This document shows positions 1 through 64,000 of a DNA stretch of 64,000 nt, one piece after another (positions within the stretch are counted from its first letter, which is position 1; every line of letters begins with the position of its first letter). Below the pieces are notes generated by a model, which was not told the DNA's origin, searched no databases, and worked only from the letters and a program-made list of their open reading frames with translations. The position numbers and the translations under genes were made by a program. This DNA is from a virus. Its lineage: Duplodnaviria > Caudoviricetes. The stretch lies in the IMG/VR virus record IMGVR_UViG_3300032050_000002, one strand, 5' to 3'.

Positions 1-2
1 AT

Positions 3-59
3 GAAACTGATGATGAACTTATTAATATGTATACTAATTTGAGATATAATAGAAAATAA
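3..59 (+). CDS. 3' end of a CDS running in from the left window edge
   Basis: Frame ETDDELINMYTNLRYNRK* is open from the edge to TAA 57-59. Confidence 0.4.
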   Translation, partial: ETDDELINMYTNLRYNRK

Positions 60-161
60 TAATACTTTAAACAACCATTATATTAGAAGGGTCTAAAACT
101 GAAAAAAAAATCTGGAAAAAATTTTATAAAATTCAATATATTTATATATAAAAAATACATT

Positions 162-662
162 ATGAAAAAAACTATACGATTAACAGAATCAGATTTGATT
201 CGACTCGTTAAACGAGTTGTTAATGAACGAGAAGAAGGTGAGAATATGATTCGTATCCCAAAAGAATATGGTGGAGTTGTAATGGAACTTGGGAAATCCT
301 CAACACCTGAAGAAATTATGGACAGTTATAATACAATGGTTGAGGAAGGAACCCCACTTGTAAGTTATTCTGATGGTGTATTCTATAATCAGAATGATGA
401 AGAGATTTCTGTGGATGTGGTACTTGATGAATTGAATTATTCAATTACAGGTGGTGAGGAAGATGATGATACGATAGGACCCTCACCTAAAAGAAAAAGA
501 TTTGGTGATGGAGGTGAATCCGAGTTTTTCTTAACGGATAATATTATATTTAAACGTTTTAACGGTAGATTGGGTTTCTTCTACCAACCATCAAAAAATG
601 GTGGAGGTATTAGTTTATCAGACGAACAAAAGGAAATGTTAATTAATTTTTTATCTAAATAA
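162..662 (+). CDS. Hypothetical protein with N-terminal KKTIRLTESDL motif (putative virion-targeted)
   Basis: 166-aa ORF; upstream TATTTATA; N-terminal motif shared with many ORFs here. Confidence 0.8.
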   Translation: MKKTIRLTESDLIRLVKRVVNEREEGENMIRIPKEYGGVVMELGKSSTPEEIMDSYNTMVEEGTPLVSYSDGVFYNQNDEEISVDVVLDELNYSITGGEEDDDTIGPSPKRKRFGDGGESEFFLTDNIIFKRFNGRLGFFYQPSKNGGGISLSDEQKEMLINFLSK

Positions 663-702
663 AAAATATTGAGCCCCTCTCAATAAAAGAATTGTTAAAA
701 CG

Positions 703-733
703 ACCCCATCTTATTTTAGGTGGGGTTTTTTAT
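703..733 (+). terminator. Intrinsic terminator
   Basis: ACCCCA(TC)...(GG)TGGGGT stem followed by a T tract. Confidence 0.7.
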
Positions 734-749
734 TTTAAAAAAAAATTAT

Positions 750-757
750 TATCTTTG
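750..757 (+). promoter_or_regulatory. Bacteroidota sigma-A -7 element (TATCTTTG)
   Basis: TAnnTTTG 4 nt upstream of ATG 762. Confidence 0.7.
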
Positions 758-761
758 TGGT

Positions 762-1226
762 ATGATTTCGGATAAATTAAAACAGGTTATCTTTAAGGAG
801 TTATATTATCAACTTGGTAAGGTTGAGATTATTCCTTATCAAGATAGTATATTTTTTATCCATAGGGAAAATAAGTATTGGTATTTTGAATTTGAAAAGT
901 GTGGAAGGTTATGGTGGAGATACGATTTCTTTAATGATTTTTTTAAGATATTTTCTTTAAGTATTGAGGACTATACAAAGATTATTTCTGAATGGGTGGA
1001 AGAGGTATTAAATCATAAGGTATCTACAACGCAGGTTGCGACTTCAATTGGAATCGAAGAGGCGGAAGAGGTATTAAATTGTAAGGTATCTACAACTAAT
1101 TCATACTTCACTCACTCTATTGAAAAGGTGGAAGAAGTATTAAATCATAAGGTATCTACAACTTCAATGTTTGAAATTGATGATGATAATAGTGTGGAAG
1201 AGATATTATCACATACTAATAAATAA
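762..1226 (+). CDS. Hypothetical protein with C-terminal 22-aa repeats (EEVLNHKVSTT + variable 10-11 aa)
   Basis: Start moved to ATG 762 behind the promoter; paralog of the next ORF. Confidence 0.8.
   Translation: MISDKLKQVIFKELYYQLGKVEIIPYQDSIFFIHRENKYWYFEFEKCGRLWWRYDFFNDFFKIFSLSIEDYTKIISEWVEEVLNHKVSTTQVATSIGIEEAEEVLNCKVSTTNSYFTHSIEKVEEVLNHKVSTTSMFEIDDDNSVEEILSHTNK
995..1226 (+). repeat. CRISPR-like array inside a CDS: 3 near-identical 36-bp repeats plus a degenerate fourth, with three unrelated 30-bp spacers
   Basis: Repeats at 995-1030, 1061-1096, 1127-1162 (consensus GGTGGAAGAGGTATTAAATCATAAGGTATCTACAAC), degenerate copy from 1193; no cas gene in the window. Confidence 0.75.
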
Positions 1227-1234
1227 ATTTAAAG

Positions 1235-1756
1235 ATGGTATCGGATAAGTTAAAACAAATTATCTTTAATGAGTTATATACACAACTAAAGGATGTTGAG
1301 ATTATTCCTTATAATGGGAGCGTATGGTTTATTAATAGAGATGAGAAGTATTGGTATCTTGAATTAAATCCTAATAATCATTTATGGTGGAGGTATTCTT
1401 TCTTTGTGGATTTTTTTCATTTGTTTTCCCTTGAGATTAAAGAATATGAACCCCTTATTAGAGAATGGACCGAAAATATATTAAATCATAAGATATCTAA
1501 AATCACAATAGGTCATTATGGGTGCAGACAATTGCTCGAACAGATGTTAGATTGTAATATTGAAAGCTCCAATCATTCTGAATATAATATTGAGTTTGTT
1601 TCTAATTATAATATCCTAACAACTGGTGGAAATGGTTTTCACTATGATAAACTATTTGATAATGTTTTGGAAACCACTAAGATTGAAAGTTCTTCTTTCG
1701 CTAAGGTTACCCTTACCAAAAATATCGATATTATCTTAAATCAACCGGATGTATAG
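1235..1756 (+). CDS. Paralog of the 762-1226 protein with degenerate ~22-aa repeats
   Basis: Shared N-terminus SDKLKQxIFxELY...EIIPY...KYWY...LWWRY. Confidence 0.8.
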   Translation: MVSDKLKQIIFNELYTQLKDVEIIPYNGSVWFINRDEKYWYLELNPNNHLWWRYSFFVDFFHLFSLEIKEYEPLIREWTENILNHKISKITIGHYGCRQLLEQMLDCNIESSNHSEYNIEFVSNYNILTTGGNGFHYDKLFDNVLETTKIESSSFAKVTLTKNIDIILNQPDV

Positions 1757-1834
1757 ACCGACCCGTCCGAACTCACTTCGTTCGTGGTTCAATCCCCCCG
1801 CCCCCTTTTTTTGCTTAATGATATATTTATTGTT

Positions 1835-2218
1835 ATGAAATTTATAATAACGGAATCACAAGATGAAATGCTTAAGTTGGAAAGACAGTCCGATATTTTG
1901 TATAAATTATTTGAAATGATGTATCCTGACAATTATGATGTGGTGAGAGAATCATCTCGTTATGGTGATGAAACTGAAGTATATTCTAATGAAGAACGTG
2001 ACCAATTATTATTTTATTATAAATGGAGAAATAAAGAGTTTTATATTGGGACTACTTTTATTCAAGAGTTGTATGATATAACCCATCTTGATTTTTTAAA
2101 TCCTGGGTTATTAGAAACAGGGTCACCTGAAAGAGAAGAGTTTGATAATATGATTAAGGTTTTTGCCAAAATACATTATGGGTGGACCGTAAATAAAGTT
2201 TGGCTTCATTGGTATTAA
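1835..2218 (+). CDS. Hypothetical protein (MKFIITESQ motif)
   Basis: Start moved to ATG 1835 after TATTTATT. Confidence 0.75.
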   Translation: MKFIITESQDEMLKLERQSDILYKLFEMMYPDNYDVVRESSRYGDETEVYSNEERDQLLFYYKWRNKEFYIGTTFIQELYDITHLDFLNPGLLETGSPEREEFDNMIKVFAKIHYGWTVNKVWLHWY

Positions 2219-2234
2219 AATATATTTATATTAT

Positions 2235-2570
2235 ATGAATCTTGGTGAATTATCAAACGCTCTTGAAAAATTATATAACTCAGTTGGTAACAAATATCTA
2301 ACGAGTAACTTTATTACCGAACCTTTTGAGTTCAAGGTTAATGTTATATATGATAGGGATAATGATATGTATGATTATATTATTAAAGTTTATAGCAATC
2401 CCGATATCCCCGAAGAATTTTTTTATAAACCCGAAGTCAAAGAAGAAAAGAACACAGATGGAATTCATATTTCAGTTTTGAAAAGTAAATTCAAAGAGTT
2501 AATACAATATGTTGAACCGAATTCCAAAAGATACTATGGGATTGAATTTATGAATAAGAAAAAGAAATGA
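2235..2570 (+). CDS. Hypothetical protein
   Basis: 111-aa ORF after TATTTATA. Confidence 0.7.
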   Translation: MNLGELSNALEKLYNSVGNKYLTSNFITEPFEFKVNVIYDRDNDMYDYIIKVYSNPDIPEEFFYKPEVKEEKNTDGIHISVLKSKFKELIQYVEPNSKRYYGIEFMNKKKK

Positions 2571-2914
2571 AATTTATAATATCCGAACATAGACTAGACA
2601 AATTAATATATTCATTTATTGATGAACATGTTAAAGATATGTTTAATAGAACACTTCCAGATAGTTTTATTGTATATAGTAAAAATACCGAAAATGAGTT
2701 TGATGATGATTTCGTTAAATTGGAATATGATAACTTTGACGGTAGATTATATATTGAAGACGGTTTTATAGGATTAATTTCTGATATGTTTGGTCTTCAT
2801 CCTACTGAAGCAATGGTTAAAATTCACGATTGGTTTGAGGACTATGAAGGAATTAGAGCTAAGTATTTAGAAGGTTGGTATAACGGTAAAAAGCACAAAA
2901 TTGATATGGAATAA
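2567..2914 (+). CDS. Hypothetical protein (MKFIISE motif)
   Basis: 115-aa ORF, ATGA overlap with the previous stop. Confidence 0.7.
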   Translation: MKFIISEHRLDKLIYSFIDEHVKDMFNRTLPDSFIVYSKNTENEFDDDFVKLEYDNFDGRLYIEDGFIGLISDMFGLHPTEAMVKIHDWFEDYEGIRAKYLEGWYNGKKHKIDME

Positions 2915-2960
2915 CTTACCATACTTTACACATTCCTTTTTTTATCCTATAATTCTTCTT

Positions 2961-3317
2961 ATGAAAAAATATCTTACACTTAAAAACTTGGGATGGTTAT
3001 TGACCATACTTGTTTCCGTTATGTTGGGAAGTTCTGCCCTGTCCAAATTACTTGGTACAAAAGAAATGATTGACAATTTTACATTTATGAATCTTCTACC
3101 CTATCTTGATTTATTAGGTATGGTTGAACTTGCTGGTGTAATTATGTTTATCGTTCCAAAAACATCTAAGTACGGTACGGTTCTATTATCTTCTTATTTA
3201 TCAGGAGCGGTTGCAATTCATCTTGCTATGATGGGAGGACAAGGAATTTTTATTCCGTTCTTATTGGGAGTTGTTGTATGGACGGGACATTGTCTTAGAA
3301 CTTATACTAAAGACTAA
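2961..3317 (+). CDS. DoxX-like membrane protein
   Basis: Four hydrophobic segments; S..SKL and LGMVELAG patterns typical of the DoxX-like family; start moved to ATG 2961. Confidence 0.65.
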   Translation: MKKYLTLKNLGWLLTILVSVMLGSSALSKLLGTKEMIDNFTFMNLLPYLDLLGMVELAGVIMFIVPKTSKYGTVLLSSYLSGAVAIHLAMMGGQGIFIPFLLGVVVWTGHCLRTYTKD

Positions 3318-3337
3318 CGATTAAACCAGTTAATTTT

Positions 3338-3367
3338 AAAACCCATATATTTTTTATGGGTTTTTTT
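3338..3367 (+). terminator. Intrinsic terminator
   Basis: AAAACCCATA...TATGGGTTTT stem plus T tract. Confidence 0.65.
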
Positions 3368-3398
3368 ATTTTACAATATATTTATATAAAAAAAAATT

Positions 3399-4106
3399 GT
3401 GAAACACTTATTAAATAATTTATCCGAAGAGGAAAAAAATAGAATTAGAGAACAACACGAAGGTGGAATGAAAGTTAATACCGAAAAGTTTAAATCTTTA
3501 TTAGAGTCAAAACTTGGAAATGCAAAACCATTGTTATCTGAGGCGGCCATCGAGTCTGAAATGGGTTCACTCCTCAATCAAGTAAAATCGATGGAAAAAA
3601 GTACACCTATTGGAGGATTATTATCAGTTCAAGCTTCAGGTGATAAAATTACCGCAAAACCTAAAAACAGTACAAATCCACCTTTAAGTATCGCATTATC
3701 TAGTCCTGAATTACCATCTTTAAGAATGGCGGGAGTTAAACAATATGGTGATACTATTTTCATAAATGCTAAAATTAAATTAAGAGATATTGGAAATATG
3801 GGATTAGTTGCTATTACTAAATTAGGTAGTATTACTATTGATATTTATGACGCAACAGGAAAAGTTAGATATACTGGTGAACAGTCTGAAGACGAAATAG
3901 GGTGGACAGGTTTAAGTGATAGTCAAGCAAAAAAGTTAGGATATAAAGACAGCGATGATATTATTTTAGGATTATATCTTGGTTTAGGCGCTGGAGGGGT
4001 TACTAGAATTTTAGATGCGTTACAAAAAGTACAATACAAACCGGGCGTTGTAAGTTCAATTAAAATACCTGTGGTTGGAAAAACAATTAATATTTCAAGA
4101 GTTTAA
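3399..4106 (+). CDS. Hypothetical protein (LSEEEKNRIREQH motif), GTG start
   Basis: 235-aa ORF after TATTTATA. Confidence 0.75.
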   Translation: MKHLLNNLSEEEKNRIREQHEGGMKVNTEKFKSLLESKLGNAKPLLSEAAIESEMGSLLNQVKSMEKSTPIGGLLSVQASGDKITAKPKNSTNPPLSIALSSPELPSLRMAGVKQYGDTIFINAKIKLRDIGNMGLVAITKLGSITIDIYDATGKVRYTGEQSEDEIGWTGLSDSQAKKLGYKDSDDIILGLYLGLGAGGVTRILDALQKVQYKPGVVSSIKIPVVGKTINISRV

Positions 4107-4108
4107 TT

Positions 4109-4399
4109 ATGAAAAAATTTATTATAACTGAAGAAGAAAAAAATAACATTTTAAAAATGCACAAAAAACATATCTTAAAAGAACAAGGAGATATGTTTGA
4201 CAAATATTTGGATATTGTATCTGATAAATTTGGAGGAGAAATATGTGACCCATCAAATAAAAATAATAAATATAAATTTGATGAAGACGTTAAGAATTTT
4301 CAAAAAGCGATTAACATAAAATATCCGGATACCAAAATGAAAGAAGATGGTATTTTAAATGCCGATGTTATAGAATATCTTTGTTATAGTGCAAATTAG
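4109..4399 (+). CDS. Small protein with ITEEEK motif and a peptidoglycan-binding-like helical domain
   Basis: DVKNFQKAIN...EDGILNADV resembles PG_binding_1 (VKxFQ...DGI). Confidence 0.55.
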   Translation: MKKFIITEEEKNNILKMHKKHILKEQGDMFDKYLDIVSDKFGGEICDPSNKNNKYKFDEDVKNFQKAINIKYPDTKMKEDGILNADVIEYLCYSAN

Positions 4400-4427
4400 C
4401 CCCACCAATGATAGTATCGTTGGTCCG

Positions 4428-4454
4428 ACCTCATCTTAATTGATGAGGTTTTTT
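4428..4454 (+). terminator. Intrinsic terminator preceded by an extra hairpin
   Basis: ACCTCATC-TTAATT-GATGAGGT-TTTTT; upstream hairpin CCAATGAT-AGT-ATCGTTGG. Confidence 0.7.
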
Positions 4455-4475
4455 ATTTTTATTATATTTATAACT

Positions 4476-4841
4476 ATGAAAGTAATCATAAAAGAATCTC
4501 GATTAAAAACTTATTTAGATAAGGTACATAATTTTGATTTAACAGGTAAAGTTAAATTGATTACGTCTTATGACGATATGCCGGATGTGTTTAAAGGATA
4601 TATAACCGAAAAAATGTATAATCACGTTACGGAAAGAATTAAAGAACCTTTTTTTGCACTTAAACTTAAAGATAAAATATTGGATGGTGTGTATTTATAC
4701 CGACACGGTAAGAAAACAAACACAACTTTAGTTATGGACGCTTATGGTTTTTTAGGAGATGAAGAAACTATTATGGATAAAATCAATTACCCGATAGGTC
4801 TTGGAATTGAACTTGATGAATTATTTATGTTGTATGTATAA
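4476..4841 (+). CDS. Hypothetical protein (MKVIIKES motif)
   Basis: Start moved to ATG 4476 after TATTTATA. Confidence 0.7.
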   Translation: MKVIIKESRLKTYLDKVHNFDLTGKVKLITSYDDMPDVFKGYITEKMYNHVTERIKEPFFALKLKDKILDGVYLYRHGKKTNTTLVMDAYGFLGDEETIMDKINYPIGLGIELDELFMLYV

Positions 4842-4894
4842 TTTTTTAAATTCTAAATATATTTATATATAAATAAAATTAATAAAAAAAAATA

Positions 4895-5185
4895 ATGGCA
4901 AAAAGAGTAATAAAATTAACTGAGTCGGATTTAATGAGACTTGTTAAGAAAGTAGTTAGTGAACAATCAACGTATACAAATCAAAGTGACCCAACTTTAG
5001 ATAAAGTATTAATGAGACTTAAAAATATGGGGTATGCGGTTAATACAAATACAAAAAATTTTCCTAAAGACGGTGAAACTTTAGACACCTACGTAATTTT
5101 TGAAAAAGAAGGTGAAGATGGTAAGTTTCATAGAGTTACTTATGAAGTTTATCCGGCTGGTGATTCAGGTGTTACATCTAAATAA
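4895..5185 (+). CDS. Hypothetical protein (KRVIKLTESDL motif)
   Basis: 96-aa ORF after TATTTATA. Confidence 0.75.
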   Translation: MAKRVIKLTESDLMRLVKKVVSEQSTYTNQSDPTLDKVLMRLKNMGYAVNTNTKNFPKDGETLDTYVIFEKEGEDGKFHRVTYEVYPAGDSGVTSK

Positions 5186-5216
5186 AATTAAACCTATCAT
5201 TCATAATATTTTCTGA

Positions 5217-5243
5217 AAAACCCCTCCAAATGAGGGGTTTTTT
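5217..5243 (+). terminator. Intrinsic terminator
   Basis: AAAACCCCTC-CAAAT-GAGGGGTTTT-TT. Confidence 0.75.
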
Positions 5244-5256
5244 ATTTTCTAAAATA

Positions 5257-5290
5257 TTTTTGGCAGATTCACAAAAAGTCCTTATCTTTG
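5257..5290 (+). promoter_or_regulatory. Bacteroidota sigma-A promoter, apparently leaderless
   Basis: TTTGGCAGATT upstream, TATCTTTG at 5283-5290, ATG at 5295. Confidence 0.75.
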
Positions 5291-5294
5291 TATT

Positions 5295-5429
5295 ATGAAA
5301 ATGAATGATATATTTGATGAAGGATTTGATTCCTTCTTTGATGGTGAAAGTGAGAACCCATACTCTATTGGTGATATTAGATATAAGGTTTGGGAATTAG
5401 GATATAATAACGCAAAATCAGGAAACTGA
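5295..5429 (+). CDS. 44-aa ribosome-modulation-factor (RMF)-like micro-ORF, not in the supplied track
   Basis: MKMNDIFDEGFDSFFDGESENPYSIGDIRYKVWELGYNNAKSGN fits the RMF pattern G(Y/F)...G...PY...W..G(W/Y)..A. Confidence 0.55.
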   Translation: MKMNDIFDEGFDSFFDGESENPYSIGDIRYKVWELGYNNAKSGN

Positions 5430-5431
5430 GA

Positions 5432-5534
5432 GAATTAAGTAGTGAATAGTCGGACTTTCTAGAGGTCAAAGCCGAAATGGATATGGTGCCCGAGACGGGT
5501 TCACGTTGTGGGTTCGAATCCCACCTTAATTCCA
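5432..5534 (+). ncRNA. tRNA-like RNA with acceptor stem and T-arm but no D or anticodon arm
   Basis: GAATTAAG/CTTAATTC 8-bp stem; GTGGG-TTCGAAT-CCCAC T-arm; GTGAA/TTCAC arm enclosing two hairpins. Confidence 0.65.
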
Positions 5535-5549
5535 ACAAATTTAAAACAA

Positions 5550-5774
5550 ATGAAAACATACACAGAAACAACATTAAGTGACTTCCAAGCGTGGAGTGGA
5601 GGTAAAGACACACAAGAAATTATTTTAGAACACGGTAAAGAAAAAGATTTTGACTATCTTATGGAAGAACTATATCCTGATGGTCTTAGTGAAACTCAAC
5701 TTAACGATATCCTTTGGTTTGAATCGGATTGGTTATTTGAAAATTTAGGGATTAATTTAGACGAAGAAGAATAA
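5550..5774 (+). CDS. Conserved-looking hypothetical protein (FQAWSGG...ELYPDG...LNDILWF)
   Basis: Start moved to ATG 5550, since the upstream extension lies in the RNA element. Confidence 0.7.
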   Translation: MKTYTETTLSDFQAWSGGKDTQEIILEHGKEKDFDYLMEELYPDGLSETQLNDILWFESDWLFENLGINLDEEE

Positions 5775-5793
5775 TAATTTAAAAACAAAAACT

Positions 5794-6147
5794 ATGACAA
5801 TTGAACAAATTAAAACAGAAATGAACTCATTAATGGAAAAAGTATCACAGTTAGAAAAAAATAATGCAAATGTTGCATTAACGCAAGAACAATTAACTAA
5901 GATAGTTAAAACAGTGGTTGAGGACACGACAAGGGAAATTAGAGATAATATTAGAGGAAACATTGATTTCATTGATGATTACGTTGAGTTAAGTATGGAT
6001 AACAGAGAAGTGTATGTTGATGTTAATCAACGTTCAATTGAAGATGAGATTGTGTCTATGGTTGACGCTAATGGTCTTACTCACGCTATGGATGATGAAC
6101 TATTAGAAGACTATGTTGCCAATTTAATCTTGAGAGTTACTCTATGA
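5794..6147 (+). CDS. Hypothetical protein with N-terminal coiled coil
   Basis: 117-aa ORF. Confidence 0.7.
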   Translation: MTIEQIKTEMNSLMEKVSQLEKNNANVALTQEQLTKIVKTVVEDTTREIRDNIRGNIDFIDDYVELSMDNREVYVDVNQRSIEDEIVSMVDANGLTHAMDDELLEDYVANLILRVTL

Positions 6148-6332
6148 CAAATAAGGAAGTTGAAAAAATAAGATTGGAGGCTTTACTCGGTAGTGTTGAA
6201 AAATACCTCAACTTTATGGTTGAGTTCAGTAAGAAACCTGATTACCGAGGAGATTTAAGTGAAGAGATTAAAAGACTTAAAGATGAATCCGACTCAATTA
6301 AAGATAGGTTAATGGAATTAACCCCACTGTAA
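6144..6332 (+). CDS. Hypothetical protein
   Basis: 62-aa ORF, ATGA overlap. Confidence 0.6.
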   Translation: MTNKEVEKIRLEALLGSVEKYLNFMVEFSKKPDYRGDLSEEIKRLKDESDSIKDRLMELTPL

Positions 6333-6361
6333 AAAAGTGGGGTTTTGATGTATTTATATGT

Positions 6362-6754
6362 ATGAAAAAACTATCAGATAACGAAAAGATAGAGAGAATG
6401 GTTAAAATAATGACCGATTACTTTAATGTTAATAATAAGGTAAAAGGTGATTATGCCGATTGGGATGATAATGGGATAATTTATACATTCAAATTTGTTC
6501 CTGTAGAAATGGTAGTTAATAAAAACTTAGGAGAGTTTTATACAACAGAAAACTGCGAGTTTGAGGGACATATAAAATTAAGAGTTACTGATATACAAGT
6601 TAGTGATTATGATGAATCAGATTGGGAACAAATGAATTATGAGGATGATTTACCTGAATTTGTTTGGGAAGGTGAACTTGAAAACATTGAGGATGAATTG
6701 TATCAATATTTACCTCAAATATGTTTAAGAGCAAAATTTGTCTTTAACGATTAA
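6362..6754 (+). CDS. Hypothetical acidic protein
   Basis: 130-aa ORF after TATTTATA. Confidence 0.7.
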   Translation: MKKLSDNEKIERMVKIMTDYFNVNNKVKGDYADWDDNGIIYTFKFVPVEMVVNKNLGEFYTTENCEFEGHIKLRVTDIQVSDYDESDWEQMNYEDDLPEFVWEGELENIEDELYQYLPQICLRAKFVFND

Positions 6755-6772
6755 ATACTATATTTATACTAG

Positions 6773-7939
6773 ATGAGAGAATTAATAAGACAAGTATTAA
6801 GAGAGGCTTTAGGTGTACCATCAGGTTCTATTGAATCTGGTGAAATATTATATGACTTAATATTAAAAAAATTAAAAGTCCTTCCAATAGATTTGGATGA
6901 GGATTCCACTTTTAATATGAGAACAAATTTTAGTATATCAGATTATAAAATTAAAAAAGTTATATTAAATATTACTTTTCATAAAGACAATGCAATTCCT
7001 GATGTTCATTACTATTCTATGGGTTTTAAATCTGTATCAAGATATGACCCAACAAGAAGACCAAGATTAATTAATATTATCCAACCAAATACAATTGACG
7101 TAATGATTAATTTTGCCGGACCTGAAGATACTCAAAGAAAAGATTTAATAAACTATTTTAAAAGTGATAAGACAGATATTGTAAGTTCTTTAAGTCACGA
7201 ACTTGGACACGCATATAATATCTATAAGAAAAAATTTACAGGTATTGGCTCACAAGCAGAATATAATGCTTATCAAAAAATTTCATTTCCTTTTTATGAA
7301 ATTAGACAATTTATGTTTAATCTTTATTACATTCATTCTGTTGAAAATATTGTAAGACCTATTGAAGTTGCATCACTTATGAGAAGTAGTAATGTGAATA
7401 GAGAAAATTTTTACGATTTTATTACCAATAATAAAACATATGCCAAACTAAAAGAGATTGGTAATTTTTCGGTGGATAAAATGATTGAGAGTCTTAAATT
7501 AGAATCCGATAAGATTAGAGAGTTTTTAGACCATATTGGAGTTGATACTGATAATTTAGAAACTGATGATGAATTAGTTAATGAGCTATTAAGAATTGTC
7601 TATGTTAATATTGCCAACAATAAGGTTGAGATTGCAAAACAAATGATGACGACAAATGCTTTTGAAGATTTAATGGGATTTATGGGAAGTAAGGAAGAAT
7701 TTTTTCATAAGTTAGCATCTGGATTTGTTAAATATCAAGAAAGGCCAATCGATTTCTTTAGAAGAGAAGAAAGAAACTTTAAAACAATTTCAGAAAAAAT
7801 GATAAAGAAAATTTCCAAATTATATGATATGGCAAAAGTAGACAGCTCCTCAATTAAAGATTGGGATTTACATCATAAAATAAATAAAACCGGGGAACAG
7901 TTTGAAACCGAGATTAAGTTTAAAAGAAAATTAAGATGA
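6773..7939 (+). CDS. Hypothetical protein with HExxH motif (putative zincin-like)
   Basis: LSHELGHAY; N-terminal MRELIRQVLRE. Confidence 0.6.
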   Translation: MRELIRQVLREALGVPSGSIESGEILYDLILKKLKVLPIDLDEDSTFNMRTNFSISDYKIKKVILNITFHKDNAIPDVHYYSMGFKSVSRYDPTRRPRLINIIQPNTIDVMINFAGPEDTQRKDLINYFKSDKTDIVSSLSHELGHAYNIYKKKFTGIGSQAEYNAYQKISFPFYEIRQFMFNLYYIHSVENIVRPIEVASLMRSSNVNRENFYDFITNNKTYAKLKEIGNFSVDKMIESLKLESDKIREFLDHIGVDTDNLETDDELVNELLRIVYVNIANNKVEIAKQMMTTNAFEDLMGFMGSKEEFFHKLASGFVKYQERPIDFFRREERNFKTISEKMIKKISKLYDMAKVDSSSIKDWDLHHKINKTGEQFETEIKFKRKLR

Positions 7940-8487
7940 AAATAATAATATCCGAAGACCAAAGAATTAGATTATTATATGAACAAGGTTCATTTGACAA
8001 ATTTGATAAAATATTTTCAAGCTCAGACTCCGCGGAAACGTTTAATCAAAGTCAAAAAGAAATGTGGACTAAACTTAGAAATTTAAATCCTTCGGCATTC
8101 GATTTCGCGGTTCAAATTGGTCTATGGTTTGTTCCTTTTGTTGGACCATACCTATCAGCGACTTATGGCACGGTACAAGGTGTTAATACTTTACAAGATG
8201 GTTATAAAAATAAAGACAATAACAAAATAACTGCAGGAATTATTGAGATTATAACAGGTCCTTTATTTTTGGCTAGAGCAGTTAAAGCACTTAAAGCGCT
8301 TGGAGCAACTGACGAAATTTTATCAGTTTTAACAAAAATAAATAAATTAGGTATTCCTATTTTAATAAGTAAAGGTAAAGAAACTTTTTTAAAATGGGTT
8401 GCCACTAATTTTCCTAAAGAACAAAAATTTATTTCTGATTTAATTAATAATAAAAAAACTCTAAATCAAATAATATTTTCAAAATAA
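7936..8487 (+). CDS. Hypothetical protein (MKIIISE motif) with a hydrophobic glycine-rich hairpin
   Basis: 183-aa ORF; IGLWFVPFVGPYLSATYG segment. Confidence 0.7.
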   Translation: MKIIISEDQRIRLLYEQGSFDKFDKIFSSSDSAETFNQSQKEMWTKLRNLNPSAFDFAVQIGLWFVPFVGPYLSATYGTVQGVNTLQDGYKNKDNNKITAGIIEIITGPLFLARAVKALKALGATDEILSVLTKINKLGIPILISKGKETFLKWVATNFPKEQKFISDLINNKKTLNQIIFSK

Positions 8488-8489
8488 TT

Positions 8490-8738
8490 ATGAAAAAAAT
8501 AAGATTAACGGAAGAAGAACTAACAAGAATTGTTAAAAGAACTCTAATTGAAATGGAGGACGGTTCACAAGATTTTAATGAAGTTATTAAATGTATTAAT
8601 GATTATTTTAAATTTAAAGCAAGAGACCTTTCTAAAGAAAAAATACTTGAGAGAATTAATAGTTTAAAGTTTGAACTTAGATTATTAGAAAATGAATATG
8701 GGATTAAAAAATCCACATCAAGAAGACCATTCAAATAA
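8490..8738 (+). CDS. Hypothetical protein (KKIRLTEEEL motif)
   Basis: 82-aa ORF. Confidence 0.7.
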   Translation: MKKIRLTEEELTRIVKRTLIEMEDGSQDFNEVIKCINDYFKFKARDLSKEKILERINSLKFELRLLENEYGIKKSTSRRPFK

Positions 8739-8742
8739 TTAT

Positions 8743-8768
8743 ACCCCCAACTATACAGGGGGTTTTTT
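8743..8768 (+). terminator. Intrinsic terminator
   Basis: ACCCCC...GGGGGT plus T tract. Confidence 0.65.
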
Positions 8769-8817
8769 ATTTAAAATAAATTTATTAATTTTGTAATGTA
8801 TGATAAAAAAGGAAACT

Positions 8818-8946
8818 ATGAATCAAACAACAGAAAACAATAAAACAAAAGAAGAAAAAATTGAAATAACAAATACTGAAGATAAGACTTTATTAGAGAA
8901 ACTTCAGTTACGACTTGAGAAAATTAAAAAAATTATAAAACCATAG
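8818..8946 (+). CDS. 42-aa hypothetical micro-ORF, not in the track
   Basis: MNQTTENNKTKEEKIEITNTEDKTLLEKLQLRLEKIKKIIKP; TAATTTTG upstream. Confidence 0.4.
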   Translation: MNQTTENNKTKEEKIEITNTEDKTLLEKLQLRLEKIKKIIKP

Positions 8947-8974
8947 GTTTCATAATTGAAGATATTTATATTTA

Positions 8975-9313
8975 ATGAAATTTATTATTAAAGAATCTCA
9001 GCAAAATTTTATCTGGTTATTAAGAAGACTTAATGAGGAAGATATTAAAGAACACTTACGAGAAATTATTGTTGAGGGGTTTGATTATGACAAACCTTGT
9101 GATTATACTTACGATAACGGATTTAATGATTGGGTCACCTCAATTATCGAAGGTTCGGTAGATACTTTCATATATTCTTATGATGATAAATTTAAATCTA
9201 ACGAAGGGGTGGAAGAACTTAGAAAGTTTTTAATAGACTACGTTAGAAGGGGATATGGTAGAAGTTTAAAAAAATACTACACAGAAGAAATTGAGGATAA
9301 TGAATGTGGTTAA
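8975..9313 (+). CDS. Hypothetical protein (MKFIIKES motif)
   Basis: 112-aa ORF after TATTTATA. Confidence 0.7.
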   Translation: MKFIIKESQQNFIWLLRRLNEEDIKEHLREIIVEGFDYDKPCDYTYDNGFNDWVTSIIEGSVDTFIYSYDDKFKSNEGVEELRKFLIDYVRRGYGRSLKKYYTEEIEDNECG

Positions 9314-9331
9314 CCTAATATTTATATTGAT

Positions 9332-10093
9332 ATGAAAAAAGTTTTAAAATTAAGTGAGAATGAACTTATTAACGTATTGAAGAATATAGTTACTGAGGCA
9401 AGATATTCTCCAACCGCAAATATATTAAGAGGTAACATTAGAAAATCAATTAAAACAATTGCTATTCTAACGGCAGAAAATCCAAAAGGTGTTGAGGCTA
9501 GTAAGGAATATAATGAAGTAGCAAATGAAAAATTAAAAGATGTTTTAAGAGCAGGTAGATTTGGTTATAGACCTGTTGACGGTTCTTACGGTACTAAAGA
9601 AAATTCTTTTATCATTAATAACATATCTTTGGATGATGCTATTAATATTGGCAAGAAATTCAAACAGGACACAATTGTATTTGGTGAGGTTGTTGGTGGT
9701 GATGACGAAAAATCATTTATGACTTTTAAGATGGTTGGTACCGACCCCGATAAACCAAAAGAATATCGTAAAATAGTTGCGGTAAGTGATGTGTTTATTA
9801 ATAGAAAAGATGCCGAAGATTTCTATTCTGAAATTGGTGGAAGAAAATTTGTATTACCTTTCTATGGAACAATAGATAAATTTGTTGGAGAAGATGACAA
9901 AGTTTATAAAATAGAAAAAGATTATTCAAGAACAAAGTGGGAAGGTGGTAAAGCCGAACCTACGGATATTAAAATAAGTCCTGATGAAGACGAATTAAAT
10001 GAACTACAGGAAAGGGCAATTCGTACTTGTTGTTCTACCTCATACAATTTAAGAGGAAGAATTGATAAGATAATTAAAGAATCTTATAAATAA
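9332..10093 (+). CDS. Hypothetical protein with LTAENP motif (DUF3293-like) and LSENEL N-terminal motif
   Basis: AILTAENP...GSYG..ENSF...FKQDTI pattern. Confidence 0.55.
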   Translation: MKKVLKLSENELINVLKNIVTEARYSPTANILRGNIRKSIKTIAILTAENPKGVEASKEYNEVANEKLKDVLRAGRFGYRPVDGSYGTKENSFIINNISLDDAINIGKKFKQDTIVFGEVVGGDDEKSFMTFKMVGTDPDKPKEYRKIVAVSDVFINRKDAEDFYSEIGGRKFVLPFYGTIDKFVGEDDKVYKIEKDYSRTKWEGGKAEPTDIKISPDEDELNELQERAIRTCCSTSYNLRGRIDKIIKESYK

Positions 10094-10107
10094 CAGTATT
10101 TATTTAA

Positions 10108-10851
10108 ATGAGGTTATTAAATGAAATAGAAAGGATTAAAAATATCATGGGGATTATCTCCGAGCAAGAAATCCGGTCACAAACAAATACAGAATTAAAT
10201 AATCCTAAAAATGAAGAAGAGTTTATCAATTTAGTAAAATCTAAAGGGTTTCAGAAAATAGATAGTTCAAATTTTGAAAGTTCAGAAGCTAATAAATTTT
10301 GGACATCAAGCACTAAGGTAAATGTGAATGATTTTCAATGGTTATATATAAATTTTGATACAAAAGTTTACGTTTATAAATTTAAAAAATCACCTTCAAT
10401 TAAGTTTGGACAAAGAGCTTATTTTTCACCAAAAGAAAATAAAGATTATCCTGCTATAGGATATTTAATAGAATCATTCCCTATTCAAGATTGGCAAAAA
10501 CAAAAAATATCTGAATTAATAATTGATAAGGAAAAGTTGGACTTAGGATATGATTTGGATTCTGTTGTTAGAAGAATTGATAGTTCTAGACAAATTTGGG
10601 GACCTGGAGATATTACAAATGAAAACGGTCAATATTTTTATAAGGGAAAACCTCTTAATCAAGATTATGTTAAATCTTATATAACCGGCACTAAATTTAA
10701 TGTTAATGAAATACCTAATTTAATTAATAGTTTATCACCTGAAGATTTGAATAAACCGATAACGAGCCAAAATGGTGAAAAATTTGACACTATAAATGAT
10801 TATTTTAATCAGTTTAAAAAAGAAGCTCAGGATTTAAAATTTATTGCTTAA
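10108..10851 (+). CDS. Hypothetical protein (LLNEIERIKNIMGIISEQ motif)
   Basis: 247-aa ORF. Confidence 0.7.
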   Translation: MRLLNEIERIKNIMGIISEQEIRSQTNTELNNPKNEEEFINLVKSKGFQKIDSSNFESSEANKFWTSSTKVNVNDFQWLYINFDTKVYVYKFKKSPSIKFGQRAYFSPKENKDYPAIGYLIESFPIQDWQKQKISELIIDKEKLDLGYDLDSVVRRIDSSRQIWGPGDITNENGQYFYKGKPLNQDYVKSYITGTKFNVNEIPNLINSLSPEDLNKPITSQNGEKFDTINDYFNQFKKEAQDLKFIA

Positions 10852-11291
10852 TGACCAAAGAACAGAGATTAGAAAATGTTATTAAAAAAACCGCATTAAG
10901 TATTCTAAAAGAAAAAGAAGGTTTACCTGAAAATTTTAGTGATGTTGCGGTTAATGTTTATCCATCAAAATATGGTCTTGGGGCTAAGATATCGATTCTA
11001 ATGAAAGAACCTTTTACTGAAGAAGAATCTGATTTTTTTGATGTAGTAGTATATGAAATAAAACAAGTCATTAGTAAAGTTTTTAAAGATACCCTAACTT
11101 ATGGAGTCTCCTCCTCAATTTCAACTATGGATAACTACGAAAAAGTAGATAAACCATATTATGAAAAATTATGGGTCAGGTTCAAAAGTTCTAATTTATC
11201 TGAAAATAAAAAACCTAAAAATGTTTTAATTACAGAAAATCAATTAAAAACATTGATTAGACATTCCAAAAATGAAAACAGAAATAACTAA
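10851..11291 (+). CDS. Hypothetical protein with a C-terminal VLITENQL motif
   Basis: 146-aa ORF, TAATG coupling. Confidence 0.65.
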   Translation: MTKEQRLENVIKKTALSILKEKEGLPENFSDVAVNVYPSKYGLGAKISILMKEPFTEEESDFFDVVVYEIKQVISKVFKDTLTYGVSSSISTMDNYEKVDKPYYEKLWVRFKSSNLSENKKPKNVLITENQLKTLIRHSKNENRNN

Positions 11292-11586
11292 TAAACAATT
11301 AGAAGTTATAAAAACTAACATTCAAGAGGTTATTAATGGCTCATTGGATGCTATTAGGAAAGAATCTGAAGAATGGGGTTTGGGAGAAATGGATGAAATT
11401 AATGAACTGGAATCTATTGATAAAATCGTAATTGATAGAGTTGTTCCTTATGTTGGATTAACAGTTTATGTAAAACTATATATTAATAACGAACGTGATG
11501 AATTTGATAATATTTTATCAGAATTAAATTACAGGGTTCAAAAATGGTTACCTAACGTAATAATTTTTATAGATTCTATTATTTAG
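11272..11586 (+). CDS. Hypothetical protein
   Basis: 104-aa ORF. Confidence 0.65.
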   Translation: MKTEITNKQLEVIKTNIQEVINGSLDAIRKESEEWGLGEMDEINELESIDKIVIDRVVPYVGLTVYVKLYINNERDEFDNILSELNYRVQKWLPNVIIFIDSII

Positions 11587-11609
11587 AGATATTTATAAAA
11601 AAAAATAAT

Positions 11610-11999
11610 ATGAAGAAAGTTGTAAAAATAACCGAACAGGATTTGGTTAATATAGTTAGAAAAACAATCCAAGAACAAGAAGTGGAAGAAGGTCTGTTTG
11701 ACGGAGTTAAAGATGCTTACCAAGGACTTAAAGGAGTTTGGAGAGGGGAAGGATATGACTATTACAAATATACAAGTTCTATTAGAAATATTGCAAAAAA
11801 ATTAAAAAAACTTGATGAGCCAAATCATAAAACTATGATTGAATTAAACTCATTAAAAAGTAAGGTTGGTGCATCTAAAATGGACCCCACAAAAAAACAA
11901 AATTTAGTCGATACTATTGACAATGCAATACGATATTTTAACGCTTATGCAGGTCTTATTGATAGGATAGACCAAATCGCTAGCACTAAATTAGCCTAA
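11610..11999 (+). CDS. Hypothetical protein (KKVVKITEQDL motif)
   Basis: 129-aa ORF after TATTTATA. Confidence 0.75.
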   Translation: MKKVVKITEQDLVNIVRKTIQEQEVEEGLFDGVKDAYQGLKGVWRGEGYDYYKYTSSIRNIAKKLKKLDEPNHKTMIELNSLKSKVGASKMDPTKKQNLVDTIDNAIRYFNAYAGLIDRIDQIASTKLA

Positions 12000-12003
12000 T
12001 AAT

Positions 12004-12129
12004 ATGGATATAATATTCCTACAAAAAAGATTGGAGTATCTTGTTAAAAACGAGGAGTATGAAATTGCTACAAGAATAAAAAAATGGATTGATGAGCTAA
12101 AAACAAAATACGAGACACAATACAATTAA
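12004..12129 (+). CDS. 41-aa stand-alone UVR (UvrB/C)-like coiled-coil micro-ORF, not in the track
   Basis: LEYLVKNEEYEIATRIKKWIDEL fits L...(V/A)..ExYExAxxI(R/K)..I..L. Confidence 0.5.
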   Translation: MDIIFLQKRLEYLVKNEEYEIATRIKKWIDELKTKYETQYN

Positions 12130-12147
12130 TAGAGATATTTATATATT

Positions 12148-13347
12148 ATGTTAAACTTAATTAGAAGAATATTACAAGAGGAAGCTGAGATGAAGGAGAT
12201 GGGTATGAGAATTAATAAGCTCAAACAACTCCAACCATCAAACTATCTATTACAATCTTTAAAACAAAAACAATCTAGAAGTGTAATCTCTAAAAGAGAA
12301 AAGGCAAAATCTGATGCAGAACAAATAAACTCATTGATGCCGGAATTAACTCAGAGTCTAAAAAATTTAAGTTGGGATGAAATAAATATGGAATTATATC
12401 CTAATGGTCATTATTATCTTAAATTACCAAAACATATTTTAGATTTATATAAATTAATTACCAAACTTTATAAAAGAATACCATCAGAATACCAAAGATT
12501 AATTGATAATGTTGAAAGAGTAAAAAGAATTTATCTTGATTGGGATTTGACTTTATCAAATGAAGATGTTAATATGTATCTTGAGAAGAATAGAAACAGA
12601 ACACATTTCCCTGAAGGACTACCACAATCTTTATTAGGTTATAACTTAGGTTATAAAATGTATAGAAAATTGATTGATGATTTGTGGTTTATACAATCTC
12701 AAGAAAACGCGTCAAAAGAAGTCCAAGGAATATATAGACAATTATTACAACAAACAGATTTAAATTGTGTTGTAACAAAGAACACTATATTAATAATGAG
12801 AAGAGATTTAACAAAGGAAGATAAAATAAAAATATTATCAGAATACATATTCCAATGTTATGAGTTTAGCGATAGAGACTTCTTAAAAATTCAAAAAGAT
12901 ATTATTCTTGATGGTCCTTTATTAAGAGAACTTGGAGAAAGAAGAGTTCAGGCTTTAAATACGAAAATTGCGGAATACAGTCAAAACTATACTAGAAGAG
13001 CATTTGAGAATTCCCCTTTTGATGTTGACTATACTTATGATGAGAATGAACTTAAACAATATGGTTCTAAGAACCGTAAAGATGATAGTGAAGATGATAG
13101 TGAAGAGGATAATGATGGTGAATGTATACCTTGTAGTCATTGTGAAGGAGAGGGTCAGACTGAATGTGAGTATTGTTTTGGTGAGGGTCAGTTTGAATGT
13201 GAGGATTGCGAAGGTAGTGGTAATGATGATGAAGGTAATCAATGTGGAGGTTGTGACGGTAGTGGGTATGTCGATTGCGAAGATTGTGATGGACGTGGTT
13301 ATGATGATTGTAGATACTGTGATTCTTCGGGATGTGCTAACAACTAA
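12148..13347 (+). CDS. Protein with six C-terminal DnaJ-type CxxCxGxG zinc-finger repeats and no J-domain
   Basis: CSHCEGEG, CEYCFGEG, CEDCEGSG, CGGCDGSG, CEDCDGRG, CRYCDSSG. Confidence 0.75.
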   Translation: MLNLIRRILQEEAEMKEMGMRINKLKQLQPSNYLLQSLKQKQSRSVISKREKAKSDAEQINSLMPELTQSLKNLSWDEINMELYPNGHYYLKLPKHILDLYKLITKLYKRIPSEYQRLIDNVERVKRIYLDWDLTLSNEDVNMYLEKNRNRTHFPEGLPQSLLGYNLGYKMYRKLIDDLWFIQSQENASKEVQGIYRQLLQQTDLNCVVTKNTILIMRRDLTKEDKIKILSEYIFQCYEFSDRDFLKIQKDIILDGPLLRELGERRVQALNTKIAEYSQNYTRRAFENSPFDVDYTYDENELKQYGSKNRKDDSEDDSEEDNDGECIPCSHCEGEGQTECEYCFGEGQFECEDCEGSGNDDEGNQCGGCDGSGYVDCEDCDGRGYDDCRYCDSSGCANN

Positions 13348-13355
13348 AAAAAAAT

Positions 13356-13386
13356 AAACCCCCTCTGATAAAAAAGAGGGGTTTTT
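13356..13386 (+). terminator. Intrinsic terminator
   Basis: AAACCCCCTC...GAGGGGTTTTT. Confidence 0.7.
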
Positions 13387-13403
13387 GATTTAAAAGAGAT
13401 TAT

Positions 13404-13784
13404 ATGTGGGCGGATTTTATAAAAACAATAACAGAATTATTTAATAGAATAGATAAAGACGATAAAGAACTTAGAGAAAAAATATCAATATTACTTTATG
13501 AAATGCGACTTTTATTACTTAGTGTTTCAGATAATTTAGAAAAAAATGAAGAGGTTAATATCTGTTCTCAAACTATGGAATCTTTAACTAATGAAATATA
13601 TGAAAGTTTAAAAAATTACATTAGAGTTGAGGATATGGATAAAACTTACAAAATACTAAAACATTGTTCTCATATTGATGTGGAATTTGATGAGTATGAC
13701 AATAATAAAAAATCTATATTCTTAAAAGAAGTTGCGGAAGAAATTAAATCGTTATCCTTTTCGGTGTGTTTTATTGACAACTAA
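13404..13784 (+). CDS. Hypothetical protein
   Basis: 126-aa ORF. Confidence 0.65.
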   Translation: MWADFIKTITELFNRIDKDDKELREKISILLYEMRLLLLSVSDNLEKNEEVNICSQTMESLTNEIYESLKNYIRVEDMDKTYKILKHCSHIDVEFDEYDNNKKSIFLKEVAEEIKSLSFSVCFIDN

Positions 13785-13808
13785 ATAAAAATAAATTATA
13801 ATTTATAT

Positions 13809-13997
13809 ATGAATAACGAACAAAAAGCGGCCGCCTACGGACAATTATTAAATGAACATACCAGAATTGGTAATCAAATTGCCGAAATTAAAGGACAAAA
13901 TCTTGAATTAAACCAACAACAACTTCAAAAAGTTAAACAACTTGAATCTTTACAAGTTAAGATAATGAGAGATATTAATAGGTTATTCACTTCTTAA
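13809..13997 (+). CDS. Small coiled-coil protein
   Basis: 62-aa ORF. Confidence 0.65.
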   Translation: MNNEQKAAAYGQLLNEHTRIGNQIAEIKGQNLELNQQQLQKVKQLESLQVKIMRDINRLFTS

Positions 13998-14026
13998 TTT
14001 ACAAACCTATTGGATATTTATTGTAA

Positions 14027-14488
14027 ATGCCGTCTAGAGATAATAATTTTACAAAAGAACAAATAAAGGGAATATCTTTAACTATTAAAGGTTTATCTAA
14101 AAAATATAAATTTGTTAAGAATTGGGAATTTTCACATGATTTTGAACAATATGCCTCAATACTTTATTTAAACATTTATATCGATGTAGATATTTTAAGC
14201 GAATTTGTTGGAATTGAGGTTGATGATTTTTATAGAGACAGGATTTTAAAACATCCTGACTATGCCGAATACCACAGACTATTCGGTCCTTTAAAATACG
14301 ATTATCAAAATAAAGAAATTGCTGAAAAATCATCTCAGATGAAAGAAGATATGATAACTTATATGAATGATACATATAGTATGTTCCCTGAAAATCTTAG
14401 AATTCAATATAACGTTTTTTCAGATACGATGGTCGATGTTAAGTTAGGTATAGATATATTTAAACCAATAGAACTTTTTAACCGATAG
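14027..14488 (+). CDS. Hypothetical protein
   Basis: 153-aa ORF after TATTTATT. Confidence 0.7.
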   Translation: MPSRDNNFTKEQIKGISLTIKGLSKKYKFVKNWEFSHDFEQYASILYLNIYIDVDILSEFVGIEVDDFYRDRILKHPDYAEYHRLFGPLKYDYQNKEIAEKSSQMKEDMITYMNDTYSMFPENLRIQYNVFSDTMVDVKLGIDIFKPIELFNR

Positions 14489-15257
14489 AACCAATTTCGG
14501 AATCAACAATATTATAATTCTGACCAAAAAATAAACTAGGGTCTTTGCTTAGACTACCAAAAAATACATCTCCCGAGATAATTTTACCAATATCAAAAAC
14601 ACCTCTCACATTGGTAAATTTAACATCAATAATAAATGATTGATTATTTAGTTCTACGTTATCAATTAAAATATCATTTAATTTATCTTCATAGTTTTTT
14701 TCATCCATAACCTCAATAGTTGAGAATAATGATTTATCCCAAGAAATGTAAAATTGTTCTTCCACCTCAACCGTATCATCTTTAATAAAATAACCATTAC
14801 CATCACACTCGGTACATTTATACGCTCCCCTGCCATCACAACTTGAGCATTTTAAATTACCACCACCTTGACACTCATCACAAGTTTCGCCCCAATTATC
14901 GCCATCGCCTCCACATTCATGACAACTTTCTTCTCCGTCACCCATACATTGGGAGCAGTCGGCATAACCTTCCCCAACACAATAATCACAAGTATCCGTT
15001 GGTTCAATATCATGAACATTAATAAGTGAAAAGGTAAATAAATTATAATATATTTTATCGTACAATGAGTTTAAATCTTCATTTAAGTTAGAGTAAGGAG
15101 TTAAAAAACAAAAAATTACAATATCTATTGCACTAAGGGCTTTAAAATACATAGGATAGTCTTTTTTTATTTTACCATAAATTAATTTAGGTGATTCTAA
15201 ATTAGAATGACTCCTATTAAATTTTTTACATATGGTAATTAACTTTGATTTTTCCAT
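14478..15257 (-). CDS. Protein with six internal DnaJ-type CxxCxGxG repeats and no J-domain
   Basis: CDYCVGEG, CSQCMGDG, CHECGGDG, CDECQGGG, CSSCDGRG, CTECDGNG. Confidence 0.75.
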   Translation of the reverse strand: MEKSKLITICKKFNRSHSNLESPKLIYGKIKKDYPMYFKALSAIDIVIFCFLTPYSNLNEDLNSLYDKIYYNLFTFSLINVHDIEPTDTCDYCVGEGYADCSQCMGDGEESCHECGGDGDNWGETCDECQGGGNLKCSSCDGRGAYKCTECDGNGYFIKDDTVEVEEQFYISWDKSLFSTIEVMDEKNYEDKLNDILIDNVELNNQSFIIDVKFTNVRGVFDIGKIISGDVFFGSLSKDPSLFFGQNYNIVDSEIGSIG

Positions 15258-15281
15258 TGAAATTATTTATATTATATAAAT

Positions 15282-15515
15282 ATGAAAAAGATATTTATTA
15301 TTCCTTTAATTTTATTATTTGGTTGTGAATATAAACAACCCAAACAAATAACAAAAAAATGTGTTATACAAAGTTTTAAAATAAAACAATCAATATCTAC
15401 AATAGAACCTGAACCCGTATATTTATATTATACCGATTGTGGTAACACTATAAAAACAAAAAGTAAGTATCATGTTGGTGATACAATAACTTATATAACT
15501 AATATAACTAGATAA
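15282..15515 (+). CDS. Small putative lipoprotein
   Basis: MKKIFIIPLILLFG-C signal with lipobox-like Cys. Confidence 0.55.
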   Translation: MKKIFIIPLILLFGCEYKQPKQITKKCVIQSFKIKQSISTIEPEPVYLYYTDCGNTIKTKSKYHVGDTITYITNITR

Positions 15516-15516
15516 T

Positions 15517-15831
15517 ATGGGAAGTTCATATAGAAAATTAAAAACTATTTTAGAATCAAATCTTTCACTTGAAAAAAGATATTTGTTAAGAGAGCAAGCT
15601 CCATCAACAGGTGCAACTACAGGTAATACAACCACAACAACAACCGCAGCCCCAACAACCACAACTACGACAACGGTAAAAAAAATTACAGATAAGGATA
15701 TTACTAATATGCCTAAGTGTTCAAGTTTTAAAGGTGCGTTTACAGGTGCGTCATCCGCTAAAACTGAAAATTTTATAATTTACTATAAAGACAATTTAAA
15801 ATGTAAAAAACCTATTGAATCTGAGGAATAA
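15517..15831 (+). CDS. Small protein with a Thr-rich linker (LLREQ motif)
   Basis: TTTTTTAAPTTTTTTT tract. Confidence 0.65.
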   Translation: MGSSYRKLKTILESNLSLEKRYLLREQAPSTGATTGNTTTTTTAAPTTTTTTTVKKITDKDITNMPKCSSFKGAFTGASSAKTENFIIYYKDNLKCKKPIESEE

Positions 15832-15849
15832 TTTTCTTAGATTTGATAT

Positions 15850-16464
15850 ATGAATAAATTAGATAAAGATTATCAAAACCTATTAAGGGATATTTTACAA
15901 AATGGAACCAAAAAGCAAGACAGAACTGGAACAGGAACACTCTCAGTATTTGGAAGACAATTTAGACATGATTTTCGGGACGGATTTCCTCTCCTCACCA
16001 CAAAACGAATGGCTTTTAAACAGATTGTTACAGAACTCATCTGGTTCCTCCGAGGAGACACAAACATCAAATTCTTAGTTAATAATAATTGTCACATTTG
16101 GGATGGTGATGCTTATAAGAATTGGTGTAGACAATTTGAAGTTGACCCAAATAATTTTGATACCGAAGAATTATCTAAAGGTCATAATGACCAATGTTGG
16201 GGTTACTCCATATTAGACCACGTTAAACCTACATCAAAAGAATATAAAAGAGGTCAAATAAATGCTTATTTAGAAGGTAAAGCAGATAAACCTTTCTTTT
16301 ATTTAACACAAGAAGAATTCATCAACAAAATCAAAACCGATAATGAGTTTGCTAATAAGTGGGGTGAATTAGGGCCTGTGTATGGGGCTGGTTGGCGTAA
16401 TTGGGGTGGTAAATCAGATGACAATCTTTACGAAGATTATTTGAAAAAAGTTAAAGAAAAGTAG
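15850..16464 (+). CDS. thyA: Thymidylate synthase, N-terminal fragment
   Basis: [34 protein letters not shown]; stops before the catalytic PPCH. Confidence 0.9.
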
Positions 16465-16503
16465 TATTTTTCCATTTATTACCATATTTATATATAGTAA
16501 ACA

Positions 16504-17205
16504 ATGGTAATTATGGACTACAAAAGAATACACGACAACCTTATTGAAAGAGGAAAAAATAGAAAATTAGATGGATATGTTGAAAGACATCACATTATAC
16601 CAAAATGTATGAACGGGACAAATGAACCAAATAATTTAGTGGAATTAACAGCAAGAGAACATTTTTTAGTACATTGGTTATTACACGAAATGTATCCAGA
16701 AAATAGTGATTTAAGGTATGCCTTTTGGTCAATGTGTCGTAATTCAGATAACCAACAAAGATATAAACCATCTTCAAGGGTATATGAATATGCTAAACAT
16801 AAAATGTTAGAAATATGGCAAAAGTTCAAACCATCAGATAAACAAATAAATTCTATTAAAGAAAGTTTAACTGGAACTAAATGGTATCATAAACCAGATG
16901 GAACTAATTTAAGAGCATTTCCAAATGACCCAAAAATTAGTGATGAAGGATGGTTACCTGGTAGGTTTGGTGGTAAATCAATTTCTGATAAGGCTAACAA
17001 AGTTAAAGAGAAGAAATACGAAGGAAAGAAATTACCTTCAACATCAAACAAAAGATGTTCAATAGATGGTGTTGAATTTGAATCGGCTAAAGCGGCTGCG
17101 GACTTTCTTAATATAAATGAATTTTCTATTAGATGGATATTACAGGGTGGAGGTCGGTCAGAGAAACATAAAGAAAAATACAAAAATTGGTTCTATATAA
17201 AATGA
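16504..17205 (+). mobile_element. HNH homing endonuclease resembling T4 MobE, inserted in thyA
   Basis: ERHHIIPKCMNG...NLVELTAREHFLVHWLL, close to the MobE N-terminus; C-terminal DNA-binding-like region (IDGVEFESAKAAA). Confidence 0.85.
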
Positions 17206-17615
17206 AAATAGAAATACCTTTATATGATATTAAAATTAAATTTTACTTTGACTATGATTTAGGTAAACCCATTAAAAAGATAAAGAAAAAACATAATAAG
17301 AAAAAACTTTATAATGTAAGAAGTAAAATTGATTTTTGTGGAATTGTTATTGGTGAGTTTATACCAAAGGATAAGTTAATTTATGTTTTAATAGAAAAAA
17401 CTAAAAAGGGTATTAATATAGATACATTAACTCACGAAATATATCATTTAACAACCAAAATAATGAAACACAATAACTTCAAGTTTAATAAAACAGATGA
17501 ACCTTTTGCGAGATTAAATGGGAAGTTAAATTCAATTATTATGTGTGAATTAATTAAACATGGTGAGAAGTTATATTACCCAATTGAAACTAAAAAGATA
17601 AAAATAAAATGGTAA
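17202..17615 (+). CDS. Hypothetical protein with HExxH (THEIYH), inside the thyA insertion
   Basis: ATG 17202 overlaps the HNH stop (ATGA). Confidence 0.6.
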   Translation: MKIEIPLYDIKIKFYFDYDLGKPIKKIKKKHNKKKLYNVRSKIDFCGIVIGEFIPKDKLIYVLIEKTKKGINIDTLTHEIYHLTTKIMKHNNFKFNKTDEPFARLNGKLNSIIMCELIKHGEKLYYPIETKKIKIKW

Positions 17616-17881
17616 AAATGATAAAACAAGAATGTTCATTATTACAGTTAGATATGACTGATGAACAAATAAATGAGTTAATAAAAATAAGTAAAGAAGA
17701 TTTAATTGAATCTAAAGGTAGTTTTGATGAAGATACTCTTTATAATTTATCATTATCTAATGTTAAATTACATTGGGTTAGATTTATTAGACAATACTCA
17801 AACAACCCACTTAATGAAATAATTGAGGTTGATAAGATTATCAATGAAGAAACATTAAAAGTTAAAACTTTATTAAAATAA
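17609..17881 (+). CDS. Hypothetical protein inside the thyA insertion
   Basis: 90-aa ORF. Confidence 0.6.
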   Translation: MVKMIKQECSLLQLDMTDEQINELIKISKEDLIESKGSFDEDTLYNLSLSNVKLHWVRFIRQYSNNPLNEIIEVDKIINEETLKVKTLLK

Positions 17882-17882
17882 T

Positions 17883-18032
17883 ATGTGTGATTTAATCTAC
17901 TTATTCAATTGCTGGTGGAAAACAGTAAGGAAAGGAAGACCTAATAAACGGTCATTTTTAATTTTTTCAAAAAGATTACAATTAGAAATAGAATGTTTGT
18001 TATGTACTGGTAGATTTACATCTGAGATTTAG
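17883..18032 (+). CDS. 49-aa micro-ORF inside the thyA insertion, not in the track
   Basis: MCDLIYLFNCWWKTVRKGRPNKRSFLIFSKRLQLEIECLLCTGRFTSEI. Confidence 0.4.
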   Translation: MCDLIYLFNCWWKTVRKGRPNKRSFLIFSKRLQLEIECLLCTGRFTSEI

Positions 18033-18144
18033 TGTGATGGATAAAAAATATTGTGTATAACGTTTCGTGGCTATATTTAGTGCCGAATTAAATAGTATAA
18101 AATTTAAATAATAGATAAAATGAGTAAAGAAAAACAAACCATCA

Positions 18145-19083
18145 ATGAAGAAGTTGAAAGACAAAACGACAAAACGAATAAATAAAGCTATGGAGTATTT
18201 ACACGAAGATGGAACTCCTTTTACAAAAGAAGAGTTTCTACAAAAATTAAAAACAGATAAGGAATTTAATAATGAGTTCGGTAATAAAGGAATAGACCAA
18301 ATCGCAAACCTAATCAACGACCTCAAAACAAATCCAGACTCAAGAAGACTAATGGTTTCAGCTTGGAATGTAGGTGAATTAGACCAAATGGTTCTTCCTC
18401 CCTGTCATTATGGATTTCAAGTTTATACAAGAGAGTTGAGTGAGTTAGAAAGACATGATATTAAAGAACAATATGGGTTTGATTGTAGAAAATTAGCAAA
18501 ACCTTCTATTAAACAATTAGATGATGCGAACATCCCAACCAGAGCAATCTCTTTAATGTGGAATCAACGTTCAGTAGATACATTCTTAGGTTTACCATTT
18601 AATATTGCATCATATGGTTTACTACTTGAAATTATAGCTAAATCAGTTAATATGATACCTGATGAATTGATTGGTAACTTGGGTGATGTGCATTTATATT
18701 CAAACCATATTGAACAAGCTAAAGAACAGATTGGTAGAGAGTTAGATATAATTGAGAGAATAAATTACGGAGTTAATATTTTAGGTTATGAATCATTATT
18801 AGACTATGGCCATTCTCAGAATGAAGATGAATTAATAACAAAGTTATGTAATGAATGGGGTGTACCAAAAAGAACAAGAGAACCATATCCATTACCAACA
18901 TTAAACATCAATACAGAATTTTGGCCTTATGAAGGTGGTGAGTGTGGTGTAGGTCCTTTAGACGCTATTAAAGTGTTTGAAGCGTTTAAAAATGATAACT
19001 TCTGTAGATGTTTATTAGAAGAAGATATACAATTAGGTAACTATCAATCACACCAAACAATTAAAGCTCCCCTATCCAATTAA
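18145..19083 (+). CDS. thyA: Thymidylate synthase, C-terminal (catalytic) fragment
   Basis: IDQI...PDSRR...WNVGELDQMVLPPCH, QRSVDTFLGLPFNIASY, GDVHLYSNH; true start may be ATG 18190. Confidence 0.9.
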   Translation: MKKLKDKTTKRINKAMEYLHEDGTPFTKEEFLQKLKTDKEFNNEFGNKGIDQIANLINDLKTNPDSRRLMVSAWNVGELDQMVLPPCHYGFQVYTRELSELERHDIKEQYGFDCRKLAKPSIKQLDDANIPTRAISLMWNQRSVDTFLGLPFNIASYGLLLEIIAKSVNMIPDELIGNLGDVHLYSNHIEQAKEQIGRELDIIERINYGVNILGYESLLDYGHSQNEDELITKLCNEWGVPKRTREPYPLPTLNINTEFWPYEGGECGVGPLDAIKVFEAFKNDNFCRCLLEEDIQLGNYQSHQTIKAPLSN

Positions 19084-19205
19084 TGAAAATCACAAAAATA
19101 AAATTAGATAAAAGTAATCGAATGTTACGACTTGGTTTTGGAAAACATGAAGGTAAATGGTTTTTTAGAATTGATTTGTGGTTTTTTGGTTTTAGATTAA
19201 CATAA
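19083..19205 (+). CDS. 40-aa hypothetical micro-ORF, not in the track
   Basis: MKITKIKLDKSNRMLRLGFGKHEGKWFFRIDLWFFGFRLT; TAATG coupling at both ends. Confidence 0.55.
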   Translation: MKITKIKLDKSNRMLRLGFGKHEGKWFFRIDLWFFGFRLT

Positions 19206-19591
19206 TGATGAGAAAACCTGACAATGTTGCCGACAATCCCGGTCTTTTACCTTATGGTAGTAATATCGGAGCCCCATCAATAAAAATTGATAACGTTGAT
19301 GGTTGGAAAAAATCTAATGTTTTTAAAGTTAACAAAGAATTAAATACAAGATTTGAAGAATTAAAAAATCAATACCAAAAACTGATTGAGGAATATGAAT
19401 GGAATCAGTTAGTATATTCTGCACATTATAATTTTGAACCAATTATCGGAGAAACTTATCATCTGTATAGAAATAATGATAAAATTTTTTTATCTTTAAT
19501 TAAACCTGAAGAATGGAAATTAGAGTATTTGGGTAGTTTTAAGTTAGATTCAAATAACAAGTGGAATAAATTAGATGAAATACATTTTTAA
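19205..19591 (+). CDS. DUF2452-like protein
   Basis: LPYGSNIGAPSI...FEPIIGETYHLY...LSLIKPEEW pattern. Confidence 0.6.
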   Translation: MMRKPDNVADNPGLLPYGSNIGAPSIKIDNVDGWKKSNVFKVNKELNTRFEELKNQYQKLIEEYEWNQLVYSAHYNFEPIIGETYHLYRNNDKIFLSLIKPEEWKLEYLGSFKLDSNNKWNKLDEIHF

Positions 19592-20411
19592 TGTAATAAA
19601 AGAATTTAAATGGTCTTTATTACTCATATATTTTTACATAGTTTTAGTTGAGGTTATACATTTGGTAGAACCTTACATCTTAGGAAAGAGTATTGATGGT
19701 CTTTTAAAGAAAGAATATGGTTGGTTAATTTTGTTTTTTACCACATCTATGGTCTCAAATGTTATATTCTTTAAGAGAATGTTATTTGACACAAAAATAT
19801 ATACCAAAATATATAATAAAATCGTTTTTAAATATCTAAGAGCCAATAAAGACTGTAATACCTCAACAAGAGTTGCGAGAACCGAAATGACTAATCAAAT
19901 TGTTGGATTCTTAGAACACGAAATTCACTATTATATATCATCAGTTCTTTCTGTTTTTGGTAGTTTATTTTTTATATTTTTACAACATACCCCAACAGGT
20001 TTTGTAACATTATCTTGTATGATACCAATAATATTTATTGTTTCAAAGTTTTATAAAAAAATTGGTCAAGGAACAAAAATTCTTCACTCCCACTACGAAA
20101 AGAAGATGTCAACAATGGATACAAATTCAATGACACTAATTGAAAGTTTCTTTAAGAGAAGAGCGAGACTAATTGTTTATCAATCAACAATACAAGGTAA
20201 AAATTGGTTTTCACTAAACTCAACAAAAATGTGTTTTTTAATTTTAGCACTATTTGTATTTACACATAACAATGTAAATTTAACTCAAGGACAAGCAATT
20301 TCAATGTACGCATATATACATCAATTCTTGATATCTTTATTATCAATCCCTGTCGGGATGGAGACATTTACAAGAATGAAAGACATATTAAATAGAATAA
20401 AAGAAAAATGA
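19575..20411 (+). CDS. ABC transporter transmembrane domain only, no ATPase
   Basis: Six TM-like segments, PYILGKSIDGLL and RR.FDTK.YT patterns; no Walker A. Confidence 0.6.
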   Translation: MKYIFNVIKEFKWSLLLIYFYIVLVEVIHLVEPYILGKSIDGLLKKEYGWLILFFTTSMVSNVIFFKRMLFDTKIYTKIYNKIVFKYLRANKDCNTSTRVARTEMTNQIVGFLEHEIHYYISSVLSVFGSLFFIFLQHTPTGFVTLSCMIPIIFIVSKFYKKIGQGTKILHSHYEKKMSTMDTNSMTLIESFFKRRARLIVYQSTIQGKNWFSLNSTKMCFLILALFVFTHNNVNLTQGQAISMYAYIHQFLISLLSIPVGMETFTRMKDILNRIKEK

Positions 20412-20493
20412 TTAAAAAAATATTAACTTGGTTAAGTTTTATAGAAAACAAAAGATTAGATTATTTATCTAAATCAATCTTTGGTAAATTATA

Positions 20494-21096
20494 GTGGAAT
20501 TAAACCATAACATACCCCATTTTAAATGTCTTGTTAGACAATCTTATTTTACAAAAAATGAAGAACATAAAAACATTTACAATAACTGTTACGCATTTGC
20601 AATACAATCAGTTCCCGCAAAAATATTGACCTTTCATGTAATTACTGATTATGGAATGGTTAGGTCAAGAGTCCCAATATCTGAGATTTATTTAAAAGAA
20701 CCAACCAATGATGTTCCTTTTTATTTTAAACAACTTTGGGATTGTTTTGATAAGAATGTTACAGTTACAACTTACGACTTTTTAAAATCAAATAGGTGTG
20801 AAGTTGTATTGAGAGATAGAACAAAAGTTTGGGCAACTTATATGTTCACTATAGATTGGTTTGACAACCCTTTTAGTGATGAGCCTTCAGATTATAAATG
20901 TGGTCATGTATTAGTTTCTGATGATGGTTATCTTTTATGTATGCCAAATAATAGAATCTATTGGAGAGACTCTAATTGGGTAACAAAAGAATTTCCTGTT
21001 GAACTCAAAGATATTAAAGTAGACACCGAACTACTGAGTGTTGAGAGTGTTTCTGACAGATGGGTATCTGATGATACGGATTCTTTTTATTACTAA
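20494..21096 (+). CDS. Conserved-looking phage hypothetical protein
   Basis: 200-aa ORF with QLWDCF, YMFTIDW and PNNRIYW motifs. Confidence 0.7.
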   Translation: MELNHNIPHFKCLVRQSYFTKNEEHKNIYNNCYAFAIQSVPAKILTFHVITDYGMVRSRVPISEIYLKEPTNDVPFYFKQLWDCFDKNVTVTTYDFLKSNRCEVVLRDRTKVWATYMFTIDWFDNPFSDEPSDYKCGHVLVSDDGYLLCMPNNRIYWRDSNWVTKEFPVELKDIKVDTELLSVESVSDRWVSDDTDSFYY

Positions 21097-21197
21097 CCCT
21101 TTTTAACATGATTCTTGTGCCATAATATAAATGGTAATTGCCAACAAGAGTTGTAATAAGTTATCCACATCAACCAAAGATTTGTATTTTCTTTCAT
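21093..21197 (-). CDS. 34-aa micro-ORF coupled to the adhesin stop, not in the track
   Basis: MKENTNLWLMWITYYNSCWQLPFILWHKNHVKKG; TAATG overlap. Confidence 0.35.
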   Translation of the reverse strand: MKENTNLWLMWITYYNSCWQLPFILWHKNHVKKG

Positions 21198-24100
21198 TAA
21201 TCTATTTTAGAAAAAAGTGTTGTTAAATACTTTTTATTCTCATCATATATTGTTATTTGGTAGAAACCCGTATTCAAAAATCTTAAATCAACTTCATCTT
21301 CAGAATTTATATTTTTAGTTAAATAAACTTTACCTAATATATCTGAAACAACTAAATTAAATTTCTCACTTTCATTATGAAATATTCTTATTTGTAATAA
21401 ACCATTACCCGGATTCGGAAATACTATAAATTCAAAATCTTTATTATCTATTTCACCAAAACCAACTGTTTTTGATGTATTACAAACTTTAGTAACTCCA
21501 AAATAAGCCATTGGACTTGAACCACAAGTATTAACACCCATCACACTAAATGTACCACCCATAAAAGATGAGCTTGTTTTAGCCATAACACTATTTCCTG
21601 TTGTTGAACCAATAAATTGAGTTCCGTTAGAGTTATTCCAAATATAACTTGTAATTCTTGGAGATGTTGATGCAACTAATCTAATTGTATCAGGAAAACA
21701 AACCGATGAAGTTCCTGTAACAGTGGGTCTAACAGTCAATAAACCAACTTTCTTTTTACTTAATACACTACCACAAGCAAATTGTGTCGCTAATCTTATA
21801 CTATCACAAGAATTATTAATACAAGATGTGGATTCAAAATTACTTGGGAAAAATACGTCTATAGAGTTCGTTCCTTGACCTCTCACTATTTGAGCATTTC
21901 CTGGTACAGTCCAATTAAACGATAACGCTCCTGTTGTAGATACACTATACGTGTTAGTAAACCCATTATCAACACAATTAACACCACTTATACTAACACT
22001 TGGTAAACCCAAATCAACGGTTCTAATTCTTGTTATAGGATTTCCACATCCACCCGTAATTACAACTTGAATGTTTCCACCTGTAAAACCATTTTGGAAT
22101 GTTACATTAATTGAATTAGTTCCCTGACCACTAATTATTGTTGAGTTAGCAGGTACAGTCCACAAATAGTTAACTCCACTTATTGGACTAACACTAAACG
22201 TTGCAGGAGTGTTAGTTCCTACTAAACTACAAACACTTCTTACACCTGAAATTGCTGAAGCGGAAATTGTTGATGTTGTTGTTGATAGTGTTCTATTTGA
22301 AGATATACTTCCTCCACAACCATTGTTTAAGTTAACACTAATTGTTCCTGAACTAAATGAGTTAGATACTAATACATTTATTGAATTAGTTCCTTGACCC
22401 GATTGTATTGTCATATTAGTAGGAACAGTCCAAGTAAATGTTCCACTTTGATTTGTAACACTATAAGTAACTGATTGACCTAAGTACGGACACAAATCGC
22501 CAGGGCCTGTTATAGTTCCTATATTAGCGTAAAGATTATTATTAGATACAGTTCCATAAGTCATAGGTGATGAACCACATTTGTTAACTGACATCACACT
22601 AAATTGACCTGAAGTAAAGTTTGTACTAAATTTTACTTTAAGTGTGTCATTACTACTTGAACCTATTATACTAACACCATTAGGTACATTCCAAATATAC
22701 ATAAACGATGTAGGTACAGAATCGACTCTATAAGTGTAAATTGTATTACCATCAGCACAAACTGTTGTAGGTCCTAAGATAGACGTAGGTCTAACAACTA
22801 ATCTATCAATCGTAAATTGAGTTGTACTACTTCCACAAGAATTTGTTGCAGTAACTGAACCACCTGAACCACTTACCAACATTATTGACACTTTAAATTG
22901 TACAGTATCGTTACCTTGTCCACTATATATATTAACTCCATAAGGTACAACCCAATTATAAGTCATATTTGGTTGTGAATTTGTTACAATGTATGATTTA
23001 ATACTACCTGTAGGTTCACCACAGAAACTACCTGATACGATTGGTTTATTAGGTAATTTAGTAACCCAAATACTTCTATGATAAGTAATACCATTAGAAA
23101 CAACATCAACTTCAATACTATCTTGAACGAACCCTGAAGAAAAATTAACATTTATTGTTGGGTTACTTAATCCATTAGTTGATGTTATACCATTAGGTAA
23201 AATCCAAGTAATACTTTCAGGACTTGCGTTAGAATAATCAATGGTATATGAACCAGAACTAAGACCACATATTGAAGTGGGACCTTCTATTTGACCAACA
23301 TTAATAATTGCTGACGTACAACCCAAAGTCATTGGAGAAACTGATTGACAACCTTTAGAATCCGTAACAGTTAATGTGTAATTACCTGACGCGACGCCCG
23401 TTAAATTTTGTGTTGTTTGACCATTTGACCAACTGTATGTAAAAGGAGGAGTTCCACCAATAACACTACTACTTACAACACCATTATTTGAACCACAATT
23501 AGGGTAAGTTGTTATATCTAATGATATACTAATTTCTGATGGTTGAGAAATATTAATATATGTAATTTTTGTACAACCTTTATTATCTGTAACAGTAATT
23601 TGATAATTACCTGATGTTAAATTAGAAATACTACTTTGAGTATTTCCTGTATTCCACATATAAAGATAAGGTAGAGTTCCTCCTGACGCAGTAACCGAAG
23701 CGCTACCATTATTACCACCATAACAATTCACATTTGTCGTTGTTACAATTGTTGTTAGTTGAGTTGGTTGAGTTATTGTAACCGTTCTTGTCGTCTGACA
23801 CCCCTTTGAATCCGTAACTGTTACACTATAAGTGTTTGCCACAAGTGAGAAAATATCTTCTGTTGTTTGACCATTACTCCATAAGTAAGTATAAGGTGAT
23901 GTTCCTCCTGATGGAGTTAAGTTTATACTACCGCCAGGTTGTCCAAAACAACTTGGGTTAAAACTAGTTGATGTTGAGGCAAGTAACGTAGGTTGAGTAA
24001 TTGTGATTGATGTAGTTGATGTACAACCATAAAAATCTGTGACTGTAACTGAATAATCTCCTGATGTTAGGTTTGATATGTCCTCAGTAGTTCCACCATT

Positions 24101-26764
24101 AGACCAATTAAAATTAAAAGGTGAATTACCTAACGGAGTTAAATCTATACTACCATTATTACCACCATTACAACTAACATTAACACTTGTTGTTGATAAT
24201 ATAGAAGGAAATCTAACAGTCCAAGAAGTTAATACATCATAAGCATTGTTAGAACATCCAATACCTGTAGAACAATCACCTCTGCGACCTCTTATTTGAA
24301 CTACACTTCCGGCGGTTAGTGATGTTGTAGATATTAAAGTTCCTGGAGTATAACTTTGCCAAGATGTACCATTAATAGTGTATTGAAATATATCTGAACA
24401 GTTTATACCATTACTACCCGAATTGAATGTCGCTGATACATCACTACCAACACAAACATTGTTTGAGTTGGGTGTTTTAGTATTTAAAGTTGGATTAATT
24501 GGGTCAGGAATTACATTAACGGTATGAACGGGTGAGGTTCCTACACACCCTTTAGAATCTGTAACTACTACTCTATAATCTCTTGTTGATGTAGGTGTTG
24601 CGTTTATTGTTGTGGTTGTAACACTGTTTTGCCAAGTAGAGTTAAAAAATTGCCATTGATAAAAATAAGTTGGAAATCCCGATGTTACAGTTGAAGTTAT
24701 ATTATTAGTTCCCGAACCTCCAGCACATATCTGACTTGTGTAAGTGTTTAAGGTGACAGATGGGTTTGTTGCGGTAGTTAACGACACAGTATTTGAATTA
24801 ACAGATTGATTACAAGTATTTGTAATACTAACATAATAATTTCCTAATGTTGATGTAGAATAAGTCGATGAGTTAGCCCCTGATATTGGATTGTTATTTA
24901 AAAACCATTGATAAGTAAAAGGTTGTCTAACTCCTGATGCGGTAACTGAAAAAGTTACTTGTGATGTACAAGTTGTTTCATTAATAGGTTGTGTAGTTAT
25001 TGTTGGCGGTGAAGAAGTGTAATTAACTGATAATTGAAATGTTCCTCTTGCATTACTATAACCTGTAACCATCACATAATATTCTGTTAAATCTGTTGTT
25101 GCAAATGTAACTTCAGAACGAGTACTACAAAAATCATCACTATAGGTTAAACAAGTAAGTGCTCCACAAGTTCCTGTATATACAAATAATTTAGTATCAA
25201 AAGAAGTTCCTGTACATAAACTTAATGTTACATTTTGTCCGTTACCAATAACCTTATACCAAACCCCTGGTGCAGTCCAAGTCTCAGAGCCACCGTTATA
25301 ACAACTTGGTGAATCACCTGTTTGAGTCGCATTTTGAGTACTACCATTGAAAGTTGTATTACAAGAGGTGATAATCGCTCCTGAACATTCATCATTTGAA
25401 GGTGGTGGAATTGTACACTGAACACTTCTTGTTCTTATTGTTACTGATTCTCCACATGAGTTATTTGTATGAGTATAAAATCTCACAGTTTCGTTTGAAC
25501 TTGGTGTATAAACAACTGGTGTTGTCCCGTAAACTAAAACTGTTGTTCCTCCATTATTACTAATAGTTATAAAATCTGTTAACACCGAACTTCTAAATGT
25601 ATATTGAATTCCTCCTGTTAAACTAACCACTGAGTATTCACCCGCGTAACCACCTGTTGTAATATTTTCTTGAGTTCCTGAACAAGTTGGTGTGTATGTT
25701 GATGTCGGCCATTGACCATTTGAAGCGGTTAGACATCCAGGACCTGAAGTTGTAAATGTCCATACCGAACATCCTATAGCATTACCTGCAGAATTCTTTG
25801 GGATTATTTGCCAATAATATTGTGTGTTATAACTTAATGTTGATGGAGTATATGTTGTTCCAACTTGGTTAACAACAAAAGGTGGAGACGAATTTGACCC
25901 AAAATAAACATCATAACTTGTTGCACCAGATACCGCTCCCCAAGTTAAAGTAGGTCCTATAAATACACCCGTTTGATTATTTGTTGGCGATGTTAAAGTT
26001 GCACAAATAGGAACCGCTTGATAAGTTAATATAACTCTACCCGCAGCACCTCCACCACCAGCTCTACCTGTTGTATTATTTTTATACGCACCGCCACCTC
26101 CACCACCTGGAGATACACCTGACGAACCTGCTCCACCTGAAGAGTGACCACTACCACCATTACCTCCACCAGCAGGTGCGGTAGCTCCCGCAGTTCCCGT
26201 TGCATCAACACCGGCTAAAGTAGTTCCTGCTGATGAGCCCCCTCCTCCCGAAGTTACCCCACCAACTCTACCACTACCACCCCTACTTGATGTTCCTATA
26301 CACCCTGTTGTAGAACCAACTCCAGCAGTAGTTCCAACTGCACTTTGTCCGCCCTTAGCGACAACACCGTTAGTTGATACTGTAGGGGCAATGTTTGACA
26401 ATTTACTAACCCAAGTATCATTACCGTTAGATGCGTTACCTTGAACTCCAGCTCTTGCTGCTCCAACACTATAATAAATTGTTTGACCAGGTGTTACAGA
26501 TATTGTTGTTGTTGAACGAGAACCTCCCGCTCCGCCCGCAAATCCCCCTGTTCCTGATGTTGATTGTCCGGCACCAGCTCCACCACCACCCCAAGCATCA
26601 ATTTTAATTGAGTATACGTTAGCAGGGACAGTCCAAGTTCCTGATGATGTTCCAACATTTGCTCCTGAGGCGGGCATTGTTTGAGAAAAATTTTTAAGAT
26701 TACATAAAATAAAAATAGATAAGAATAGGGTCTTAAAAAATGATGATAAAGTAAGAGGTTTCAT
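21197..26764 (-). CDS. 1855-aa T9SS-secreted adhesin-like protein (signal peptide, Gly-rich domain, FN3/Ig-like, 4 SprB repeats, ~7 PKD-like repeats, T9SS type A C-terminal domain)
   Basis: SCNGGNNGSI...WSNG.TT..ISNLTSG.Y.VTVTD..GC repeats; W.VP....I.SGQGTNSI.V repeats; C-terminal IVFPNPGNG...LNTGFYQI. Confidence 0.9.
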   Translation of the reverse strand: MKPLTLSSFFKTLFLSIFILCNLKNFSQTMPASGANVGTSSGTWTVPANVYSIKIDAWGGGGAGAGQSTSGTGGFAGGAGGSRSTTTISVTPGQTIYYSVGAARAGVQGNASNGNDTWVSKLSNIAPTVSTNGVVAKGGQSAVGTTAGVGSTTGCIGTSSRGGSGRVGGVTSGGGGSSAGTTLAGVDATGTAGATAPAGGGNGGSGHSSGGAGSSGVSPGGGGGGAYKNNTTGRAGGGGAAGRVILTYQAVPICATLTSPTNNQTGVFIGPTLTWGAVSGATSYDVYFGSNSSPPFVVNQVGTTYTPSTLSYNTQYYWQIIPKNSAGNAIGCSVWTFTTSGPGCLTASNGQWPTSTYTPTCSGTQENITTGGYAGEYSVVSLTGGIQYTFRSSVLTDFITISNNGGTTVLVYGTTPVVYTPSSNETVRFYTHTNNSCGESVTIRTRSVQCTIPPPSNDECSGAIITSCNTTFNGSTQNATQTGDSPSCYNGGSETWTAPGVWYKVIGNGQNVTLSLCTGTSFDTKLFVYTGTCGALTCLTYSDDFCSTRSEVTFATTDLTEYYVMVTGYSNARGTFQLSVNYTSSPPTITTQPINETTCTSQVTFSVTASGVRQPFTYQWFLNNNPISGANSSTYSTSTLGNYYVSITNTCNQSVNSNTVSLTTATNPSVTLNTYTSQICAGGSGTNNITSTVTSGFPTYFYQWQFFNSTWQNSVTTTTINATPTSTRDYRVVVTDSKGCVGTSPVHTVNVIPDPINPTLNTKTPNSNNVCVGSDVSATFNSGSNGINCSDIFQYTINGTSWQSYTPGTLISTTSLTAGSVVQIRGRRGDCSTGIGCSNNAYDVLTSWTVRFPSILSTTSVNVSCNGGNNGSIDLTPLGNSPFNFNWSNGGTTEDISNLTSGDYSVTVTDFYGCTSTTSITITQPTLLASTSTSFNPSCFGQPGGSINLTPSGGTSPYTYLWSNGQTTEDIFSLVANTYSVTVTDSKGCQTTRTVTITQPTQLTTIVTTTNVNCYGGNNGSASVTASGGTLPYLYMWNTGNTQSSISNLTSGNYQITVTDNKGCTKITYINISQPSEISISLDITTYPNCGSNNGVVSSSVIGGTPPFTYSWSNGQTTQNLTGVASGNYTLTVTDSKGCQSVSPMTLGCTSAIINVGQIEGPTSICGLSSGSYTIDYSNASPESITWILPNGITSTNGLSNPTINVNFSSGFVQDSIEVDVVSNGITYHRSIWVTKLPNKPIVSGSFCGEPTGSIKSYIVTNSQPNMTYNWVVPYGVNIYSGQGNDTVQFKVSIMLVSGSGGSVTATNSCGSSTTQFTIDRLVVRPTSILGPTTVCADGNTIYTYRVDSVPTSFMYIWNVPNGVSIIGSSSNDTLKVKFSTNFTSGQFSVMSVNKCGSSPMTYGTVSNNNLYANIGTITGPGDLCPYLGQSVTYSVTNQSGTFTWTVPTNMTIQSGQGTNSINVLVSNSFSSGTISVNLNNGCGGSISSNRTLSTTTSTISASAISGVRSVCSLVGTNTPATFSVSPISGVNYLWTVPANSTIISGQGTNSINVTFQNGFTGGNIQVVITGGCGNPITRIRTVDLGLPSVSISGVNCVDNGFTNTYSVSTTGALSFNWTVPGNAQIVRGQGTNSIDVFFPSNFESTSCINNSCDSIRLATQFACGSVLSKKKVGLLTVRPTVTGTSSVCFPDTIRLVASTSPRITSYIWNNSNGTQFIGSTTGNSVMAKTSSSFMGGTFSVMGVNTCGSSPMAYFGVTKVCNTSKTVGFGEIDNKDFEFIVFPNPGNGLLQIRIFHNESEKFNLVVSDILGKVYLTKNINSEDEVDLRFLNTGFYQITIYDENKKYLTTLFSKID

Positions 26765-26903
26765 CTTCTTGTTTTTTTGATACCTCCTAAGAGGTGGTTA
26801 TTAATAACACGTCATATATTTATAAATATAAAGAAATTATACAATTTTGAAAAAACTATTGTTGTTTAATTAAAGTTTAAATCTTATATTTTTAATAAAA
26901 AAA

Positions 26904-27053
26904 ATGAAAGAAATTACAATACTAAAAAAAGTCGAGAACTACTACGTTGTTCAATCTCTTGATGGAGAAACTCATGTTATTGATGAAGAAACTTTAAAAA
27001 AGTTAATATCTTATGGTAAAGTTTTTAACCATGAAGATTATATTTATGATTAA
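26904..27053 (+). CDS. 49-aa hypothetical micro-ORF, not in the track
   Basis: MKEITILKKVENYYVVQSLDGETHVIDEETLKKLISYGKVFNHEDYIYD; TAATG coupling. Confidence 0.5.
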   Translation: MKEITILKKVENYYVVQSLDGETHVIDEETLKKLISYGKVFNHEDYIYD

Positions 27054-27442
27054 TGAAAGTAACGGTAAAACATATAAAATCAAAAATAGATAAACGGAAT
27101 TATAATATAATAGATAAGTTTATTCATTTTTTACAAGAACAATATTCATTAAATAATGATGTTGTTATTAATTTTGTTGGGGAAAGAATTGGTAAAATGA
27201 CCACCGGGTCAAGAAGAAAAGACAGTAATATTTTTGTATTAACTAAAAAAAGAATTATTAGAGATATATTAAGAACATTGGCTCATGAATGGGTTCACGA
27301 ATATCAAATGAATGTATTAAATAGAGAAAGAGGTCCTGATATTGGTGGTGAAAATGAAGACATGGCGAACGCCGAGGCGGGTGCATTGATGAAAAAATTT
27401 GAAAAAAGAAATCCTGATATTGAAGAAAAGATGTATGAATAA
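27053..27442 (+). CDS. Putative zincin-like metallopeptidase
   Basis: RTLAHEWVHEYQ...ENEDMANAEAG (HExxH plus downstream E). Confidence 0.6.
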   Translation: MKVTVKHIKSKIDKRNYNIIDKFIHFLQEQYSLNNDVVINFVGERIGKMTTGSRRKDSNIFVLTKKRIIRDILRTLAHEWVHEYQMNVLNRERGPDIGGENEDMANAEAGALMKKFEKRNPDIEEKMYE

Positions 27443-27466
27443 CATACATCTTTCTTTATTTCTTTC

Positions 27467-27892
27467 TTAGTCAACAGATACTATTTCTAAATCAAATATT
27501 AGTTTTTTACCAGCCAATGGATGATTTGCATCAACAACAACACTATCTTCTTTTATTTCAGTCACTCTAACTACAATAGGTCCTTGAGGACCGTGTCCTT
27601 CTAAACTGTCACCAATACTACAATTTTCAGGAACTTGGTCTTTAGGAATTTCAGCCGTCATATCTGAAATATGGTGACCATAAGCGTCCCCTGGTTCAAT
27701 CTCAATAGTTTTTTTTTCTCCTTCGGACATTTCTAAAAGACCGTTTTCAAATCCTTTAATTAATTGACCTTCACCTAAAACGGCGACCAAAGGTTCTCTA
27801 CCAGGATTTAAAGATGAATCAAAAATAGTTCCATCTTCTAGTTTTCCTGTGTAATTTACTTTAACAGTACTTTTGTTTGTTACTTTTTTCAT
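27467..27892 (-). CDS. FKBP-type peptidyl-prolyl isomerase (SlyD/FkpB-like)
   Basis: VNYTGKLEDGTIFDSS...LIKGFENGL...AYG...DANHPLAGKKLIFDLEI. Confidence 0.9.
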   Translation of the reverse strand: MKKVTNKSTVKVNYTGKLEDGTIFDSSLNPGREPLVAVLGEGQLIKGFENGLLEMSEGEKKTIEIEPGDAYGHHISDMTAEIPKDQVPENCSIGDSLEGHGPQGPIVVRVTEIKEDSVVVDANHPLAGKKLIFDLEIVSVD

Positions 27893-28006
27893 AATATTAA
27901 TTTTTATAATTATAAGTAATAAAATTTAACAATCAAATAATTTTTTATTAAAAATAATTTAATAACTTTGTGGTATAATATTTATAATAACCCAATCTTA
28001 ATAATC

Positions 28007-28192
28007 ATGTCAAACGAAGAAATTTTAGAAGAAATCTATGGAATGGCTCATAAATTTGGAGTATTTAATGAGTTTATAACTGAAGTAAATAGGTTGTTGA
28101 AAACAACAAAAGAAACAATTTATGAAATTGCAAATAAAGTTTATTATGAATTTATAAAAAAAGGTTTAATTATTGAGGTTTGTCCTGTATAA
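28007..28192 (+). CDS. Hypothetical protein
   Basis: Start moved to ATG 28007. Confidence 0.55.
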   Translation: MSNEEILEEIYGMAHKFGVFNEFITEVNRLLKTTKETIYEIANKVYYEFIKKGLIIEVCPV

Positions 28193-28457
28193 TATCCAAT
28201 CTAGTTAATAGTAGTGGCTTATAATCTTTAAGACCTGTGTATATCCAAGATTCTTCAATTATATAATTGATACCGTCTAATTGTGTTTCTTGGAATAGAG
28301 ATAAATCAGCAACATATAATACACAATCTATTATATAGTTTTTTTTATTGGTTGAGTAAGTTACGTGATTAATCTTAACTTGAGTTCCTTCTCCGTATAA
28401 TAATTCAAGTTCTTTTTTATAAAGTTTATCAATTATAAGGGATAACGGTTTTTTCAT
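28170..28457 (-). CDS. Hypothetical protein
   Basis: 95-aa ORF with TATTTATA upstream. Confidence 0.65.
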   Translation of the reverse strand: MKKPLSLIIDKLYKKELELLYGEGTQVKINHVTYSTNKKNYIIDCVLYVADLSLFQETQLDGINYIIEESWIYTGLKDYKPLLLTRLDIIQDKPQ

Positions 28458-28510
28458 TTTTATAAATATATGGTAAAAAAATTTAAATATAAATTGTAAT
28501 ATTTATTGGT

Positions 28511-28861
28511 ATGAGATTAATAATCACTGAACAAGATAAAGAAAAAATACTTGATAAGTATAAGGATAATACTGATAATGAACTTTTTAATAAATTAAAA
28601 AGAAGATATAGAATAATTCCTAAACAAACTATAGAAACACCTTTCGGACCTCATGAAGTTGATACCTCAATAGTATATGAAGATGGTGATAGAGTTGCGG
28701 AAATAAAAAATAGAAAATCTGAACTAATTAATAAAATTTATAATGAAGTTGTAGATGACTTATATTATGGTGAAAATTTAGACCGAGATAAAATAGGGAT
28801 TATACGAAGAACTATTAAAAGATATTTAGACCAAGCACCTTTTATCGAACCAATTAAATAA
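28511..28861 (+). CDS. Hypothetical protein (MRLIITEQDK motif)
   Basis: 116-aa ORF after TATTTATT. Confidence 0.7.
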   Translation: MRLIITEQDKEKILDKYKDNTDNELFNKLKRRYRIIPKQTIETPFGPHEVDTSIVYEDGDRVAEIKNRKSELINKIYNEVVDDLYYGENLDRDKIGIIRRTIKRYLDQAPFIEPIK

Positions 28862-28907
28862 TATTGACTTAATAAAATTATTTTTATATAATTTTTTAAA
28901 AAACAAT

Positions 28908-29141
28908 ATGATACTAACAATTATTTTAGCAATTTTAACTATTTCAATCATTACCGCATTGATTATGATGTATTTGTGGTGGAAAAAATATGGGAAAGAA
29001 TTATTTAAAATGATTCTCAATCAAAACGATATAAATTTAGGAAATCCTTTTGGAGACACTAAAAATATGTTTAAAGAGTTAAATAAAACAATGGGAATAA
29101 TTAACGAAATTAGTAATAAAAATCACAAAAATGGAAAATGA
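28908..29141 (+). CDS. Small membrane protein
   Basis: N-terminal TM helix. Confidence 0.6.
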   Translation: MILTIILAILTISIITALIMMYLWWKKYGKELFKMILNQNDINLGNPFGDTKNMFKELNKTMGIINEISNKNHKNGK

Positions 29142-29331
29142 TTTTAGTTGGATTATTAGAATTTTAGCCTCATCCAAAAATTTACAACACATTAAAGTTT
29201 CTGAAAAACTTTTTGAAAATTTTAAGAAAAAGTGGTCAGAGTTTATTGAGGATAGTGTTAACGATATTGTCTATACAAGACAATTTAATGAAAAAAAACG
29301 TAATATACAAAAAAAATTGGGTTTTTCATAA
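29131..29331 (+). CDS. Hypothetical protein
   Basis: 66-aa ORF. Confidence 0.55.
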   Translation: MENDFSWIIRILASSKNLQHIKVSEKLFENFKKKWSEFIEDSVNDIVYTRQFNEKKRNIQKKLGFS

Positions 29332-29465
29332 TAAAAACTTAAATTTTTTTAAATTTATATTATATTTATTATTACTATCACTCATCAGGGTGTCAACATA
29401 TAATAATGGGGAAACTTTTTTTAGTTTCCCTTTTTTATTTTAAAAAAACTTTGTATCTTTGTCGT

Positions 29466-30062
29466 ATGAAAGAGGAAAAATTAAATATCTTTAAAAAAAT
29501 AGGTCTTTGGTGGAAGTTTGAAGGACAATACTATCATAAGGACTTTATAAATGGAGTGAAAAACTTATGGAAATGGTTTCCAACTATTTGGAAAGATAGG
29601 GATTGGGATGATAGTTTTATATTTGATATTTTAACAAAAAAACTAAAAAATCAAGCGGATTATATCGGTAAAAAAGATAGGCATACACGAGCAAAACGAG
29701 ATGCGGAAGTTATGATGACTTGCGTTAGATTATTGGAAAAAGTAAAAACTGAAGAATACGGAATTGAGCACTTTGATTACGAAAAATCTGATTGGGATTT
29801 TGTTCCTTGTGAAGACCATCCGGGTTACTCAACATTAGAGGTTAATAGAATCTCAGAAAACTTTGATGATTACTTCAAAAAATATCCAAGACAATATAAA
29901 CGAGTTATGAATGGTGAGATTAATAGATTTAATCGTGATATTACCGAATTAACAAATGACAAACATAATATTGCTATGGAGATTGCCCACGAAAATCACG
30001 AAAGAGCTAGAAAATTGGTTTTCAAGATGTTAGAACAAAACATTGAAAAATGGTGGGATTGA
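29466..30062 (+). CDS. Conserved-looking phage hypothetical protein (IWKDRDWD motif)
   Basis: Start moved to ATG 29466 after TATCTTTG at 29454. Confidence 0.75.
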   Translation: MKEEKLNIFKKIGLWWKFEGQYYHKDFINGVKNLWKWFPTIWKDRDWDDSFIFDILTKKLKNQADYIGKKDRHTRAKRDAEVMMTCVRLLEKVKTEEYGIEHFDYEKSDWDFVPCEDHPGYSTLEVNRISENFDDYFKKYPRQYKRVMNGEINRFNRDITELTNDKHNIAMEIAHENHERARKLVFKMLEQNIEKWWD

Positions 30063-30094
30063 TTTGGTGAATCGAAATAAAATTCGTATCTTTG
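30063..30094 (+). promoter_or_regulatory. Bacteroidota sigma-A promoter, apparently leaderless
   Basis: TTTG 30063 - N20 - TATCTTTG 30087; ATG 30099. Confidence 0.8.
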
Positions 30095-30098
30095 TATT

Positions 30099-30782
30099 AT
30101 GAAAATTACGTTAATAAGTGATACTCACACCAAACATAATGAAATTACCAATGACTTAATTGGGGGTGATTTAATTATACACGCAGGTGACCTTAGTAAT
30201 ATGGGTTATCTTAATGAAATTAGAGACTTTTTTAAGTGGTTTAAGAAATTACCTTATGATGAAAAAGTCTTTATTTGTGGTAATCACGATTTTGGATTTC
30301 AAGATTATCCTGTTGAGATTGAAATGATGTTAAATGAACACCCTGAAATTGATTATTTACAAGATAATATGTATGTTATCGGAGATGATTATCAAAGTGG
30401 TATTAAAATTTGGGGTAGTCCTTGGCAACCAAGATTTTATGATTGGGCGTTTAATGCTGACAGAGGTGATGATATAAAACAACATTGGGATAAAATACCA
30501 AACGATATTGATATATTGGTAACTCACGGACCTGCCTTTGGTCATTTAGATAAAATATTAGGTCAAAGTAATTCTTTAGGTTGTGAGGAATTAACCAAAG
30601 CAATTGAGAGAATTAAACCTAAAATTCATATCTGTGGTCATATTCATAGTGGGTATGGTTACAAGTTTGATGGAACAACTCATTATTTTAATGCGGCGGT
30701 TTTAGGTGAAAGATACACATATCAAAATAAACCATTTCATTTTGATTGGAATCCTGAAACAAATGAAGTAACCTTCATATAA
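30099..30782 (+). CDS. Calcineurin-like metallophosphoesterase
   Basis: SDTH, AGD, GNHD, THGP, GHIH motifs. Confidence 0.9.
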   Translation: MKITLISDTHTKHNEITNDLIGGDLIIHAGDLSNMGYLNEIRDFFKWFKKLPYDEKVFICGNHDFGFQDYPVEIEMMLNEHPEIDYLQDNMYVIGDDYQSGIKIWGSPWQPRFYDWAFNADRGDDIKQHWDKIPNDIDILVTHGPAFGHLDKILGQSNSLGCEELTKAIERIKPKIHICGHIHSGYGYKFDGTTHYFNAAVLGERYTYQNKPFHFDWNPETNEVTFI

Positions 30783-30784
30783 AT

Positions 30785-30811
30785 AAAAAACCCCTCAACG
30801 AGGGGTTTTTT
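30785..30811. terminator. Bidirectional intrinsic terminator
   Basis: AAAAAACCCCTC-AAC-GAGGGGTTTTTT between convergent genes. Confidence 0.8.
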
Positions 30812-30812
30812 A

Positions 30813-31415
30813 TTAACTATTTAACGATTGATAAAAATGTTTAAAGTGTTTAATTCTGTCGGCAAGACCTAATGTACCTCCATTAACTCTTTTAGTTACC
30901 GCAGTTACGGTTGCATCATCCGCCCCCTTATCACAAATTTCCCATAACTTATTATTGTTAAAGAAAAATGCGGCTGAAGCCAAAGGATATTTTGTTGAGA
31001 CCAAATCAGGATTTACAACACAATCTTCTCCGATAAATTTAGTAAAGTTAGTGTAGTTACTTTTTCCGGTTAACTGAATATAACCTCTACCTCTAAATTT
31101 ATACCCTTCTTTAGTTGTTTCATCACCATTCCCCATTCTACTACCATAAACTCTTGACGCAATTTTTTCAGGATTTTTTGCATAAGATTCCGCCAAGTTA
31201 CCGGGAAAATACTTTGGGAAGACTTTCATAAGTCCGTCCTTAGAATAGTTTAGGTTTTCATTAACGGCCTTAAAATTACCCGATTCGTGGGCACATTGAG
31301 CCAAAAAATGAGCCAATCTTAAATTAGATGTAATGTTAAATTTTGACGCCGTATCAGGGATTTGAGATAATACATTGTCAGGTACATGACCTTTTAATTT
31401 TTCTACGTTTATCAT
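30813..31415 (-). CDS. Glycoside hydrolase family 19 (putative endolysin)
   Basis: LAHFLAQCAHESG...FRGRGYIQLTGKSNY...VTKRVNGG. Confidence 0.9.
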   Translation of the reverse strand: MINVEKLKGHVPDNVLSQIPDTASKFNITSNLRLAHFLAQCAHESGNFKAVNENLNYSKDGLMKVFPKYFPGNLAESYAKNPEKIASRVYGSRMGNGDETTKEGYKFRGRGYIQLTGKSNYTNFTKFIGEDCVVNPDLVSTKYPLASAAFFFNNNKLWEICDKGADDATVTAVTKRVNGGTLGLADRIKHFKHFYQSLNS

Positions 31416-31490
31416 ATTTTAAAAGTTTTTATTATAATAAATATGTCAAAAATGTAAATGGTTTTTTAAAAATAAAACTATTTATTAAGT

Positions 31491-33092
31491 ATGAATTATA
31501 AATTTAAAACTTATTTACTCCCTTCAATTATTATCATGTCTGTTTTTTTTATTCTTAAAACAATGATAATAATTGGTTATATTGAATCAACTCAAATTAC
31601 TAAAGTTGTTGAATATCTTTGTATAATACTATTTATACCATTATTTTATTTTTTGATGAAATCACAAAACGATGAATTAAAAAGTAATTTATTAAAGAAA
31701 ATAAAAGATGATGAGGGGTTTATTGATGCTGCTGCGATTATTTCAGTAGCGGATAAAAATGGTAAAATTACATACGTTAATAAAAAATTTGAGGATGTGT
31801 CCGGATGGTCTTTGGATGAAGTAATTGGTAAAGACCATAATATTGTTAACTCAGGACGACAACCTAATGGTTATTGGGGTAAAATGTATCAGACGGTAAT
31901 GAAAGGTGAGATATGGAATGATGTTGTTACCAATAAATCAAAATCTGGTGAATTATATTACGTTGACACATATATTAAAGCGAAATTCGATAATAATGGT
32001 AAATTAGAAGGTTTTTCATCAATTAGACAAGATGTTACAGAGCTTAAGAAAAAAGAGACGGAAATCCGTAATAGAATGAATGCGATTAATAAATCTAACG
32101 CGGTTATTGAGTTTGATTTAGAAGGAAACATTATTTTCGCAAATAATTTATTTATAGAAACTATGGGATATTCTCAACAAGATGAACTATTTGGGAAACA
32201 TCACAGAATTTTTATAGATGATGAATATGCAAAAAGTGAAGATTACTCTCTTTTTTGGAAAAAATTAAATGAGGGTATATTGTTTTCTGGAGAAATTGTT
32301 AGAATCAAAAAAGACGGGTCTTTGGTACATTTACAAGCCACGTATAACCCTATTATTGGTGTGGATGGTAAAATTTATCGTATTATGAAAATCGCAACTG
32401 ATGTAACTAATTCTTATGAACAAAAGAAAGAGATTGAGAAGAAAAACACTTACCTAGAACATGCTGCTAAAATATTGAGACATGATATGCACTCAGGAAT
32501 TAATACTTATATGCCAAGAGGACTTAGTTCATTAGAACGTAGATTAAAACCTGAAGATATTGAGTTGTTAAAGATTGAATCACCTCTTAAAATGATTAAA
32601 GAAGGTCTTAAACACTCACAAAAAGTTTATAAAGGTGTTTATGAGTTCACCAATCTTGTAAAGAAAGATGTTGTATTAAACAAATCTGAATGTAATGTAA
32701 AGAATATCCTTAATGATTATTTATCATCGACCGCCTATATAAGTCAAGTCATATTAGAAGATAATTTACCAACGATTGAAATTAATGAAGCGTTGTTTTG
32801 TACTGCGGTTGATAACCTAATAAGAAATGGTTTAAAGTATAATGACTCTGAAACAAAGTTTGTTAAGATATATTATGAAGGAGATTTAATTTTAATACAA
32901 GATAATGGTAGAGGAATTACTCAAGAAGATTTTAATTATCTGTCTAAACCGTATACAAGAAAAGAAGGTCAAAAAGAATCAGGAACAGGGTTGGGATTAA
33001 ATATTTGTGTTGCAATTTTAGAAGAACACGGATTTACAATTACGTGCGAGAAAAACGAAATTGGGACTAAAATGAAAATAAAAATAAAATAA
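31491..33092 (+). CDS. Membrane-anchored PAS-PAS sensor histidine kinase
   Basis: Two N-terminal TM segments; two PAS/PAC; H-box RHDMHSG, N-box NLIRNGLKY, DNGRG, GTGLGL. Confidence 0.9.
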   Translation: MNYKFKTYLLPSIIIMSVFFILKTMIIIGYIESTQITKVVEYLCIILFIPLFYFLMKSQNDELKSNLLKKIKDDEGFIDAAAIISVADKNGKITYVNKKFEDVSGWSLDEVIGKDHNIVNSGRQPNGYWGKMYQTVMKGEIWNDVVTNKSKSGELYYVDTYIKAKFDNNGKLEGFSSIRQDVTELKKKETEIRNRMNAINKSNAVIEFDLEGNIIFANNLFIETMGYSQQDELFGKHHRIFIDDEYAKSEDYSLFWKKLNEGILFSGEIVRIKKDGSLVHLQATYNPIIGVDGKIYRIMKIATDVTNSYEQKKEIEKKNTYLEHAAKILRHDMHSGINTYMPRGLSSLERRLKPEDIELLKIESPLKMIKEGLKHSQKVYKGVYEFTNLVKKDVVLNKSECNVKNILNDYLSSTAYISQVILEDNLPTIEINEALFCTAVDNLIRNGLKYNDSETKFVKIYYEGDLILIQDNGRGITQEDFNYLSKPYTRKEGQKESGTGLGLNICVAILEEHGFTITCEKNEIGTKMKIKIK

Positions 33093-33107
33093 AAAAAAAG
33101 AAAAAAA

Positions 33108-33539
33108 ATGATTGATTCAATTTTATTAGTTGATGACGAGGATTTATTCCATTTGGTTTTTGAGGATAGTTGTTCCTTATTAGACATTACATTGTCATTA
33201 AAAAGTTTAAATAGTTCTGATGAGGCGGCTAGGTTATTCGCCGATTGGCAAAAGAACTCAAGTGGTAGACCCGAATGTGTATTCGTTGACCTTAATATTA
33301 TAGGTTCATCCTTTGATGGTATTGAACTTATTCGTAAGATTAATTTTGAATACGGTAATAACGTAGTTATAGGTATTATATCTTCGAGTAACGAATCGGA
33401 AGAACAGGCAAAGGCTATTCAAGCGGGAGCTCAATTTTGGATAATAAAATCTGATGATATTGAACCTCGTTTAGAAGAGTTTAGAAAAGATTACGAAGGT
33501 TATAAAAATAGAACCTCACCTTTTAAGGTTTATAAATAA
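33108..33539 (+). CDS. Single-domain response regulator (receiver)
   Basis: ILLVDDED, FVDLN, DGIELI, SSS, IIK motifs; no output domain. Confidence 0.85.
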   Translation: MIDSILLVDDEDLFHLVFEDSCSLLDITLSLKSLNSSDEAARLFADWQKNSSGRPECVFVDLNIIGSSFDGIELIRKINFEYGNNVVIGIISSSNESEEQAKAIQAGAQFWIIKSDDIEPRLEEFRKDYEGYKNRTSPFKVYK

Positions 33540-34219
33540 TGATTAAACTTAACAAAGAGACTAAATTACAATTAATAGAGTTATATAATACTAAAAATAT
33601 AACTTTGGAGGGAAATATTGCCAAAGTTATTGATACCGAAAACGATGAAGATTTTAAAAACTATATTGAATACTGTGTTAATAAAGATAGGGAGACTAGA
33701 AAGAGGCGTTTGGATATAACAAAACAGGTTCAATTACAAAACAAAGAATTATCTGACCTTAATTTGGAAAATACAAAAATTATGTCCGAATTACAAGAAA
33801 CTTTAAAAAATGTTGAGACTTCCAAAGAGGAGATTCAAAAACAAAATACTGAACTTGTTGAATGGAAAGAAAAAAATGAAAAAATTAGTTTAGAATTACA
33901 AAGTGAAATGGAAAAATCCGAACAAGCAAGACTTGAAGCGGAAAATGCCAAACAACACGCAATAAATGATTTAGATTTACTTCAGAAAAAAACTCAAACA
34001 GAACTTATCGGTAAAATTGTTAAAGTTGCTTTATGGGTAATCGTATCAGTCGGTATTGTAACAACATTAATGTATATTATCTCAATTTTTGCAAATAAAG
34101 ACACTCAAATGATAGGTTCAACATGGTCAAATATGTTTGGTATATTATTAACCAACGCTTTTAGTATCATAGGAACAATAATGGGTGTTAAATACGCTTC
34201 AGAAAAGAAAGAAGATTAA
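33539..34219 (+). CDS. Coiled-coil protein with two C-terminal TM helices, coupled to the receiver gene
   Basis: Long heptad region then hydrophobic hairpin; TAATG overlap. Confidence 0.7.
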   Translation: MIKLNKETKLQLIELYNTKNITLEGNIAKVIDTENDEDFKNYIEYCVNKDRETRKRRLDITKQVQLQNKELSDLNLENTKIMSELQETLKNVETSKEEIQKQNTELVEWKEKNEKISLELQSEMEKSEQARLEAENAKQHAINDLDLLQKKTQTELIGKIVKVALWVIVSVGIVTTLMYIISIFANKDTQMIGSTWSNMFGILLTNAFSIIGTIMGVKYASEKKED

Positions 34220-34410
34220 GTTTTCTTTCTTGTTCTTTTTATTGTAGGTTTTTTATCTTCAGTCGGGTATTCTTTTTTATATTTCATATCAACTTCATAT
34301 GGGTTATTACCGTTTTTTTTAGTATCGTATTTCCAAGTTGATACCGTATATTCATCTTCATACACAACTTCCCATTTACGATGATTTTGTTTTTCAATTT
34401 TTGGTTTCAT
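34216..34410 (-). CDS. Hypothetical protein
   Basis: 64-aa ORF (WKYDTKKNGNNPYEV). Confidence 0.6.
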   Translation of the reverse strand: MKPKIEKQNHRKWEVVYEDEYTVSTWKYDTKKNGNNPYEVDMKYKKEYPTEDKKPTIKRTRKKT

Positions 34411-34582
34411 TTTACAAATGTAATAATTTTTTTTTATATAAATACAAAAGAATATTTGTCAGGTGTATTTTTAATTTTATGACAAAATGACATAACAAAT
34501 AATTTGGCATAGAATTTAATATCTCGCGAACGGACTTGATTCCATAATAAAAAAATAATATAATTAAAAAAAACAGTAAACT

Positions 34583-36433
34583 ATGGGAAAAATTATAGGT
34601 ATTGACCTAGGAACAACAAATTCATGCGTTGCCGTAATGGAAGGTAACGAACCAGTCGTGATTACGAATAACGAAGGAAAAAGAACAACACCATCTATTG
34701 TTGGTTTTGTTAGTGAGGGTGAAAGAAAAATTGGAGACCCTGCAAAAAGACAATCGGTAACCAATCCGAATAAAACAATTTACTCAATTAAAAGATTTAT
34801 GGGCACTAATTTCACAGAGTCTAAAAGTGAGATAGAAAGAGTCCCTTATAAAGTAGTAAAAGGAGATAATAATACTCCAAGAGTTGAAATTGACGATAGA
34901 AAATATTCTCCACAGGAAATATCAGCAATGATTTTACAGAAAATGAAAAAAACCGCTGAAGATTATCTTGGAACTGAGGTTACTGAGGCGGTTATTACGG
35001 TACCGGCTTACTTTAACGATGCTCAAAGACAGGCAACAAAGGAGGCGGGTGAAATTGCAGGACTAACCGTAAAAAGAATTATCAACGAACCTACCGCAGC
35101 CGCCTTAGCCTACGGATTAGATAAGAAAGGTAAAGACCAAAAAATTGTTGTTTTTGATTGTGGTGGAGGAACTCACGATGTATCCGTATTAGAATTAGGT
35201 GATGGAGTGTTTGAAGTACTATCAACGGATGGAGATACTCATTTAGGCGGAGATGATTTTGACCAAGCGATTATTGATTGGTTAGTATCGGAATTTAAAA
35301 CCGAAAATGGGATTGATTTAACTAAAGATTCTATGGCGTTACAAAGATTGAAAGAATCCGCAGAAAAAGCGAAAGTAGAACTATCCTCAACAAGTTCTAC
35401 CGAGATTAACTTACCTTATATTATGCCGGTTGACGGTATCCCAAAACATTTGGTTAGAACGTTAACAAAATCTAAATTCGAACAATTAGTAGATAAATTA
35501 GTCGAAAGAACTATTGAACCTTGTAAATCGGCATTAAAAAATGCGGGATTAAAAACTGAAGAAATTGATGAAATTATTTTAGTTGGTGGAACAACAAGAA
35601 TTCCCGTAATTCAAGACGCAGTTAAAAAATTCTTCGGTAAAGAACCGTCAAAAGGAGTTAATCCTGATGAAGTAGTTGCGTTAGGAGCCGCTATCCAAGG
35701 TGGGGTTTTAGCTGGTGATGTTAAAGATGTTTTATTATTAGACGTTACCCCACTATCATTAGGTATTGAAACAATGGGTGGAGTTTTTACAAAACTTATA
35801 GAATCCAATACAACGATTCCAACTAAACGTTCGCAAGTATTCTCAACTGCCTCGGATAATCAACCAAGTGTTGAGATTCATGTATTACAGGGCGAAAGAG
35901 CGATGGCGAGAGATAATAAAACTATTGGTAAATTTTTCTTAGACGGAATTCCTCCGGCTATGAGAGGTACACCTCAAATTGAGGTTACATTTGATATTGA
36001 TGCAAATGGTATTATTAATGTATCCGCTTTAGATAAAGCAACTAACAAACAACAATCAATCAGAATTGAATCATCTTCAGGGTTGTCAAAAGAAGAAATT
36101 GAAAGGATGAAGAGGGATGCTGAATTAAATGCCGAAAGTGATAAAAAGGCCAAAGAAGATGTGGAGATTTTAAATATAGCGGATAGTACCGTGTTCAATA
36201 TCAAAAAATCTATGACAGATTTAGGTGAAAAAATAACTGAAGAACAAAAAAGTGAGATTAATTCTATAATTGATAAATTAACAGAGTCAATTTCTAAAAA
36301 AGAAATAGATACCGTAACAACTTTAGTTAATGAATTAAATGAAAAGTTTCATAAGATAAGTGAGGAACTTTATAAAACAGAAGAACCTTCAGATATTAAT
36401 CATAACGATGTAGAATTTGAAGAAGTTAAGTAA
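34583..36433 (+). CDS. dnaK: Hsp70 chaperone DnaK, full length
   Basis: [40 protein letters not shown]; C-terminus DVEFEEVK. Confidence 0.98.
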
Positions 36434-36437
36434 AATT

Positions 36438-36464
36438 AAAAACCCCTCAGTAGAGGGGTTTTTT
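36438..36464. terminator. Bidirectional intrinsic terminator
   Basis: AAAAACCCCTC-AGTA-GAGGGGTTTTT. Confidence 0.8.
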
Positions 36465-36465
36465 G

Positions 36466-36717
36466 TTAATTAGTGTCCTGTGTATTATCGGTTTTTTTTG
36501 TGGTTTTGTCTAAAAACTTTTCTACCACATTACCACCAATACAAACCAAAACAATAACTTTTACCGCATCAACAAGTTCTTCACTTGGTTTAATAGATTC
36601 GTGTTGATACGAATTTAGTAACATAGTTACTGCAATAAATAAAAATCCTAAGAAAGCTATAACTCTCTTAATTGAAGTGTCTCCACCTCCGAACATTGAT
36701 TTGATGAAATTTTTCAT
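36466..36717 (-). CDS. Small two-TM membrane protein, holin-like
   Basis: TSIKRVIAFLGFLF TM1, second TM, basic C-terminus. Confidence 0.5.
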   Translation of the reverse strand: MKNFIKSMFGGGDTSIKRVIAFLGFLFIAVTMLLNSYQHESIKPSEELVDAVKVIVLVCIGGNVVEKFLDKTTKKTDNTQDTN

Positions 36718-36768
36718 AATTATTATTTTTTATAATAAATATTTACTTTTCATCAAAAGTCTTTTATA

Positions 36769-36903
36769 TTAACGACCTTGACCTCTGTATGATTTTGGTT
36801 TCTGTTCTTTTGGTCCGTAATGTTTTTTTAATTTACCAACTTTCTTTTTACCGAAAGAAATTTTAGTTGATTTAGTTGTTCCTTTTGACTTAGTTGTTGC
36901 CAT
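36769..36903 (-). CDS. 44-aa highly basic peptide ending YRGQGR, not in the track
   Basis: MATTKSKGTTKSTKISFGKKKVGKLKKHYGPKEQKPKSYRGQGR; own TATTTATA motif upstream. Confidence 0.7.
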   Translation of the reverse strand: MATTKSKGTTKSTKISFGKKKVGKLKKHYGPKEQKPKSYRGQGR

Positions 36904-36937
36904 AATTTATATATTTTTTAATATAAATATATTGAAA

Positions 36938-37017
36938 TAAAAAAGGGGATAGTAGCGAACTTCCCCTTTTTCTGTTATCGTAACGATAACGGTCCTAAAA
37001 GTCCTCAGTTAAGAGGA
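36938..37017 (-). ncRNA. Three-hairpin element with two blocks matching 23S rRNA H69-H70 in swapped order (antisense on the transcribed strand)
   Basis: + strand 36979-36998 matches E. coli 23S 1909-1928 at 19/20; 36952-36964 matches 1930-1942 at 12/13; hairpins TCCTC/GAGGA, GTTATCG/CGATAAC, AAAAAGGGGA/TCCCCTTTTT. Confidence 0.65.
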
Positions 37018-37521
37018 TTATTTTTCTTTAATCAACATTAAACATCTCTTTAAATATTCTTTAGCTCTTGGAGTTGGGTCAGAGTGATTCAATACCTTTT
37101 CAATATCTTTGACTAATTCTTCACCATGTTCATTTTCTTTATAAAGTTCTATCACTTTATCCATAGCTCTGTGACAATCATTATTTGTCTCATCAAAATA
37201 ATGTTTATTTCTATAATTTCTTAAATGATTTAACAATTCATAAGATAAGTGTTCACCACCATCAGAAATATTTGGATGTAATCTTAGAGTTCTTAAAATG
37301 TCTAAAGTGTCAATCATTCCTTTTATACCCCCACGTCTTTTTTTAACGTTAGATGTATAATCATTGTAATCGTCAGAAGTTCCAACAATTTCATCCAAAG
37401 GCATTGTGTTGTCAGTTAAACATCTTGGTTTTTTTTCTTCTTTTTCTTCACCCATTTCTTCCAATAGGTGTTTTCTGATTACTTTACGAATATCAGATTC
37501 TTTTATCTTAATTTTTTTCAT
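37018..37521 (-). CDS. Hypothetical protein (KKIKIKESDI motif)
   Basis: 167-aa ORF; TATTTATA upstream; the rRNA-like element starts right after its stop. Confidence 0.75.
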   Translation of the reverse strand: MKKIKIKESDIRKVIRKHLLEEMGEEKEEKKPRCLTDNTMPLDEIVGTSDDYNDYTSNVKKRRGGIKGMIDTLDILRTLRLHPNISDGGEHLSYELLNHLRNYRNKHYFDETNNDCHRAMDKVIELYKENEHGEELVKDIEKVLNHSDPTPRAKEYLKRCLMLIKEK

Positions 37522-37565
37522 AATTAAATATTATTATACACATATAAATATATCTATAATAAGAA

Positions 37566-37760
37566 TTAATCAAGATTTTTTTCGTTAATCTGAACGGTCT
37601 TTTCGAGCCAAATATCAAATATCATAAAATAAACCCACCAAGTTAGTTTTTGAAACTCAACCCCTGAAGAGTCTTTCCACGACACAAATAATAAGTAAAC
37701 AATATTAATCATAATTGCTAACCTTATTATCACTAATATAAAAATAAAAAAGTTTTTCAT
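37566..37760 (-). CDS. Small membrane protein
   Basis: Two hydrophobic segments; start moved to ATG 37760. Confidence 0.55.
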   Translation of the reverse strand: MKNFFIFILVIIRLAIMINIVYLLFVSWKDSSGVEFQKLTWWVYFMIFDIWLEKTVQINEKNLD

Positions 37761-37761
37761 T

Positions 37762-38187
37762 TTAATGTAATTTAATTTCAAATCTATCTTTCATCTGTTC
37801 GATTTTATCATCAGGAACTCCGTGAACATTCTCTCCATTATGTCTATTTTCAACAATGATAGTAAACACTTTATAACCATATTTTTTCGACAGTTCAAAA
37901 TAATGTGTCATTTCCCACTCCATAGTAAAAGTGTTAGAAACTACAATCTCACGATACCATTGGTCGTTAACCATACTATCTTTCATATAAGTCTCAACTA
38001 AATCCTGACAATACTTATGAGCATCTTTTATCTTAGACCCATCGAACTTATATTCACCTGTTTCTTTATCAATAAAATATTTGTCCGCCTCACACACCAA
38101 AAAATCTGAATTAACCAATTTTTTAGCGAATGTTGATTTACCACTACCAGGTAATCCACGAACTATGTATAAAACTTTTTCATCCAT
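37762..38187 (-). CDS. P-loop kinase (AAA_33 / N4BP2-like, polynucleotide-kinase-like)
   Basis: IVRGLPGSGKST, EADKYF, VVSNTF, HGVP motifs. Confidence 0.8.
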   Translation of the reverse strand: MDEKVLYIVRGLPGSGKSTFAKKLVNSDFLVCEADKYFIDKETGEYKFDGSKIKDAHKYCQDLVETYMKDSMVNDQWYREIVVSNTFTMEWEMTHYFELSKKYGYKVFTIIVENRHNGENVHGVPDDKIEQMKDRFEIKLH

Positions 38188-38227
38188 AATACAATTATAA
38201 GGATATTTATTTGGAAAGACAAATATT

Positions 38228-38809
38228 ATGGAATCAACACCAATGAAATTAGTTAAAAATACAAAGGTATCTGATGAGTTAATGTATCATATTGTTAATG
38301 AAATACCTTTATCTGAAAATATATTTAGAGTTTACTCCGATAAATTTTTTGACCTTATAAATGAAGTTAGAAACTTATATAATAAAAACTTAATTAGTTT
38401 AGGTGAAGATGATATATGGATAATGGAGTCTGATTTAGGTAAAAAAGTGTTACTTGAAAATGGTGAAGAGGTTTGGCTTGACGCTCCAATGTATGAAGAA
38501 GATTTAGAAGAAGTTTTAAATGAGGCAAAACATAGAGGTAAAAATGTAAAATTAGGTAGTCCATTTAGAACGCCAGGAGGACCTAAAAAGTTTGCCGTAT
38601 ATGTTAAAACACCAAAAGGAACTGTTAAAAAAGTTACATTTGGAGACCCTAATTTAAGAATTAAAAATGCTAGTAAGGGTAGAGCAAAATCATTTAGGGC
38701 AAGACACAAATGCGACCAAAAGAAAGATAGGACTACCGCAGGATATTGGAGTTGTAATGTATCAAGATATCGTAAAAAATTGGGGTTAAAGTCTTCAAGG
38801 AGTTGGTAA
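38228..38809 (+). CDS. Conserved-looking phage protein with basic C-terminal domain
   Basis: KKFAVYVK...KKVTFGD...SFRARHKC...AGYWSC, a motif I associate with T4-like phages. Confidence 0.65.
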   Translation: MESTPMKLVKNTKVSDELMYHIVNEIPLSENIFRVYSDKFFDLINEVRNLYNKNLISLGEDDIWIMESDLGKKVLLENGEEVWLDAPMYEEDLEEVLNEAKHRGKNVKLGSPFRTPGGPKKFAVYVKTPKGTVKKVTFGDPNLRIKNASKGRAKSFRARHKCDQKKDRTTAGYWSCNVSRYRKKLGLKSSRSW

Positions 38810-38810
38810 T

Positions 38811-39392
38811 ATGAAAAAAGAAAAATTAATTAATTTTATTAACTATTATTTTAAAGAATTCGGTAATCAACAAATTATCGATGAATACTCTATTGACCAC
38901 GATATTGATATATATGTTCACGACATTAGAAAAGGTAATGACGGTAAATTTTGGATTTTTATTGATAGTGAACCAATAAGATTAGAACATTCTATTGAAG
39001 ATGATGACGGCGAGACTGTTTCTTTTAGTGATGTTGTTTGGGAAGAGTTAAAAACTTGTTTATCCCATCTTGGACTTGACATTTGGAATTTTAGATATTT
39101 TTTTAATAAGAGAACTCTTATGCCTAATGTACCATTCGACCAAATTAGTATTTCTGAAAATACTAAAGTTAGAGTTTTTAAAGAGTCTGTTGAAAGTGAT
39201 GAATTGAAATGGCATAGAGATAGAGAAAATAGAATAGTTGAGGTAATTGAAAGTAATAATTGGTTCTTACAAATGGATAACGAATTACCAAAAAAATTAC
39301 TTAAAGGTAAAAAATATCACATACCTGAAGGCGTTTTCCACAGAGTAATTAAAGGTAAAGGTGACCTAAAAATAAAAGTCACCCTTAAATAA
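38811..39392 (+). CDS. Protein with C-terminal cupin-like domain
   Basis: ELKWHRDRENR...IPEGVFHRVIKG. Confidence 0.55.
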   Translation: MKKEKLINFINYYFKEFGNQQIIDEYSIDHDIDIYVHDIRKGNDGKFWIFIDSEPIRLEHSIEDDDGETVSFSDVVWEELKTCLSHLGLDIWNFRYFFNKRTLMPNVPFDQISISENTKVRVFKESVESDELKWHRDRENRIVEVIESNNWFLQMDNELPKKLLKGKKYHIPEGVFHRVIKGKGDLKIKVTLK

Positions 39393-39396
39393 CCCC

Positions 39397-40428
39397 CTAT
39401 TTATTAAAACGATTAAGAGCGTTTTGAGTAATAAAAACATACTCAGAACCCTTAAATTCTTCAAGTGTATTAGAGTTGGTGTAAGACATCGCCGACCTTA
39501 AATAGTCCTCTAAATTCTCAACCCACCCACTTAAAGTGTATTCCACTTTATTTGTTTTACTTATCCCTTCAGATGTTTTTAGTTCTGTTTTACCCCACTT
39601 ATCTTGAACTTCTTTGGTACTCATACCTCTAAAACCCTTATACAAATATTTCTTTAGTAATGGCATTTCTTCCCAAATTATCTTAGAATATGTTTGATTA
39701 ATTGGTATTAGATTAAATAACATTGTTGTAGAACAAGATTCTAAAGTTTTATTTAATACTCCACCCAACATAACATAATCAGCACCTAAAGCCAATGCTT
39801 TTATAATATCATCATAATTTCTAAAACCACCGTCAGCAATTATTTTTGTTTTATAACCACCATATTCTTTAATTCTGTAACATTCTGAGATTAGAGATGC
39901 CATTGGATAATGAACGCCTGTATTTGCCGAAGTTAAACATCCGCTACCACCACCAATACCGACTCTAACATAATCAACTCCAATTTCGCAAAACTTTTCA
40001 AATGTGTTAGGGTTTGCAATATTACCAACCATTATCTGATGTTTATCAGATTTTCTAATTTTAGTAAATCTCTCGGATAATTCGTGTAATTTTTTCATAT
40101 GACCATTTGCAATATCAACCAAAAATCTTGTTGTCTCAGATTCAATACTACCATCTTCATACCAATTAACAACCTCTTCAAAATCTGATAATGATATTGA
40201 ATTAAATGGTTCACTTCTTTCTGAAAATACGCCTCTCGGTAAACAGACCTCTAATGCTTGGTCTAAAAATAAACTACAATTTTCTTCATCAACAACGGTA
40301 TCCATTGGTGAAACCATAATTGGTAAATTACCATTTTCATTATAAGGATTAATTTCTTTTCTTGAATTAACCGAACTAATTGCTTCAGGAACTAATGTAA
40401 TGTCCTTAAAATCAAACTTTTTATTCAT
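39397..40428 (-). CDS. IMP dehydrogenase / GMP reductase family protein
   Basis: DIANGH, RVGIGGGSGCLT (catalytic Cys), IIADGG, GADYVMLG, LRSAMSY; no CBS domain. Confidence 0.85.
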   Translation of the reverse strand: MNKKFDFKDITLVPEAISSVNSRKEINPYNENGNLPIMVSPMDTVVDEENCSLFLDQALEVCLPRGVFSERSEPFNSISLSDFEEVVNWYEDGSIESETTRFLVDIANGHMKKLHELSERFTKIRKSDKHQIMVGNIANPNTFEKFCEIGVDYVRVGIGGGSGCLTSANTGVHYPMASLISECYRIKEYGGYKTKIIADGGFRNYDDIIKALALGADYVMLGGVLNKTLESCSTTMLFNLIPINQTYSKIIWEEMPLLKKYLYKGFRGMSTKEVQDKWGKTELKTSEGISKTNKVEYTLSGWVENLEDYLRSAMSYTNSNTLEEFKGSEYVFITQNALNRFNK

Positions 40429-40507
40429 AATTAACTAATTGATAATCAATTATAATAAATTTTTTTGTAATAACCAAAATTTAATAAAAAATTCGTATCT
40501 TTGTATT

Positions 40508-41065
40508 ATGAAAAGAGGTAGACTATTAATAAGAACAATAATAAGAGATATTGTTAATATTGTTAAAAATAAAAAAACGGGTTTAATTTATCTACCTGAA
40601 GATAATGATTTTTATTCTGTTGGCAGATTCCCTGTTCAAGTTGGAGTTGAGGTGACGTTAAAACATAACCTAAATTCAGACAATTTTATTGTTAACGCTT
40701 ATTATTCTACCGAAGATGATGTAGTTGAGGTATTAGTTATGTTTAACCCAAATACATTAGAAAAAAATATGTATGACTTAATTGGTGAGTTAAATGAAGT
40801 TGTTACGCACGAATTACAACACTCAATACAAAACTATAACGGTGAATTGGATGATAGAGATAATGAAGATTTACCACCATTGGAATATTATCTTTTACCT
40901 GAAGAACTTGATGCTCAATCAAAAGGTTTTAAAAGATTATCAAAATTAACAAAAACACCTGCCGAGATATTGATTAAAAAATGGTTTGTAAAACATTTAG
41001 ATATACACAATTTAACTGATGAAGAACAGAAAATTGTAACCGATTCTATATTGGAAAATATGTAA
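40508..41065 (+). CDS. Hypothetical protein with HExxH (THELQH)
   Basis: Start moved to ATG 40508 after TATCTTTG at 40496. Confidence 0.65.
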   Translation: MKRGRLLIRTIIRDIVNIVKNKKTGLIYLPEDNDFYSVGRFPVQVGVEVTLKHNLNSDNFIVNAYYSTEDDVVEVLVMFNPNTLEKNMYDLIGELNEVVTHELQHSIQNYNGELDDRDNEDLPPLEYYLLPEELDAQSKGFKRLSKLTKTPAEILIKKWFVKHLDIHNLTDEEQKIVTDSILENM

Positions 41066-41698
41066 TTATTTTCCTTTAAATCTTCTAACTACCTTAGTTA
41101 TTAATTCTTTTAATACGATACCTGATACAGTTAATACTCCAAATCCTGTTAATCTTGTTACCAATTCTTTTATATCTTTGGAATCTGCACCAGTTTTTGC
41201 CATATCATATAACATAGGTAGTAATGGTAAAATAAATGTGTAACTTAGAATGTTAGTTACTTTGTGTAATGTAATACCTAAACTACCAATAAACTCGACA
41301 AATACTTTTTTAAGTTCTCTACTTTTTCTTAGATATTTTTTAAAAGACTCAGTTAATCCTTTTTCTTTTATTATTGTGGTAATTTTATTTACCAAAGATT
41401 TGTTATCAATATAATAAGAGGCAATAATCCCTGTTAATATTAAACTAATATCTAAATCTGAAAATTCTGGGTTTTGATTAGCAATAAAGTCATTTAAAGG
41501 ACCTACAAATCCCCCAATACTTGCTCCCCAAGTGAGTAAAAATTCTAAATTTAAACCTATTTGAGATGATGATTTACTTATAATATCTTTAACTAAATCA
41601 TAGTTTCTTTTGATAACCTCAGAGAAATTACCTCCACCACCACCTTCATTTATAAGTCTTCTTTTTTGACTTTCAGTTATAATAATTGTAATTGCCAT
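41066..41698 (-). CDS. Membrane-associated hypothetical protein (IIITESQ...LINEG motif)
   Basis: Start moved to ATG 41698; several hydrophobic segments. Confidence 0.7.
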   Translation of the reverse strand: MAITIIITESQKRRLINEGGGGGNFSEVIKRNYDLVKDIISKSSSQIGLNLEFLLTWGASIGGFVGPLNDFIANQNPEFSDLDISLILTGIIASYYIDNKSLVNKITTIIKEKGLTESFKKYLRKSRELKKVFVEFIGSLGITLHKVTNILSYTFILPLLPMLYDMAKTGADSKDIKELVTRLTGFGVLTVSGIVLKELITKVVRRFKGK

Positions 41699-41744
41699 AC
41701 GATATATAAATACTTTGAATATATTTATTATTAAAAATAAATTT

Positions 41745-42044
41745 ATGGAAAGAAATCCGAGTTTAAAAGAAGGAGATAGAGTTGTCCTAATACATATGGA
41801 TGGTGAATCACTACCTCCATTCACAAGAGGAGTTGTTGGAGATAATGGTCAAAGAGTTCAAGGAATTGTACAATATAAAATGGAATGGGAAGATGTTGAA
41901 AGCGGTAGAAACTATTCTTTAATAAGTAATGTGGATAAATGGGTATTAGAATCCGATTTTGAAGAAGACCTTAGAAATAGAAGAAAAAAAAGATTAGGAG
42001 AAACTTCCTATAAACGTAATATTTATAGAAAAACAAAATTATGA
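41745..42044 (+). CDS. Small SH3-like (DUF4314-like) protein
   Basis: LKEGDRVVLIHMD...GVV...W...L....DKW; start moved to ATG 41745. Confidence 0.5.
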   Translation: MERNPSLKEGDRVVLIHMDGESLPPFTRGVVGDNGQRVQGIVQYKMEWEDVESGRNYSLISNVDKWVLESDFEEDLRNRRKKRLGETSYKRNIYRKTKL

Positions 42045-42511
42045 ACGCATACTTTTTTAAAATGACAAATGAGGAAAGAAAAAACATCCTAGACCAACAT
42101 AAAGACCTTTATGATGGTTATGTAACAAGATATAATCAATCAAATGAACAACCTTTATATGTTCAAGACTTTGCAAATGATAAAGCGGGAATCACCGTTA
42201 ATAATAAAGGTGAGGTTGGTGAATATCGTAATATGAGAATAAATGAAGATGCTCATATTAGTTCCGAATTAACTCCATCTCAAAATATCGAGACTAGTGT
42301 CCCATTAGAAGATGATGAATTCACAGGACTTGACACCATAGGAGACGGCGATTATGATTTAGAACACGGAACATTTGGTCATGAAGACAAATCTACTGAG
42401 TTTGAATTAAAATTAGATGATTTAGAAAATTTAGATGAAGAAGAAATTTCATCTTTAACAGAGAGTGTAAATAAAAGTTTAGATATGTTTAAACGTTTTA
42501 AAAACTATTAA
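42041..42511 (+). CDS. Conserved-looking acidic phage protein (TNEERKNILDQH motif)
   Basis: 156-aa ORF. Confidence 0.75.
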   Translation: MNAYFFKMTNEERKNILDQHKDLYDGYVTRYNQSNEQPLYVQDFANDKAGITVNNKGEVGEYRNMRINEDAHISSELTPSQNIETSVPLEDDEFTGLDTIGDGDYDLEHGTFGHEDKSTEFELKLDDLENLDEEEISSLTESVNKSLDMFKRFKNY

Positions 42512-42547
42512 TTTAGTTTATTAAAAAGTTATTTAATATTTTAAATT

Positions 42548-42856
42548 ATGGAAGTTAAAGAATTAGTATCTTTTTATGTTGATGAAACTTCAAATATATT
42601 GGAGGTAACATTTAGAACAATTGATGATAGTGAAGATGAAATAAGACAAGACACTATTGAAATTGAAAATTTGGAAGAATTTGAAACAGGGTTTTTATTT
42701 GAAAAAGTAAGAATAAATGAAGACCTTGATGATGAATTTGATTACGATATGTATGATGATTTAGATAATGGGATAGGATTTGATGAAGTAATTTCATTTT
42801 TAAATGAGTATTATTTAGTTTATCCTAATAGATTACCAAAACCAGAGTTATTTTAA
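42548..42856 (+). CDS. Acidic hypothetical protein
   Basis: 102-aa ORF. Confidence 0.7.
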   Translation: MEVKELVSFYVDETSNILEVTFRTIDDSEDEIRQDTIEIENLEEFETGFLFEKVRINEDLDDEFDYDMYDDLDNGIGFDEVISFLNEYYLVYPNRLPKPELF

Positions 42857-42857
42857 T

Positions 42858-43115
42858 ATGGAAAGTGATATTAACTATTTAATAAATTTAATGAAAAAAT
42901 ATACGACAACCGAAAGTAAAGGTGAGGTTGGTGAACAAGATGCTCCTGCGGGAGGTGGAGGAGCGGCAGCTGGAGGTGGAGGAACTGCAGCAGAATATCC
43001 TACAGTAACAAAATGGGAAAGCGGGGTTACAAGAGGCCCCGCAAATCAAATAGGTTTGACAAAATGGAGAGATACTGTAAAAATAAATCGAGGAAAGGCG
43101 AATACTTTACTATAA
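42858..43115 (+). CDS. Small hypothetical protein with WESGVTRGPANQI and RGKAN repeats
   Basis: 85-aa ORF. Confidence 0.7.
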   Translation: MESDINYLINLMKKYTTTESKGEVGEQDAPAGGGGAAAGGGGTAAEYPTVTKWESGVTRGPANQIGLTKWRDTVKINRGKANTLL

Positions 43116-43148
43116 CTAGAATATTTATAAAATAAAAATAAAAATAAA

Positions 43149-44048
43149 ATGGGAAAATATAGTTTAAACGAAGGAAATGATGAGTTAATAAGAAGTATAT
43201 TATTAATGAATTATGATACAAAAAAAACATTATCTGAAAATGAACAGAAATTAAAAAATAAAAAATCAATCAATGAAATTGCACCACTTGTAATTCCGGC
43301 GATAACCATAGCAGCACCTTGGCTTTGGGCAGGTGGAGCGGCAGTAGTTGCTGGTGTTGGTGCTTGGATAAATGGTGTTTGGGGTGGGGGAGACTCATTT
43401 GCAAAAACTAAGTCGTTTTTTGAAGGGTGTAATACTGAAATTTATAAAAATTTAAAACCAACATTAGGTAAACAAGAACATAGAGTAGCGGCAGAACAAA
43501 TTTATAACGCTATTGAAGGTGTTGGTACTGATAGACCATCAATAAAATCTGCATTAGTCGGTATGTCAACAGTTTCTGACTTGTGTGCGATGTATAAGTA
43601 TTACCAACAAACTTTTGGAGATTTATTTGATGATTTAGATTCTGATATAGACGGAGAAGATTTCAAAAAATATGTTTGGACAGGAATTGCTCCCCAAATA
43701 GAAGATGCTAAAGAAGACTTAGAAAAGGCAAAATCTGAAGAAACAAATCCTGAGACTAATACCGCCAAAACCGAAAATAATATTGTTAAAAACAAATGCC
43801 CTATTGGTAATGGAACAAGAAAAGAAGTTATTGATTTCCAAACTTATGTTGTTAATACAATTAAAGATACCACAATCTTAGGAAGATATGGAGCAAATGA
43901 AGACGGAATTGATGGAGTTTGTGGTCCTAACACAAGAAGAGCTTGGGAAAAATATAAATCTGATTATGAAAATAATTCCAAAGCCCCTGCGGCTGACGAA
44001 GATGAAGACTCAATTGTTGATGATAATATGAGTGATATTGACAATTAA
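43149..44048 (+). CDS. Putative virion protein: targeting motif, hydrophobic hairpin, annexin-like repeat, PG-binding-like domain
   Basis: AEQIYNAIEGVGTD (annexin-like GxGTD); IDFQ...GIDGVCGPNTRRAW. Confidence 0.6.
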   Translation: MGKYSLNEGNDELIRSILLMNYDTKKTLSENEQKLKNKKSINEIAPLVIPAITIAAPWLWAGGAAVVAGVGAWINGVWGGGDSFAKTKSFFEGCNTEIYKNLKPTLGKQEHRVAAEQIYNAIEGVGTDRPSIKSALVGMSTVSDLCAMYKYYQQTFGDLFDDLDSDIDGEDFKKYVWTGIAPQIEDAKEDLEKAKSEETNPETNTAKTENNIVKNKCPIGNGTRKEVIDFQTYVVNTIKDTTILGRYGANEDGIDGVCGPNTRRAWEKYKSDYENNSKAPAADEDEDSIVDDNMSDIDN

Positions 44049-44067
44049 TTATTAAAAATTAAATAAA

Positions 44068-45627
44068 ATGAAATTAAACGAGCAAGTTTCTACCCAAACA
44101 GATATAGATTTATTAAAACAGGCGGTTAGTAATAAATGTATGCCAACATGGTTAACTGATGGAAAAATTGGTAAAACCAAAAGTGGTAAAACAGTTTGGT
44201 ATGGTAAGAGTAGTAAAGGAAGTACTGTAATATTTTTCCCTCCTAAAGATGGTGTTTTAACTGCCAAAAATTTAAAAACAAAAAAAATATCAACTAAAAA
44301 ATGTGTTTTACCATCAGTAGACTCAACCGCAAATCCGGCGGAAACTCAACAAAAATTAACCGACTATCAACAAAAAAGTTTAGATAATTTAATTAAAAAT
44401 AGTAAAACATCTACAGGAGAACCTTTATATCAAATGGAAAAACCAACATTAGATATAATAAATAATTTTGAAGAGGTTAAAGTTAACACATTACCTGGTT
44501 TTGAAAAGGATAATATTCCTGAGAATATTGTTGTTTGGAAAAGAAAAGATGTTGTTAACGCTCAATCAATAGAGTCTGCGGATACCAATGAAATTATTAG
44601 AAAATTAAATCGTTATGTAAAACAAAAAAATTATAATGATAGAGCTTTTTGTGCTAACTTTATAGGTGATTATAATGAACTAAGAAAATTAAATACTAAA
44701 GTAACTGAAAAGGAACTTTTTAGTTGGAAAGATGGTATTAAAGCTTGTAATAGTAGATTTAAATTTTATTTCACGATGGGAATGACTAAAAATCAGTTAG
44801 AGAAAATTTCTAATGATAAGGGTTCTTTTGGAATACCTGATTTATTAGGTAATAAATCTGACGATGAAAATTCAGACGAAACAAATACTGAAAATTCAAC
44901 AAGAAAAGCAATGACCGAGTCCCAACAATTATTAAAAAATATTGTAAAAGAAAATTTAGAAAAAACCGCTATTAGCAAAAGAAAAAAAATAATTTCAGAA
45001 GAAAAAATTATAAATCAAAGATTTATGGTTATTGCTGAAAACGCTAAATTCAATACTAAAAAACAAAAAGAACAATTTTTCAAAAATTTATTATCAGAAA
45101 TTAATGATTTAAATAATCAAAATTATAGTAAAGAATTAATCAATGAAGGTTTTTGGGATATGTTAAAAAGTATTTTTGGATATGGGGCGGACTCAATTAT
45201 ACCATCATTTAAAGAATTTTTAGTAAAATTAATAGTTAAAAAATTAACCCCTATTGACCCTGATGGATGGTTTGGACAATTTATCAGTACTTCTATTGGT
45301 AATCTTAACATATCAGACATTAGTAAATTAACGGATTGTAAATTTTTGTCTAAGTTTTTAACTAAGAGTGTTGTAGAAACTGTTTTAGCCAAAATGCAAC
45401 CTAAAGTCGAAAACGCTGATGCCATTATTACTATAATTAGAAATGGTGTGATGGACGCTATTGATGATACGCAGTTGGCTCAAAATATTGAGAACGGAAT
45501 TGCTAGTTTTATTTGTCCGTCACTTAAAAACGTTAATACCAAAATGTCAAATTTAGTTGATAAAACAAAAGAAACTTTAATGAGCGGAACACAAAGCGCT
45601 CTACAACCTATCCAATCAAAAACATAA
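44068..45627 (+). CDS. Large hypothetical protein with several internal (I/L/M)xE motifs
   Basis: 519-aa ORF; MTESQ, IISEE, LINEG. Confidence 0.75.
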   Translation: MKLNEQVSTQTDIDLLKQAVSNKCMPTWLTDGKIGKTKSGKTVWYGKSSKGSTVIFFPPKDGVLTAKNLKTKKISTKKCVLPSVDSTANPAETQQKLTDYQQKSLDNLIKNSKTSTGEPLYQMEKPTLDIINNFEEVKVNTLPGFEKDNIPENIVVWKRKDVVNAQSIESADTNEIIRKLNRYVKQKNYNDRAFCANFIGDYNELRKLNTKVTEKELFSWKDGIKACNSRFKFYFTMGMTKNQLEKISNDKGSFGIPDLLGNKSDDENSDETNTENSTRKAMTESQQLLKNIVKENLEKTAISKRKKIISEEKIINQRFMVIAENAKFNTKKQKEQFFKNLLSEINDLNNQNYSKELINEGFWDMLKSIFGYGADSIIPSFKEFLVKLIVKKLTPIDPDGWFGQFISTSIGNLNISDISKLTDCKFLSKFLTKSVVETVLAKMQPKVENADAIITIIRNGVMDAIDDTQLAQNIENGIASFICPSLKNVNTKMSNLVDKTKETLMSGTQSALQPIQSKT

Positions 45628-45630
45628 ATA

Positions 45631-45675
45631 TAGATTGGAATAAACCGTTAAAAAGAAAGGGGGGGTTTAAATCTA
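45631..45675 (+). ncRNA. Candidate hairpin displaying a sequence complementary to the 16S 3' end
   Basis: AGAAAGGGGGGGTTT (45654-45668) inside TAGATT/AATCTA and AAACC/GGTTT stems; no downstream start codon. Confidence 0.35.
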
Positions 45676-45677
45676 CT

Positions 45678-45703
45678 AAAAGGGTGTCGAGAGACACCTT
45701 TTT
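45678..45703. terminator. Bidirectional intrinsic terminator
   Basis: AAAAGGGTGTC-GAGA-GACACCTTTTT. Confidence 0.75.
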
Positions 45704-45727
45704 GGTTTTTATAATATATCTATAAAA

Positions 45728-46339
45728 TTATATATTTAAACCCCAAACAGACCTAGTGCCTTTAGTTTTTAACTCAATATAGTCAGTAATTTTAAAATCT
45801 GTCAATTCATTAAGACATTTTTTGTTATAAACGTCTATCATAGATTTAATACATGGTGAACCATGTTTAATAAAAGGATGGAAATCAAGATATCTTTTTT
45901 TGGATATTAACATACAGTAAGGATGTATGTACTCATAAATAAACGAATTTTTATCTCTATCAGGTTTTTGATTAAATTCATGTCCAGTACTATCCATAAT
46001 AATTTTTTTACCCACAGAATACCCCTTAAAAACTTTAAACATTTCGTAAACTAACGGTTTTTTTAAAGTAACATCACTATCAATAATCAATAAATAATTA
46101 AATTGTGATGTTCTAATCCCATAATCCATACCAGGTCCATGATGAATATTATAACCAAATCTTTTTACGTTAAAATTAGTATCACTTTCTTCCAAATCTT
46201 TAAAATAAATTTCCCCATTATCACTACCATCTATAACAGTATATTTTGTATTAGGATAAAATTCTCTAACGGTGGAGTATTGTTTATAAATTAACTCCGG
46301 TGTTTTATAATGAACGGTTAAAATTTCAAAATCTTCCAT
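45728..46339 (-). CDS. Glycosyltransferase family 2-like protein
   Basis: VIDGSD, HGPGMD, IIDSD (DxD). Confidence 0.65.
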   Translation of the reverse strand: MEDFEILTVHYKTPELIYKQYSTVREFYPNTKYTVIDGSDNGEIYFKDLEESDTNFNVKRFGYNIHHGPGMDYGIRTSQFNYLLIIDSDVTLKKPLVYEMFKVFKGYSVGKKIIMDSTGHEFNQKPDRDKNSFIYEYIHPYCMLISKKRYLDFHPFIKHGSPCIKSMIDVYNKKCLNELTDFKITDYIELKTKGTRSVWGLNI

Positions 46340-46923
46340 TAGTTGTGTACAAATAATACTTTATCAATTTTATAAATTGATGGTCTAGTTTTTAAAATTT
46401 CTTCAAAATAAAACCAATCGGCGGCAAATTCAGTAGAATTAAAACCAATATTTTTTGCAACTTTTGTTTTAATTACCGCAGAACCAATATCAATCCATCC
46501 TCTATTTAGTTTCGCATCTAAAAAACCATAATCCGTTTTATTATTGTTATTGATTGTTTTATGAGAATGTACACAATTAAAATAAATAAAATCTTCATTT
46601 CTTGAAAGAACTTCATTTACCATATTTGGGGTATAATAATTATCCCCATTAGTTATTAAAACATATTCGTTATTTACCAAATTCTCTAATCCCCACCCTC
46701 TTAAAATATGACCATATTTTTGAGTTCTATTAGGGTACTCAATAAAAACAATTTTTTCATCTATTAAATAATTATTTTTAGTTAAATCATTTTTTAGCTT
46801 TTCATTAAGTCCGTCATGTATTATAAAAAGTCTCCATCTATTATCTGTTTGAGATTTAATAGAATTAATGAAACATTTTAAATTTTCATCTTGACCGTAG
46901 GTTACAGTAATAATATCTATCAT
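46339..46923 (-). CDS. Glycosyltransferase family 2 protein
   Basis: IIHDG, YVLITNGDNYY, ADWFY. Confidence 0.75.
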   Translation of the reverse strand: MIDIITVTYGQDENLKCFINSIKSQTDNRWRLFIIHDGLNEKLKNDLTKNNYLIDEKIVFIEYPNRTQKYGHILRGWGLENLVNNEYVLITNGDNYYTPNMVNEVLSRNEDFIYFNCVHSHKTINNNNKTDYGFLDAKLNRGWIDIGSAVIKTKVAKNIGFNSTEFAADWFYFEEILKTRPSIYKIDKVLFVHN

Positions 46924-46984
46924 TATTTTTTTATTTATTATAACAATAATAACATCTATATTATATATATAAATAAAGTATCTT

Positions 46985-49468
46985 ATGAGTAGTAATAAAA
47001 TTATAAATTCTAAATGTGTTGAATTTGGATATGAATTAATATCAGTATTACCTTATGCTTATAAATTATATAAAGAAGGTAATTTATCAGAAACAATATC
47101 GGGGTTTGACACAAAATGCTTGTATTTTTTTAGTCCAAAGCACACAGAAATAAATGAAAAAAGGAGTTGGGATAATGTTTTAAAATTAAAAAATGAAAAA
47201 TTCCCAAATATTAATATTCATAGAAATGAATTAGATTGGGAATACTTTTCTCCTCCACCGTTAAAAGAATTTTATAAAGATAAAAGTATTAAATTTGAAA
47301 AAGAAACTATTGTTATTTTTAATAGGTATAATAACGAATGGGGAGAAAAACCAATTAATTATTTAGATTTAAATACGTTAGATAAATTATTTTCAATGTT
47401 GAATGAAAATTACCAAATAGTTTATTTAAACTTAAATCACGATAAAAGATATTTTGACCATTTTGAACCTTTAGAATTTAATGACTTTAAAATTATAGAA
47501 AAATACCCTTCAATATTAACTTTTAATAAGTTACAGTCATTATATCCCGACTTAACAATTAACGAAATACAATTAAAAATATTTGCTAATTGCGAAAAAT
47601 ACATCTCATCTAATGGCGGACAATTAATATTGTCGGCATATTTTGGAGGGGAAAATATTATTTTTTCAAAAAAATGTAATGAGTTAAATCCTGAAGTTAA
47701 TTCATTTTTTAAATGGTATCACAAATTTAATGATGGAATATTTCACCATGTTGATAATTATGATAATTTAACTGAATTAGTTAAACAGAAATGGGTGGAT
47801 AAAAAACCATTGATTAATATTTTAGTTAGAACATCTGAAAGACCTTTATTTTTTAAAGATTGTATTAAGTCAATTGAAGGTCAAACTTATAAAAATATTA
47901 ACATAATAGCATCTACAGACACTAAAAATACTAAAGATTATGTATTAAAAGAAAGATGTAGACAAATAGAGTGTGATTATATCAATTTAAAGGAGTATGA
48001 AAAACCAAGCGATATAGGTCAGGATTATGGTGTGTTTTTTAAACCAAATCTTTACATGAATGATTTACAAAACGAAGTAAAAAAAGGATATATTATGTAT
48101 TTGGATGATGACGATGTATTTGAAGATACTAAAAGTCTAATGAACATTGTTAATCAAATAAAAACCGAAAAAGATTTGCTTTTTTGGAAAGTAAAATTTA
48201 ATCATACAGTAATACCTTCAGATAAATTTTTTGGTAAAGAACCTGTATTTAGTCAAGTTGATACTATGGGGTTTATGTTTCCTAATGGTTATAAACAAAA
48301 TTGGGAGCCGTTTACAAATGGGGATTATAGAATTTCAAAAAAATTATATAATACAGTTCCAAATAAAATATATATTAATGAAATATTAACCAAAACTTAT
48401 AGAAACGTTAAAAAAGGAAGAGGTTTACGGGACGATAAGACTTTAAAAAATATATCGATAATAATACCGACTTATAACAACGTAGAATTTTTACCTGATT
48501 GTTTTAATTCAATATTAAAATCTATTAAAGATTTAGATTGTGAAGTATTAATTGGAATTGATTCTTGTAAAAAAACAATGGATTATATTAAAAAAAATAA
48601 ATTTGATAGACGATTTAAATTTTACTTTTTTGAAAAAAACTTAGGGCCTTATGTTATAAAAAACACTTTAGTATCAATCGCGTCATCAAGTAAAATATTA
48701 TTTTTTGATTCGGATGATGTTATGTTAGAACATATGATACCTGAAATTATAGATAGTTTAGATAATTTTAAAATGTATAAACCAATGTATTTTGATTTTA
48801 AAAACGAAAATGAAATCAAAAATATTAATACTAATATTAAGACAAACAAATTAGGTGAAGGTGTTTTTGCAATTAATAAAGAAATTTTTTTAGATTTTAA
48901 TGGTTTTGAAGGGTGGAGATGCGCGGCGGATTCCGATTTTATGGCCAGATTTTACAAAAAAAATATTAAATTTTATGTTGGTAAAACAATTTCTTTCTTG
49001 AGGAGAATTCATCCCAATAGTCTAACAGTCCACCCAGAAACAAACTTATCTTCAAAATTAAGAGCTTATTATTATGGTTTAAGTAAAAAAAACAGAACCA
49101 AACATTCTTGTGATATGTTTATCACATCTCCATATATTGAAACGGATATTAATGAATTAAACAATAAAAATAATGAGTTTGAGGAGTATCGTAATAAATC
49201 CAGAAATTTAGTTAACAACATTGTTGGTAATACCCACACAAGAACGGAGATTAATTATGACAAAATAAATGAAGTAATTTCAAAAAAAGGGGTTTATGAT
49301 GTTAAGTCGTCAATCAAACCTATTAGAGAAAATACTCCTAAAAATAGGAACGAATTAATTGAAAAGAAAAAAGGAATTAATTCTGAATTATTAAAAATAA
49401 TACTACCAGACAAACCTGAAAGAAGAAAAAATTTACCTAATATACAGTCAAATAAAAAAAAATTTTAA
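46985..49468 (+). CDS. Multi-domain glycosyltransferase (two GT2-like domains plus an N-terminal GT-like region)
   Basis: INILVRTSERP...YLDDDD; ISIIIPTYN...FFDSDD...ADSDF. Confidence 0.75.
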   Translation: MSSNKIINSKCVEFGYELISVLPYAYKLYKEGNLSETISGFDTKCLYFFSPKHTEINEKRSWDNVLKLKNEKFPNINIHRNELDWEYFSPPPLKEFYKDKSIKFEKETIVIFNRYNNEWGEKPINYLDLNTLDKLFSMLNENYQIVYLNLNHDKRYFDHFEPLEFNDFKIIEKYPSILTFNKLQSLYPDLTINEIQLKIFANCEKYISSNGGQLILSAYFGGENIIFSKKCNELNPEVNSFFKWYHKFNDGIFHHVDNYDNLTELVKQKWVDKKPLINILVRTSERPLFFKDCIKSIEGQTYKNINIIASTDTKNTKDYVLKERCRQIECDYINLKEYEKPSDIGQDYGVFFKPNLYMNDLQNEVKKGYIMYLDDDDVFEDTKSLMNIVNQIKTEKDLLFWKVKFNHTVIPSDKFFGKEPVFSQVDTMGFMFPNGYKQNWEPFTNGDYRISKKLYNTVPNKIYINEILTKTYRNVKKGRGLRDDKTLKNISIIIPTYNNVEFLPDCFNSILKSIKDLDCEVLIGIDSCKKTMDYIKKNKFDRRFKFYFFEKNLGPYVIKNTLVSIASSSKILFFDSDDVMLEHMIPEIIDSLDNFKMYKPMYFDFKNENEIKNINTNIKTNKLGEGVFAINKEIFLDFNGFEGWRCAADSDFMARFYKKNIKFYVGKTISFLRRIHPNSLTVHPETNLSSKLRAYYYGLSKKNRTKHSCDMFITSPYIETDINELNNKNNEFEEYRNKSRNLVNNIVGNTHTRTEINYDKINEVISKKGVYDVKSSIKPIRENTPKNRNELIEKKKGINSELLKIILPDKPERRKNLPNIQSNKKKF

Positions 49469-49542
49469 ATAAACAAAAATTTTAACATATTTTTTATATA
49501 TATTTTTTTTGGTTATTATAATTAAATATGTATCTTTGTAGT

Positions 49543-50166
49543 ATGAAAACATTAATCAAAACCGCAATAGTGGCTTCTGTACTACTAACATCTTGCGTAA
49601 ACAAGAATACAGAAAAATCTCAAATTGAACTCGCTAATCAAGAAACAAGTGTTCACGTTTGTAATCATTATGAACACCCTATTAATAATAATGGTCAGAA
49701 ATATTATGACCCAAATAAAACTATCATAATCAGAGGATTAGGTTATGTTAGTCAATCTGACTTAGAATACGCGTCAAAAGTTATAAATGAGTTTTATGGT
49801 TATAAATGTGTTATTTCAGAAAATTTAGAAATATCTAACGAACTATATCTTAATGGTAATCAGTCTGTTATTGAAAGTCATGAGGTTATGGTTAAATATA
49901 ATAACCTTAACACAAGAACTATATTTTTAACCAATAAAAACTTATATCGAGGAACATTAGAACTTAGGGGTTATACAACCACTTACGGTAAGGCGGTTGT
50001 TGTTAAAAGTGATAAATCTTATATGAAAGAGACTTTAATACATGAACTTGGACATACTTTAGGTTTACATCACTGTAATAACTTAACTTGTATCATGGCT
50101 ATTTATAATGACCAATACGATAGTGGTGATTTTTGTAATAAATGTAAAAACTTTTTAAATAAATAA
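49543..50166 (+). CDS. Lipoprotein zinc metalloprotease (archaemetzincin/matrixin-like)
   Basis: LLTS-C lipobox; HELGHTLGLHHC...CIM; sigma-A promoter at 49508/49531. Confidence 0.75.
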   Translation: MKTLIKTAIVASVLLTSCVNKNTEKSQIELANQETSVHVCNHYEHPINNNGQKYYDPNKTIIIRGLGYVSQSDLEYASKVINEFYGYKCVISENLEISNELYLNGNQSVIESHEVMVKYNNLNTRTIFLTNKNLYRGTLELRGYTTTYGKAVVVKSDKSYMKETLIHELGHTLGLHHCNNLTCIMAIYNDQYDSGDFCNKCKNFLNK

Positions 50167-50167
50167 T

Positions 50168-50431
50168 ATGGCATACGTATCAGTTGATGTAGAAGTAGAT
50201 GTTGATGCAGGTGAATACTTATCATCTTGTAGTCCAAAAGAAATAAAACAATTAATTAAGTATCTTAAAGAAGACGGTCATTTAGCAAATATTATAGATA
50301 TTTTTCCTGGTCAACACCTATCTTTCTTTGATGAAGAATGGTTTAAAATGTTGGATAAAATGTCCAAAATCAGACAACAAATGGATTCTACTGATATTCA
50401 GACAATTAAAGATATTTTGAACAAATATTAA
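50168..50431 (+). CDS. Hypothetical protein
   Basis: 87-aa ORF. Confidence 0.65.
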   Translation: MAYVSVDVEVDVDAGEYLSSCSPKEIKQLIKYLKEDGHLANIIDIFPGQHLSFFDEEWFKMLDKMSKIRQQMDSTDIQTIKDILNKY

Positions 50432-50473
50432 AATAAATTTGGCGGATTAATAAAAACTTCATACCTTTGTATT

Positions 50474-51091
50474 ATGAAAACAAATAAATATAAAACAGCG
50501 TTACTTACGGGAGCAATGGTATTACTATCTTCTGTTAGTGTTTCAGCAACCCCTGACAATCAACCCGAACCCCCTAAAAAAGGAACAAAATTACAAGCAA
50601 TTGTAATCAATGGAGATACCTTACCTGTGGTTAATTTAAGTATGGTAACTATCCAAACTGATATGGTTTTTGCCACAAGAAGACAAAGAGAACAATGGGA
50701 TGTGGTTAAATTCAATGTAAGAAAAGTGTACCCATACGCAATATTAGCATCGGCAAAACTAAAAGAATATGAGGTTGCGTTAAGTAAAATACAAGACGAA
50801 GATGACCGTGATGACTATATGAAATACGCCGAAGACCAATTACAAAAACAATTCGGAGAAGAATTAAAAAAATTGTCGATGAAACAAGGTAAAATATTAA
50901 TCAAATTGATTGATAGACAGACTGGTAATACGTCTTATGAACTTGTTAAAAAACTTAGAGGTAGATTCTCAGCCTTTATGTGGCAAGGTGTGGCAAGACT
51001 TTTTGGGTCAAACTTAAAATCTGAGTATGATGCGAATGGTGATGATAAATTAATAGAACTTGCCATAAGACAAATCGAATCAGGAAATTAA
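50474..51091 (+). CDS. DUF4294-like secreted protein (Bacteroidota family)
   Basis: Signal peptide; VRKVYPYA...ELKKL...QGKILIKLIDRQTG.TSYEL; promoter at 50438/50462. Confidence 0.75.
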   Translation: MKTNKYKTALLTGAMVLLSSVSVSATPDNQPEPPKKGTKLQAIVINGDTLPVVNLSMVTIQTDMVFATRRQREQWDVVKFNVRKVYPYAILASAKLKEYEVALSKIQDEDDRDDYMKYAEDQLQKQFGEELKKLSMKQGKILIKLIDRQTGNTSYELVKKLRGRFSAFMWQGVARLFGSNLKSEYDANGDDKLIELAIRQIESGN

Positions 51092-51127
51092 TTTGGTGGA
51101 TTAAAAAACATTTTGTATCTTTGTATT

Positions 51128-51328
51128 ATGAAAATAACATTAAACATACCCGATGGAGTTTTAGATAGACTTAAAGAATTAGGAATTACTGACGAAACTA
51201 CACAAGAAGAAATGGTAATTGATTTTATTAATGACACTTTAGACTCTCATTACTTCAATGGAATATCCGATAAATTTAAAAAATGGACATTAAAAAAGGA
51301 TAATATTGAACATTATTTAGAAAAGTAA
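51128..51328 (+). CDS. Hypothetical protein
   Basis: Start moved to ATG 51128; promoter at 51092/51116. Confidence 0.6.
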   Translation: MKITLNIPDGVLDRLKELGITDETTQEEMVIDFINDTLDSHYFNGISDKFKKWTLKKDNIEHYLEK

Positions 51329-51841
51329 AAATAAATTTGGCAGATTAGAAAACAATTAGTATCTTTGTATTATAAATAAAAACAATAACAATAACAATAT
51401 GACCACACTAAATAAAATCACAAGAATTACAGAGTTAAAGAAAGAAATGAAAACCCTTAAAAAGGGACTCAAAGAAGAAATGATTGATTTTGTAATTAAA
51501 AGTTTCAAGAATAAAGGATTTACTGTTGACCCAAGAAAAGGATATGAGGAAAGAAGTTTATATAATCCAACATTAAAAGTTTCTGTTCGGATTGTAGGTC
51601 TTAACGAAGTATCAGTTTCAATTAGTGCTCATTTAATGAAAAATGATGGTATGAATTGGGACGATAGACAAAAAATCCATAGTGAAGTTAATTGGAACTT
51701 TACCAAAAAAACTTTTGATAAGTATTACGATACAACTTTCAAATCAAAAGTTGAGAGAATTAAAGAATTTATCTAAAAATAAATTTGGCAGATTAGAAAA
51801 CAATTAGTATCTTTGTATTATAAATAAAAACAATAACAATA
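51326..51841 (+). repeat. 68-bp exact direct repeat containing a sigma-A promoter and leader (51326-51393 and 51774-51841)
   Basis: TAAAAATAAATTTGGCAGATTAGAAAACAATTAGTATCTTTGTATTATAAATAAAAACAATAACAATA present twice, flanking one gene. Confidence 0.9.
51399..51776 (+). CDS. Hypothetical protein
   Basis: 125-aa ORF between the promoter repeats. Confidence 0.7.
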   Translation: MTTLNKITRITELKKEMKTLKKGLKEEMIDFVIKSFKNKGFTVDPRKGYEERSLYNPTLKVSVRIVGLNEVSVSISAHLMKNDGMNWDDRQKIHSEVNWNFTKKTFDKYYDTTFKSKVERIKEFI

Positions 51842-52173
51842 TGACAAAATTAACACAAGAAATCATCGAAAAAATTGAAGACACGACATTAAGAATCCAA
51901 GCGTCTCATAGAGGTGGTGGAGTTGAGATAAGTTTATCAGAATGGGGTTACCCTGGTGAAAAAATGACCGCCTATCAAAACTATTTAGGTGGAGGAATGT
52001 TAGGTAGAATTGGAAATGATTGTACGATTCGTAATTGGAGTGGTGATGATACATTAGTAGAAATTGCGGATAACTTAGCAAGATACTTCCACAACATTAC
52101 AAATCATGAGGACGATGAGTGGGAAAGTGCAACATTTGAACAGAATCAAAATAGACCAACAAGAGCATATTAA
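51841..52173 (+). CDS. Hypothetical protein
   Basis: 110-aa ORF. Confidence 0.7.
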   Translation: MTKLTQEIIEKIEDTTLRIQASHRGGGVEISLSEWGYPGEKMTAYQNYLGGGMLGRIGNDCTIRNWSGDDTLVEIADNLARYFHNITNHEDDEWESATFEQNQNRPTRAY

Positions 52174-52174
52174 T

Positions 52175-52459
52175 ATGAAAAATAAAACATTGACATTCGA
52201 GGATTTAGAGTTTAAATCTCACGGAAATATTGGTGGAGCAACTCACGCAAAAATGATTTTTGAAAATGGTCATAAGATTTCAGTAGTAGGTGGTGGAATG
52301 GGGTTGTACGGTGATGGGGTAAATACTTTTGAAATATGGAGAAGTTGTGACGAAGACATTAAAGGTCATCTAACCAAAGAAGAGGTTACAGAACAAATGA
52401 TTGAGTTACAGGGTTTACTTTCGGGACATAATCATAGTGATTTAGGTTATCAAGGATAA
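52175..52459 (+). CDS. Conserved-looking phage hypothetical protein (FENGHKISVV...GLYGDG motif)
   Basis: Start moved to ATG 52175. Confidence 0.65.
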   Translation: MKNKTLTFEDLEFKSHGNIGGATHAKMIFENGHKISVVGGGMGLYGDGVNTFEIWRSCDEDIKGHLTKEEVTEQMIELQGLLSGHNHSDLGYQG

Positions 52460-52466
52460 TAAAAAA

Positions 52467-52568
52467 GGTTGATTGGGGAAAACTGCTCATGCGGGAGAGG
52501 GGACTGAATGAAGTCAAAGTAATGCCAATCGTAAAAGTAGATGTCCACTCACCCATCTTCTACTTTCC
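52467..52568 (+). ncRNA. Candidate structured RNA directly upstream of tRNA-Cys
   Basis: GATTGG/CCAATC enclosing CTGC/GCGG and GACT/AGTC hairpins, then AAAGTAGA/TCTACTTT; much higher GC than its surroundings. Confidence 0.45.
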
Positions 52569-52575
52569 TAATTTT

Positions 52576-52646
52576 GTTCCGATGTCCGATTGGTTAGGAG
52601 AAGGTCTGCAAAACCTTTTAAGTAAGTTCGATTCTTACTCGGAACT
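52576..52646 (+). tRNA. trnC: tRNA-Cys (GCA), CCA not encoded
   Basis: GTTCCGA/TCGGAAC acceptor; AAGGT-CTGCAAA-ACCTT anticodon arm; GTAAG-TTCGATT-CTTAC T-arm. Confidence 0.92.
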
Positions 52647-52660
52647 CAAAAAATAAAAAC

Positions 52661-53527
52661 ATGTTAAAACTTTTTTTCAATGCAGAAAATAATTTCACTT
52701 TTAATTTTTTTAAAAAAAATGTTGAGCATATAGAGGTGGATATTACTAAATGTGACTATATTATTAATGGAGTTATTCCTACAGGGATGATAGATATTGA
52801 TAGGATAAATAATTTATTAGGATTAAATAATATTGATAATAAAAAATACGTTACATTTTTAATATCGGATTGTGAATCTGAATTAAAACTAAAAAAAAAC
52901 ACGATATTGTTCAGAACATCAACAAATAAAAAAAATAAAAAAAATAATGAATTTGTATTACCTCATATAATTGAAGAAGATTTAAAGTTTAAATTTGAAC
53001 CCCTTTTAAAAGAAAAAAAACCAAATATTGGATTTTGTGGTTATTTTTGCGGTGATTTCACTAAAAGAAAAATTACATGCGAAGAATTTAAAAACTCAGA
53101 TTCAATAAATACTAATTTTATTATTAGAGATAAATTTTGGGGAGGTAAACCCGGTGATAAAACTTTGATTGATGAATTTAAAAAAAATATAAACGATTCT
53201 CATTTTACGATTTGTAATCGAGGGGTTGGAAATTTCTCAATGAGATTTTATGAGGTTTTGTCAATGGGTAGAATTCCGATTTTAATTAACGATAATACGT
53301 GTTTGCCTTTTGAAGACGAAATAAATTGGAATGAATATATTTTTATTGAGGATAATCCAAAAAAATTATTAGATTCGGTTTTAAATTTTTGGGAAAATTC
53401 TTCTCAGGAAGATGTGATTAAACGACAAAAAAAATGCTATGATTTATATTTAAATTATTTTTCATCAAATTCTTACGGAAAAAAAATTAATGAAATTTTA
53501 ATTACTCAAAAAAATTTGGCAGATTAA
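52661..53527 (+). CDS. Exostosin-family (GT47-like) glycosyltransferase
   Basis: FTICNRGVGNFSMRFYEVLSMGRIPIL pattern. Confidence 0.75.
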   Translation: MLKLFFNAENNFTFNFFKKNVEHIEVDITKCDYIINGVIPTGMIDIDRINNLLGLNNIDNKKYVTFLISDCESELKLKKNTILFRTSTNKKNKKNNEFVLPHIIEEDLKFKFEPLLKEKKPNIGFCGYFCGDFTKRKITCEEFKNSDSINTNFIIRDKFWGGKPGDKTLIDEFKKNINDSHFTICNRGVGNFSMRFYEVLSMGRIPILINDNTCLPFEDEINWNEYIFIEDNPKKLLDSVLNFWENSSQEDVIKRQKKCYDLYLNYFSSNSYGKKINEILITQKNLAD

Positions 53528-53550
53528 AAAACATTTTGTATCTTTGTATT

Positions 53551-53874
53551 ATGAAAAAAACAACAACAACCAAAAATTCACCTGTTAAGGTGTTACACGA
53601 AACTAAATTAGTAGATAAAGATAGAGCAAGACACACAAGAATATTTGAATTTAATGAAAAGAAATTCAAGTTAATTTATGACCTTAGAAATGGTTTAAGT
53701 GATGTAAGTGTATATGTTATGGATTCAAATGGAGAGTTTAAGTTCGCATTAAACAAGTATGACCTTGGATTTGAATTTGGTTTAAGTTATGTTAGTTACC
53801 CTGCGGATAAAGAAAAGGACATTCTAAAGGCAGTTAAATTAGTTGATGAAGTTGTAATTAAAATTTATAGTTAA
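53551..53874 (+). CDS. Hypothetical protein
   Basis: Start moved to ATG 53551. Confidence 0.65.
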   Translation: MKKTTTTKNSPVKVLHETKLVDKDRARHTRIFEFNEKKFKLIYDLRNGLSDVSVYVMDSNGEFKFALNKYDLGFEFGLSYVSYPADKEKDILKAVKLVDEVVIKIYS

Positions 53875-53875
53875 A

Positions 53876-54400
53876 ATGAGAAAAGAGTTTAATCAATTGG
53901 TGGAAAAAATGAACCGTTACGACTTATATCAAAAATGTGATGAAGTTGGTATGGCTTTAACAGAATTAGAACAAAAGATTGCAGAAGTTGAAAAGCGTTT
54001 AAAGATTGTTGATAAAACGGCAAGGGAAATTGAGCTTGCAATTAGCAAATATACTGAAAGTGTTGATGGTAACGAGGCATTTAAAATGAGTGTTGATAAC
54101 CACGATGTTATTTTAAGGGGTAGTCACGATATAATGATAGCGACCGATTTGGGAGATGATGAACCAATAAAGAATGATTGGTATGGTATGTTTAATAAAG
54201 AAAAAAAAGAAAAAAGTGATGAAAATTTTATTCCTTTAAAGGATGAGATTGATAGGTATAAGGTGGTTGAAGAAATAATATCTAAACTAAAAATGATTGA
54301 TGTTGATGGTGAAACAATGGAATACATTTTAAATAAGGTGGGGATGAGCGAGCAAATGCACTCCCAATTATCAAAAAAATTCACTTTATATGATATATAA
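53876..54400 (+). CDS. Hypothetical coiled-coil protein
   Basis: 174-aa ORF. Confidence 0.65.
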   Translation: MRKEFNQLVEKMNRYDLYQKCDEVGMALTELEQKIAEVEKRLKIVDKTAREIELAISKYTESVDGNEAFKMSVDNHDVILRGSHDIMIATDLGDDEPIKNDWYGMFNKEKKEKSDENFIPLKDEIDRYKVVEEIISKLKMIDVDGETMEYILNKVGMSEQMHSQLSKKFTLYDI

Positions 54401-54439
54401 AAATGTTTGACTAAGTGGTAATTAAAATTTATAATTAAA

Positions 54440-54961
54440 ATGAAAAAAATATTATTAACATTAACGATTATAGGAGCATCAATAGTATTTTTGGTTTATC
54501 CATCAAAAAAATTAAATAAAAAAGAGATGGTCGAACAAATGGATAGTTCAGAAGTAGTAAAATCAAGTGCCGAAATTCAAATGTACTATTTCATTAAAAA
54601 ATATTCAAAAGAATATAATATACCTGAAGAATACGCATTTTCATTAGCTTACCAAGAAACAAGATATAACGGAATTGATGATACCTTATATAGACCAAAT
54701 AGAGTTTCAAGTGCGGGTGCTTTAGGTCCCATGCAAATAATGCCGGCAACTGCAAAATATATTTACGGTAAAAAAATACCTAAAAACGAATTAAAAAATA
54801 ATATCGGTTTAAATGTAGAGATTTCAATGAAATTATTAAGACATTTACATGAAAAATATAACGATTGGGGTTTAGTCTTTGGAGCGTATAATACTGGAAA
54901 ACCTTGTGTTAATAGATACGCTAAAGCAATATTAAAATCTAAAGAAAATAAAGATTGTTGA
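54440..54961 (+). CDS. Lytic transglycosylase (SLT domain) with N-terminal anchor
   Basis: QET catalytic Glu, SSAGALGPMQIMPATA, AYNTG. Confidence 0.85.
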   Translation: MKKILLTLTIIGASIVFLVYPSKKLNKKEMVEQMDSSEVVKSSAEIQMYYFIKKYSKEYNIPEEYAFSLAYQETRYNGIDDTLYRPNRVSSAGALGPMQIMPATAKYIYGKKIPKNELKNNIGLNVEISMKLLRHLHEKYNDWGLVFGAYNTGKPCVNRYAKAILKSKENKDC

Positions 54962-54966
54962 ATAAC

Positions 54967-55038
54967 GCTCCCATAGTCTATCGGTTAGGACACATCCCTT
55001 TCACGGATGAGAGACGAGTTCGATTCCTAGTGGGACTA
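54967..55038 (+). tRNA. trnE: tRNA-Glu (TTC), probably damaged or chimeric
   Basis: Intact CATCC-CTTTCAC-GGATG anticodon arm; T-stem ACGAG/CCTAG mostly unpaired; C:C mismatch in acceptor stem. Confidence 0.65.
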
Positions 55039-55055
55039 CAAAAAAAATATTAAAA

Positions 55056-55190
55056 ATGGAAAACGGAGAATGGAATTCAGATGAATATCAAGGTAGAAGA
55101 AAAGACCAGGTTGAGTATGCAAATAAAATTGGTACAATCTGTGTATTATTATCATTATTAATTATATTATTAATCTTTATATTAAACTAA
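55056..55190 (+). CDS. 44-aa membrane micro-ORF, not in the track
   Basis: MENGEWNSDEYQGRRKDQVEYANKIGTICVLLSLLIILLIFILN. Confidence 0.55.
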   Translation: MENGEWNSDEYQGRRKDQVEYANKIGTICVLLSLLIILLIFILN

Positions 55191-55195
55191 AAAAC

Positions 55196-55435
55196 ATGAA
55201 CACAAAAACAATTGTATTAAAAGGATTATTTTTCCTACTATCAATTATTGTATTATCCACATTAATTGGTTTATCAACTTACTTTACCGTACCCACAAAA
55301 TACGGATTTGTCGAGTATTTTAAAAACTACTACAAATTCTTTTTTGAATTTTTAGGAATGTTACTATTATTCGGAGGAGTAACATTAGTAACAATGTCAT
55401 TATTAATTAAATTATATAACAAATTATTCAAATGA
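55196..55435 (+). CDS. Small two-TM membrane protein
   Basis: 79-aa ORF. Confidence 0.6.
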   Translation: MNTKTIVLKGLFFLLSIIVLSTLIGLSTYFTVPTKYGFVEYFKNYYKFFFEFLGMLLLFGGVTLVTMSLLIKLYNKLFK

Positions 55436-55839
55436 AAGAGAGAATATACCTTGACGATGTAAGAACTCCAATCGATAAAGATTGGATTATCGCAAGAAAC
55501 TATGACGAATTTGTTCGTATAGTAAAAACATATGGTTTAGAAAATATTAAAACAATTTCATTAGACCACGATTTAGGTGATACCGCAATGAAAGAATGGC
55601 ATAAGAATGTGTATCATAATTATACTTTAAATTATGACAACATTACCGAAAAAACTGGTTATGATTGTGCTAAGTGGTTAGTGGAACAATGGATGAACGG
55701 AGAACCTGTGGTTGACGTTTATACTCACTCAGCAAATGCGATTGGTGCTGCTAACATTATGGGGTACATTAATAACTACAGACATATAAATAAATTACCA
55801 CAAAATTGTGTTAGAGTGAATATTGAACATACCGTTTAA
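55432..55839 (+). CDS. Cyclic-phosphate-processing receiver-like domain protein
   Basis: IYLDDVR.P...ISLDHDLG...TGYD...HSAN..GA pattern. Confidence 0.7.
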   Translation: MKERIYLDDVRTPIDKDWIIARNYDEFVRIVKTYGLENIKTISLDHDLGDTAMKEWHKNVYHNYTLNYDNITEKTGYDCAKWLVEQWMNGEPVVDVYTHSANAIGAANIMGYINNYRHINKLPQNCVRVNIEHTV

Positions 55840-56217
55840 TTAAAACGGTCTGTCTTGTAAACTATTTGAGTCAACAATTTTAAACTGATATTTATAATCT
55901 AATGTAAATAAAAGATTTATTTCATACATAACCTCAGAGAGACAAATATATTCGTGATAACCTAACATATTCTCCAAAAAATAACGACTTGTGACAACCA
56001 ATCTTTTTGGTGTGTCACAACGTCTTTTATCTCGTAATTTAGAATAATCTATTTTTATTGTTATTTCGTATTCTTCCCACTGTTCATCAGGTTTGGACAT
56101 ACTACCACTACTAGAAAATCTACTAACAGTGCCCGAATGTTCTACATCAACAACTTCTTTTATCCAATCTAATTTGGCTGGTAATAACATTTTTATTATC
56201 TTTGTGGGGTCACTCAT
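55840..56217 (-). CDS. Hypothetical protein
   Basis: 125-aa ORF; TATTTATA upstream. Confidence 0.6.
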   Translation of the reverse strand: MSDPTKIIKMLLPAKLDWIKEVVDVEHSGTVSRFSSSGSMSKPDEQWEEYEITIKIDYSKLRDKRRCDTPKRLVVTSRYFLENMLGYHEYICLSEVMYEINLLFTLDYKYQFKIVDSNSLQDRPF

Positions 56218-56231
56218 AAAATATAAATACT

Positions 56232-56723
56232 ATGAATATATTCTTTTTAGACATGGATGTTAAAAAATGTGCAGAGTACCATTGTGACAAACACGTTGTT
56301 AAAATGGTACTTGAGACCGCACAACTTCTTTGTTCGGCTCATCATATAACAGACCAAGTAACCGACCAAATACCATATAAGTTGGCTCATAAGAATCATC
56401 CGTGTTCTATATGGGTTAGAGAAAGTTTAACCAATTATCTATACCTTTGTGAGTTAGGTTTGGAGTTATGTAAAGAATATAGTTACAGGTATGAAAAACG
56501 ACACAAATCTCAAGAAGTAATAGAATGGTGTGTAACAAATAAGGTAAAAATTTGTGACAAAGGATTAACAGAGCCACCAAAGGCAATGCCCGATGAATAC
56601 AAAGTTAAAGACGTTGTAGAGTCCTACAGGAACTATTATATGGGGGCAAAAAAATCTTTTGCAACGTGGAAAAAAAGGGACACTCCTATTTGGTATAATT
56701 TTGAAAAAAATTTGGCAGATTAA
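56232..56723 (+). CDS. Pyrimidine-dimer DNA glycosylase / endonuclease V-like protein
   Basis: MNIFFLD...HCDKHVVKMVLETAQLL...HKNHPC..W pattern. Confidence 0.7.
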   Translation: MNIFFLDMDVKKCAEYHCDKHVVKMVLETAQLLCSAHHITDQVTDQIPYKLAHKNHPCSIWVRESLTNYLYLCELGLELCKEYSYRYEKRHKSQEVIEWCVTNKVKICDKGLTEPPKAMPDEYKVKDVVESYRNYYMGAKKSFATWKKRDTPIWYNFEKNLAD

Positions 56724-56746
56724 AAAACATTTTGTATCTTTGTATT

Positions 56747-57370
56747 ATGAAAACAATAATAAAAACAATAACAATCGCATCAACTGTTTTGTTATCATCA
56801 ATCAGTTGTAGTTTTAAAACAAAACCAGAATCATTTAAAGATGGTGATATAATATTCCACACATCTAAGTCACAACAAAGTAAAATGTTAAAATCCGCTA
56901 CGGGTTCTAATTTAACTCACGTTGGTGTTATTTTTTATAAAAATGGGTTACCTTATGTAATTGAGGCGGTACAACCTGTTAAAGTTACTAGTTTAAACTC
57001 TTTCATTAACAGAGGTGAAAATGCTAAATACAAAGTAATGAGATATGAAACCGAATTAACTAATGAAGATAAAAATAAAATGATTTCTTGGGGTAAAAAA
57101 CAACTAGGTAAACCGTACGATATTAAATTCCAATGGGGAGATAATACGATGTATTGTTCAGAGTTAGTTTGGAAAATGTATAAAAATGCGGGTATTGAGT
57201 TGTGTGAAACTAAAAAATTTTCGGACTTTAATTTAACTAACGAAAAAGTAAGGCAAGCAATAAAAAGTAGATTTAAAAATAAAAATGAATTTAGTTTAAA
57301 TGAAGTAGTGGTTGCTCCTGTTGATATTTACAATAGTGATAAATTAAATTTAATCTATTCTAATTTTTAA
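56747..57370 (+). CDS. YiiX/YebB-like permuted papain (NlpC/P60) peptidase with lipoprotein-like signal
   Basis: GDIIF...THVGV...YVIEA...PYD...YCSELVW; start moved to ATG 56747. Confidence 0.85.
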   Translation: MKTIIKTITIASTVLLSSISCSFKTKPESFKDGDIIFHTSKSQQSKMLKSATGSNLTHVGVIFYKNGLPYVIEAVQPVKVTSLNSFINRGENAKYKVMRYETELTNEDKNKMISWGKKQLGKPYDIKFQWGDNTMYCSELVWKMYKNAGIELCETKKFSDFNLTNEKVRQAIKSRFKNKNEFSLNEVVVAPVDIYNSDKLNLIYSNF

Positions 57371-58461
57371 ACTGAGCCAGAATCAATACCAAATAACTTC
57401 ATTTCCCTTGTCATCATATTAGGAGTTGGGAAACATTTATCGGGTATATTGACTCCTGAAGCCTTAACAACCTCTAAAGCATATGTGCCGCAATTAGCGG
57501 CATCATTGCTAATACTAAAATCAAGAGCACTATAGTCTTTTTCTTTTACACTTTTCGCGTAACTAATACCTTGTGATATATTAGGAGCAACTGTTAACAC
57601 CCAATCCATAGGTAATCTAGGTCCTTCCCCTTCAGTTCTTGATTTAATAATTTTAACAACGTCCTCAATATTTAAAATATTTTCACCATCTATTTTTGCA
57701 ATTTTACCTAAATTTTTACTGACAACAGTACCAAATCCTTTAGTTTTTACACCAGCGTATCTACCAAATTCAAATATCTCAACATTACCATTTGAATTTA
57801 CCGTGGCAACTCCACCGTGACCTAATTTACCATATGTTTTATCATTTCTAAAAGGATTTTCACCTTTAAATAAATCGGTTACAACATCTTTACCCGAAAG
57901 AGATAAGATTTTAATTGCATATGCGGACATTATATCAAATTTTGAATTACCATCCACTTTTGGTTTATACGTTGGAAATGAAAATGTTATGACAAATCCT
58001 TTATCTGTTTTTATTGTTGGTCTTTCTAAAGTACCTTTGTTTTTAGATTTTAATAAACTATCATCTTTATTAACAACTCCAGAACTTTTTGTAGAACAAC
58101 TTCCTTCTTTTTGATATCTTAATAATGCTTTATTTGTGATATTACCAAATCTACCGTCATCACTACCTTTAGGTAAACAACCTAGTTGTATTAATTTACC
58201 TTGTAATATTTTAACATCATCTCTTGTTGATGGTTTTTTGTTTGTCCCATCCCCAAGTTTTAAATTTTTAGGATTAATATCCTCAATAGGTTTACTAACG
58301 TTAGTATCAACAGGTTTAGTTATTTTATTATCAACGCTTTTAGTGCTTGTTGATGGAAAATAAGGTAATTCCTCATTTAATAAATGTTTACTTATAGCGT
58401 TTTTGTGCATTTCAAGAATCCTACTTTTTTCAGATTCATCAATAAATAATTTGTTTTTCAT
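57367..58461 (-). CDS. Targeting motif + PG-binding domain + permuted papain-like C-terminal domain
   Basis: DVKILQGKLIQLG...DGRFG..T; C-terminal GHGG...FEFGRY...NCGTYA (His before Cys). Confidence 0.6.
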   Translation of the reverse strand: MKNKLFIDESEKSRILEMHKNAISKHLLNEELPYFPSTSTKSVDNKITKPVDTNVSKPIEDINPKNLKLGDGTNKKPSTRDDVKILQGKLIQLGCLPKGSDDGRFGNITNKALLRYQKEGSCSTKSSGVVNKDDSLLKSKNKGTLERPTIKTDKGFVITFSFPTYKPKVDGNSKFDIMSAYAIKILSLSGKDVVTDLFKGENPFRNDKTYGKLGHGGVATVNSNGNVEIFEFGRYAGVKTKGFGTVVSKNLGKIAKIDGENILNIEDVVKIIKSRTEGEGPRLPMDWVLTVAPNISQGISYAKSVKEKDYSALDFSISNDAANCGTYALEVVKASGVNIPDKCFPTPNMMTREMKLFGIDSGSV

Positions 58462-58509
58462 ACTAAATAAATATTTGGTAATTTGAGAATATTTTCATAA
58501 ATTTGTATT

Positions 58510-59007
58510 ATGAAAACAATAATAATCATAACATCAATTTTGACTATATACATAATCTCTAATTTTTTTTCATATGAAGAAATTTTTGTGGTTAATAGTA
58601 TTCCTCAAAACAATTTTAAAAATTTTAATTACAAGTCTCAAAATATTGACGAGTTAATTAATGAGTCTTTAGATATTACATTAAATGAGTTGTCTTTTGA
58701 CTTAAAAAGTCAATATAATTCTGATGTTAATAAATTAAACGAAACACATGTCGCCCATTGTATTGGGTATTCTAATTATTTTAATTCTGTTTTACATAAA
58801 TTAGTAGTTAATAATAATTTAAAAAATATTAAAATAACTCACGTTAGGGCTAAAGTTAAATTTTTAGGTGCGAATCTTCATGTTATAAACATGAAAGAAT
58901 TTAAAGACCATGATATTTGTGTAGTATACGACAACAATACGAATAAAAAATATATTATTGACCCAAGTCTTTCTGAAGTTTTTGGTAAAATAATTATTAA
59001 ACAGTAA
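58510..59007 (+). CDS. Transglutaminase-like protein
   Basis: AHCIGYS (Cys) ... DHD (His/Asp) ... YIIDPS; promoter at 58474/58498. Confidence 0.55.
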   Translation: MKTIIIITSILTIYIISNFFSYEEIFVVNSIPQNNFKNFNYKSQNIDELINESLDITLNELSFDLKSQYNSDVNKLNETHVAHCIGYSNYFNSVLHKLVVNNNLKNIKITHVRAKVKFLGANLHVINMKEFKDHDICVVYDNNTNKKYIIDPSLSEVFGKIIIKQ

Positions 59008-60016
59008 TATTAACCGGAAATCCTTTATATTCACCAGTCTCTCTAAAAGCCACTGTATTTCTAATAACACTATAAAGTGTAGATTTGCCATTCCACCAAC
59101 TACCAACTTGGTCAACAAAACTCTTCATAAGGTCTTCTTTAGTTTTGCCTTCAGTATTAAAATCATATGTATCTAAAACAGTAACTTTTGATTTGTCGGG
59201 AGATACTCTGATATTCGGAGGGTCTATTCGTCCAAGAGTATACATAAATTGACCTGCTAATTCAGGTTTAAGTAAACTTCCTTGACCTCCTTTATCTAAA
59301 AGTTTTTTGTTTTCTTTTTCAGACCCGGCTACAGTCATTGATGTTGGTAAATTACCAGCACCAATCTCTTTCCATAAAGGATAGTTTAATCCTCTTTTGG
59401 CGTTTGCGATTGCAACCTTTTTTAGAAATATTTGTTCATCAGCGGTTAAATCTTTAGCGGTAAATGGCTCCGTTCTTCCGACCAAATAATCCATTAAAGC
59501 TCTTATGTGTAAAGGTAATGAAGATTTTTTTGATTGGGGTATGTTATTAATAAATGTTTTCATTTCTAGATATTTATCAATATTTCCACCATATAAATTT
59601 CTTTCAAATTCACCCCCTCTACCTAAATAATCACTGGATAATGGTTTATTAGTGTAATGTAAATCATTAGTTGTATTATCATTTTGAGTTTTAATTCCTA
59701 CCGATTTACAACTTCCTTCTTTTTGATATCTTAATAATGCTTTATTTGTGATATTACCAAATCTACCGTCATCACTACCTTTAGGTAAACAACCTAGTTG
59801 TATTAATTTACCTTGTAATATTTTAACATCAGCGTTTAATGATGGATTTTTTGAGGTTCCGTCGCCAAGTTTTAATTTTTTGGGGTTTATATTTATATTC
59901 TTGTTATTTGGAACATAAAGTGATTCCTCATTTAATAAATGTTTACTTATAGCGTTTTTGTGCATTTCAAGAATCCTACTTTTTTCAGATTCATCAATAA
60001 ATAATTTGTTTTTCAT
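58997..60016 (-). CDS. Targeting motif + PG-binding domain + unknown C-terminal domain
   Basis: N-terminal modules identical to 57367-58461, unrelated C-terminus. Confidence 0.7.
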   Translation of the reverse strand: MKNKLFIDESEKSRILEMHKNAISKHLLNEESLYVPNNKNININPKKLKLGDGTSKNPSLNADVKILQGKLIQLGCLPKGSDDGRFGNITNKALLRYQKEGSCKSVGIKTQNDNTTNDLHYTNKPLSSDYLGRGGEFERNLYGGNIDKYLEMKTFINNIPQSKKSSLPLHIRALMDYLVGRTEPFTAKDLTADEQIFLKKVAIANAKRGLNYPLWKEIGAGNLPTSMTVAGSEKENKKLLDKGGQGSLLKPELAGQFMYTLGRIDPPNIRVSPDKSKVTVLDTYDFNTEGKTKEDLMKSFVDQVGSWWNGKSTLYSVIRNTVAFRETGEYKGFPVNITV

Positions 60017-60079
60017 ACTAAATAAATATTTGTTTTAATCATAAATATTTACTATCTTTGTAAAATAAATCTAATAAAT

Positions 60080-60418
60080 ATGGCAACAAGAGCGTCAATA
60101 GTAATGAAAGAAGAAGGTAAACCAATGTTAGCGGTTTACAAACATTGGGATGGTTATCCTTCAGGACTTGGTAAAAGTTTGGAAGAAATTGTTATGGGGG
60201 GACAGATAACCAATGGTTTGGGTATTAACTCAGAATTAGGTAAAGTGTTTAACGGAGCGGGTTGTTTATTCGCATCAATAATATCAATTTTGAAAGATAA
60301 ACCTGGTGATGTATATATCACAAGTTTAGATAGTGTAGGTAATTCAGGTGAAGAATATATTTATGAGATTGACGTGAACGGAAAAGACGTTCAATTAACT
60401 CATAAAGAAAACAGATAA
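60080..60418 (+). CDS. Conserved-looking phage protein (YKHWDGYP motif)
   Basis: MATRA...VYKHWDGYPSGLG; TATCTTTG at 60053. Confidence 0.7.
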   Translation: MATRASIVMKEEGKPMLAVYKHWDGYPSGLGKSLEEIVMGGQITNGLGINSELGKVFNGAGCLFASIISILKDKPGDVYITSLDSVGNSGEEYIYEIDVNGKDVQLTHKENR

Positions 60419-60879
60419 TGGATGTAAATAAAGAAATAGAAAGAAAATTCTTACTTAGAAGATTCCCAAAGATTGAAGGTGATTATACACGATACAAGAT
60501 TAAACAGTGGTACACTCCTGACGGATTAAGATATCGATTTCAAGTCGATACAAAAACAAATGATGTATTGATTTATAAGACAAAAAAATCCAACATATCT
60601 AAGGGGGTCTTTCAAGAAGATGAAGAACCTATTTCTTTAAAAGAGTTTTTGGAGATTGATTTATCAAAGGTGAGAATATTAGAAAAAATAAGAACGGTAG
60701 TAAAACATAAAGGGTTTGATTTTGAAATAGACGAATTTAAAGATTATGATTTAATAACATTAGAGGTTGAACTTGATGATATTAATGAGAAAATACCGTT
60801 CCCTGAAAATATTAAAAAAGAAATTGTAAAAGAATTGACCGGATTAAAAGAATTTAGTAATTTTGCATTATCAAAATGA
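60418..60879 (+). CDS. CYTH (triphosphate tunnel) domain protein
   Basis: EIERKFLL...LEKIR...FEIDEF...EVE. Confidence 0.85.
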   Translation: MDVNKEIERKFLLRRFPKIEGDYTRYKIKQWYTPDGLRYRFQVDTKTNDVLIYKTKKSNISKGVFQEDEEPISLKEFLEIDLSKVRILEKIRTVVKHKGFDFEIDEFKDYDLITLEVELDDINEKIPFPENIKKEIVKELTGLKEFSNFALSK

Positions 60880-61547
60880 TACGAATAGAGCCAGATAGAA
60901 AAGGTAGATTTCCTGATGTGTGGGTAACATCTGATACTCATTATCATCATAGAAATATCTGTAGGGGAGTTACAGGATGGAGACTACCTGACGGCTCAAT
61001 TCCTATCGACCAAACAAGAGACTTTCCAACTATTGAAAAAATGAATTCTATAATTGTTGACAATATCAATAGTGTTGTAAAACAACAAGATATTCTAATA
61101 CATTTGGGGGATTGGTCTTTTGGAGGTTTTGATAAAGTAAGAGAATTTTATGATAGACTTGTTTGTAAAAACATACATTTGGTTTTAGGAAACCACGATG
61201 AACATATTGAGAATAATAAAGATAGTATTCAGGAGTTATTTCTGACGGTGTCAACTTATCAAACCCTTGTTATCGGAAGCAAGAAGTTTGTTCTAATGCA
61301 CTATCCGATAAGCTCTTGGAACGGGTTGAATAAAGGGGTGATGCACCTTCACGGTCATACTCACTTACCTACCGAAATCCGATTCGGGAAAGGAAGGAGA
61401 ATTGATGTCGGCATTGATGGTCATCCCTCGTTCAGACCTTATCACATCTTAAAAGAAATATTCCCTATGTTAGATAGGAGAGAAATTATGTCAGATATGT
61501 TAAACGACCATCATACAGATGATATTGTAAATAAAGACAATGGATGA
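60876..61547 (+). CDS. Calcineurin-like phosphoesterase
   Basis: SDTH, HLGD, GNHD, HYP, HGHTH. Confidence 0.9.
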   Translation: MIRIEPDRKGRFPDVWVTSDTHYHHRNICRGVTGWRLPDGSIPIDQTRDFPTIEKMNSIIVDNINSVVKQQDILIHLGDWSFGGFDKVREFYDRLVCKNIHLVLGNHDEHIENNKDSIQELFLTVSTYQTLVIGSKKFVLMHYPISSWNGLNKGVMHLHGHTHLPTEIRFGKGRRIDVGIDGHPSFRPYHILKEIFPMLDRREIMSDMLNDHHTDDIVNKDNG

Positions 61548-61776
61548 GATTAGTTTAGAGGTTTATCCTGAGATATGTTGTGATTTGTGTAACGATGTTA
61601 TTCACAACCATATTGATTGTCCGGTATGTAATCAAAAATACGCTCCAACCGAAAGTTATTTTGACTTAACTTATGATGACGAATTAACATGCTCAAATTG
61701 TAAAACAGTTTTTGAGAGAGTATCTGAGAATTGGTATTATGATTGTAAGGTAAAAATAAAATTAACAATTCCTTAA
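61540..61776 (+). CDS. Small Cys-rich zinc-binding protein
   Basis: CDLC, CPVC, CSNC motifs. Confidence 0.65.
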   Translation: MDEISLEVYPEICCDLCNDVIHNHIDCPVCNQKYAPTESYFDLTYDDELTCSNCKTVFERVSENWYYDCKVKIKLTIP

Positions 61777-61818
61777 CATAAATAATTGACATATTGAAAA
61801 ACTCAATTATATTTATGA

Positions 61819-61927
61819 TTGTTGACTTCGTGGGTTTTAAGTGGAAGTCACCCAATAAAAGATAGATACAGAAATGGGACTATCAACAAATTACCCTTTG
61901 ACACCTACCTAAACGGTAGGTTTTTTT
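61819..61927 (+). ncRNA. Candidate small RNA with pseudoknot, flanked by a promoter-like site and a terminator
   Basis: TTGTT/AACAA, GACTTC/GAAGTC, loop TGGGT pairing with ACCCA, GATAG/CTATC; terminator ACCTACC/GGTAGGT-T7. Confidence 0.5.
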
Positions 61928-61974
61928 ATTTAAAAAAATTTGGTAAATTCAAAAAAAGTTCGTATCTTTGTATT

Positions 61975-63039
61975 ATGTTAGAGACTCTAAATAGATACTT
62001 TGAAGACGGACTTCTGTATAAACAGACTCACCCTACTCTTCCTTTAACTATATGGAATTACACCGAGAAAGTTCAATACGAGAACTTATGGGATGAAATA
62101 ACCATACAGACCAGAGGTTTGGTAACTGATGATAAGGGAAATATAGTTGCTAGACCTTTTAAAAAGTTTTTCAATTTAGAGGAAAAAAAACATACCGCAA
62201 CCCCTTACTTTGAAGTTTTCGATAAAATGGATGGTTCATTGGGGATATTGTTTAATTATGAGGGAGAATGGATAATGGCAACCAGAGGTTCATTCACCTC
62301 AGACCAAGCGGTTAAAGGATTTGAGTTACTTCAAAAATACGACTATAAAAGATTGGTTAAAGGTTTTACCTACCTATTTGAGATAATATACCCTGAGAAC
62401 AGAATAGTTGTTAATTATGGTTATGAGGATTTAATATTGTTATCTGTAATAGATAATAAAGATGGTTATGAATTAAAGATATTTGATGATTCTATCCATA
62501 TAGAAGGTATAAGATTAAGAAACCTATATAACAATTTAGGGTTTAAATTGGTTAAAAAATACGATGGTATAAAAGACTATAACACCTTAAAAAATATGGT
62601 TAAAGACAATGAAGAAGGTTTTGTGGTTAGGTTTTCAAATGGGGAAAGGGTCAAAATAAAAGGTGAAGAATATATAAGACTTCACAAAATAATGACCAAT
62701 GTATCAACCACCGGTATATGGGAAATATTAAGTACCGGTGGAAACTTTGAGGAAATACTTAAAGATGTTCCTGATGAGTTCTACAATAAAATAAAGGACT
62801 ACGAAAAAGAGTTGAGGTATCAATACTTTTCAATATCAGAATACTGCGGTAAATTACATGACGGATTTAGATATGGTAAATACGGTGATAAAGAAGAACC
62901 CACCAAAAAGGAATACGCTGAATTTGTTATGAAAAACGTAAAACCCGAATTCAGACCTATAATGTTTTTTATGTGGGATAAAAAGAATTATGACCAGATA
63001 ATATGGAAACTCATAAGACCCGAATTTAAAAAACTATAA
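61975..63039 (+). CDS. RNA ligase, T4 Rnl1-like
   Basis: ARPFKKFFN, KMDGS (motif I), FEII, EGFV, VKIK; start moved to ATG 61975 behind promoter 61939/61963. Confidence 0.9.
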   Translation: MLETLNRYFEDGLLYKQTHPTLPLTIWNYTEKVQYENLWDEITIQTRGLVTDDKGNIVARPFKKFFNLEEKKHTATPYFEVFDKMDGSLGILFNYEGEWIMATRGSFTSDQAVKGFELLQKYDYKRLVKGFTYLFEIIYPENRIVVNYGYEDLILLSVIDNKDGYELKIFDDSIHIEGIRLRNLYNNLGFKLVKKYDGIKDYNTLKNMVKDNEEGFVVRFSNGERVKIKGEEYIRLHKIMTNVSTTGIWEILSTGGNFEEILKDVPDEFYNKIKDYEKELRYQYFSISEYCGKLHDGFRYGKYGDKEEPTKKEYAEFVMKNVKPEFRPIMFFMWDKKNYDQIIWKLIRPEFKKL

Positions 63040-64000
63040 TTAAAAGAATGGACAAGCGTCAACTGATGTTGATTTTTTTCTTGGATTTTTTGTTGTTTCT
63101 AAATTAATAAAAATTTTAGGTAATTTAATTTTTAAACCTTTTTTTGCTCTTTTTACAAAATTTATTTTGTATTTTGTTGATTTAATTTCTGTTAACTCAG
63201 GTTGTTCATTAGGGTCAGTTTGTTCTTCTTGTGCCGGAACATTAAATATAACATCTAAATCAACGTCCAATTTTTTGTATTGTTCGTAGTTAGGTCTATC
63301 TTCATTTTTTCCAGTCCATTTAGGTCCTGATGTTCCATTTTTGTTTTCACCTAAAAAATTTGTAGTTACTTTGGTAGTTTGATTAACTAAAACACCTAGT
63401 TTAGTTAATTCACTTATGATATAATCTTTTGCGGTTTTATTTCTTAAACTAGATAATTGTTGAAATGTATATTTTTTACCATCAGGAGAAACCCCATTTG
63501 GTAGTGTAGAACAAGAAGTCTCAACATTTATTGATTGTAAAAATGCCTTTGGTTTACCTTCTTGAGGTTCAGGTATGGATTTCAATTTTTCTTGTATTGG
63601 GTCTAAAATATCGGTTTTAACCGCTTGTATAAATTCGTCAGTTACCTCATAATAATTGTCCTTAAAAAATTTAGTACTTGGACTAAGGTTGGCAGGAAAT
63701 ACAAAAGGAACTACCGGAAATTTTGGAGTAACTGGAATCACCGACTCTTTTGGTTGTACTGTGGTGGATGTTGACATTAATACAGTTACAAGGTCCCATT
63801 TTTTTTCAGGGTAAGTTGCATTAAATTGTTCTAATGCCGCAACAGCGTGTCCTTTTTCATTTGGGTCTGCTTTGAATTTTTCCCAAACTTTTTTTGATTG
63901 GGAGTTCATAAGTCCGACCATTGTTGACTCACTATCTTTTAAATATTTATCCCAATCTTGTTGAGGTGTTAAAATCTTATAGTTAGTATCTTGAGTATCA
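63040..64000 (-). CDS. Hypothetical protein truncated by the window edge; C-terminal region weakly OmpA-like
   Basis: Frame stays open upstream of ATG 63921 to the window end; LSSLRNKTAKDY...EQYKKLDV. Confidence 0.6.
   Translation of the reverse strand, partial: DTQDTNYKILTPQQDWDKYLKDSESTMVGLMNSQSKKVWEKFKADPNEKGHAVAALEQFNATYPEKKWDLVTVLMSTSTTVQPKESVIPVTPKFPVVPFVFPANLSPSTKFFKDNYYEVTDEFIQAVKTDILDPIQEKLKSIPEPQEGKPKAFLQSINVETSCSTLPNGVSPDGKKYTFQQLSSLRNKTAKDYIISELTKLGVLVNQTTKVTTNFLGENKNGTSGPKWTGKNEDRPNYEQYKKLDVDLDVIFNVPAQEEQTDPNEQPELTEIKSTKYKINFVKRAKKGLKIKLPKIFINLETTKNPRKKSTSVDACPFF

Follow-up and report, generated by a model that had tools for sequence, protein, structure and literature searches.

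A probable Cas13b-type CRISPR repeat-spacer array in the reading frame of a lake jumbo-phage gene

Known viral arrays and the array of this phage

CRISPR arrays are viewed as a memory that does not code for protein. Hypervariable cassettes with sharp borders inside a translated gene, as in the phage array described here, are known from cyanobactin PatE and from diversity-generating retroelements. Phages are known to carry arrays or mini-arrays without cas genes, cyanophage N-1 being one example (PMC4916379; reviewed in PMC11656645). In addition, viruses encode Racrs, small non-coding RNAs that mostly consist of single repeats at least 90% identical to the host repeat; the screen that described them masked open reading frames and found no type VI mimics (PMC10651486). 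On the bacterial side, the type VI-B array of Flavobacterium columnare, with its 36-bp repeats, acquires spacers via the Cas1 of a type II-C system (PMC8092290).

We analysed a window of 64,000 nucleotides (the whole stretch of DNA under study) from a lake jumbo phage, and found that the tail of one of its genes is a Cas13b-type CRISPR repeat-spacer array, translated in frame. The literature searched contained no description of such a translated array in a phage gene. Like the phage-borne cas-less arrays, this one combines a host-like viral repeat with a lack of cas genes and a presumed dependence on host Cas proteins; those arrays are non-coding, whereas the array found here is translated, stop-free and always fused to one domain, and it belongs to a set of VI-B-derived arrays that stay open across hundreds of jumbo-phage genes. 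Racr/SRU elements likewise imitate the CRISPR repeat of a host and have no neighbouring cas genes. In contrast to Racrs, the phage arrays carry 3-9 repeats and turning-over spacers, are located inside an mRNA, and reach no more than 69% identity with the VI-B repeats compared. The array thus differs from a Racr (non-coding, at least 90% repeat identity) in lying inside an open reading frame and in a best match of 25/36 among the VI-B repeats compared. Viral CRISPR-mimic screens that mask open reading frames (PMC10651486), as well as array finders that reject coding repeats, will miss this family of translated arrays. A diversity-generating retroelement was considered and rejected: five phage records gave no RVT_1 match, the array has neither reverse transcriptase nor template repeat, and spacers are replaced rather than mutated, with cassettes swapped as whole 30-nt units.

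Layout of the array gene, its paralog and its relatives

All the features described below lie on the + strand. The upstream gene ends in an intrinsic terminator (702..741) composed of a stem-loop at 702-727 and a T run, the one terminator-like site seen against 0.6 expected, so that the array gene opens a new transcription unit. A putative -7 promoter box, TATCTTTG, is located at 750..757, 4 nt 5′ of the ATG. The consensus of the Bacteroidota -7 box is TAnnTTTG, and the TATCTTTGTGGTATG context present at 750..757 also occurs 5′ of other genes in related phages.

The array gene (762..1226) encodes 154 amino acids from the ATG at 762, first a conserved N-domain (762..995; 78 codons, the last being an invariant Trp) and then the repeat-spacer array in the same frame. 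G995 is at once the last base of the N-domain and position 1 of the first repeat. Repeat 1 (995..1030) has 36 nt and reads GGTGGAAG...TCTACAAC; repeat 2 (1061..1096) differs from it by 3 mismatches and repeat 3 (1127..1162) by 1. The degenerate terminal repeat (1193..1228) encodes VEEILSHTNK followed by a stop codon at 1224-1226, an ending that is kept in the nearest relatives. The three near-identical repeats with a degenerate fourth that the initial annotation had reported were therefore recovered (0, 3 and 1 mismatches over 35 nt, with 0 matches expected in shuffled sequences), and its 66-nt period was confirmed to be in frame within the open reading frame 762-1226. The three spacers are, as had been claimed, exactly 30 nt long and without mutual similarity. 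Spacer 1 (1031..1060; 30 nt, 47% GC, peptide QVATSIGIEE) is common to the sister arrays L191 and L192. Spacer 2 (1097..1126; NSYFTHSIEK) is replaced by the unrelated GKAFDLAIPS in L191, a close relative, and spacer 3, at the trailer end (1163..1192; SMFEIDDDNS), is common to L191, L192 and P0004.

Because the spacers are unrelated, Tandem Repeats Finder missed the array and reported no 66-nt array in the window. An Rfam search with E values up to 10 gave no CRISPR-DR family, its sole match being the upstream terminator; Pfam, PADLOC and PHROGs assigned no family to either of the proteins encoded at 762-1226 and 1235-1756, and Foldseek found no informative match for the N-domain in the PDB or the AFDB clusters. 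AF2 confidently predicted a small alpha/beta fold for the N-domain (pLDDT ~90, residues 1-88). For the tail it gave no confident fold (pLDDT 26-52), and a solenoid-like tail was rejected.

The neighbouring gene (1235..1756) is a paralog with an N-domain at 1235-1468 and a fossil array at 1468-1756, in which a single recognisable repeat remains (1468-1503, 27/36). The tail of this paralog can be aligned, one unit at a time, with the intact arrays of distant relatives, so the view that it is a decayed paralog was correct. The fossil tail is fixed, and is conserved as an ordinary protein in more than 20 relatives.

More than 487 relatives of the array gene were found in lake metagenomes and jumbo-phage contigs, whereas tblastn of GenBank phages gave no homolog. 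They have in common a conserved domain of ~78 residues, followed by 2-8 repeat-spacer units, and the phage records examined contain up to four array copies each. The phage itself occurs in sequencing runs of 18 studies; the four runs examined consisted of contigs, probably of DNA. When arrays were sought by DNA pattern alone, 39 of 39 were in-frame fusions to the N-domain and none was non-coding. Arrays of related phages differ by whole units and are mosaic, with whole-unit replacement among close relatives. In one recombinant, P0124, a paralog-type N-domain is joined to a live array.

Unit boundaries and likeness of the repeat to type VI-B

The geometry of the family is constant: with few exceptions, the units retrieved by the repeat consensus measure 66 nt, and a length of 10 residues is shared by 463 of 470 peptide spacers. 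Across 133 unique units, conservation is confined to positions 1-36, and positions 37-66 hold almost no information. The last spacer codon takes its third base from unit position 1, a G in 96% of the units, and 96.5% of the 463 peptide spacers end in a residue with an NNG codon. Position 37 falls on a Thr codon, at its free third base; the adjacent Thr codon is ACA in 98% of units. Comparison of divergent lineages showed a third-position synonymous identity of 0.83-0.86 in the repeats versus 0.47-0.58 in the N-domain, with the step located exactly at the first repeat; in the last 15 codons 5′ of this repeat, no leader conservation was found at the nucleotide level. These results indicate that the repeat-spacer unit is defined by its DNA and not by the protein, and that its boundaries are out of codon phase. 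The units show none of the whole-length alignability, graded divergence or codon-phase boundaries of an ordinary tandem-repeat protein.

This result bears on the reading of the gene as an ordinary hypervariable repeat protein, in which 22 residues would be the functional unit, homologous recombination within the constant segment would let co-infecting phages swap cassettes, and the CRISPR likeness would be convergent, with no Cas machinery involved. The mosaic arrays with their whole-unit replacement, the recombinant P0124, the open frame with its codon-phase composition, the absence of cas genes and the essentially negative protospacer searches are what such a protein would give. We nevertheless consider this explanation unlikely, since it leaves unexplained the source and exact length of the unrelated 30-nt inserts, the out-of-phase boundaries and the invariant G as third base of a random codon. 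Nor does it account for the in-register identity of 20-25/36 to VI-B repeats in the right leader-side orientation, to which we now turn.

The initial annotation had noted that geometry and repeat ends of this kind are characteristic of type II-C and VI-B arrays. The VI-B part held, with 20-25/36 identity to three Cas13b-adjacent repeats (24, 23 and 20 of 36 in register, compared with 10 ± 2.3 for the null; P ~1e-5), whereas the II-C part did not, the Flavobacterium II-C repeats giving only 10-16/36. The best identity to the VI-B repeats compared was 25/36, at most 69%, and VI-B repeats are identical among themselves at 25-26/36. The Flavobacterium II-C arrays compared combine a 36-nt repeat with spacers of 29-30 nt. 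When translated in the phage frame, VI-B repeats read ...L.*[KR]V[SDN]TT, and their in-frame TGA coincides with the most variable codon of the phage repeat. The phage repeat is in the crRNA-sense orientation and the coding sequence of the N-domain occupies the place of the leader. Judged by sequence comparison, the phage repeat is homologous to the VI-B repeats of Flavobacteriia and, with its 36 nt and 30-nt spacers, fits their GTTG...ACAAC family.

A genome-wide pattern carrying the phage repeat ends was used to scan for host arrays; among the matches listed there was one real array, the VI-B array of F. columnare, the others being chance. This array, adjacent to cas13b in L097 (PMC8092290), has a 36-nt repeat and a 30-nt spacer, as in the phage, and its repeat has the 3′ GGTATCTACAAC in common with the phage repeat. 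The arrays of Flavobacteriia resemble the phage array in how they are oriented with respect to the leader side and transcription, in a degenerate distal repeat, in polarised novelty and in the absence of cas1/cas2 in cis. In contrast, the phage array is without cas13b and is a wholly open reading frame fused to a conserved domain, the in-frame TGA of VI-B repeats has given way to sense codons, and the inner hairpin stem is not maintained. The pairing of GTGGA with TCTAC suggested earlier is possible, although the predicted fold is weak (-3.1 kcal/mol, z -0.48). The F. columnare repeat reaches -10.9 kcal/mol (z -2.5), while the predicted folding energies of the phage repeat lie between -3.1 and -6.5 kcal/mol (z between -0.5 and -1.4). 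Of 88 repeat variants, 34 preserve the outer stem, and none of the changes is compensated.

The proposal that the array is cas-less was borne out by five phage records, including a 100% complete one, in which no Cas1, Cas2 or Cas13b was found, the Cas13b HMM used being able to detect Cas13b in three Flavobacterium genomes. Any integrase would therefore have to be supplied by the host.

Spacer turnover, translation and the proposed origin of the tail

Spacers across the family proved not to be mutually alignable, as pairs match at either 0-3 or 8-10 of 10 residues. Their GC content is 41.1 ± 0.75%, versus 31-35% expected from the phage's own DNA or from Flavobacterium DNA; they thus stand at 41% GC within genomes of 29-33%, while real Flavobacterium CRISPR spacers have 33%. 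The amino-acid composition of the spacers is closer to that of translated random nucleotides (r 0.86) than to that of the phage proteome (r 0.75).

This composition counts against a multi-core RiPP-like precursor comparable to PatE, in which 12-residue recognition segments would flank excised and modified cores of 10 residues. Constant flanks around hypervariable cores, sharp boundaries at the DNA level and a long conserved N-terminal part recall such precursors. We regard this possibility as highly improbable, because the core positions show no conservation and a random-like composition, the N-terminal part is predicted to be a folded domain instead of a leader peptide, and the VI-B likeness and out-of-phase boundaries are left unexplained. 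Moreover, in contrast to PatE-type precursors, arrays had no maturation enzyme visible in their vicinity, and the four neighbouring proteins scanned matched neither a Pfam nor a PHROG family.

The arrays are polarised: unique units are found mostly at the domain-adjacent end, and 71% of first-position spacers are singletons versus 45-50% elsewhere. In orthologous arrays the trailer-end spacers are common and repeat mismatches increase distally. Spacer GC3 is 43% nearest the leader and falls with distance from it (rho -0.26, p 0.0024), whereas GC1 and GC2 are flat; total spacer GC showed no significant decrease along the array. Youngest spacers without codon-phase bias that acquire it with age are left unexplained by the hypervariable repeat protein, as are a composition resembling translated random DNA and a tail with no confident AF2 fold.

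Stop-codon avoidance was pronounced, with in-frame stops in 0.8% of the units versus 32-63% in the other five frames and ~50% expected. Translation of the array is selected. Purifying selection on spacer codons, which the initial annotation had taken as a sign against its proposal, was seen in part, as a weak constraint (dN/dS ~0.5). Old spacers ameliorate at third codon positions only, which together with this dN/dS indicates a constraint on the peptide or, at the least, on its decoding.

We favour, with a probability of roughly 55%, the reading that a jumbo-phage gene has domesticated a VI-B (Cas13b)-derived CRISPR array within its reading frame, where the array grows in a polarised manner and is translated. 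Two readings had been offered at the outset; the array captured into coding sequence fits better, and the pure decoy fits less, because every array found is in frame with the domain and stop-free. According to the domesticated-array reading, an integrase of the Cas1-Cas2 kind would add units where the domain meets the first repeat, and would most likely come in trans from a Bacteroidota host, as for the cas1-less VI-B arrays of F. columnare. Since 36 + 30 = 66 nt, or 22 codons, each insertion would preserve the frame. Insertions bearing a stop would be lost, and recombination between repeats would then remove and shuffle units. The product would be a small folded domain followed by a hypervariable, probably disordered tail, composed of 10-residue cassettes between constant segments of 12 residues. 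Where repeats decay, as in the paralog, turnover would end and the tail would be retained as an ordinary protein. The tail could serve in host interaction or counter-defence, and the array RNA could also titrate Cas13b. A point against the domesticated array is that recombination between repeats could by itself produce mosaic arrays and homogenise repeats.

We propose more tentatively that a CRISPR adaptation machine, most likely host Cas1-Cas2 acting in trans on a VI-B-type repeat, writes captured 30-bp DNA into this phage protein-coding gene. Spacer acquisition would then be a generator of protein diversity, each event giving a frame-safe 22-codon unit with a new cassette of 10 residues. If an adaptation integrase does add the units, spacer capture would here diversify a protein, a first case of its kind, and the gene would exemplify frame-safe DNA writing in nature (36 + 30 = 22 codons).

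The protospacer searches, whose complete failure would have spoken against a CRISPR origin, were almost empty and left one borderline match. A search of 1.2 Mb of related phage DNA with 127 candidate 30-mers yielded no protospacer for any flanked spacer in the set, the GenBank phages searched gave none, and four spacers compared with IMG/VR, and one with JGI metagenomes, retrieved sister arrays only. An origin of spacers from the phage's own genome (self-targeting) was discarded, as the apparent matches were to sequence 3′ of the terminal repeat and not to spacers. When 401 Flavobacterium genomes were searched, about 40 other spacers had no match, and what came up was for the most part AT-rich noise stemming from the N-domain region. 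The borderline match is a candidate protospacer of 27/30 (26/30 in an ortholog) in a Flavobacterium membrane-protein gene, with p ~0.02 after multiple testing; the remaining spacers of the same phage had no match in that genome.

The candidate protospacer is antisense to the host gene, so a guide would pair with the mRNA of this gene. It is one of the observations that a Cas13b decoy or guide array acting at the RNA level, as a type VI equivalent of RNA anti-CRISPRs or of cas-less phage arrays, would produce. Host Cas13b would bind or process the sense VI-B-like repeats of the mRNA and receive harmless or phage-chosen guides, translation serving expression only, for instance against premature termination or decay of untranslated RNA. 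The VI-B-like repeat with its crRNA sense on the coding strand, the conserved synonymous sites of the repeat and the lack of cas genes in these phages agree with this explanation, and repeat mimics are a proven anti-CRISPR strategy (PMC10651486). If the RNA does titrate Cas13b, this would supply the type VI equivalent that RNA anti-CRISPRs have so far lacked. We judge a decoy improbable, however, given that all arrays are in-frame fusions to the N-domain and none is non-coding, that old spacers ameliorate at third positions only with dN/dS ~0.5, and that the fossil paralog tail is conserved as protein despite repeat decay. The hairpin is weak and lacks compensatory changes, identity to the VI-B repeats compared is at most 69% against the 90% threshold for repeat mimics, and a decoy has no need of spacer turnover. 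RNA targeting is nonetheless a demonstrated weak point of jumbo phages, at least in a nucleus-forming one, which evades DNA-targeting systems yet is sensitive to Cas13 (10.1101/370791).

A repeat-spacer array in frame with a conserved domain

Three near-identical 36-nt repeats start at positions 995, 1061 and 1127 on the plus strand (0, 3 and 1 mismatches over 35 nt), and a degenerate fourth repeat, with a stop codon inside it, occupies 1193-1228 (+). The spacers between them are each exactly 30 nt long and mutually unrelated, and the 66-nt period remains in frame throughout the ORF 762-1226, so that both the array and its open frame were found as the initial annotation had described them. No near-identical repeats were expected from 100 shuffles. 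Tandem Repeats Finder missed the array, since no more than 36 bases of each 66-base unit recur.

A protein search recovered at least 487 relatives of this gene (E ≤ 0.001), which measure 132-266 aa in size steps of ~22 and share a layout of a conserved ~78-residue domain (N-domain) with an invariant Trp at its end, followed by 2-8 units, the degenerate repeat being the last. Each protein unit consists of VEEVLNHKVSTT and 10 unrelated residues. Unit length, whose variation had been named as a point of refutation, was constant, with 463 of 470 peptide spacers having exactly 10 residues. Relatives were located on contigs in IMG/VR as long as 326 kb, and the name of one gives an uncultured Caudovirales phage as its source; 18 studies of lakes and other freshwater have metagenomes in which the locus is present. 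Four whole phage records were assembled, with one or four array genes per phage, some in tandem. When IMG/VR was searched with the DNA repeat alone, no translation being involved, 39 arrays were retrieved; the N-domain lay in frame 5′ of the array in 39/39 and none was non-coding (0/39). The DNA statistics that follow refer to ~130 distinct units from a few phage lineages.

Structural predictions by AF2 gave the N-domain a confident small alpha/beta fold (pLDDT about 90), whose last helix enters the first repeat, and a tail with pLDDT 33-43. A structure search with the N-domain retrieved no relative of known function, and no family match for the array proteins was found in Pfam, PHROG or PADLOC. 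In agreement with the proposal that the array is cas-less, protein and HMM searches of five phage records, including one that is 100% complete, detected no Cas1, Cas2 or Cas13b; no reverse transcriptase was found in these records either.

The repeat at the DNA level and its likeness to type VI-B

Alignment of 133 unique 66-nt units showed that positions 1-36 are conserved and that positions 37-66 are essentially without information. The repeat/spacer boundaries do not coincide with codon boundaries. The repeat opens with the third base of the final spacer codon (position 1, G in 96%), the other two bases of that codon being random; at its other end, position 37 supplies the unconstrained third base of a Thr codon, whereas the adjoining Thr codon reads ACA in 98% of cases. 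Given this phase and the G at position 1, the final residue of 96.5% of spacers is one that an NNG codon can encode, and Met and Trp are over-represented. That a recombining repeat protein reached this arrangement by convergence is improbable, since the origin, the exact length and the phase of the inserts would be left unexplained.

Between lineages with N-domains 35-70% identical, third-position identity at identical residues was 0.47-0.58 in the N-domain versus 0.83-0.86 in the repeat. Across 13 divergent lineages, synonymous-site behaviour changes exactly at the first repeat; synonymous sites of repeat codons 1-3, 6 and 8 were 100% identical, and the 15 codons preceding the first repeat showed no conservation, nor does a conserved leader directly adjoin that repeat. 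The repeat is therefore either constrained at the nucleic-acid level or homogenised. The predicted fold of the window repeat variant is weak, with -3.1 kcal/mol (z -0.5), compared with -10.9 (z -2.5) for the F. columnare VI-B repeat. All five outer pairs were kept in only 34 of 88 repeat variants, with 0 compensated changes, and Rfam returned no CRISPR family match.

Three bona fide VI-B repeats, each adjoining a Cas13b gene, served as reference: that of F. columnare (L097), which was among the matches listed in a genome-wide scan for host arrays, and those of two other genomes (G160 and G721). Compared with them on its coding strand and in register, the phage repeat agreed at 24, 23 and 20 of 36 positions; other phage variants scored 17-25/36 and the VI-B repeats among themselves 25-26/36. 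Random 36-mers of phage genomes gave 10.1 ± 2.3 of 36 (P about 1e-5; 3e-5 for the two VI-B repeats found independently of the search pattern). Flavobacterium II-C repeats matched the phage repeat at 10-12/36 (reverse complement, 15-16/36). II-C arrays of Flavobacterium, with a 36-nt repeat and 29-30-nt spacers, resemble the phage ruler, but the sequence of their repeat is unlike that of the phage. Of the II-C/VI-B character originally assigned, the 36 + ~30 ruler common to both types was retained, whereas the repeat itself proved VI-B-like and not II-C-like. Two Flavobacterium genomes carry such II-C arrays, with a 36-nt repeat and 29-30-nt spacers, adjacent to cas1, at L236 (G668:C55) and L237 (G006:C61), and G668 is at the same time the Flavobacterium genome containing the single candidate protospacer considered below.

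Read in the phage frame, the VI-B repeats yield LGKPLF*RVSTT, LYMVLI*KVDTT and L*LPLF*KVNTT, and the phage repeat yields VEEVLN[H/S/C]KV[S/D]TT. The TGA at nt 20-22, present in 3/3 VI-B repeats, coincides with the most variable codon of the phage repeat (CAT 71, AGT 21, TGC 12, TGT 4, others), and a single substitution separates TGA from TGC as well as from TGT. Moreover, the N-domain occupies the leader side of VI-B arrays, and transcription would enter the array from it; the F. columnare VI-B array is transcribed from the leader side into the array (PMC8092290). From these comparisons we conclude that the phage repeat probably derives from a VI-B repeat made translatable. Two Flavobacterium VI-B leaders (L097, 1390-1533; L196, 4905-5017) have a common motif, ATTGCTCTTTGACAT, ~90-110 nt before the first repeat, and no counterpart of it was seen in the phage N-domain coding sequence.

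The VI-B likeness would also agree with array RNA serving as a Cas13b decoy or guide, an explanation that we regard as unlikely because strict fusion to the N-domain and codon-level constraint do not fit it. Of the two readings offered by the initial annotation, capture into coding sequence is therefore favoured over an RNA decoy.

Turnover and translation of the spacers

Arrays located behind the same N-domain (≥88% identical) have far-end spacers in common and different domain-side spacers, together with internal gains, losses and mosaics. Repeat mismatches increase toward the far end, and singleton spacers amounted to 71% at the first position versus 45-50% elsewhere, which bears out the polarised gain that was to be looked for. 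Lake metagenomes contained many alternative 28-31-nt inserts between the same repeats. Domain-side novelty with far-end sharing is the population pattern of a CRISPR array. Spacer pairs had either 0-3 or 8-10 identical residues out of 10, with almost none between, as anticipated for unrelated spacers and unlike tandem duplication; spacers are replaced as wholes, without gradual divergence. The close relative L191, a sister array, carries window spacers 1 and 3 around an unrelated middle cassette, with extra units beside the N-domain. In the metagenomic protein P0124 (132 aa), an N-domain 91% identical to that of the window paralog precedes a live array whose spacers IHRTIDDTLL and HHVITTQALL belong to relatives of the first gene. 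P0124 is a recombinant across the first repeat, and recombination between repeats clearly acts too.

An in-frame stop was present in 1 of 133 units (0.8%), compared with 32-63% of units in the other five frames and ~50% in random sequence of the same composition, so that the postulated stop-codon avoidance was observed and the arrays are under selection for translation. In the L020 array (493-690) an in-frame TAG is the last codon of a spacer, and in the L013 array (4211-4310) a TAA is the second; both arrays run one or two repeat-spacer units beyond the stop. Stops therefore arise, the DNA structure is independent of frame and the array can outrun the ORF. Spacer GC3 was 35.7%, versus 41.7 ± 1.4% when random sequence was modelled with a filter against stops (z -4.3). 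It was 43.2% in leader-most spacers and then 39.6, 31.9 and 33.8% by thirds away from the N-domain (Spearman -0.26, p 0.0024), GC1 and GC2 being flat. In our reading, young inserts would enter regardless of frame and older ones would drift to the phage AT bias at synonymous sites only. Differences between shared spacers (14 synonymous, 21 non-synonymous) gave a dN/dS of roughly 0.5.

Amino-acid composition of the spacers correlated with translated random nucleotides at r 0.86 versus r 0.75 with the phage proteome; Arg is more frequent than Lys, and the proportions of Cys, His and Trp are high. Spacer GC was 41.1 ± 0.75%; stop-free 30-mers would give 31-35% from the phages' own genomes and 34.9% from Flavobacterium DNA, and 44 real Flavobacterium CRISPR spacers had 32.9%. 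Among 127 candidate 30-mers, no flanked spacer matched 1.2 Mb of related phage DNA; apparent own-phage matches were rejected, as the sequence lay 3′ of the terminal repeat. IMG/VR searches with four spacers and JGI metagenome searches with spacer 1 found sister arrays only, and searches of GenBank phages were empty. Among 401 Flavobacterium genomes, the first spacer of the L002 array matched a membrane-protein gene at 27/30, antisense (E 4.6e-5 per genome, about 0.02 after multiplication by 401). The orthologous gene of a second species was matched at 26/30, its mismatches falling at other positions. A second array query against Flavobacterium genomes gave AT-rich noise only, and the other arrays of the phage carrying the matching spacer did not match the genome of the candidate protospacer. 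The spacer comparison thus provided one candidate protospacer, a lead and not a result, amid otherwise empty phage, IMG/VR, JGI and GenBank searches.

The paralog at 1235-1756 has the same N-domain and one repeat at 27/36, and each unit of its tail has a counterpart in alignments with the still intact arrays of distant relatives, in keeping with the decay ascribed to it. Its orthologs (>20 contigs) have a fixed tail, conserved as much as the N-domain and varying by point changes and a few whole-unit indels; AF2 gave no confident fold for the paralog tail. Repeat decay would halt cassette turnover, the former array staying as an ordinary protein, and this persistence speaks for some use of the tail as protein.

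All in all, a VI-B-derived array domesticated into a gene best covers all these data. It accounts for the unit (its exact ruler, its boundaries out of phase and the synonymous conservation of its repeat) and likewise for the polarity, the unadapted composition of young spacers and the existence of a fossil paralog. We infer that units of 36 + 30 nt would be added beside the N-domain by an integrase of the Cas1-Cas2 kind acting in trans, as acquisition does in the cas1-less F. columnare VI-B array (PMC8092290). Every insertion would preserve the frame because 66 nt equal 22 codons, stop-carrying insertions would be purged and recombination would reshuffle units; the integrase step and any function are putative. 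Phage-borne cas-less arrays (PMC4916379; reviewed in PMC11656645) and RNA anti-CRISPRs (Racr; PMC10651486) have been described, and full-text literature searches found no description of a translated CRISPR array. The Racr screen reported mimics for every CRISPR type but VI and masked ORFs beforehand (PMC10651486), and so would not have picked up the present family. Sensitivity to Cas13, together with escape from DNA-targeting systems, has been reported for a nucleus-forming jumbo phage (10.1101/370791), and such phages would then have reason to cope with Cas13.

The phage contig around the array

The window has a GC of 28-31% and mainly small ORFs on a single strand. It encodes thymidylate synthase (18145-19083), a full-length DnaK (34583-36433), a GMP-reductase/IMPDH-like enzyme (39397-40428), a T4-type RNA ligase (61819-63039), tRNA-Cys (52576-52647) and tRNA-Glu (54967-55039), an auxiliary set typical of jumbo phage, as well as peptidoglycan-binding TseH-like lysins. 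In an ORF of 1,855 aa (21197-26764, minus strand; local GC 34%, above its surroundings), a glycine-rich domain occurs together with PKD-like and SprB repeats, and the C-terminal part is a type IX secretion sorting domain; this ORF points to a Bacteroidota host. The window is read as part of a jumbo phage infecting such a host. Many small same-strand ORFs with the N-terminal motif K.I.LTESDL.RLVK.VV (162-662, 4895-5185 and others within 1-20000), without a Pfam or PHROG family, form a second multi-copy phage family.

Upstream of the array gene, a terminator (stem-loop 702-727 plus T run) is followed at 750-757 by TATCTTTG, a box in agreement with the established consensus of the Bacteroidota -7 promoter element; the two suggest that the gene forms its own transcription unit. 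At 1757-1815, directly 3′ of the paralog stop, a short hairpin is found together with a GGTTCAATCC resembling a tRNA T-arm, a run rich in C and a T run. ARAGORN called no tRNA there, and the element is possibly a terminator or what remains of a tRNA-like sequence. Similar elements also lie 3′ of array genes in L191 and L192, the sister arrays, and in the loci L012 and L014.

Follow-up and report, generated by a model that had tools for sequence, protein, structure and literature searches.

Phage thymidylate synthase genes split around a MobE-like nuclease gene carry new ends that resemble a divided copy of the enzyme's own small domain

Introduction

A thymidylate synthase (TS) gene that is interrupted by an endonuclease gene raises the question of how a working enzyme could still be made from it. 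We analysed such a gene, thyA, in a 64,000-nt stretch of viral DNA (hereafter the window), where two ORFs flank a MobE-like HNH gene and several small cargo ORFs. The mobE-split nrdA of Aeromonas phage Aeh1 was reportedly described by Friedrich in 2007 as an instance of 'genes-in-pieces'. The tails that the Aeh1 NrdA pieces carry are essential (Crona 2011, PMC3045599); they are oppositely charged, have no database match and are thought to derive from foreign DNA (PMC3045599). Other genes in pieces include T4 gene 39/60, split by mobA, and gene 43A/43B of phage 25 (reviewed in PMC2988022), as well as fractured genes with split inteins and free-standing endonucleases (Dassa 2009, PMC2677866). 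On the basis of one phage, Edgell and colleagues suggested that added tails are perhaps a general remedy for gene fragmentation by mobile elements, and left the origin and mode of action of the tails open (PMC3045599, PMC2988022). Our searches of the non-subscription literature returned no paper on split thyA, and no split thyA allele was found in cultured phages.

Results

Anatomy of the split locus

A preliminary description of this locus, made from the sequence by itself, had placed thyA in two ORFs around an HNH nuclease, with the N-fragment stopping after WRNWGG and the C-fragment carrying PPCH. Both statements were borne out (Table 1). The N-piece matches Pfam PF00303 over positions 1-107 and has its stop codon 17 residues beyond WRNWGG; the C-piece matches positions 104-226 and contains PPCH. 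The features of a dUMP-type ThyA, namely RR, PxCH, RSxD, the Asn specificity residue and HxY, all lie in the C-piece here. Also as described, the HNH gene and an HExxH ORF were found between the pieces, together with small ORFs of 90, 49 and 21 aa. Assembly artefact as the cause of the split was ruled out by three independent assemblies (L118, L119 and L121) that contain the same locus with identical gene order.

The C-piece most likely starts at the ATG at 18190 and not at 18145, because 93 of 120 homologues use the former register and because this ATG lies 4 nt behind a stop codon, matching cargo-less relatives. The distance from the stop of the 21-codon ORF to the ATG equals that from the HNH stop to the ATG in cargo-less alleles, and translation of the C-piece is probably coupled to the upstream stop.

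Table 1. Features of the split thyA locus in window coordinates
Feature	Position	Strand	Remarks
ThyA N-piece	15850..16464	+	204 aa; DRTG, ELIWF and IWDGD motifs, native small domain, GPVYG..WR
Native small domain	16099..16365	+	long-form (L. casei / E. faecalis type) TS, with variable insert; apparent source of the duplicated module
New C-terminal tail of the N-piece, K188-K204	16411..16461	+	apparent copy of the first helix of the small domain
Promoter-like motif ATATTTAT	16484..16491	+	20 nt before the HNH start
MobE-like free-standing HNH endonuclease	16504..17205	+	233 aa; C-terminal DNA-binding-type region
Cargo ORF with HExxH motif	17202..17615	+	137 aa; phrog_1365 (phage family, function unassigned)
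Cargo ORF	17609..17881	+	90 aa; pairs with the HExxH gene outside thyA too (L176)
Possible cargo ORF	17883..18032	+	49 aa; called in some assemblies only
21-codon ORF	18120..18185	+	stop 4 nt before the C-piece ATG
New N-terminal head of the C-piece	18190..18288	+	33 aa; HEDG..KEEFL..LKTD.EF...FG; apparent copy of small-domain helices 2-3
ThyA C-piece	18190..19083	+	297 aa; SRR, catalytic Cys 18403-18405, RSVD, N..SY, D.H.Y, C-terminus

Recurrence at four sites

The same split was found in about 20 viral contigs. It falls between WR.W and DQI, where intact relatives have a highly variable loop. Most of the 80 closest C-half relatives have an uninterrupted gene; three show the window's split, and in three more the cut lies elsewhere. 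The head region matched 466 protein clusters and the tail region 237; 117 of the best 120 head matches are C-only pieces, and each of the best 120 tail matches ends no more than 12 residues from the LYEDYLKK motif. A search with the HNH protein only, and thus unselected for the new ends, yielded 14 split thyA loci, nearly all of which carry the same tail and head.

The splits fall at four sites. About 20 contigs are cut within the native small domain (site 1), mostly around GIY-YIG-like genes, although some alleles have an overlapping stop and start and no nuclease. The window's loop is site 2. Site 3 lies between AWN and PPCH; the same tail/head pair was found there, also in a short-type TS that is only 32% identical to the window's. 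Site 4, after the PPCH strand, was seen without a nuclease in a single contig and in one similar short protein. A contig with cuts at both site 1 and site 2 (L108) encodes three pieces of 109, 65 and 246 aa. At all four positions, which are far apart in the fold, the tail precedes and the head follows the cut, always as a pair and in the order of the native domain.

Tests for a splicing element

The earlier finding of neither a group I P7 consensus nor an intein motif held up. The P7 partner TAGTC is absent from the window's spacer, and the pieces have no Pfam intein or Hint match, their new ends being helical and 17 and 33 aa long. True group I introns do occur in relatives (L160 and L173), separately at the QRS site, and in L160, used as a control, the P7 pair GACTA/TAGTC is visible by eye. 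A true intein is present at PPC in another relative (L036) and is quite unlike the window's ends. An Rfam search of the window returned no intron, a negative that is weak because the same search missed the intron of L160.

Cargo-less alleles have 39-56 non-coding nt before the nuclease gene and 4-5 nt after it, in some alleles at sites 1 and 4 stop and start overlap with no spacer at all, and site-2 spacers differ in length (about 360 to 1900 nt) and are unrelated in content. An intron does not appear to fit split thyA, because cargo-less alleles leave only about 45 + 4 non-coding bases. A joint between the N-piece end and the C-piece was not among the 15 joints listed of 54 in RNA-run contigs, which come from small-share runs of relatives, may be DNA, and show presence but not absence.

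Selection on the pieces

Relaxed selection had been named beforehand as one of the signs that would speak against a functional split enzyme. It was looked for, and purifying selection was found instead, on the cores and on the new ends alike. Pairwise dN/dS values, which are non-independent, were 0.08 for the tail and 0.035 for the head, and third positions vary in 13 of 15 tail codons and 28 of 29 head codons. Motif-based retrieval depresses pN, a bias from which synonymous diversity and the HNH-fetched sample are free. In core blocks pN/pS was 0.03-0.21 for split alleles versus 0.05-0.16 for intact ones, the block from RSxD to HxY being higher in split (0.18-0.21) than in intact alleles (0.11). 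Catalytic motifs are retained in 116-117 of 117 C-pieces; of four N-piece motifs, three are present in 120 of 120. Purifying selection at the protein level thus acts on the two halves and on the two new ends alike, and a pseudogene was ruled out by this selection together with the retained catalytic motifs.

The split persists after loss of the nuclease in four contigs (L115, L120, L141 and L155). In three complete genomes split at site 1 or 3, the split gene is the sole thyA and thyX is absent; three partial site-2 contigs likewise contain no second thyA. Since a phage can use the host TS, a sole thyA is no proof of need.

Origin of the new ends

That the C-fragment head duplicates a motif of the N-fragment had been pointed out in the preliminary description, and the duplication is real: among 62 intact enzymes, a profile of the heads finds the native segment in 56, with E values down to 2e-9. 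The split enzymes are of the long-form type and share the kind of small domain known from L. casei and E. faecalis, as judged from the alignment of a relative to 3uwl and from a Foldseek search; these two results and the head-profile search place the native small domain in the window. In long-form TS the small domain comprises E. faecalis residues 69-138 and is also present in L. casei (PMC6479881).

It had been overlooked that the N-piece tail makes up the remaining half of this duplicated domain; the tail resembles the domain's first helix. Out of about 400 sequence windows, the tail profile gave its top rank to the native first helix in 21 of 63 proteins and placed it within the top five in 51 of 63. 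The likeness is modest, at 27% identity over 12 residues with an HMM score that is not significant. In an AlphaFold2 model of a natural fused allele, native helices at 84-94, 107-116 and 118-124 are mirrored by module helices at 143-153, 167-176 and 178-184, with a module pLDDT of 56-78; the alignment behind this model had the heads partly mis-registered onto the native domain. From the copied head, the likeness of the tail and the twofold three-helix pattern, we infer that tail and head together make up a second three-helix small domain, copied from the enzyme itself and divided at the variable insert.

The ends are also related to each other across sites. An HExG motif before EEF was found in none of 178 native domains and is typical of site-1 and site-2 heads; it was first seen in three contigs (L001, L040 and L048), and the site-1 set was itself retrieved by this motif. 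Site-2 and site-3 modules are ~70% identical, and both are closer to the site-1 ends than to native domains. An A-G motif beside the cut was discarded as a split-specific feature, being query-biased. The net charges of the new ends are 0 and -3.

Modelled alone, the 55-aa module reached a pLDDT of 76, from three sequences; a structure search with it gave a best Z of 3.9 and nothing meaningful, and the head profile matched PDB sequences at chance level only. A complex prediction with head (34 aa) and tail (30 aa) scored 0.23 against a mark of 0.32, with controls not folded, and so speaks neither for nor against binding. Among 1.8 billion representatives searched for the module outside TS, matches were limited to TS pieces, TS-derived mini-proteins or chance, and metagenome matches to the tail were all TS except one chance match. 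Stand-alone mini-proteins built from the same small domain exist.

Nuclease, cargo and promoter-like motif

The HNH protein matches phrog_655 (E 8e-48) and is 46% identical to T4 MobE over 97 aa (E 2e-29), both matches identifying a Mob-type N-terminal HNH domain. It is MobE-like, as had been claimed; it is not a MobE orthologue by target, as MobE proper targets nrdB. Its core has a pN/pS of 0.10, indicating purifying selection. In the 64,000-nt window at least 17 starts have the motif ATATTTAT 12-36 nt ahead of them, and it is therefore probably a phage promoter.

The contents of the gap are variable. Distinct metagenome alleles have an HNH gene, a GIY-YIG gene or no nuclease, with or without cargo; many split alleles are cargo-less, and the cargo varies between alleles. 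One contig (L120) has lost the HNH gene and retains the window's cargo and C-piece, and in another (L176) the HExxH and 90-aa genes stand together with neither thyA nor the window's nuclease adjoining. The proposal that the nuclease carries passenger genes is not upheld by these alleles. Nucleases and cargo are interchangeable, and the cargo is no fixed passenger, because its HExxH and 90-aa genes also co-occur away from thyA and can remain where the HNH gene is lost. What stays constant is the tail/head pair rather than the nuclease.

Mobility and re-fusion

Split site-2 alleles are scattered among intact ones on trees of both flanks, and their monophyly was rejected for both (AU p 3e-5 and 0.003). 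This demonstrates lateral transfer of the cassette among thyA alleles. Nuclease-driven homing is the likely cause, with ordinary recombination as the alternative; these thyA genes recombine heavily, so the scatter on the trees is no proof of homing. Three natural in-frame fusions were found, each with a different junction. Fused forms are rare (3 of 120, and one allele among 80 metagenome matches). One fusion (L126) keeps the last codons of an HNH gene at its junction and is for this reason read as a re-fusion by deletion.

Discussion

Many large aquatic phages apparently encode TS as two genes without an intron, a clasp allowing DNA-cutting genes to sit inside thyA. We propose that the two ORFs are translated separately from one operon, with neither RNA nor protein splicing and with the C-piece translated by coupling to the upstream stop, and that the pieces assemble non-covalently. 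Because TS is an obligate dimer, the complex would consist of two N-pieces and two C-pieces. The cut lies in a variable surface loop, and the tail (one helix) and head (two helices) would refold together as a clasp bridging it. The gap behaves as an intergenic space with its own promoter-like motif, in which nucleases and cargo are gained, swapped and lost. In the simplest history suggested by shared motifs and identities, a nuclease gene would first have split the native small domain at site 1, and the resulting cassette of tail, stop, nuclease, start and head would then have been copied into other thyA loops (sites 2, 3 and 4), spreading between alleles probably by intron-less homing. Assembly from two pieces without splicing is very likely; given assembly, a clasp role for tail and head is likely; and the account as a whole, with the small-domain clasp and site 1 first, is probable. 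The naturally split, trans-assembling TS of the preliminary description, free of an intron and with a MobE-like nuclease, is well supported by the T4 MobE match, by selection and by recurrence, its assembly and activity being predicted.

Several other readings of the locus were weighed against this one. The pieces might assemble through the TS core by itself, with tail and head kept for another job and not clasping each other; that job could be to stabilise the pieces, to form the dimer interface (as in Aeh1) or to bind a partner. The large core interface that the two TS halves share in the established structure would allow this, and the stand-alone mini-proteins hint at another role for the domain. 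The Aeh1 tails, too, favour the higher-order dimer over the heterodimer (PMC3045599). It is nonetheless difficult to see mutual independence in two ends that always occur together in native order across the cut at four distant positions, and that fused alleles retain as one in-frame unit, and we regard core-only assembly as unlikely. That the halves are joined into one polypeptide by an unrecognised intron or a translational bypass deserves mention, given that thyA is a classic host of group I introns, that this phage group has them (L160 and L173) and that the silence of Rfam counts for little after it missed one of these. However, the scant non-coding sequence of cargo-less alleles, the overlapping stop and start in some site-1 and site-4 alleles, the protein-like synonymous variation of tail and head, the lack in the window's spacer of the TAGTC partner present in L160, and the unrelated content of site-2 spacers of such different lengths together make this reading highly improbable. 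The same holds for the view that the pieces are non-functional or marginal relics maintained by nuclease spread, with dTMP supplied by the host enzyme. A few degraded or scattered copies do exist (L090 and L117) and a host TS is available, but both cores and both ends are under purifying selection with catalytic motifs intact, and the split outlives its nuclease in the four contigs named above; we give this view hardly any credence.

A last alternative reverses the history and leaves the mechanism unchanged: a one-chain enzyme would first have gained the duplicated domain in a loop, and nucleases would have inserted later at each site. Fused alleles could be survivors of that state, and the junction of one of them (L127), with a 6-nt target duplication, is readable as an ancestral form. 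Against this, fused forms are rare and have three different junctions, one (L126) contains an HNH remnant, and the copies carry the HExG signature of a site-1 head that was already split. We consider the reversed order quite improbable.

Compared with known systems, split thyA is closest in plan to Aeh1 nrdA. In both, a free-standing MobE-type HNH gene lies within a nucleotide-metabolism gene, active-site residues are shared out over two ORFs, and both pieces bear new tails while a splicing element is absent; those Aeh1-type features that can be judged from sequence (two ORFs around a nuclease, selected catalytic residues and new tails) were all found here. In contrast to the single case of Aeh1, the thyA ends appear to copy a domain of the host enzyme and are conserved in hundreds of clusters, and split thyA uses four sites, exchangeable nucleases, cargo, three-piece forms and re-fusions. 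Nor do the net charges of the thyA ends follow the opposite charges of the Aeh1 tails. Split-intein fractured genes also have a portable two-part protein module that flanks a nuclease gene and interrupts a conserved gene at several positions, but the thyA ends are short helices with neither an N-terminal Cys/Ser nor a C-terminal His-Asn, and they have no Hint family match; ligation is not expected. T4 td, with its group I intron and I-TevI, is likewise a thyA interrupted by a homing endonuclease gene; split thyA has no ribozyme core or room for one, and the positions differ. T4 gene 39/60 and phage 25 gene 43A/43B resemble it as essential phage enzymes in pieces around a free-standing nuclease, although a shared transplanted assembly module has not been described for them. 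As for the source, the native segment of these enzymes aligns with the small domain of long-form TS, whose first and last helices tail and head copy; here that domain has been doubled, divided and set into other loops. The native domain normally helps to close the cofactor site; the copies sit away from it.

New here are the origin of the ends, the multiple sites, the three-piece forms and re-fusion. The split thyA family provides hundreds of natural examples with a traceable origin of the tails, namely a duplicated domain of the host that was itself split, and it offers four cut positions, three-piece forms and revertants. With about even confidence either way, tail and head may be a portable, self-assembling clasp made from the enzyme's own small domain, which moves with interchangeable nucleases without splicing, makes different loops splittable and might work when grafted elsewhere. 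Whether such a clasp is the protein-level counterpart of introns and split inteins, with no need for splicing, we judge equally balanced. If the clasp works alone, it would be a natural split-protein pair of 50 residues.

For annotation, thyA genes recorded as 'partial' in aquatic jumbo phages are often not broken. A recorded contig of 307,689 bp carries the C-piece of the window. The neighbourhood of the split gene encodes a protein with a type IX secretion tail and has 29% GC, which is consistent with a jumbo phage of a Bacteroidota host.

Nuclease genes, introns and an intein at thyA of relatives

In two relatives (L081 and L086) a nuclease gene lies directly 3' of thyA, and the end of each nuclease gene is a duplicate of the thyA C-terminus, which suggests that the end of thyA was duplicated when the nuclease gene inserted. 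Group I introns carrying GIY-YIG ORFs occupy the QRS site of thyA at L160, L155 and L173; the L160 intron was missed by Rfam, and within this set a QRS-site group I intron and a protein-level split were found together in one thyA gene. At L036, the thyA precursor of 772 aa holds an intein located exactly at the catalytic PPC motif.

Intact alleles and thymidylate synthase (TS)-derived mini-proteins

The thyA genes of L031 and L060 are intact yet have the YGAGWR motif that is otherwise typical of split alleles. The loop is minimal in L031, which may represent a clean loss of the module, the cut copy of the TS small domain. The intact thyA of L117 is preceded, at a distance of 1.3 kb, by an orphan remnant of the module's tail with its own promoter-like motif. 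Stand-alone mini-proteins encoded close to thyA are composed of the TS small domain and second TS insert, without the catalytic core (protein records P0285, P0292 and P0297). The L170 allele, split between AWN and PPCH (site 3), is within a contig of a Saprospirales MAG; the contig probably comes from a phage and was binned together with what may be its host.

Other features of the window and relatives

The motif ATATTTAT, a candidate phage promoter, is present in 32 copies on the + strand of the window and 15 on the - strand, and lies 12-36 nt upstream of at least 17 + strand start codons. The GC-richer element TAACG..GCTATA, held in a non-coding stretch, has one copy in the window and elsewhere occurs only in same-phage loci. 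Two window ORFs encode DnaJ-like CxxCxGxG zinc-finger repeats, and a phage protein of 1855 aa combines SprB/PKD repeats with a type IX secretion tail. A relative (L084) encodes a phage tmRNA (Rfam RF00023, 88.6 bits).

Coordinates of features in the window and in loci of relatives (L-numbers)
Feature	Locus	Position	Strand
Nuclease gene	L081	5477-6157	
Nuclease gene	L086	5775-6614	
Group I intron	L160	about 5360-6380	reverse
Group I intron	L155		
Group I intron	L173	343-917	
Intein-containing thyA	L036	3363-5681	
Tail remnant	L117	1391-1431	
Intact thyA	L117	2693-3929	
Mini-protein	L082	316-666	
Mini-protein	L042	2312-2656	
Mini-protein	L131	1032-1386	
Mini-protein	L090	5783-6070	
ATATTTAT, examples	window	1823, 2222, 6760, 8962, 9318, 12135, 14014, 16484, 27040, 28499, 41721, 42019, 43121	
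Non-coding stretch	window	18033-18119	
Zinc-finger ORF	window	12148-13347	+
Zinc-finger ORF	window	14478-15257	-
SprB/PKD protein	window	21197-26764	
tmRNA	L084	2468-2858

Follow-up and report, generated by a model that had tools for sequence, protein, structure and literature searches.

The closest described counterparts of the RNA reported here are RNAs that act by base pairing. The antisense RNAs of plasmids, such as CopA/CopT of R1 and RNA I/RNA II of ColE1, are small and stable hairpin RNAs that make loop-loop and single-stranded contacts and then extend the duplex; the gene of each lies opposite its own target, to which the RNA is complementary throughout. The base-pairing sRNAs, including those derived from 3'-UTRs, carry an unpaired conserved seed as well as a 3' terminator with a U tail, and the known ones target mRNAs or other sRNAs. 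Conserved antisense elements to conserved rRNA are found in the box C/D, H/ACA and U3 RNAs of archaea and eukaryotes, which act on pre-rRNA. Phages remodel translation with proteins and tRNAs, and a targeted full-text literature search returned no phage or bacterial RNA with a conserved complementarity to 23S or other rRNA.

Here, we report on a small RNA gene of large freshwater phages which we have not found described anywhere. Like the plasmid antisense RNAs, its product is a small hairpin RNA with displayed loop and single-stranded segments, but its putative target is host rRNA instead of an RNA encoded opposite to it, and the complementary segments are permuted and interrupted.

Layout of the RNA gene and its family

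The window, i.e. the whole stretch of 64,000 nucleotides that was analysed (IMG/VR record IMGVR_UViG_3300032050_000002), stems from an uncultivated freshwater jumbo-phage lineage. Near-identical DNA is present in lake and freshwater metagenomes from 17 studies, and related IMG/VR contigs measure up to 290-322 kb at a CheckV completeness of 99-100%; exact 50-mers from the end of the window had no match among viral or metagenome contigs. The window has a G+C content of 28-31% and codes for an HSP70, a PAS histidine kinase, a GMP-reductase-like gene, a thymidylate synthase, two tRNAs, a T4 Rnl1-type RNA ligase, a polynucleotide-kinase-like kinase and many ORFs without family. The HSP70/DnaK (34583-36433; Pfam E-value 3e-258) is full-length and is missing at this position in more distant relatives; the PAS-domain histidine kinase is encoded at 31491-33092. 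With the RNA ligase and the P-loop kinase, the phage has an RNA-repair toolkit. A near-perfect palindromic bidirectional terminator (AAAAACCCCTC...GAGGGGTTTTT) lies between convergent genes at 36438-36463 and at 30779-30814, and recurs in related contigs. The RNA gene and the features referred to in the following are:

36939-37017, minus strand: the whole small RNA, about 79 nt as inferred from folds and covariance model R1
37002-37017, minus strand: hairpin P0 (UCCUC/GAGGA, 6-nt loop), starting 1 nt past the stop codon of the 167-aa gene
36988-36998, minus strand: block 1, UUAGGACC followed by GUU, complementary to 23S 1918-1928
36974-36990, minus strand: hairpin P2 (GUUAUC/GAUAAC, loop GUUAC), whose loop bases GUU(A) complement 23S 1911/1912-1914
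36967-36973, minus strand: A-rich linker AGAAAAA, in alignment A2 (see below) variable in length and mostly A
36945-36966, minus strand: stem of terminator P3, with loop UUCGCUAC (plus-strand positions 36952-36959) complementary to 23S 1930-1937
36939-36944, minus strand: U tail of the terminator, a T run following P3 in nearly all family members
37018-37521, minus strand: p167, gene of a 167-aa protein and usual upstream neighbour (RNA in 70/79 protein-homology loci)
36769-36903, minus strand: p44, downstream gene of a 44-aa basic protein ending in YRGQGR, with its own promoter-like box
36923-36929, minus strand: TATTTAT, promoter-like box of the next gene, by which the RNA is seen to close its transcription unit
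61819-63039, plus strand: T4 Rnl1-type RNA ligase (phrog_562, E-value 7e-70)
37762-38187, minus strand: small P-loop kinase with polynucleotide-kinase-like matches, two genes upstream of the RNA

The initial annotation of this region had noticed two blocks resembling helices 69 and 70 of 23S rRNA in swapped order, and direct comparison with rrlH of E. coli MG1655 (23S 1909-1942, CGTAACTATAACGGTCCTAAGGTAGCGAAATTCC) confirmed the match. Plus-strand positions 36979-36998 (CGTAACGATAACGGTCCTAA) are identical to 23S 1909-1928 at 19 of 20 positions, the sole mismatch lying at 1915 as had been stated, and positions 36952-36964 (GTAGCGAACTTCC) are identical to 1930-1942 at 12 of 13 positions, with the mismatch at 1938. 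The order of the two blocks is indeed reversed relative to the rRNA, with 14 nt between them. On folding, the region forms the three hairpins described there, and does so on either strand (z = -4.2 and -5.2; none of 200 shuffles equally stable); both neighbouring genes are encoded on the minus strand, with the element directly past the stop codon of the one at 37018-37521. By our own arithmetic with uniform base frequencies, a two-block match of this kind has a chance of ~2e-6 per window. As ~250,000 windows had been scanned, a chance match was not excludable from this one copy; on its own, the copy is no proof, and the question had to be settled on relatives.

Seven viral contigs contain the exact 20-mer; in them, the 80-nt element is nearly unchanged next to a gene that is only 72% identical at the DNA level. 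In a first sample of loci reached through p167 alone (51-98% protein identity), the element was found just past the stop codon in 18 of 23. A degenerate pattern scan of viral contigs gave more than 117 loci among the matches listed, and 79 distinct RNAs among these matches were aligned (alignment A2). For an independent, protein-anchored sample, the best 80 of the 349 p167 relatives were taken without any selection on RNA sequence. At protein identities of 62-98%, the RNA followed the p167 stop codon in 70 of 79 of these loci, which gave 39 distinct RNAs with almost unchanged blocks and differing stems. Altogether, the family has more than 100 distinct copies among IMG/VR phage contigs, and five complete genomes of ~300 kb carry exactly one copy each. 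Within the window, the sole match of covariance model R1 is at 36939-37001 on the minus strand (81.4 bits, E-value 5.5e-14). Conservation of both blocks across phage contigs, which the initial annotation had put forward for checking, is thus evident in the relatives.

Since the 23S-matching blocks proved to be the conserved parts of a large family, chance was dismissed as their origin. One rRNA-like pair of ordinary terminator hairpins would, by the arithmetic given above, be plausible for a single window, and yet the resemblance is concentrated in the family-invariant bases and persists across protein divergence down to ~50%. A fortuitous likeness is already contradicted by these family data and hardly deserves any further credence.

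From 5' to 3', the members of the family consist of an optional P0, single-stranded UUAGGACC, P2, the A-rich linker, the P3 terminator and the U tail. A hairpin of -4 kcal/mol or better is predicted at the P0 position in 58 of 84 members, one subgroup being without it, and its stem sequences are unrelated among lineages (CCUC, CCCCAC, CCGC, GCGACUC and others). Two to four U precede the unpaired UUAGGACC across the family, and the GUU of block 1 forms the base of P2. Block 1 is nearly invariant also in the 39 distinct RNAs reached through the neighbouring protein alone. P2 is an uninterrupted hairpin of 6-7 bp with a GUUA or GUUU loop, of which the G and the UU are conserved at 90% or more. 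The stem of P3 is GC-rich and wholly different between lineages (GGGGA, GGGACA, GAGGAC, GCCAGG, GGUCGGA); UCGCUAC is always part of its loop of 8-9 nt and is invariant in the 79 distinct RNAs of A2. The mean predicted probability of being unpaired is 0.65 for block 1 and 0.86 for the P3 loop, as compared to 0.37 for the rest. P3 followed by UUUUUU in the window, and by the same arrangement in nearly all members, has the form of an intrinsic terminator and agrees with the ending proposed in the initial annotation; a simple terminator scanner misses it, its loop limit being 8 nt.

None of the named RNA families accounts for this element, as had been suspected. With the whole window and gathering thresholds, Rfam returned two tRNAs and nothing else, and in a permissive Rfam 15 scan of 36800-37150 the best score was 20.6 bits against thresholds of 50-120, with no match to the LSU model. 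Searches of GenBank phages found neither p167 (tblastn) nor the RNA (blastn). When the pattern of the RNA was run against 185,000 bacterial and archaeal genomes, 50 of the 54 matches were 23S genes in antisense orientation; they came from Acidobacteriota, Chloroflexia, Bacilli, Myxococcota, Shigella and a flavobacterium. The one real family member sits on a 3.7-kb contig binned with a Polynucleobacter MAG, which may be a mis-binned phage fragment. As the matches in bacterial genomes are nearly all 23S genes, the target is universal and the family looks essentially phage-only. We conclude that this is a large, well-defined and unnamed RNA family that is missing from Rfam.

Functional strand and complementarity to 23S rRNA

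In order to see at which level selection acts, the stems were examined for compensatory changes. In A2, 91.9% of the cells of P2 and P3 pair and 112 cells are changed on both sides; none of 500 shuffles reached this level of pairing and no slid register came close. In the independent protein-anchored set, 94% pair, again with 0 of 500 shuffles. Between 95.7 and 100% of the P2 cells pair, with changes that include AU to GC, and every one of the six stem pairs of P3 is changed on both sides. The stem covariation that the initial annotation had asked about is thus present in both hairpins.

The pairs in P2 also tell the strand. At one of them, the 79 members of A2 have U.G in 36 cases, C-G in 27 and U-A in 8, and in the protein-anchored set of 39 RNAs, U.G is found in 21 at one pair and in 10 at a second. 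Because these U.G pairs would be C.A mismatches on the plus strand, the RNA must be the minus-strand one, and the functional strand is the same as that of the flanking genes. Covariation and wobble pairs together thus bear out the structured RNA from the transcribed strand that had been proposed, with a conserved unpaired seed on variable, covarying helices as in base-pairing sRNAs.

The annotation had also offered a plus-strand reading, namely a decoy for rRNA-targeting toxins or modification enzymes; more broadly, such an RNA with the sense of helices 69-70 could be a decoy or a mimic that engages ribosome factors as well. The plus-strand blocks do have rRNA sense, and hairpins with T runs form on that strand as well. 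This reading is nevertheless very improbable, considering the C.A mismatches that the P2 wobble pairs would leave on the plus strand both in A2 and in the independent set, as well as the missing plus-strand gene or promoter that could feed the site. Moreover, the fold of helix 69 is not reproduced: its loop bases are part of the P2 stem and variable. The strand identified as functional is the antisense one, hence no sense fragment or mimic of rRNA.

We judge just as sceptically that the sequence works as DNA, be it as split halves of an I-CeuI-type homing site, as a recombination site or as the circle junction of a former rDNA element. In favour of the link to the I-CeuI half-sites made in the initial annotation, the conserved complementarity covers 1911-1937, which is the stretch of ~26 nt that I-CeuI recognises; in addition, the boundary between the blocks coincides with the top-strand cut of I-CeuI, and a circle junction would give the swapped order. 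On the other hand, compensatory changes and strand-specific wobble pairs indicate selection on RNA folding, the halves are permuted, no nuclease or recombinase domain is encoded nearby, and an overlap with I-CeuI is expected, as both track the most conserved 23S stretch. A contiguous I-CeuI-type site of ~26 bp with three mismatches or fewer is absent from the window and from the five complete genomes. We therefore no longer uphold this link.

The near-invariant bases of the family are the rRNA-complementary ones, the stems, the linker and P0 varying freely. The unpaired blocks complement 23S 1918-1928 and 1930-1936, and the P2 loop adds 1911-1914. We mapped exact complements against the whole 23S rRNA of E. 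coli; RNAduplex, which gave meaningless long-loop duplexes over the whole 23S, was replaced by this procedure. In 61 of the 79 members, the longest exact complement is located at 1916/1917/1918-1928 or 1916-1929, and in 43 of the 79 the second-longest is at 1930-1937 or 1929-1937. Sense, reversed and shuffled controls gave scattered complements of ~8 nt. By our own arithmetic, the probability that the near-invariant bases of one family complement two adjacent rRNA segments by chance is ~7e-5. A contiguous sense target with three mismatches or fewer was found neither in the window nor in the five complete phage genomes. These results uphold the antisense relation to helices 69-70 put forward in the initial annotation, the rRNA-complementary parts being the ones conserved in relatives.

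In the Rfam 23S consensus, helix 69 is formed by 1906-1911 paired with 1919-1924, followed by a lone 1925-1929 pair, and 1926-1928, 1930-1934 and 1936-1944 are unpaired, so that both invariant blocks face single-stranded rRNA. Across from the single-stranded junction, on the two sides of G1929, are the UUAG of block 1 and the P3 loop; the counterpart of the 3' strand of helix 69 is GGACCGUU, and that of 1911/1912-1914 in the loop of helix 69 is the GUU(A) of the P2 loop. The target stretch is identical in essentially all bacteria, E. coli and Flavobacterium johnsoniae among them. In several Acidobacteriota/Acidimicrobiales 23S genes (L154, L156, L164, L175, L190), an insertion is located right after ~1931, within the same stretch that the RNA complements; these insertions are presumably introns at the known L1931-type site.

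Variation within the blocks is limited. The variants GGAUC, GGACU, GGGCC and UCGCUAU keep the pairing with 23S through G.U, although these substitutions are all transitions that are not separable from mutation bias and thus constitute weak evidence. Others break end pairs with 23S (UUUGGACC, CCGCUAC and AGAGGACC). The initial annotation had attached significance to the modified nucleotide at 1915. In agreement with this, the bases opposite 1915-1917 vary across the family and are used for the P2 stem, but two members (L037 and L116) contain a perfect 21-nt antisense copy of helix 69 and are complementary there too. The suggested connection to MazF-mt6 fell away, as the complementarity shared by the family does not go beyond 1936/1937 and misses 1939-1943; that it reaches 1942 in the window reflects just one version of the P3 stem. 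From the sequences, the family looks like a remodelled antisense copy of 1906-1942, in which the terminator loop has taken up the part corresponding to 1930-1937.

Between the targets of the two blocks, one base, G1929, is left unpaired, and this arrangement, together with the Rnl1-type RNA ligase and the kinase of the window and an RNA-repair-type HAD gene after the RNA in another lineage (L040, L120), raises the idea of a tether or splint: a 23S rRNA cut near G1929 by a host ribotoxin would be held by its ends for the phage RNA repair enzymes. We regard this as improbable. The antisense strand is itself discontinuous at G1929 and would make a poor ligase substrate, Rnl1-type ligases act on tRNA loops without a splint, and we know of no toxin that cuts at 23S 1928-1930. 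The HAD gene is not homologous to the neighbours of the RNA in the window, and these neighbours vary widely. For the same lack of homology, a general linkage to RNA repair via this HAD_SAK_2 gene, present in the one lineage, was rejected.

Genomic setting and proposed function

The window contains the motif TATTTAT 88 times, in many cases 0-30 nt ahead of an ATG, and this motif is probably a promoter element of the phage group. Among 126 distinct loci, it lies 20-29 nt past the loop block of the RNA in 56 and upstream of the RNA in 7. As the box follows it far more often than it precedes it, the RNA is normally the last element of a transcription unit. It lies 10-35 nt past a stop codon in most loci, and its 5' end may result from processing or from read-through of P0; in a few phages, the RNA is perhaps made from a promoter-like box just upstream. 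In a freshwater metatranscriptome (a single run), one contig of 151 nt was identical to part of p167 (37316-37466) and none covered the RNA; this points weakly to transcription of the operon in nature, as carry-over of DNA is possible.

The p167 protein has 349 relatives in IMG/VR, with 40 invariant columns in 45 sequences. It is mostly helical and contains two invariant Cys and the motifs DGGEH and ELYKENEHG. It had no match in Pfam or PHROG, and its AF2 model, which reached a pLDDT of 82 with a deeper alignment (52 at first), had no fold match in PDB or AFDB; matches in the Atlas were to unnamed clusters only. As an obligatory partner of the RNA, p167 was rejected, because two complete RNA-bearing genomes are without it. 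In loci without p167, the RNA is found beside unrelated neighbours (ribonucleotide reductase, a PD-(D/E)XK nuclease, a HAD phosphatase, an SprB-repeat protein), which makes it an autonomous module. The linkage to p44 is loose: the gene is near the RNA in 12 of 101 loci, and its product matches only unnamed clusters of 42-43 aa. In related phages, p44 is 54-76% identical and often located right after the RNA, sometimes 2 kb off or on the other strand. Two close relatives (L008, 6520-8461; L003, 3123-5022) have a 1.9-kb insertion between p44 and the RNA, corresponding to ~36912-36937 of the window; it encodes proteins of 213 aa and 420 aa and is flanked by a duplicated stretch of ~20 nt, and the RNA stays with p167.

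The location at the end of transcription units, shortly past a stop codon and in 56 of 126 loci ahead of a promoter-like box, and the classical terminator form of P3 would also suit a cis-acting 3'-end element, i.e. a terminator, a stabiliser of mRNA, a processing signal or a site bound by a protein of phage or host. In that case, the resemblance to antisense 23S would be left over from captured rDNA, which would fit the little-changed antisense copies of helix 69 in L037 and L116. A relic of this kind, however, would be expected to decay outside the bases read by the protein, yet the near-invariant bases are precisely the complementary ones, a coincidence with the low chance probability calculated above. 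In addition, the conserved bases are displayed unpaired and aimed at single-stranded rRNA, and the RNA follows unrelated genes and occurs once per 300-kb genome, unlike a general type of terminator. For these reasons, we consider a cis-acting element unlikely, while giving it real weight.

The best reading is that the RNA acts in trans as an antisense RNA against host 23S rRNA, probably in its nascent or free-50S form; in our estimate this is an even call on the sequence data. The size of the family, the selection at the RNA level, the strand, the conservation in an unselected sample, the mapping of the target and its accessibility support this antisense reading, as do the 23S genes returned by the pattern scan of bacterial genomes, the missing sense target in the phage genomes searched and, weakly, the substitutions that keep pairing through G.U. 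The perfect copies of helix 69 in L037 and L116 may be counted on the same side as putative intermediate forms. According to PMC7038079, which cites Kulik et al. (2017), a synthetic PNA against helix 69 inhibits growth of E. coli; by analogy, this precedent suggests that antisense inhibition at helix 69 is feasible.

In the antisense model, the gene would code for a small RNA of ~65-80 nt that is made from the minus strand, mostly as the last part of the transcript coming from upstream, and that stops at an intrinsic terminator of its own. The hairpins would serve as scaffolds that display UUAGGACC, the UCGCUAC of the terminator loop and the short loop GUUA. The RNA would first pair with 1925-1936, a stretch that is single-stranded in the secondary structure of 23S, with its 5' block and its loop on opposite sides of G1929, and thereby clamp this junction from both sides. 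Then, the GUU at the base of P2 could swap its internal AAC for the identical AAC of 23S 1918-1920, upon which helix 69 would open and the pairing would extend into its 3' strand. Helices 69-70, the region of bridge B2a, would thus be kept from forming or from working, most plausibly in nascent or free-50S rRNA, and the outcome would be less assembly of new 50S or less subunit joining, or rRNA marked for decay. The family with its strand, structure, conservation pattern and complementarity is shown by the data, and we infer from it the binding to 23S and every downstream effect.

Folding of helices 68-71 is a late event in 50S assembly. Bridge B2a is formed by helix 69 and the junction that follows it, which also touch tRNAs, release factors and the recycling factor. 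Late folding and engagement in B2a make nascent rRNA and free 50S the likely substrates. In its most specific form, which we put forward tentatively and somewhat short of even confidence, the model states that freshwater jumbo phages devote an RNA to pairing with the helix 69-70 junction of host 23S rRNA by a two-point clamp around G1929 with subsequent invasion of helix 69, and that it stops 50S maturation or subunit joining or triggers breakdown of rRNA for nucleotide salvage; this would make it the first RNA of natural origin to act in trans against rRNA in bacteria or their viruses. Several considerations speak against the antisense model. In the mature 50S, 1919-1924 are paired and the junction is engaged in tertiary contacts, and access may be limited to immature particles. 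Furthermore, rRNA is very abundant, a stoichiometric inhibitor would need high expression, and the phage needs ribosomes, too. Finally, descent from an rDNA fragment that is kept for another reason could have left the complementarity behind as a relic.

If the model is true, the RNA would be an antisense inhibitor of natural origin, tested by evolution, that is directed at a universal site of the ribosome, and viruses would have a new way of commandeering host translation or taking it apart. Antisense antibacterials could be modelled on the RNA, and late 50S assembly could be probed with it. Since the target sequence of E. coli is identical, the model is directly testable with synthetic RNA. 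Even with another function, a large and well-defined RNA family missing from Rfam would have been added.

Comparison with known systems

The rRNA-directed guide RNAs share with the phage RNA the conserved antisense elements to conserved rRNA, but the phage RNA has neither a pseudouridylation pocket nor a kink-turn, and partner proteins of this kind are not known in bacteria or seen nearby. In the 84 members tested for box C/D features, the C box RUGAUGA was found in none and CUGA in 5, never in the order C then D. There is no H/ACA pocket in P2; ACA follows P2 in 73 of 84 members, and the complementary blocks lie outside of any pocket. ARAGORN found no tRNA or tmRNA in 36700-37300.

A viral RNA element near a stop codon with conserved complementarity to host rRNA is also known as TURBS from caliciviruses and influenza B. 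TURBS, however, pair with the 18S rRNA of the small subunit, act in cis on re-initiation and lie upstream of the stop codon, whereas the phage RNA is followed by a gene with a promoter-like box of its own and is also found at sites away from coding genes. The I-CeuI site comprises the same ~26 nt of 23S (1911-1937), but as contiguous double-stranded DNA, in contrast to the permuted halves and the selection for RNA structure seen here. The synthetic PNA of Kulik et al. (2017), as cited in PMC7038079, is directed at the same rRNA helix, with which it base-pairs, and has an inhibitory effect on growth; going by that citation, it differs from the phage RNA in being artificial, in its backbone and in binding contiguously to the hairpin itself.

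With the plasmid antisense RNAs, the phage family has in common that members of the L037 type mirror the helix 69 hairpin, just as cis-antisense RNAs mirror their targets. The base-pairing sRNAs are alike in size, in the 3' terminator with U tail, in the conserved unpaired seed and in the position at a 3' end, and the phage RNA is set apart from them by having one of its seeds in the terminator loop.
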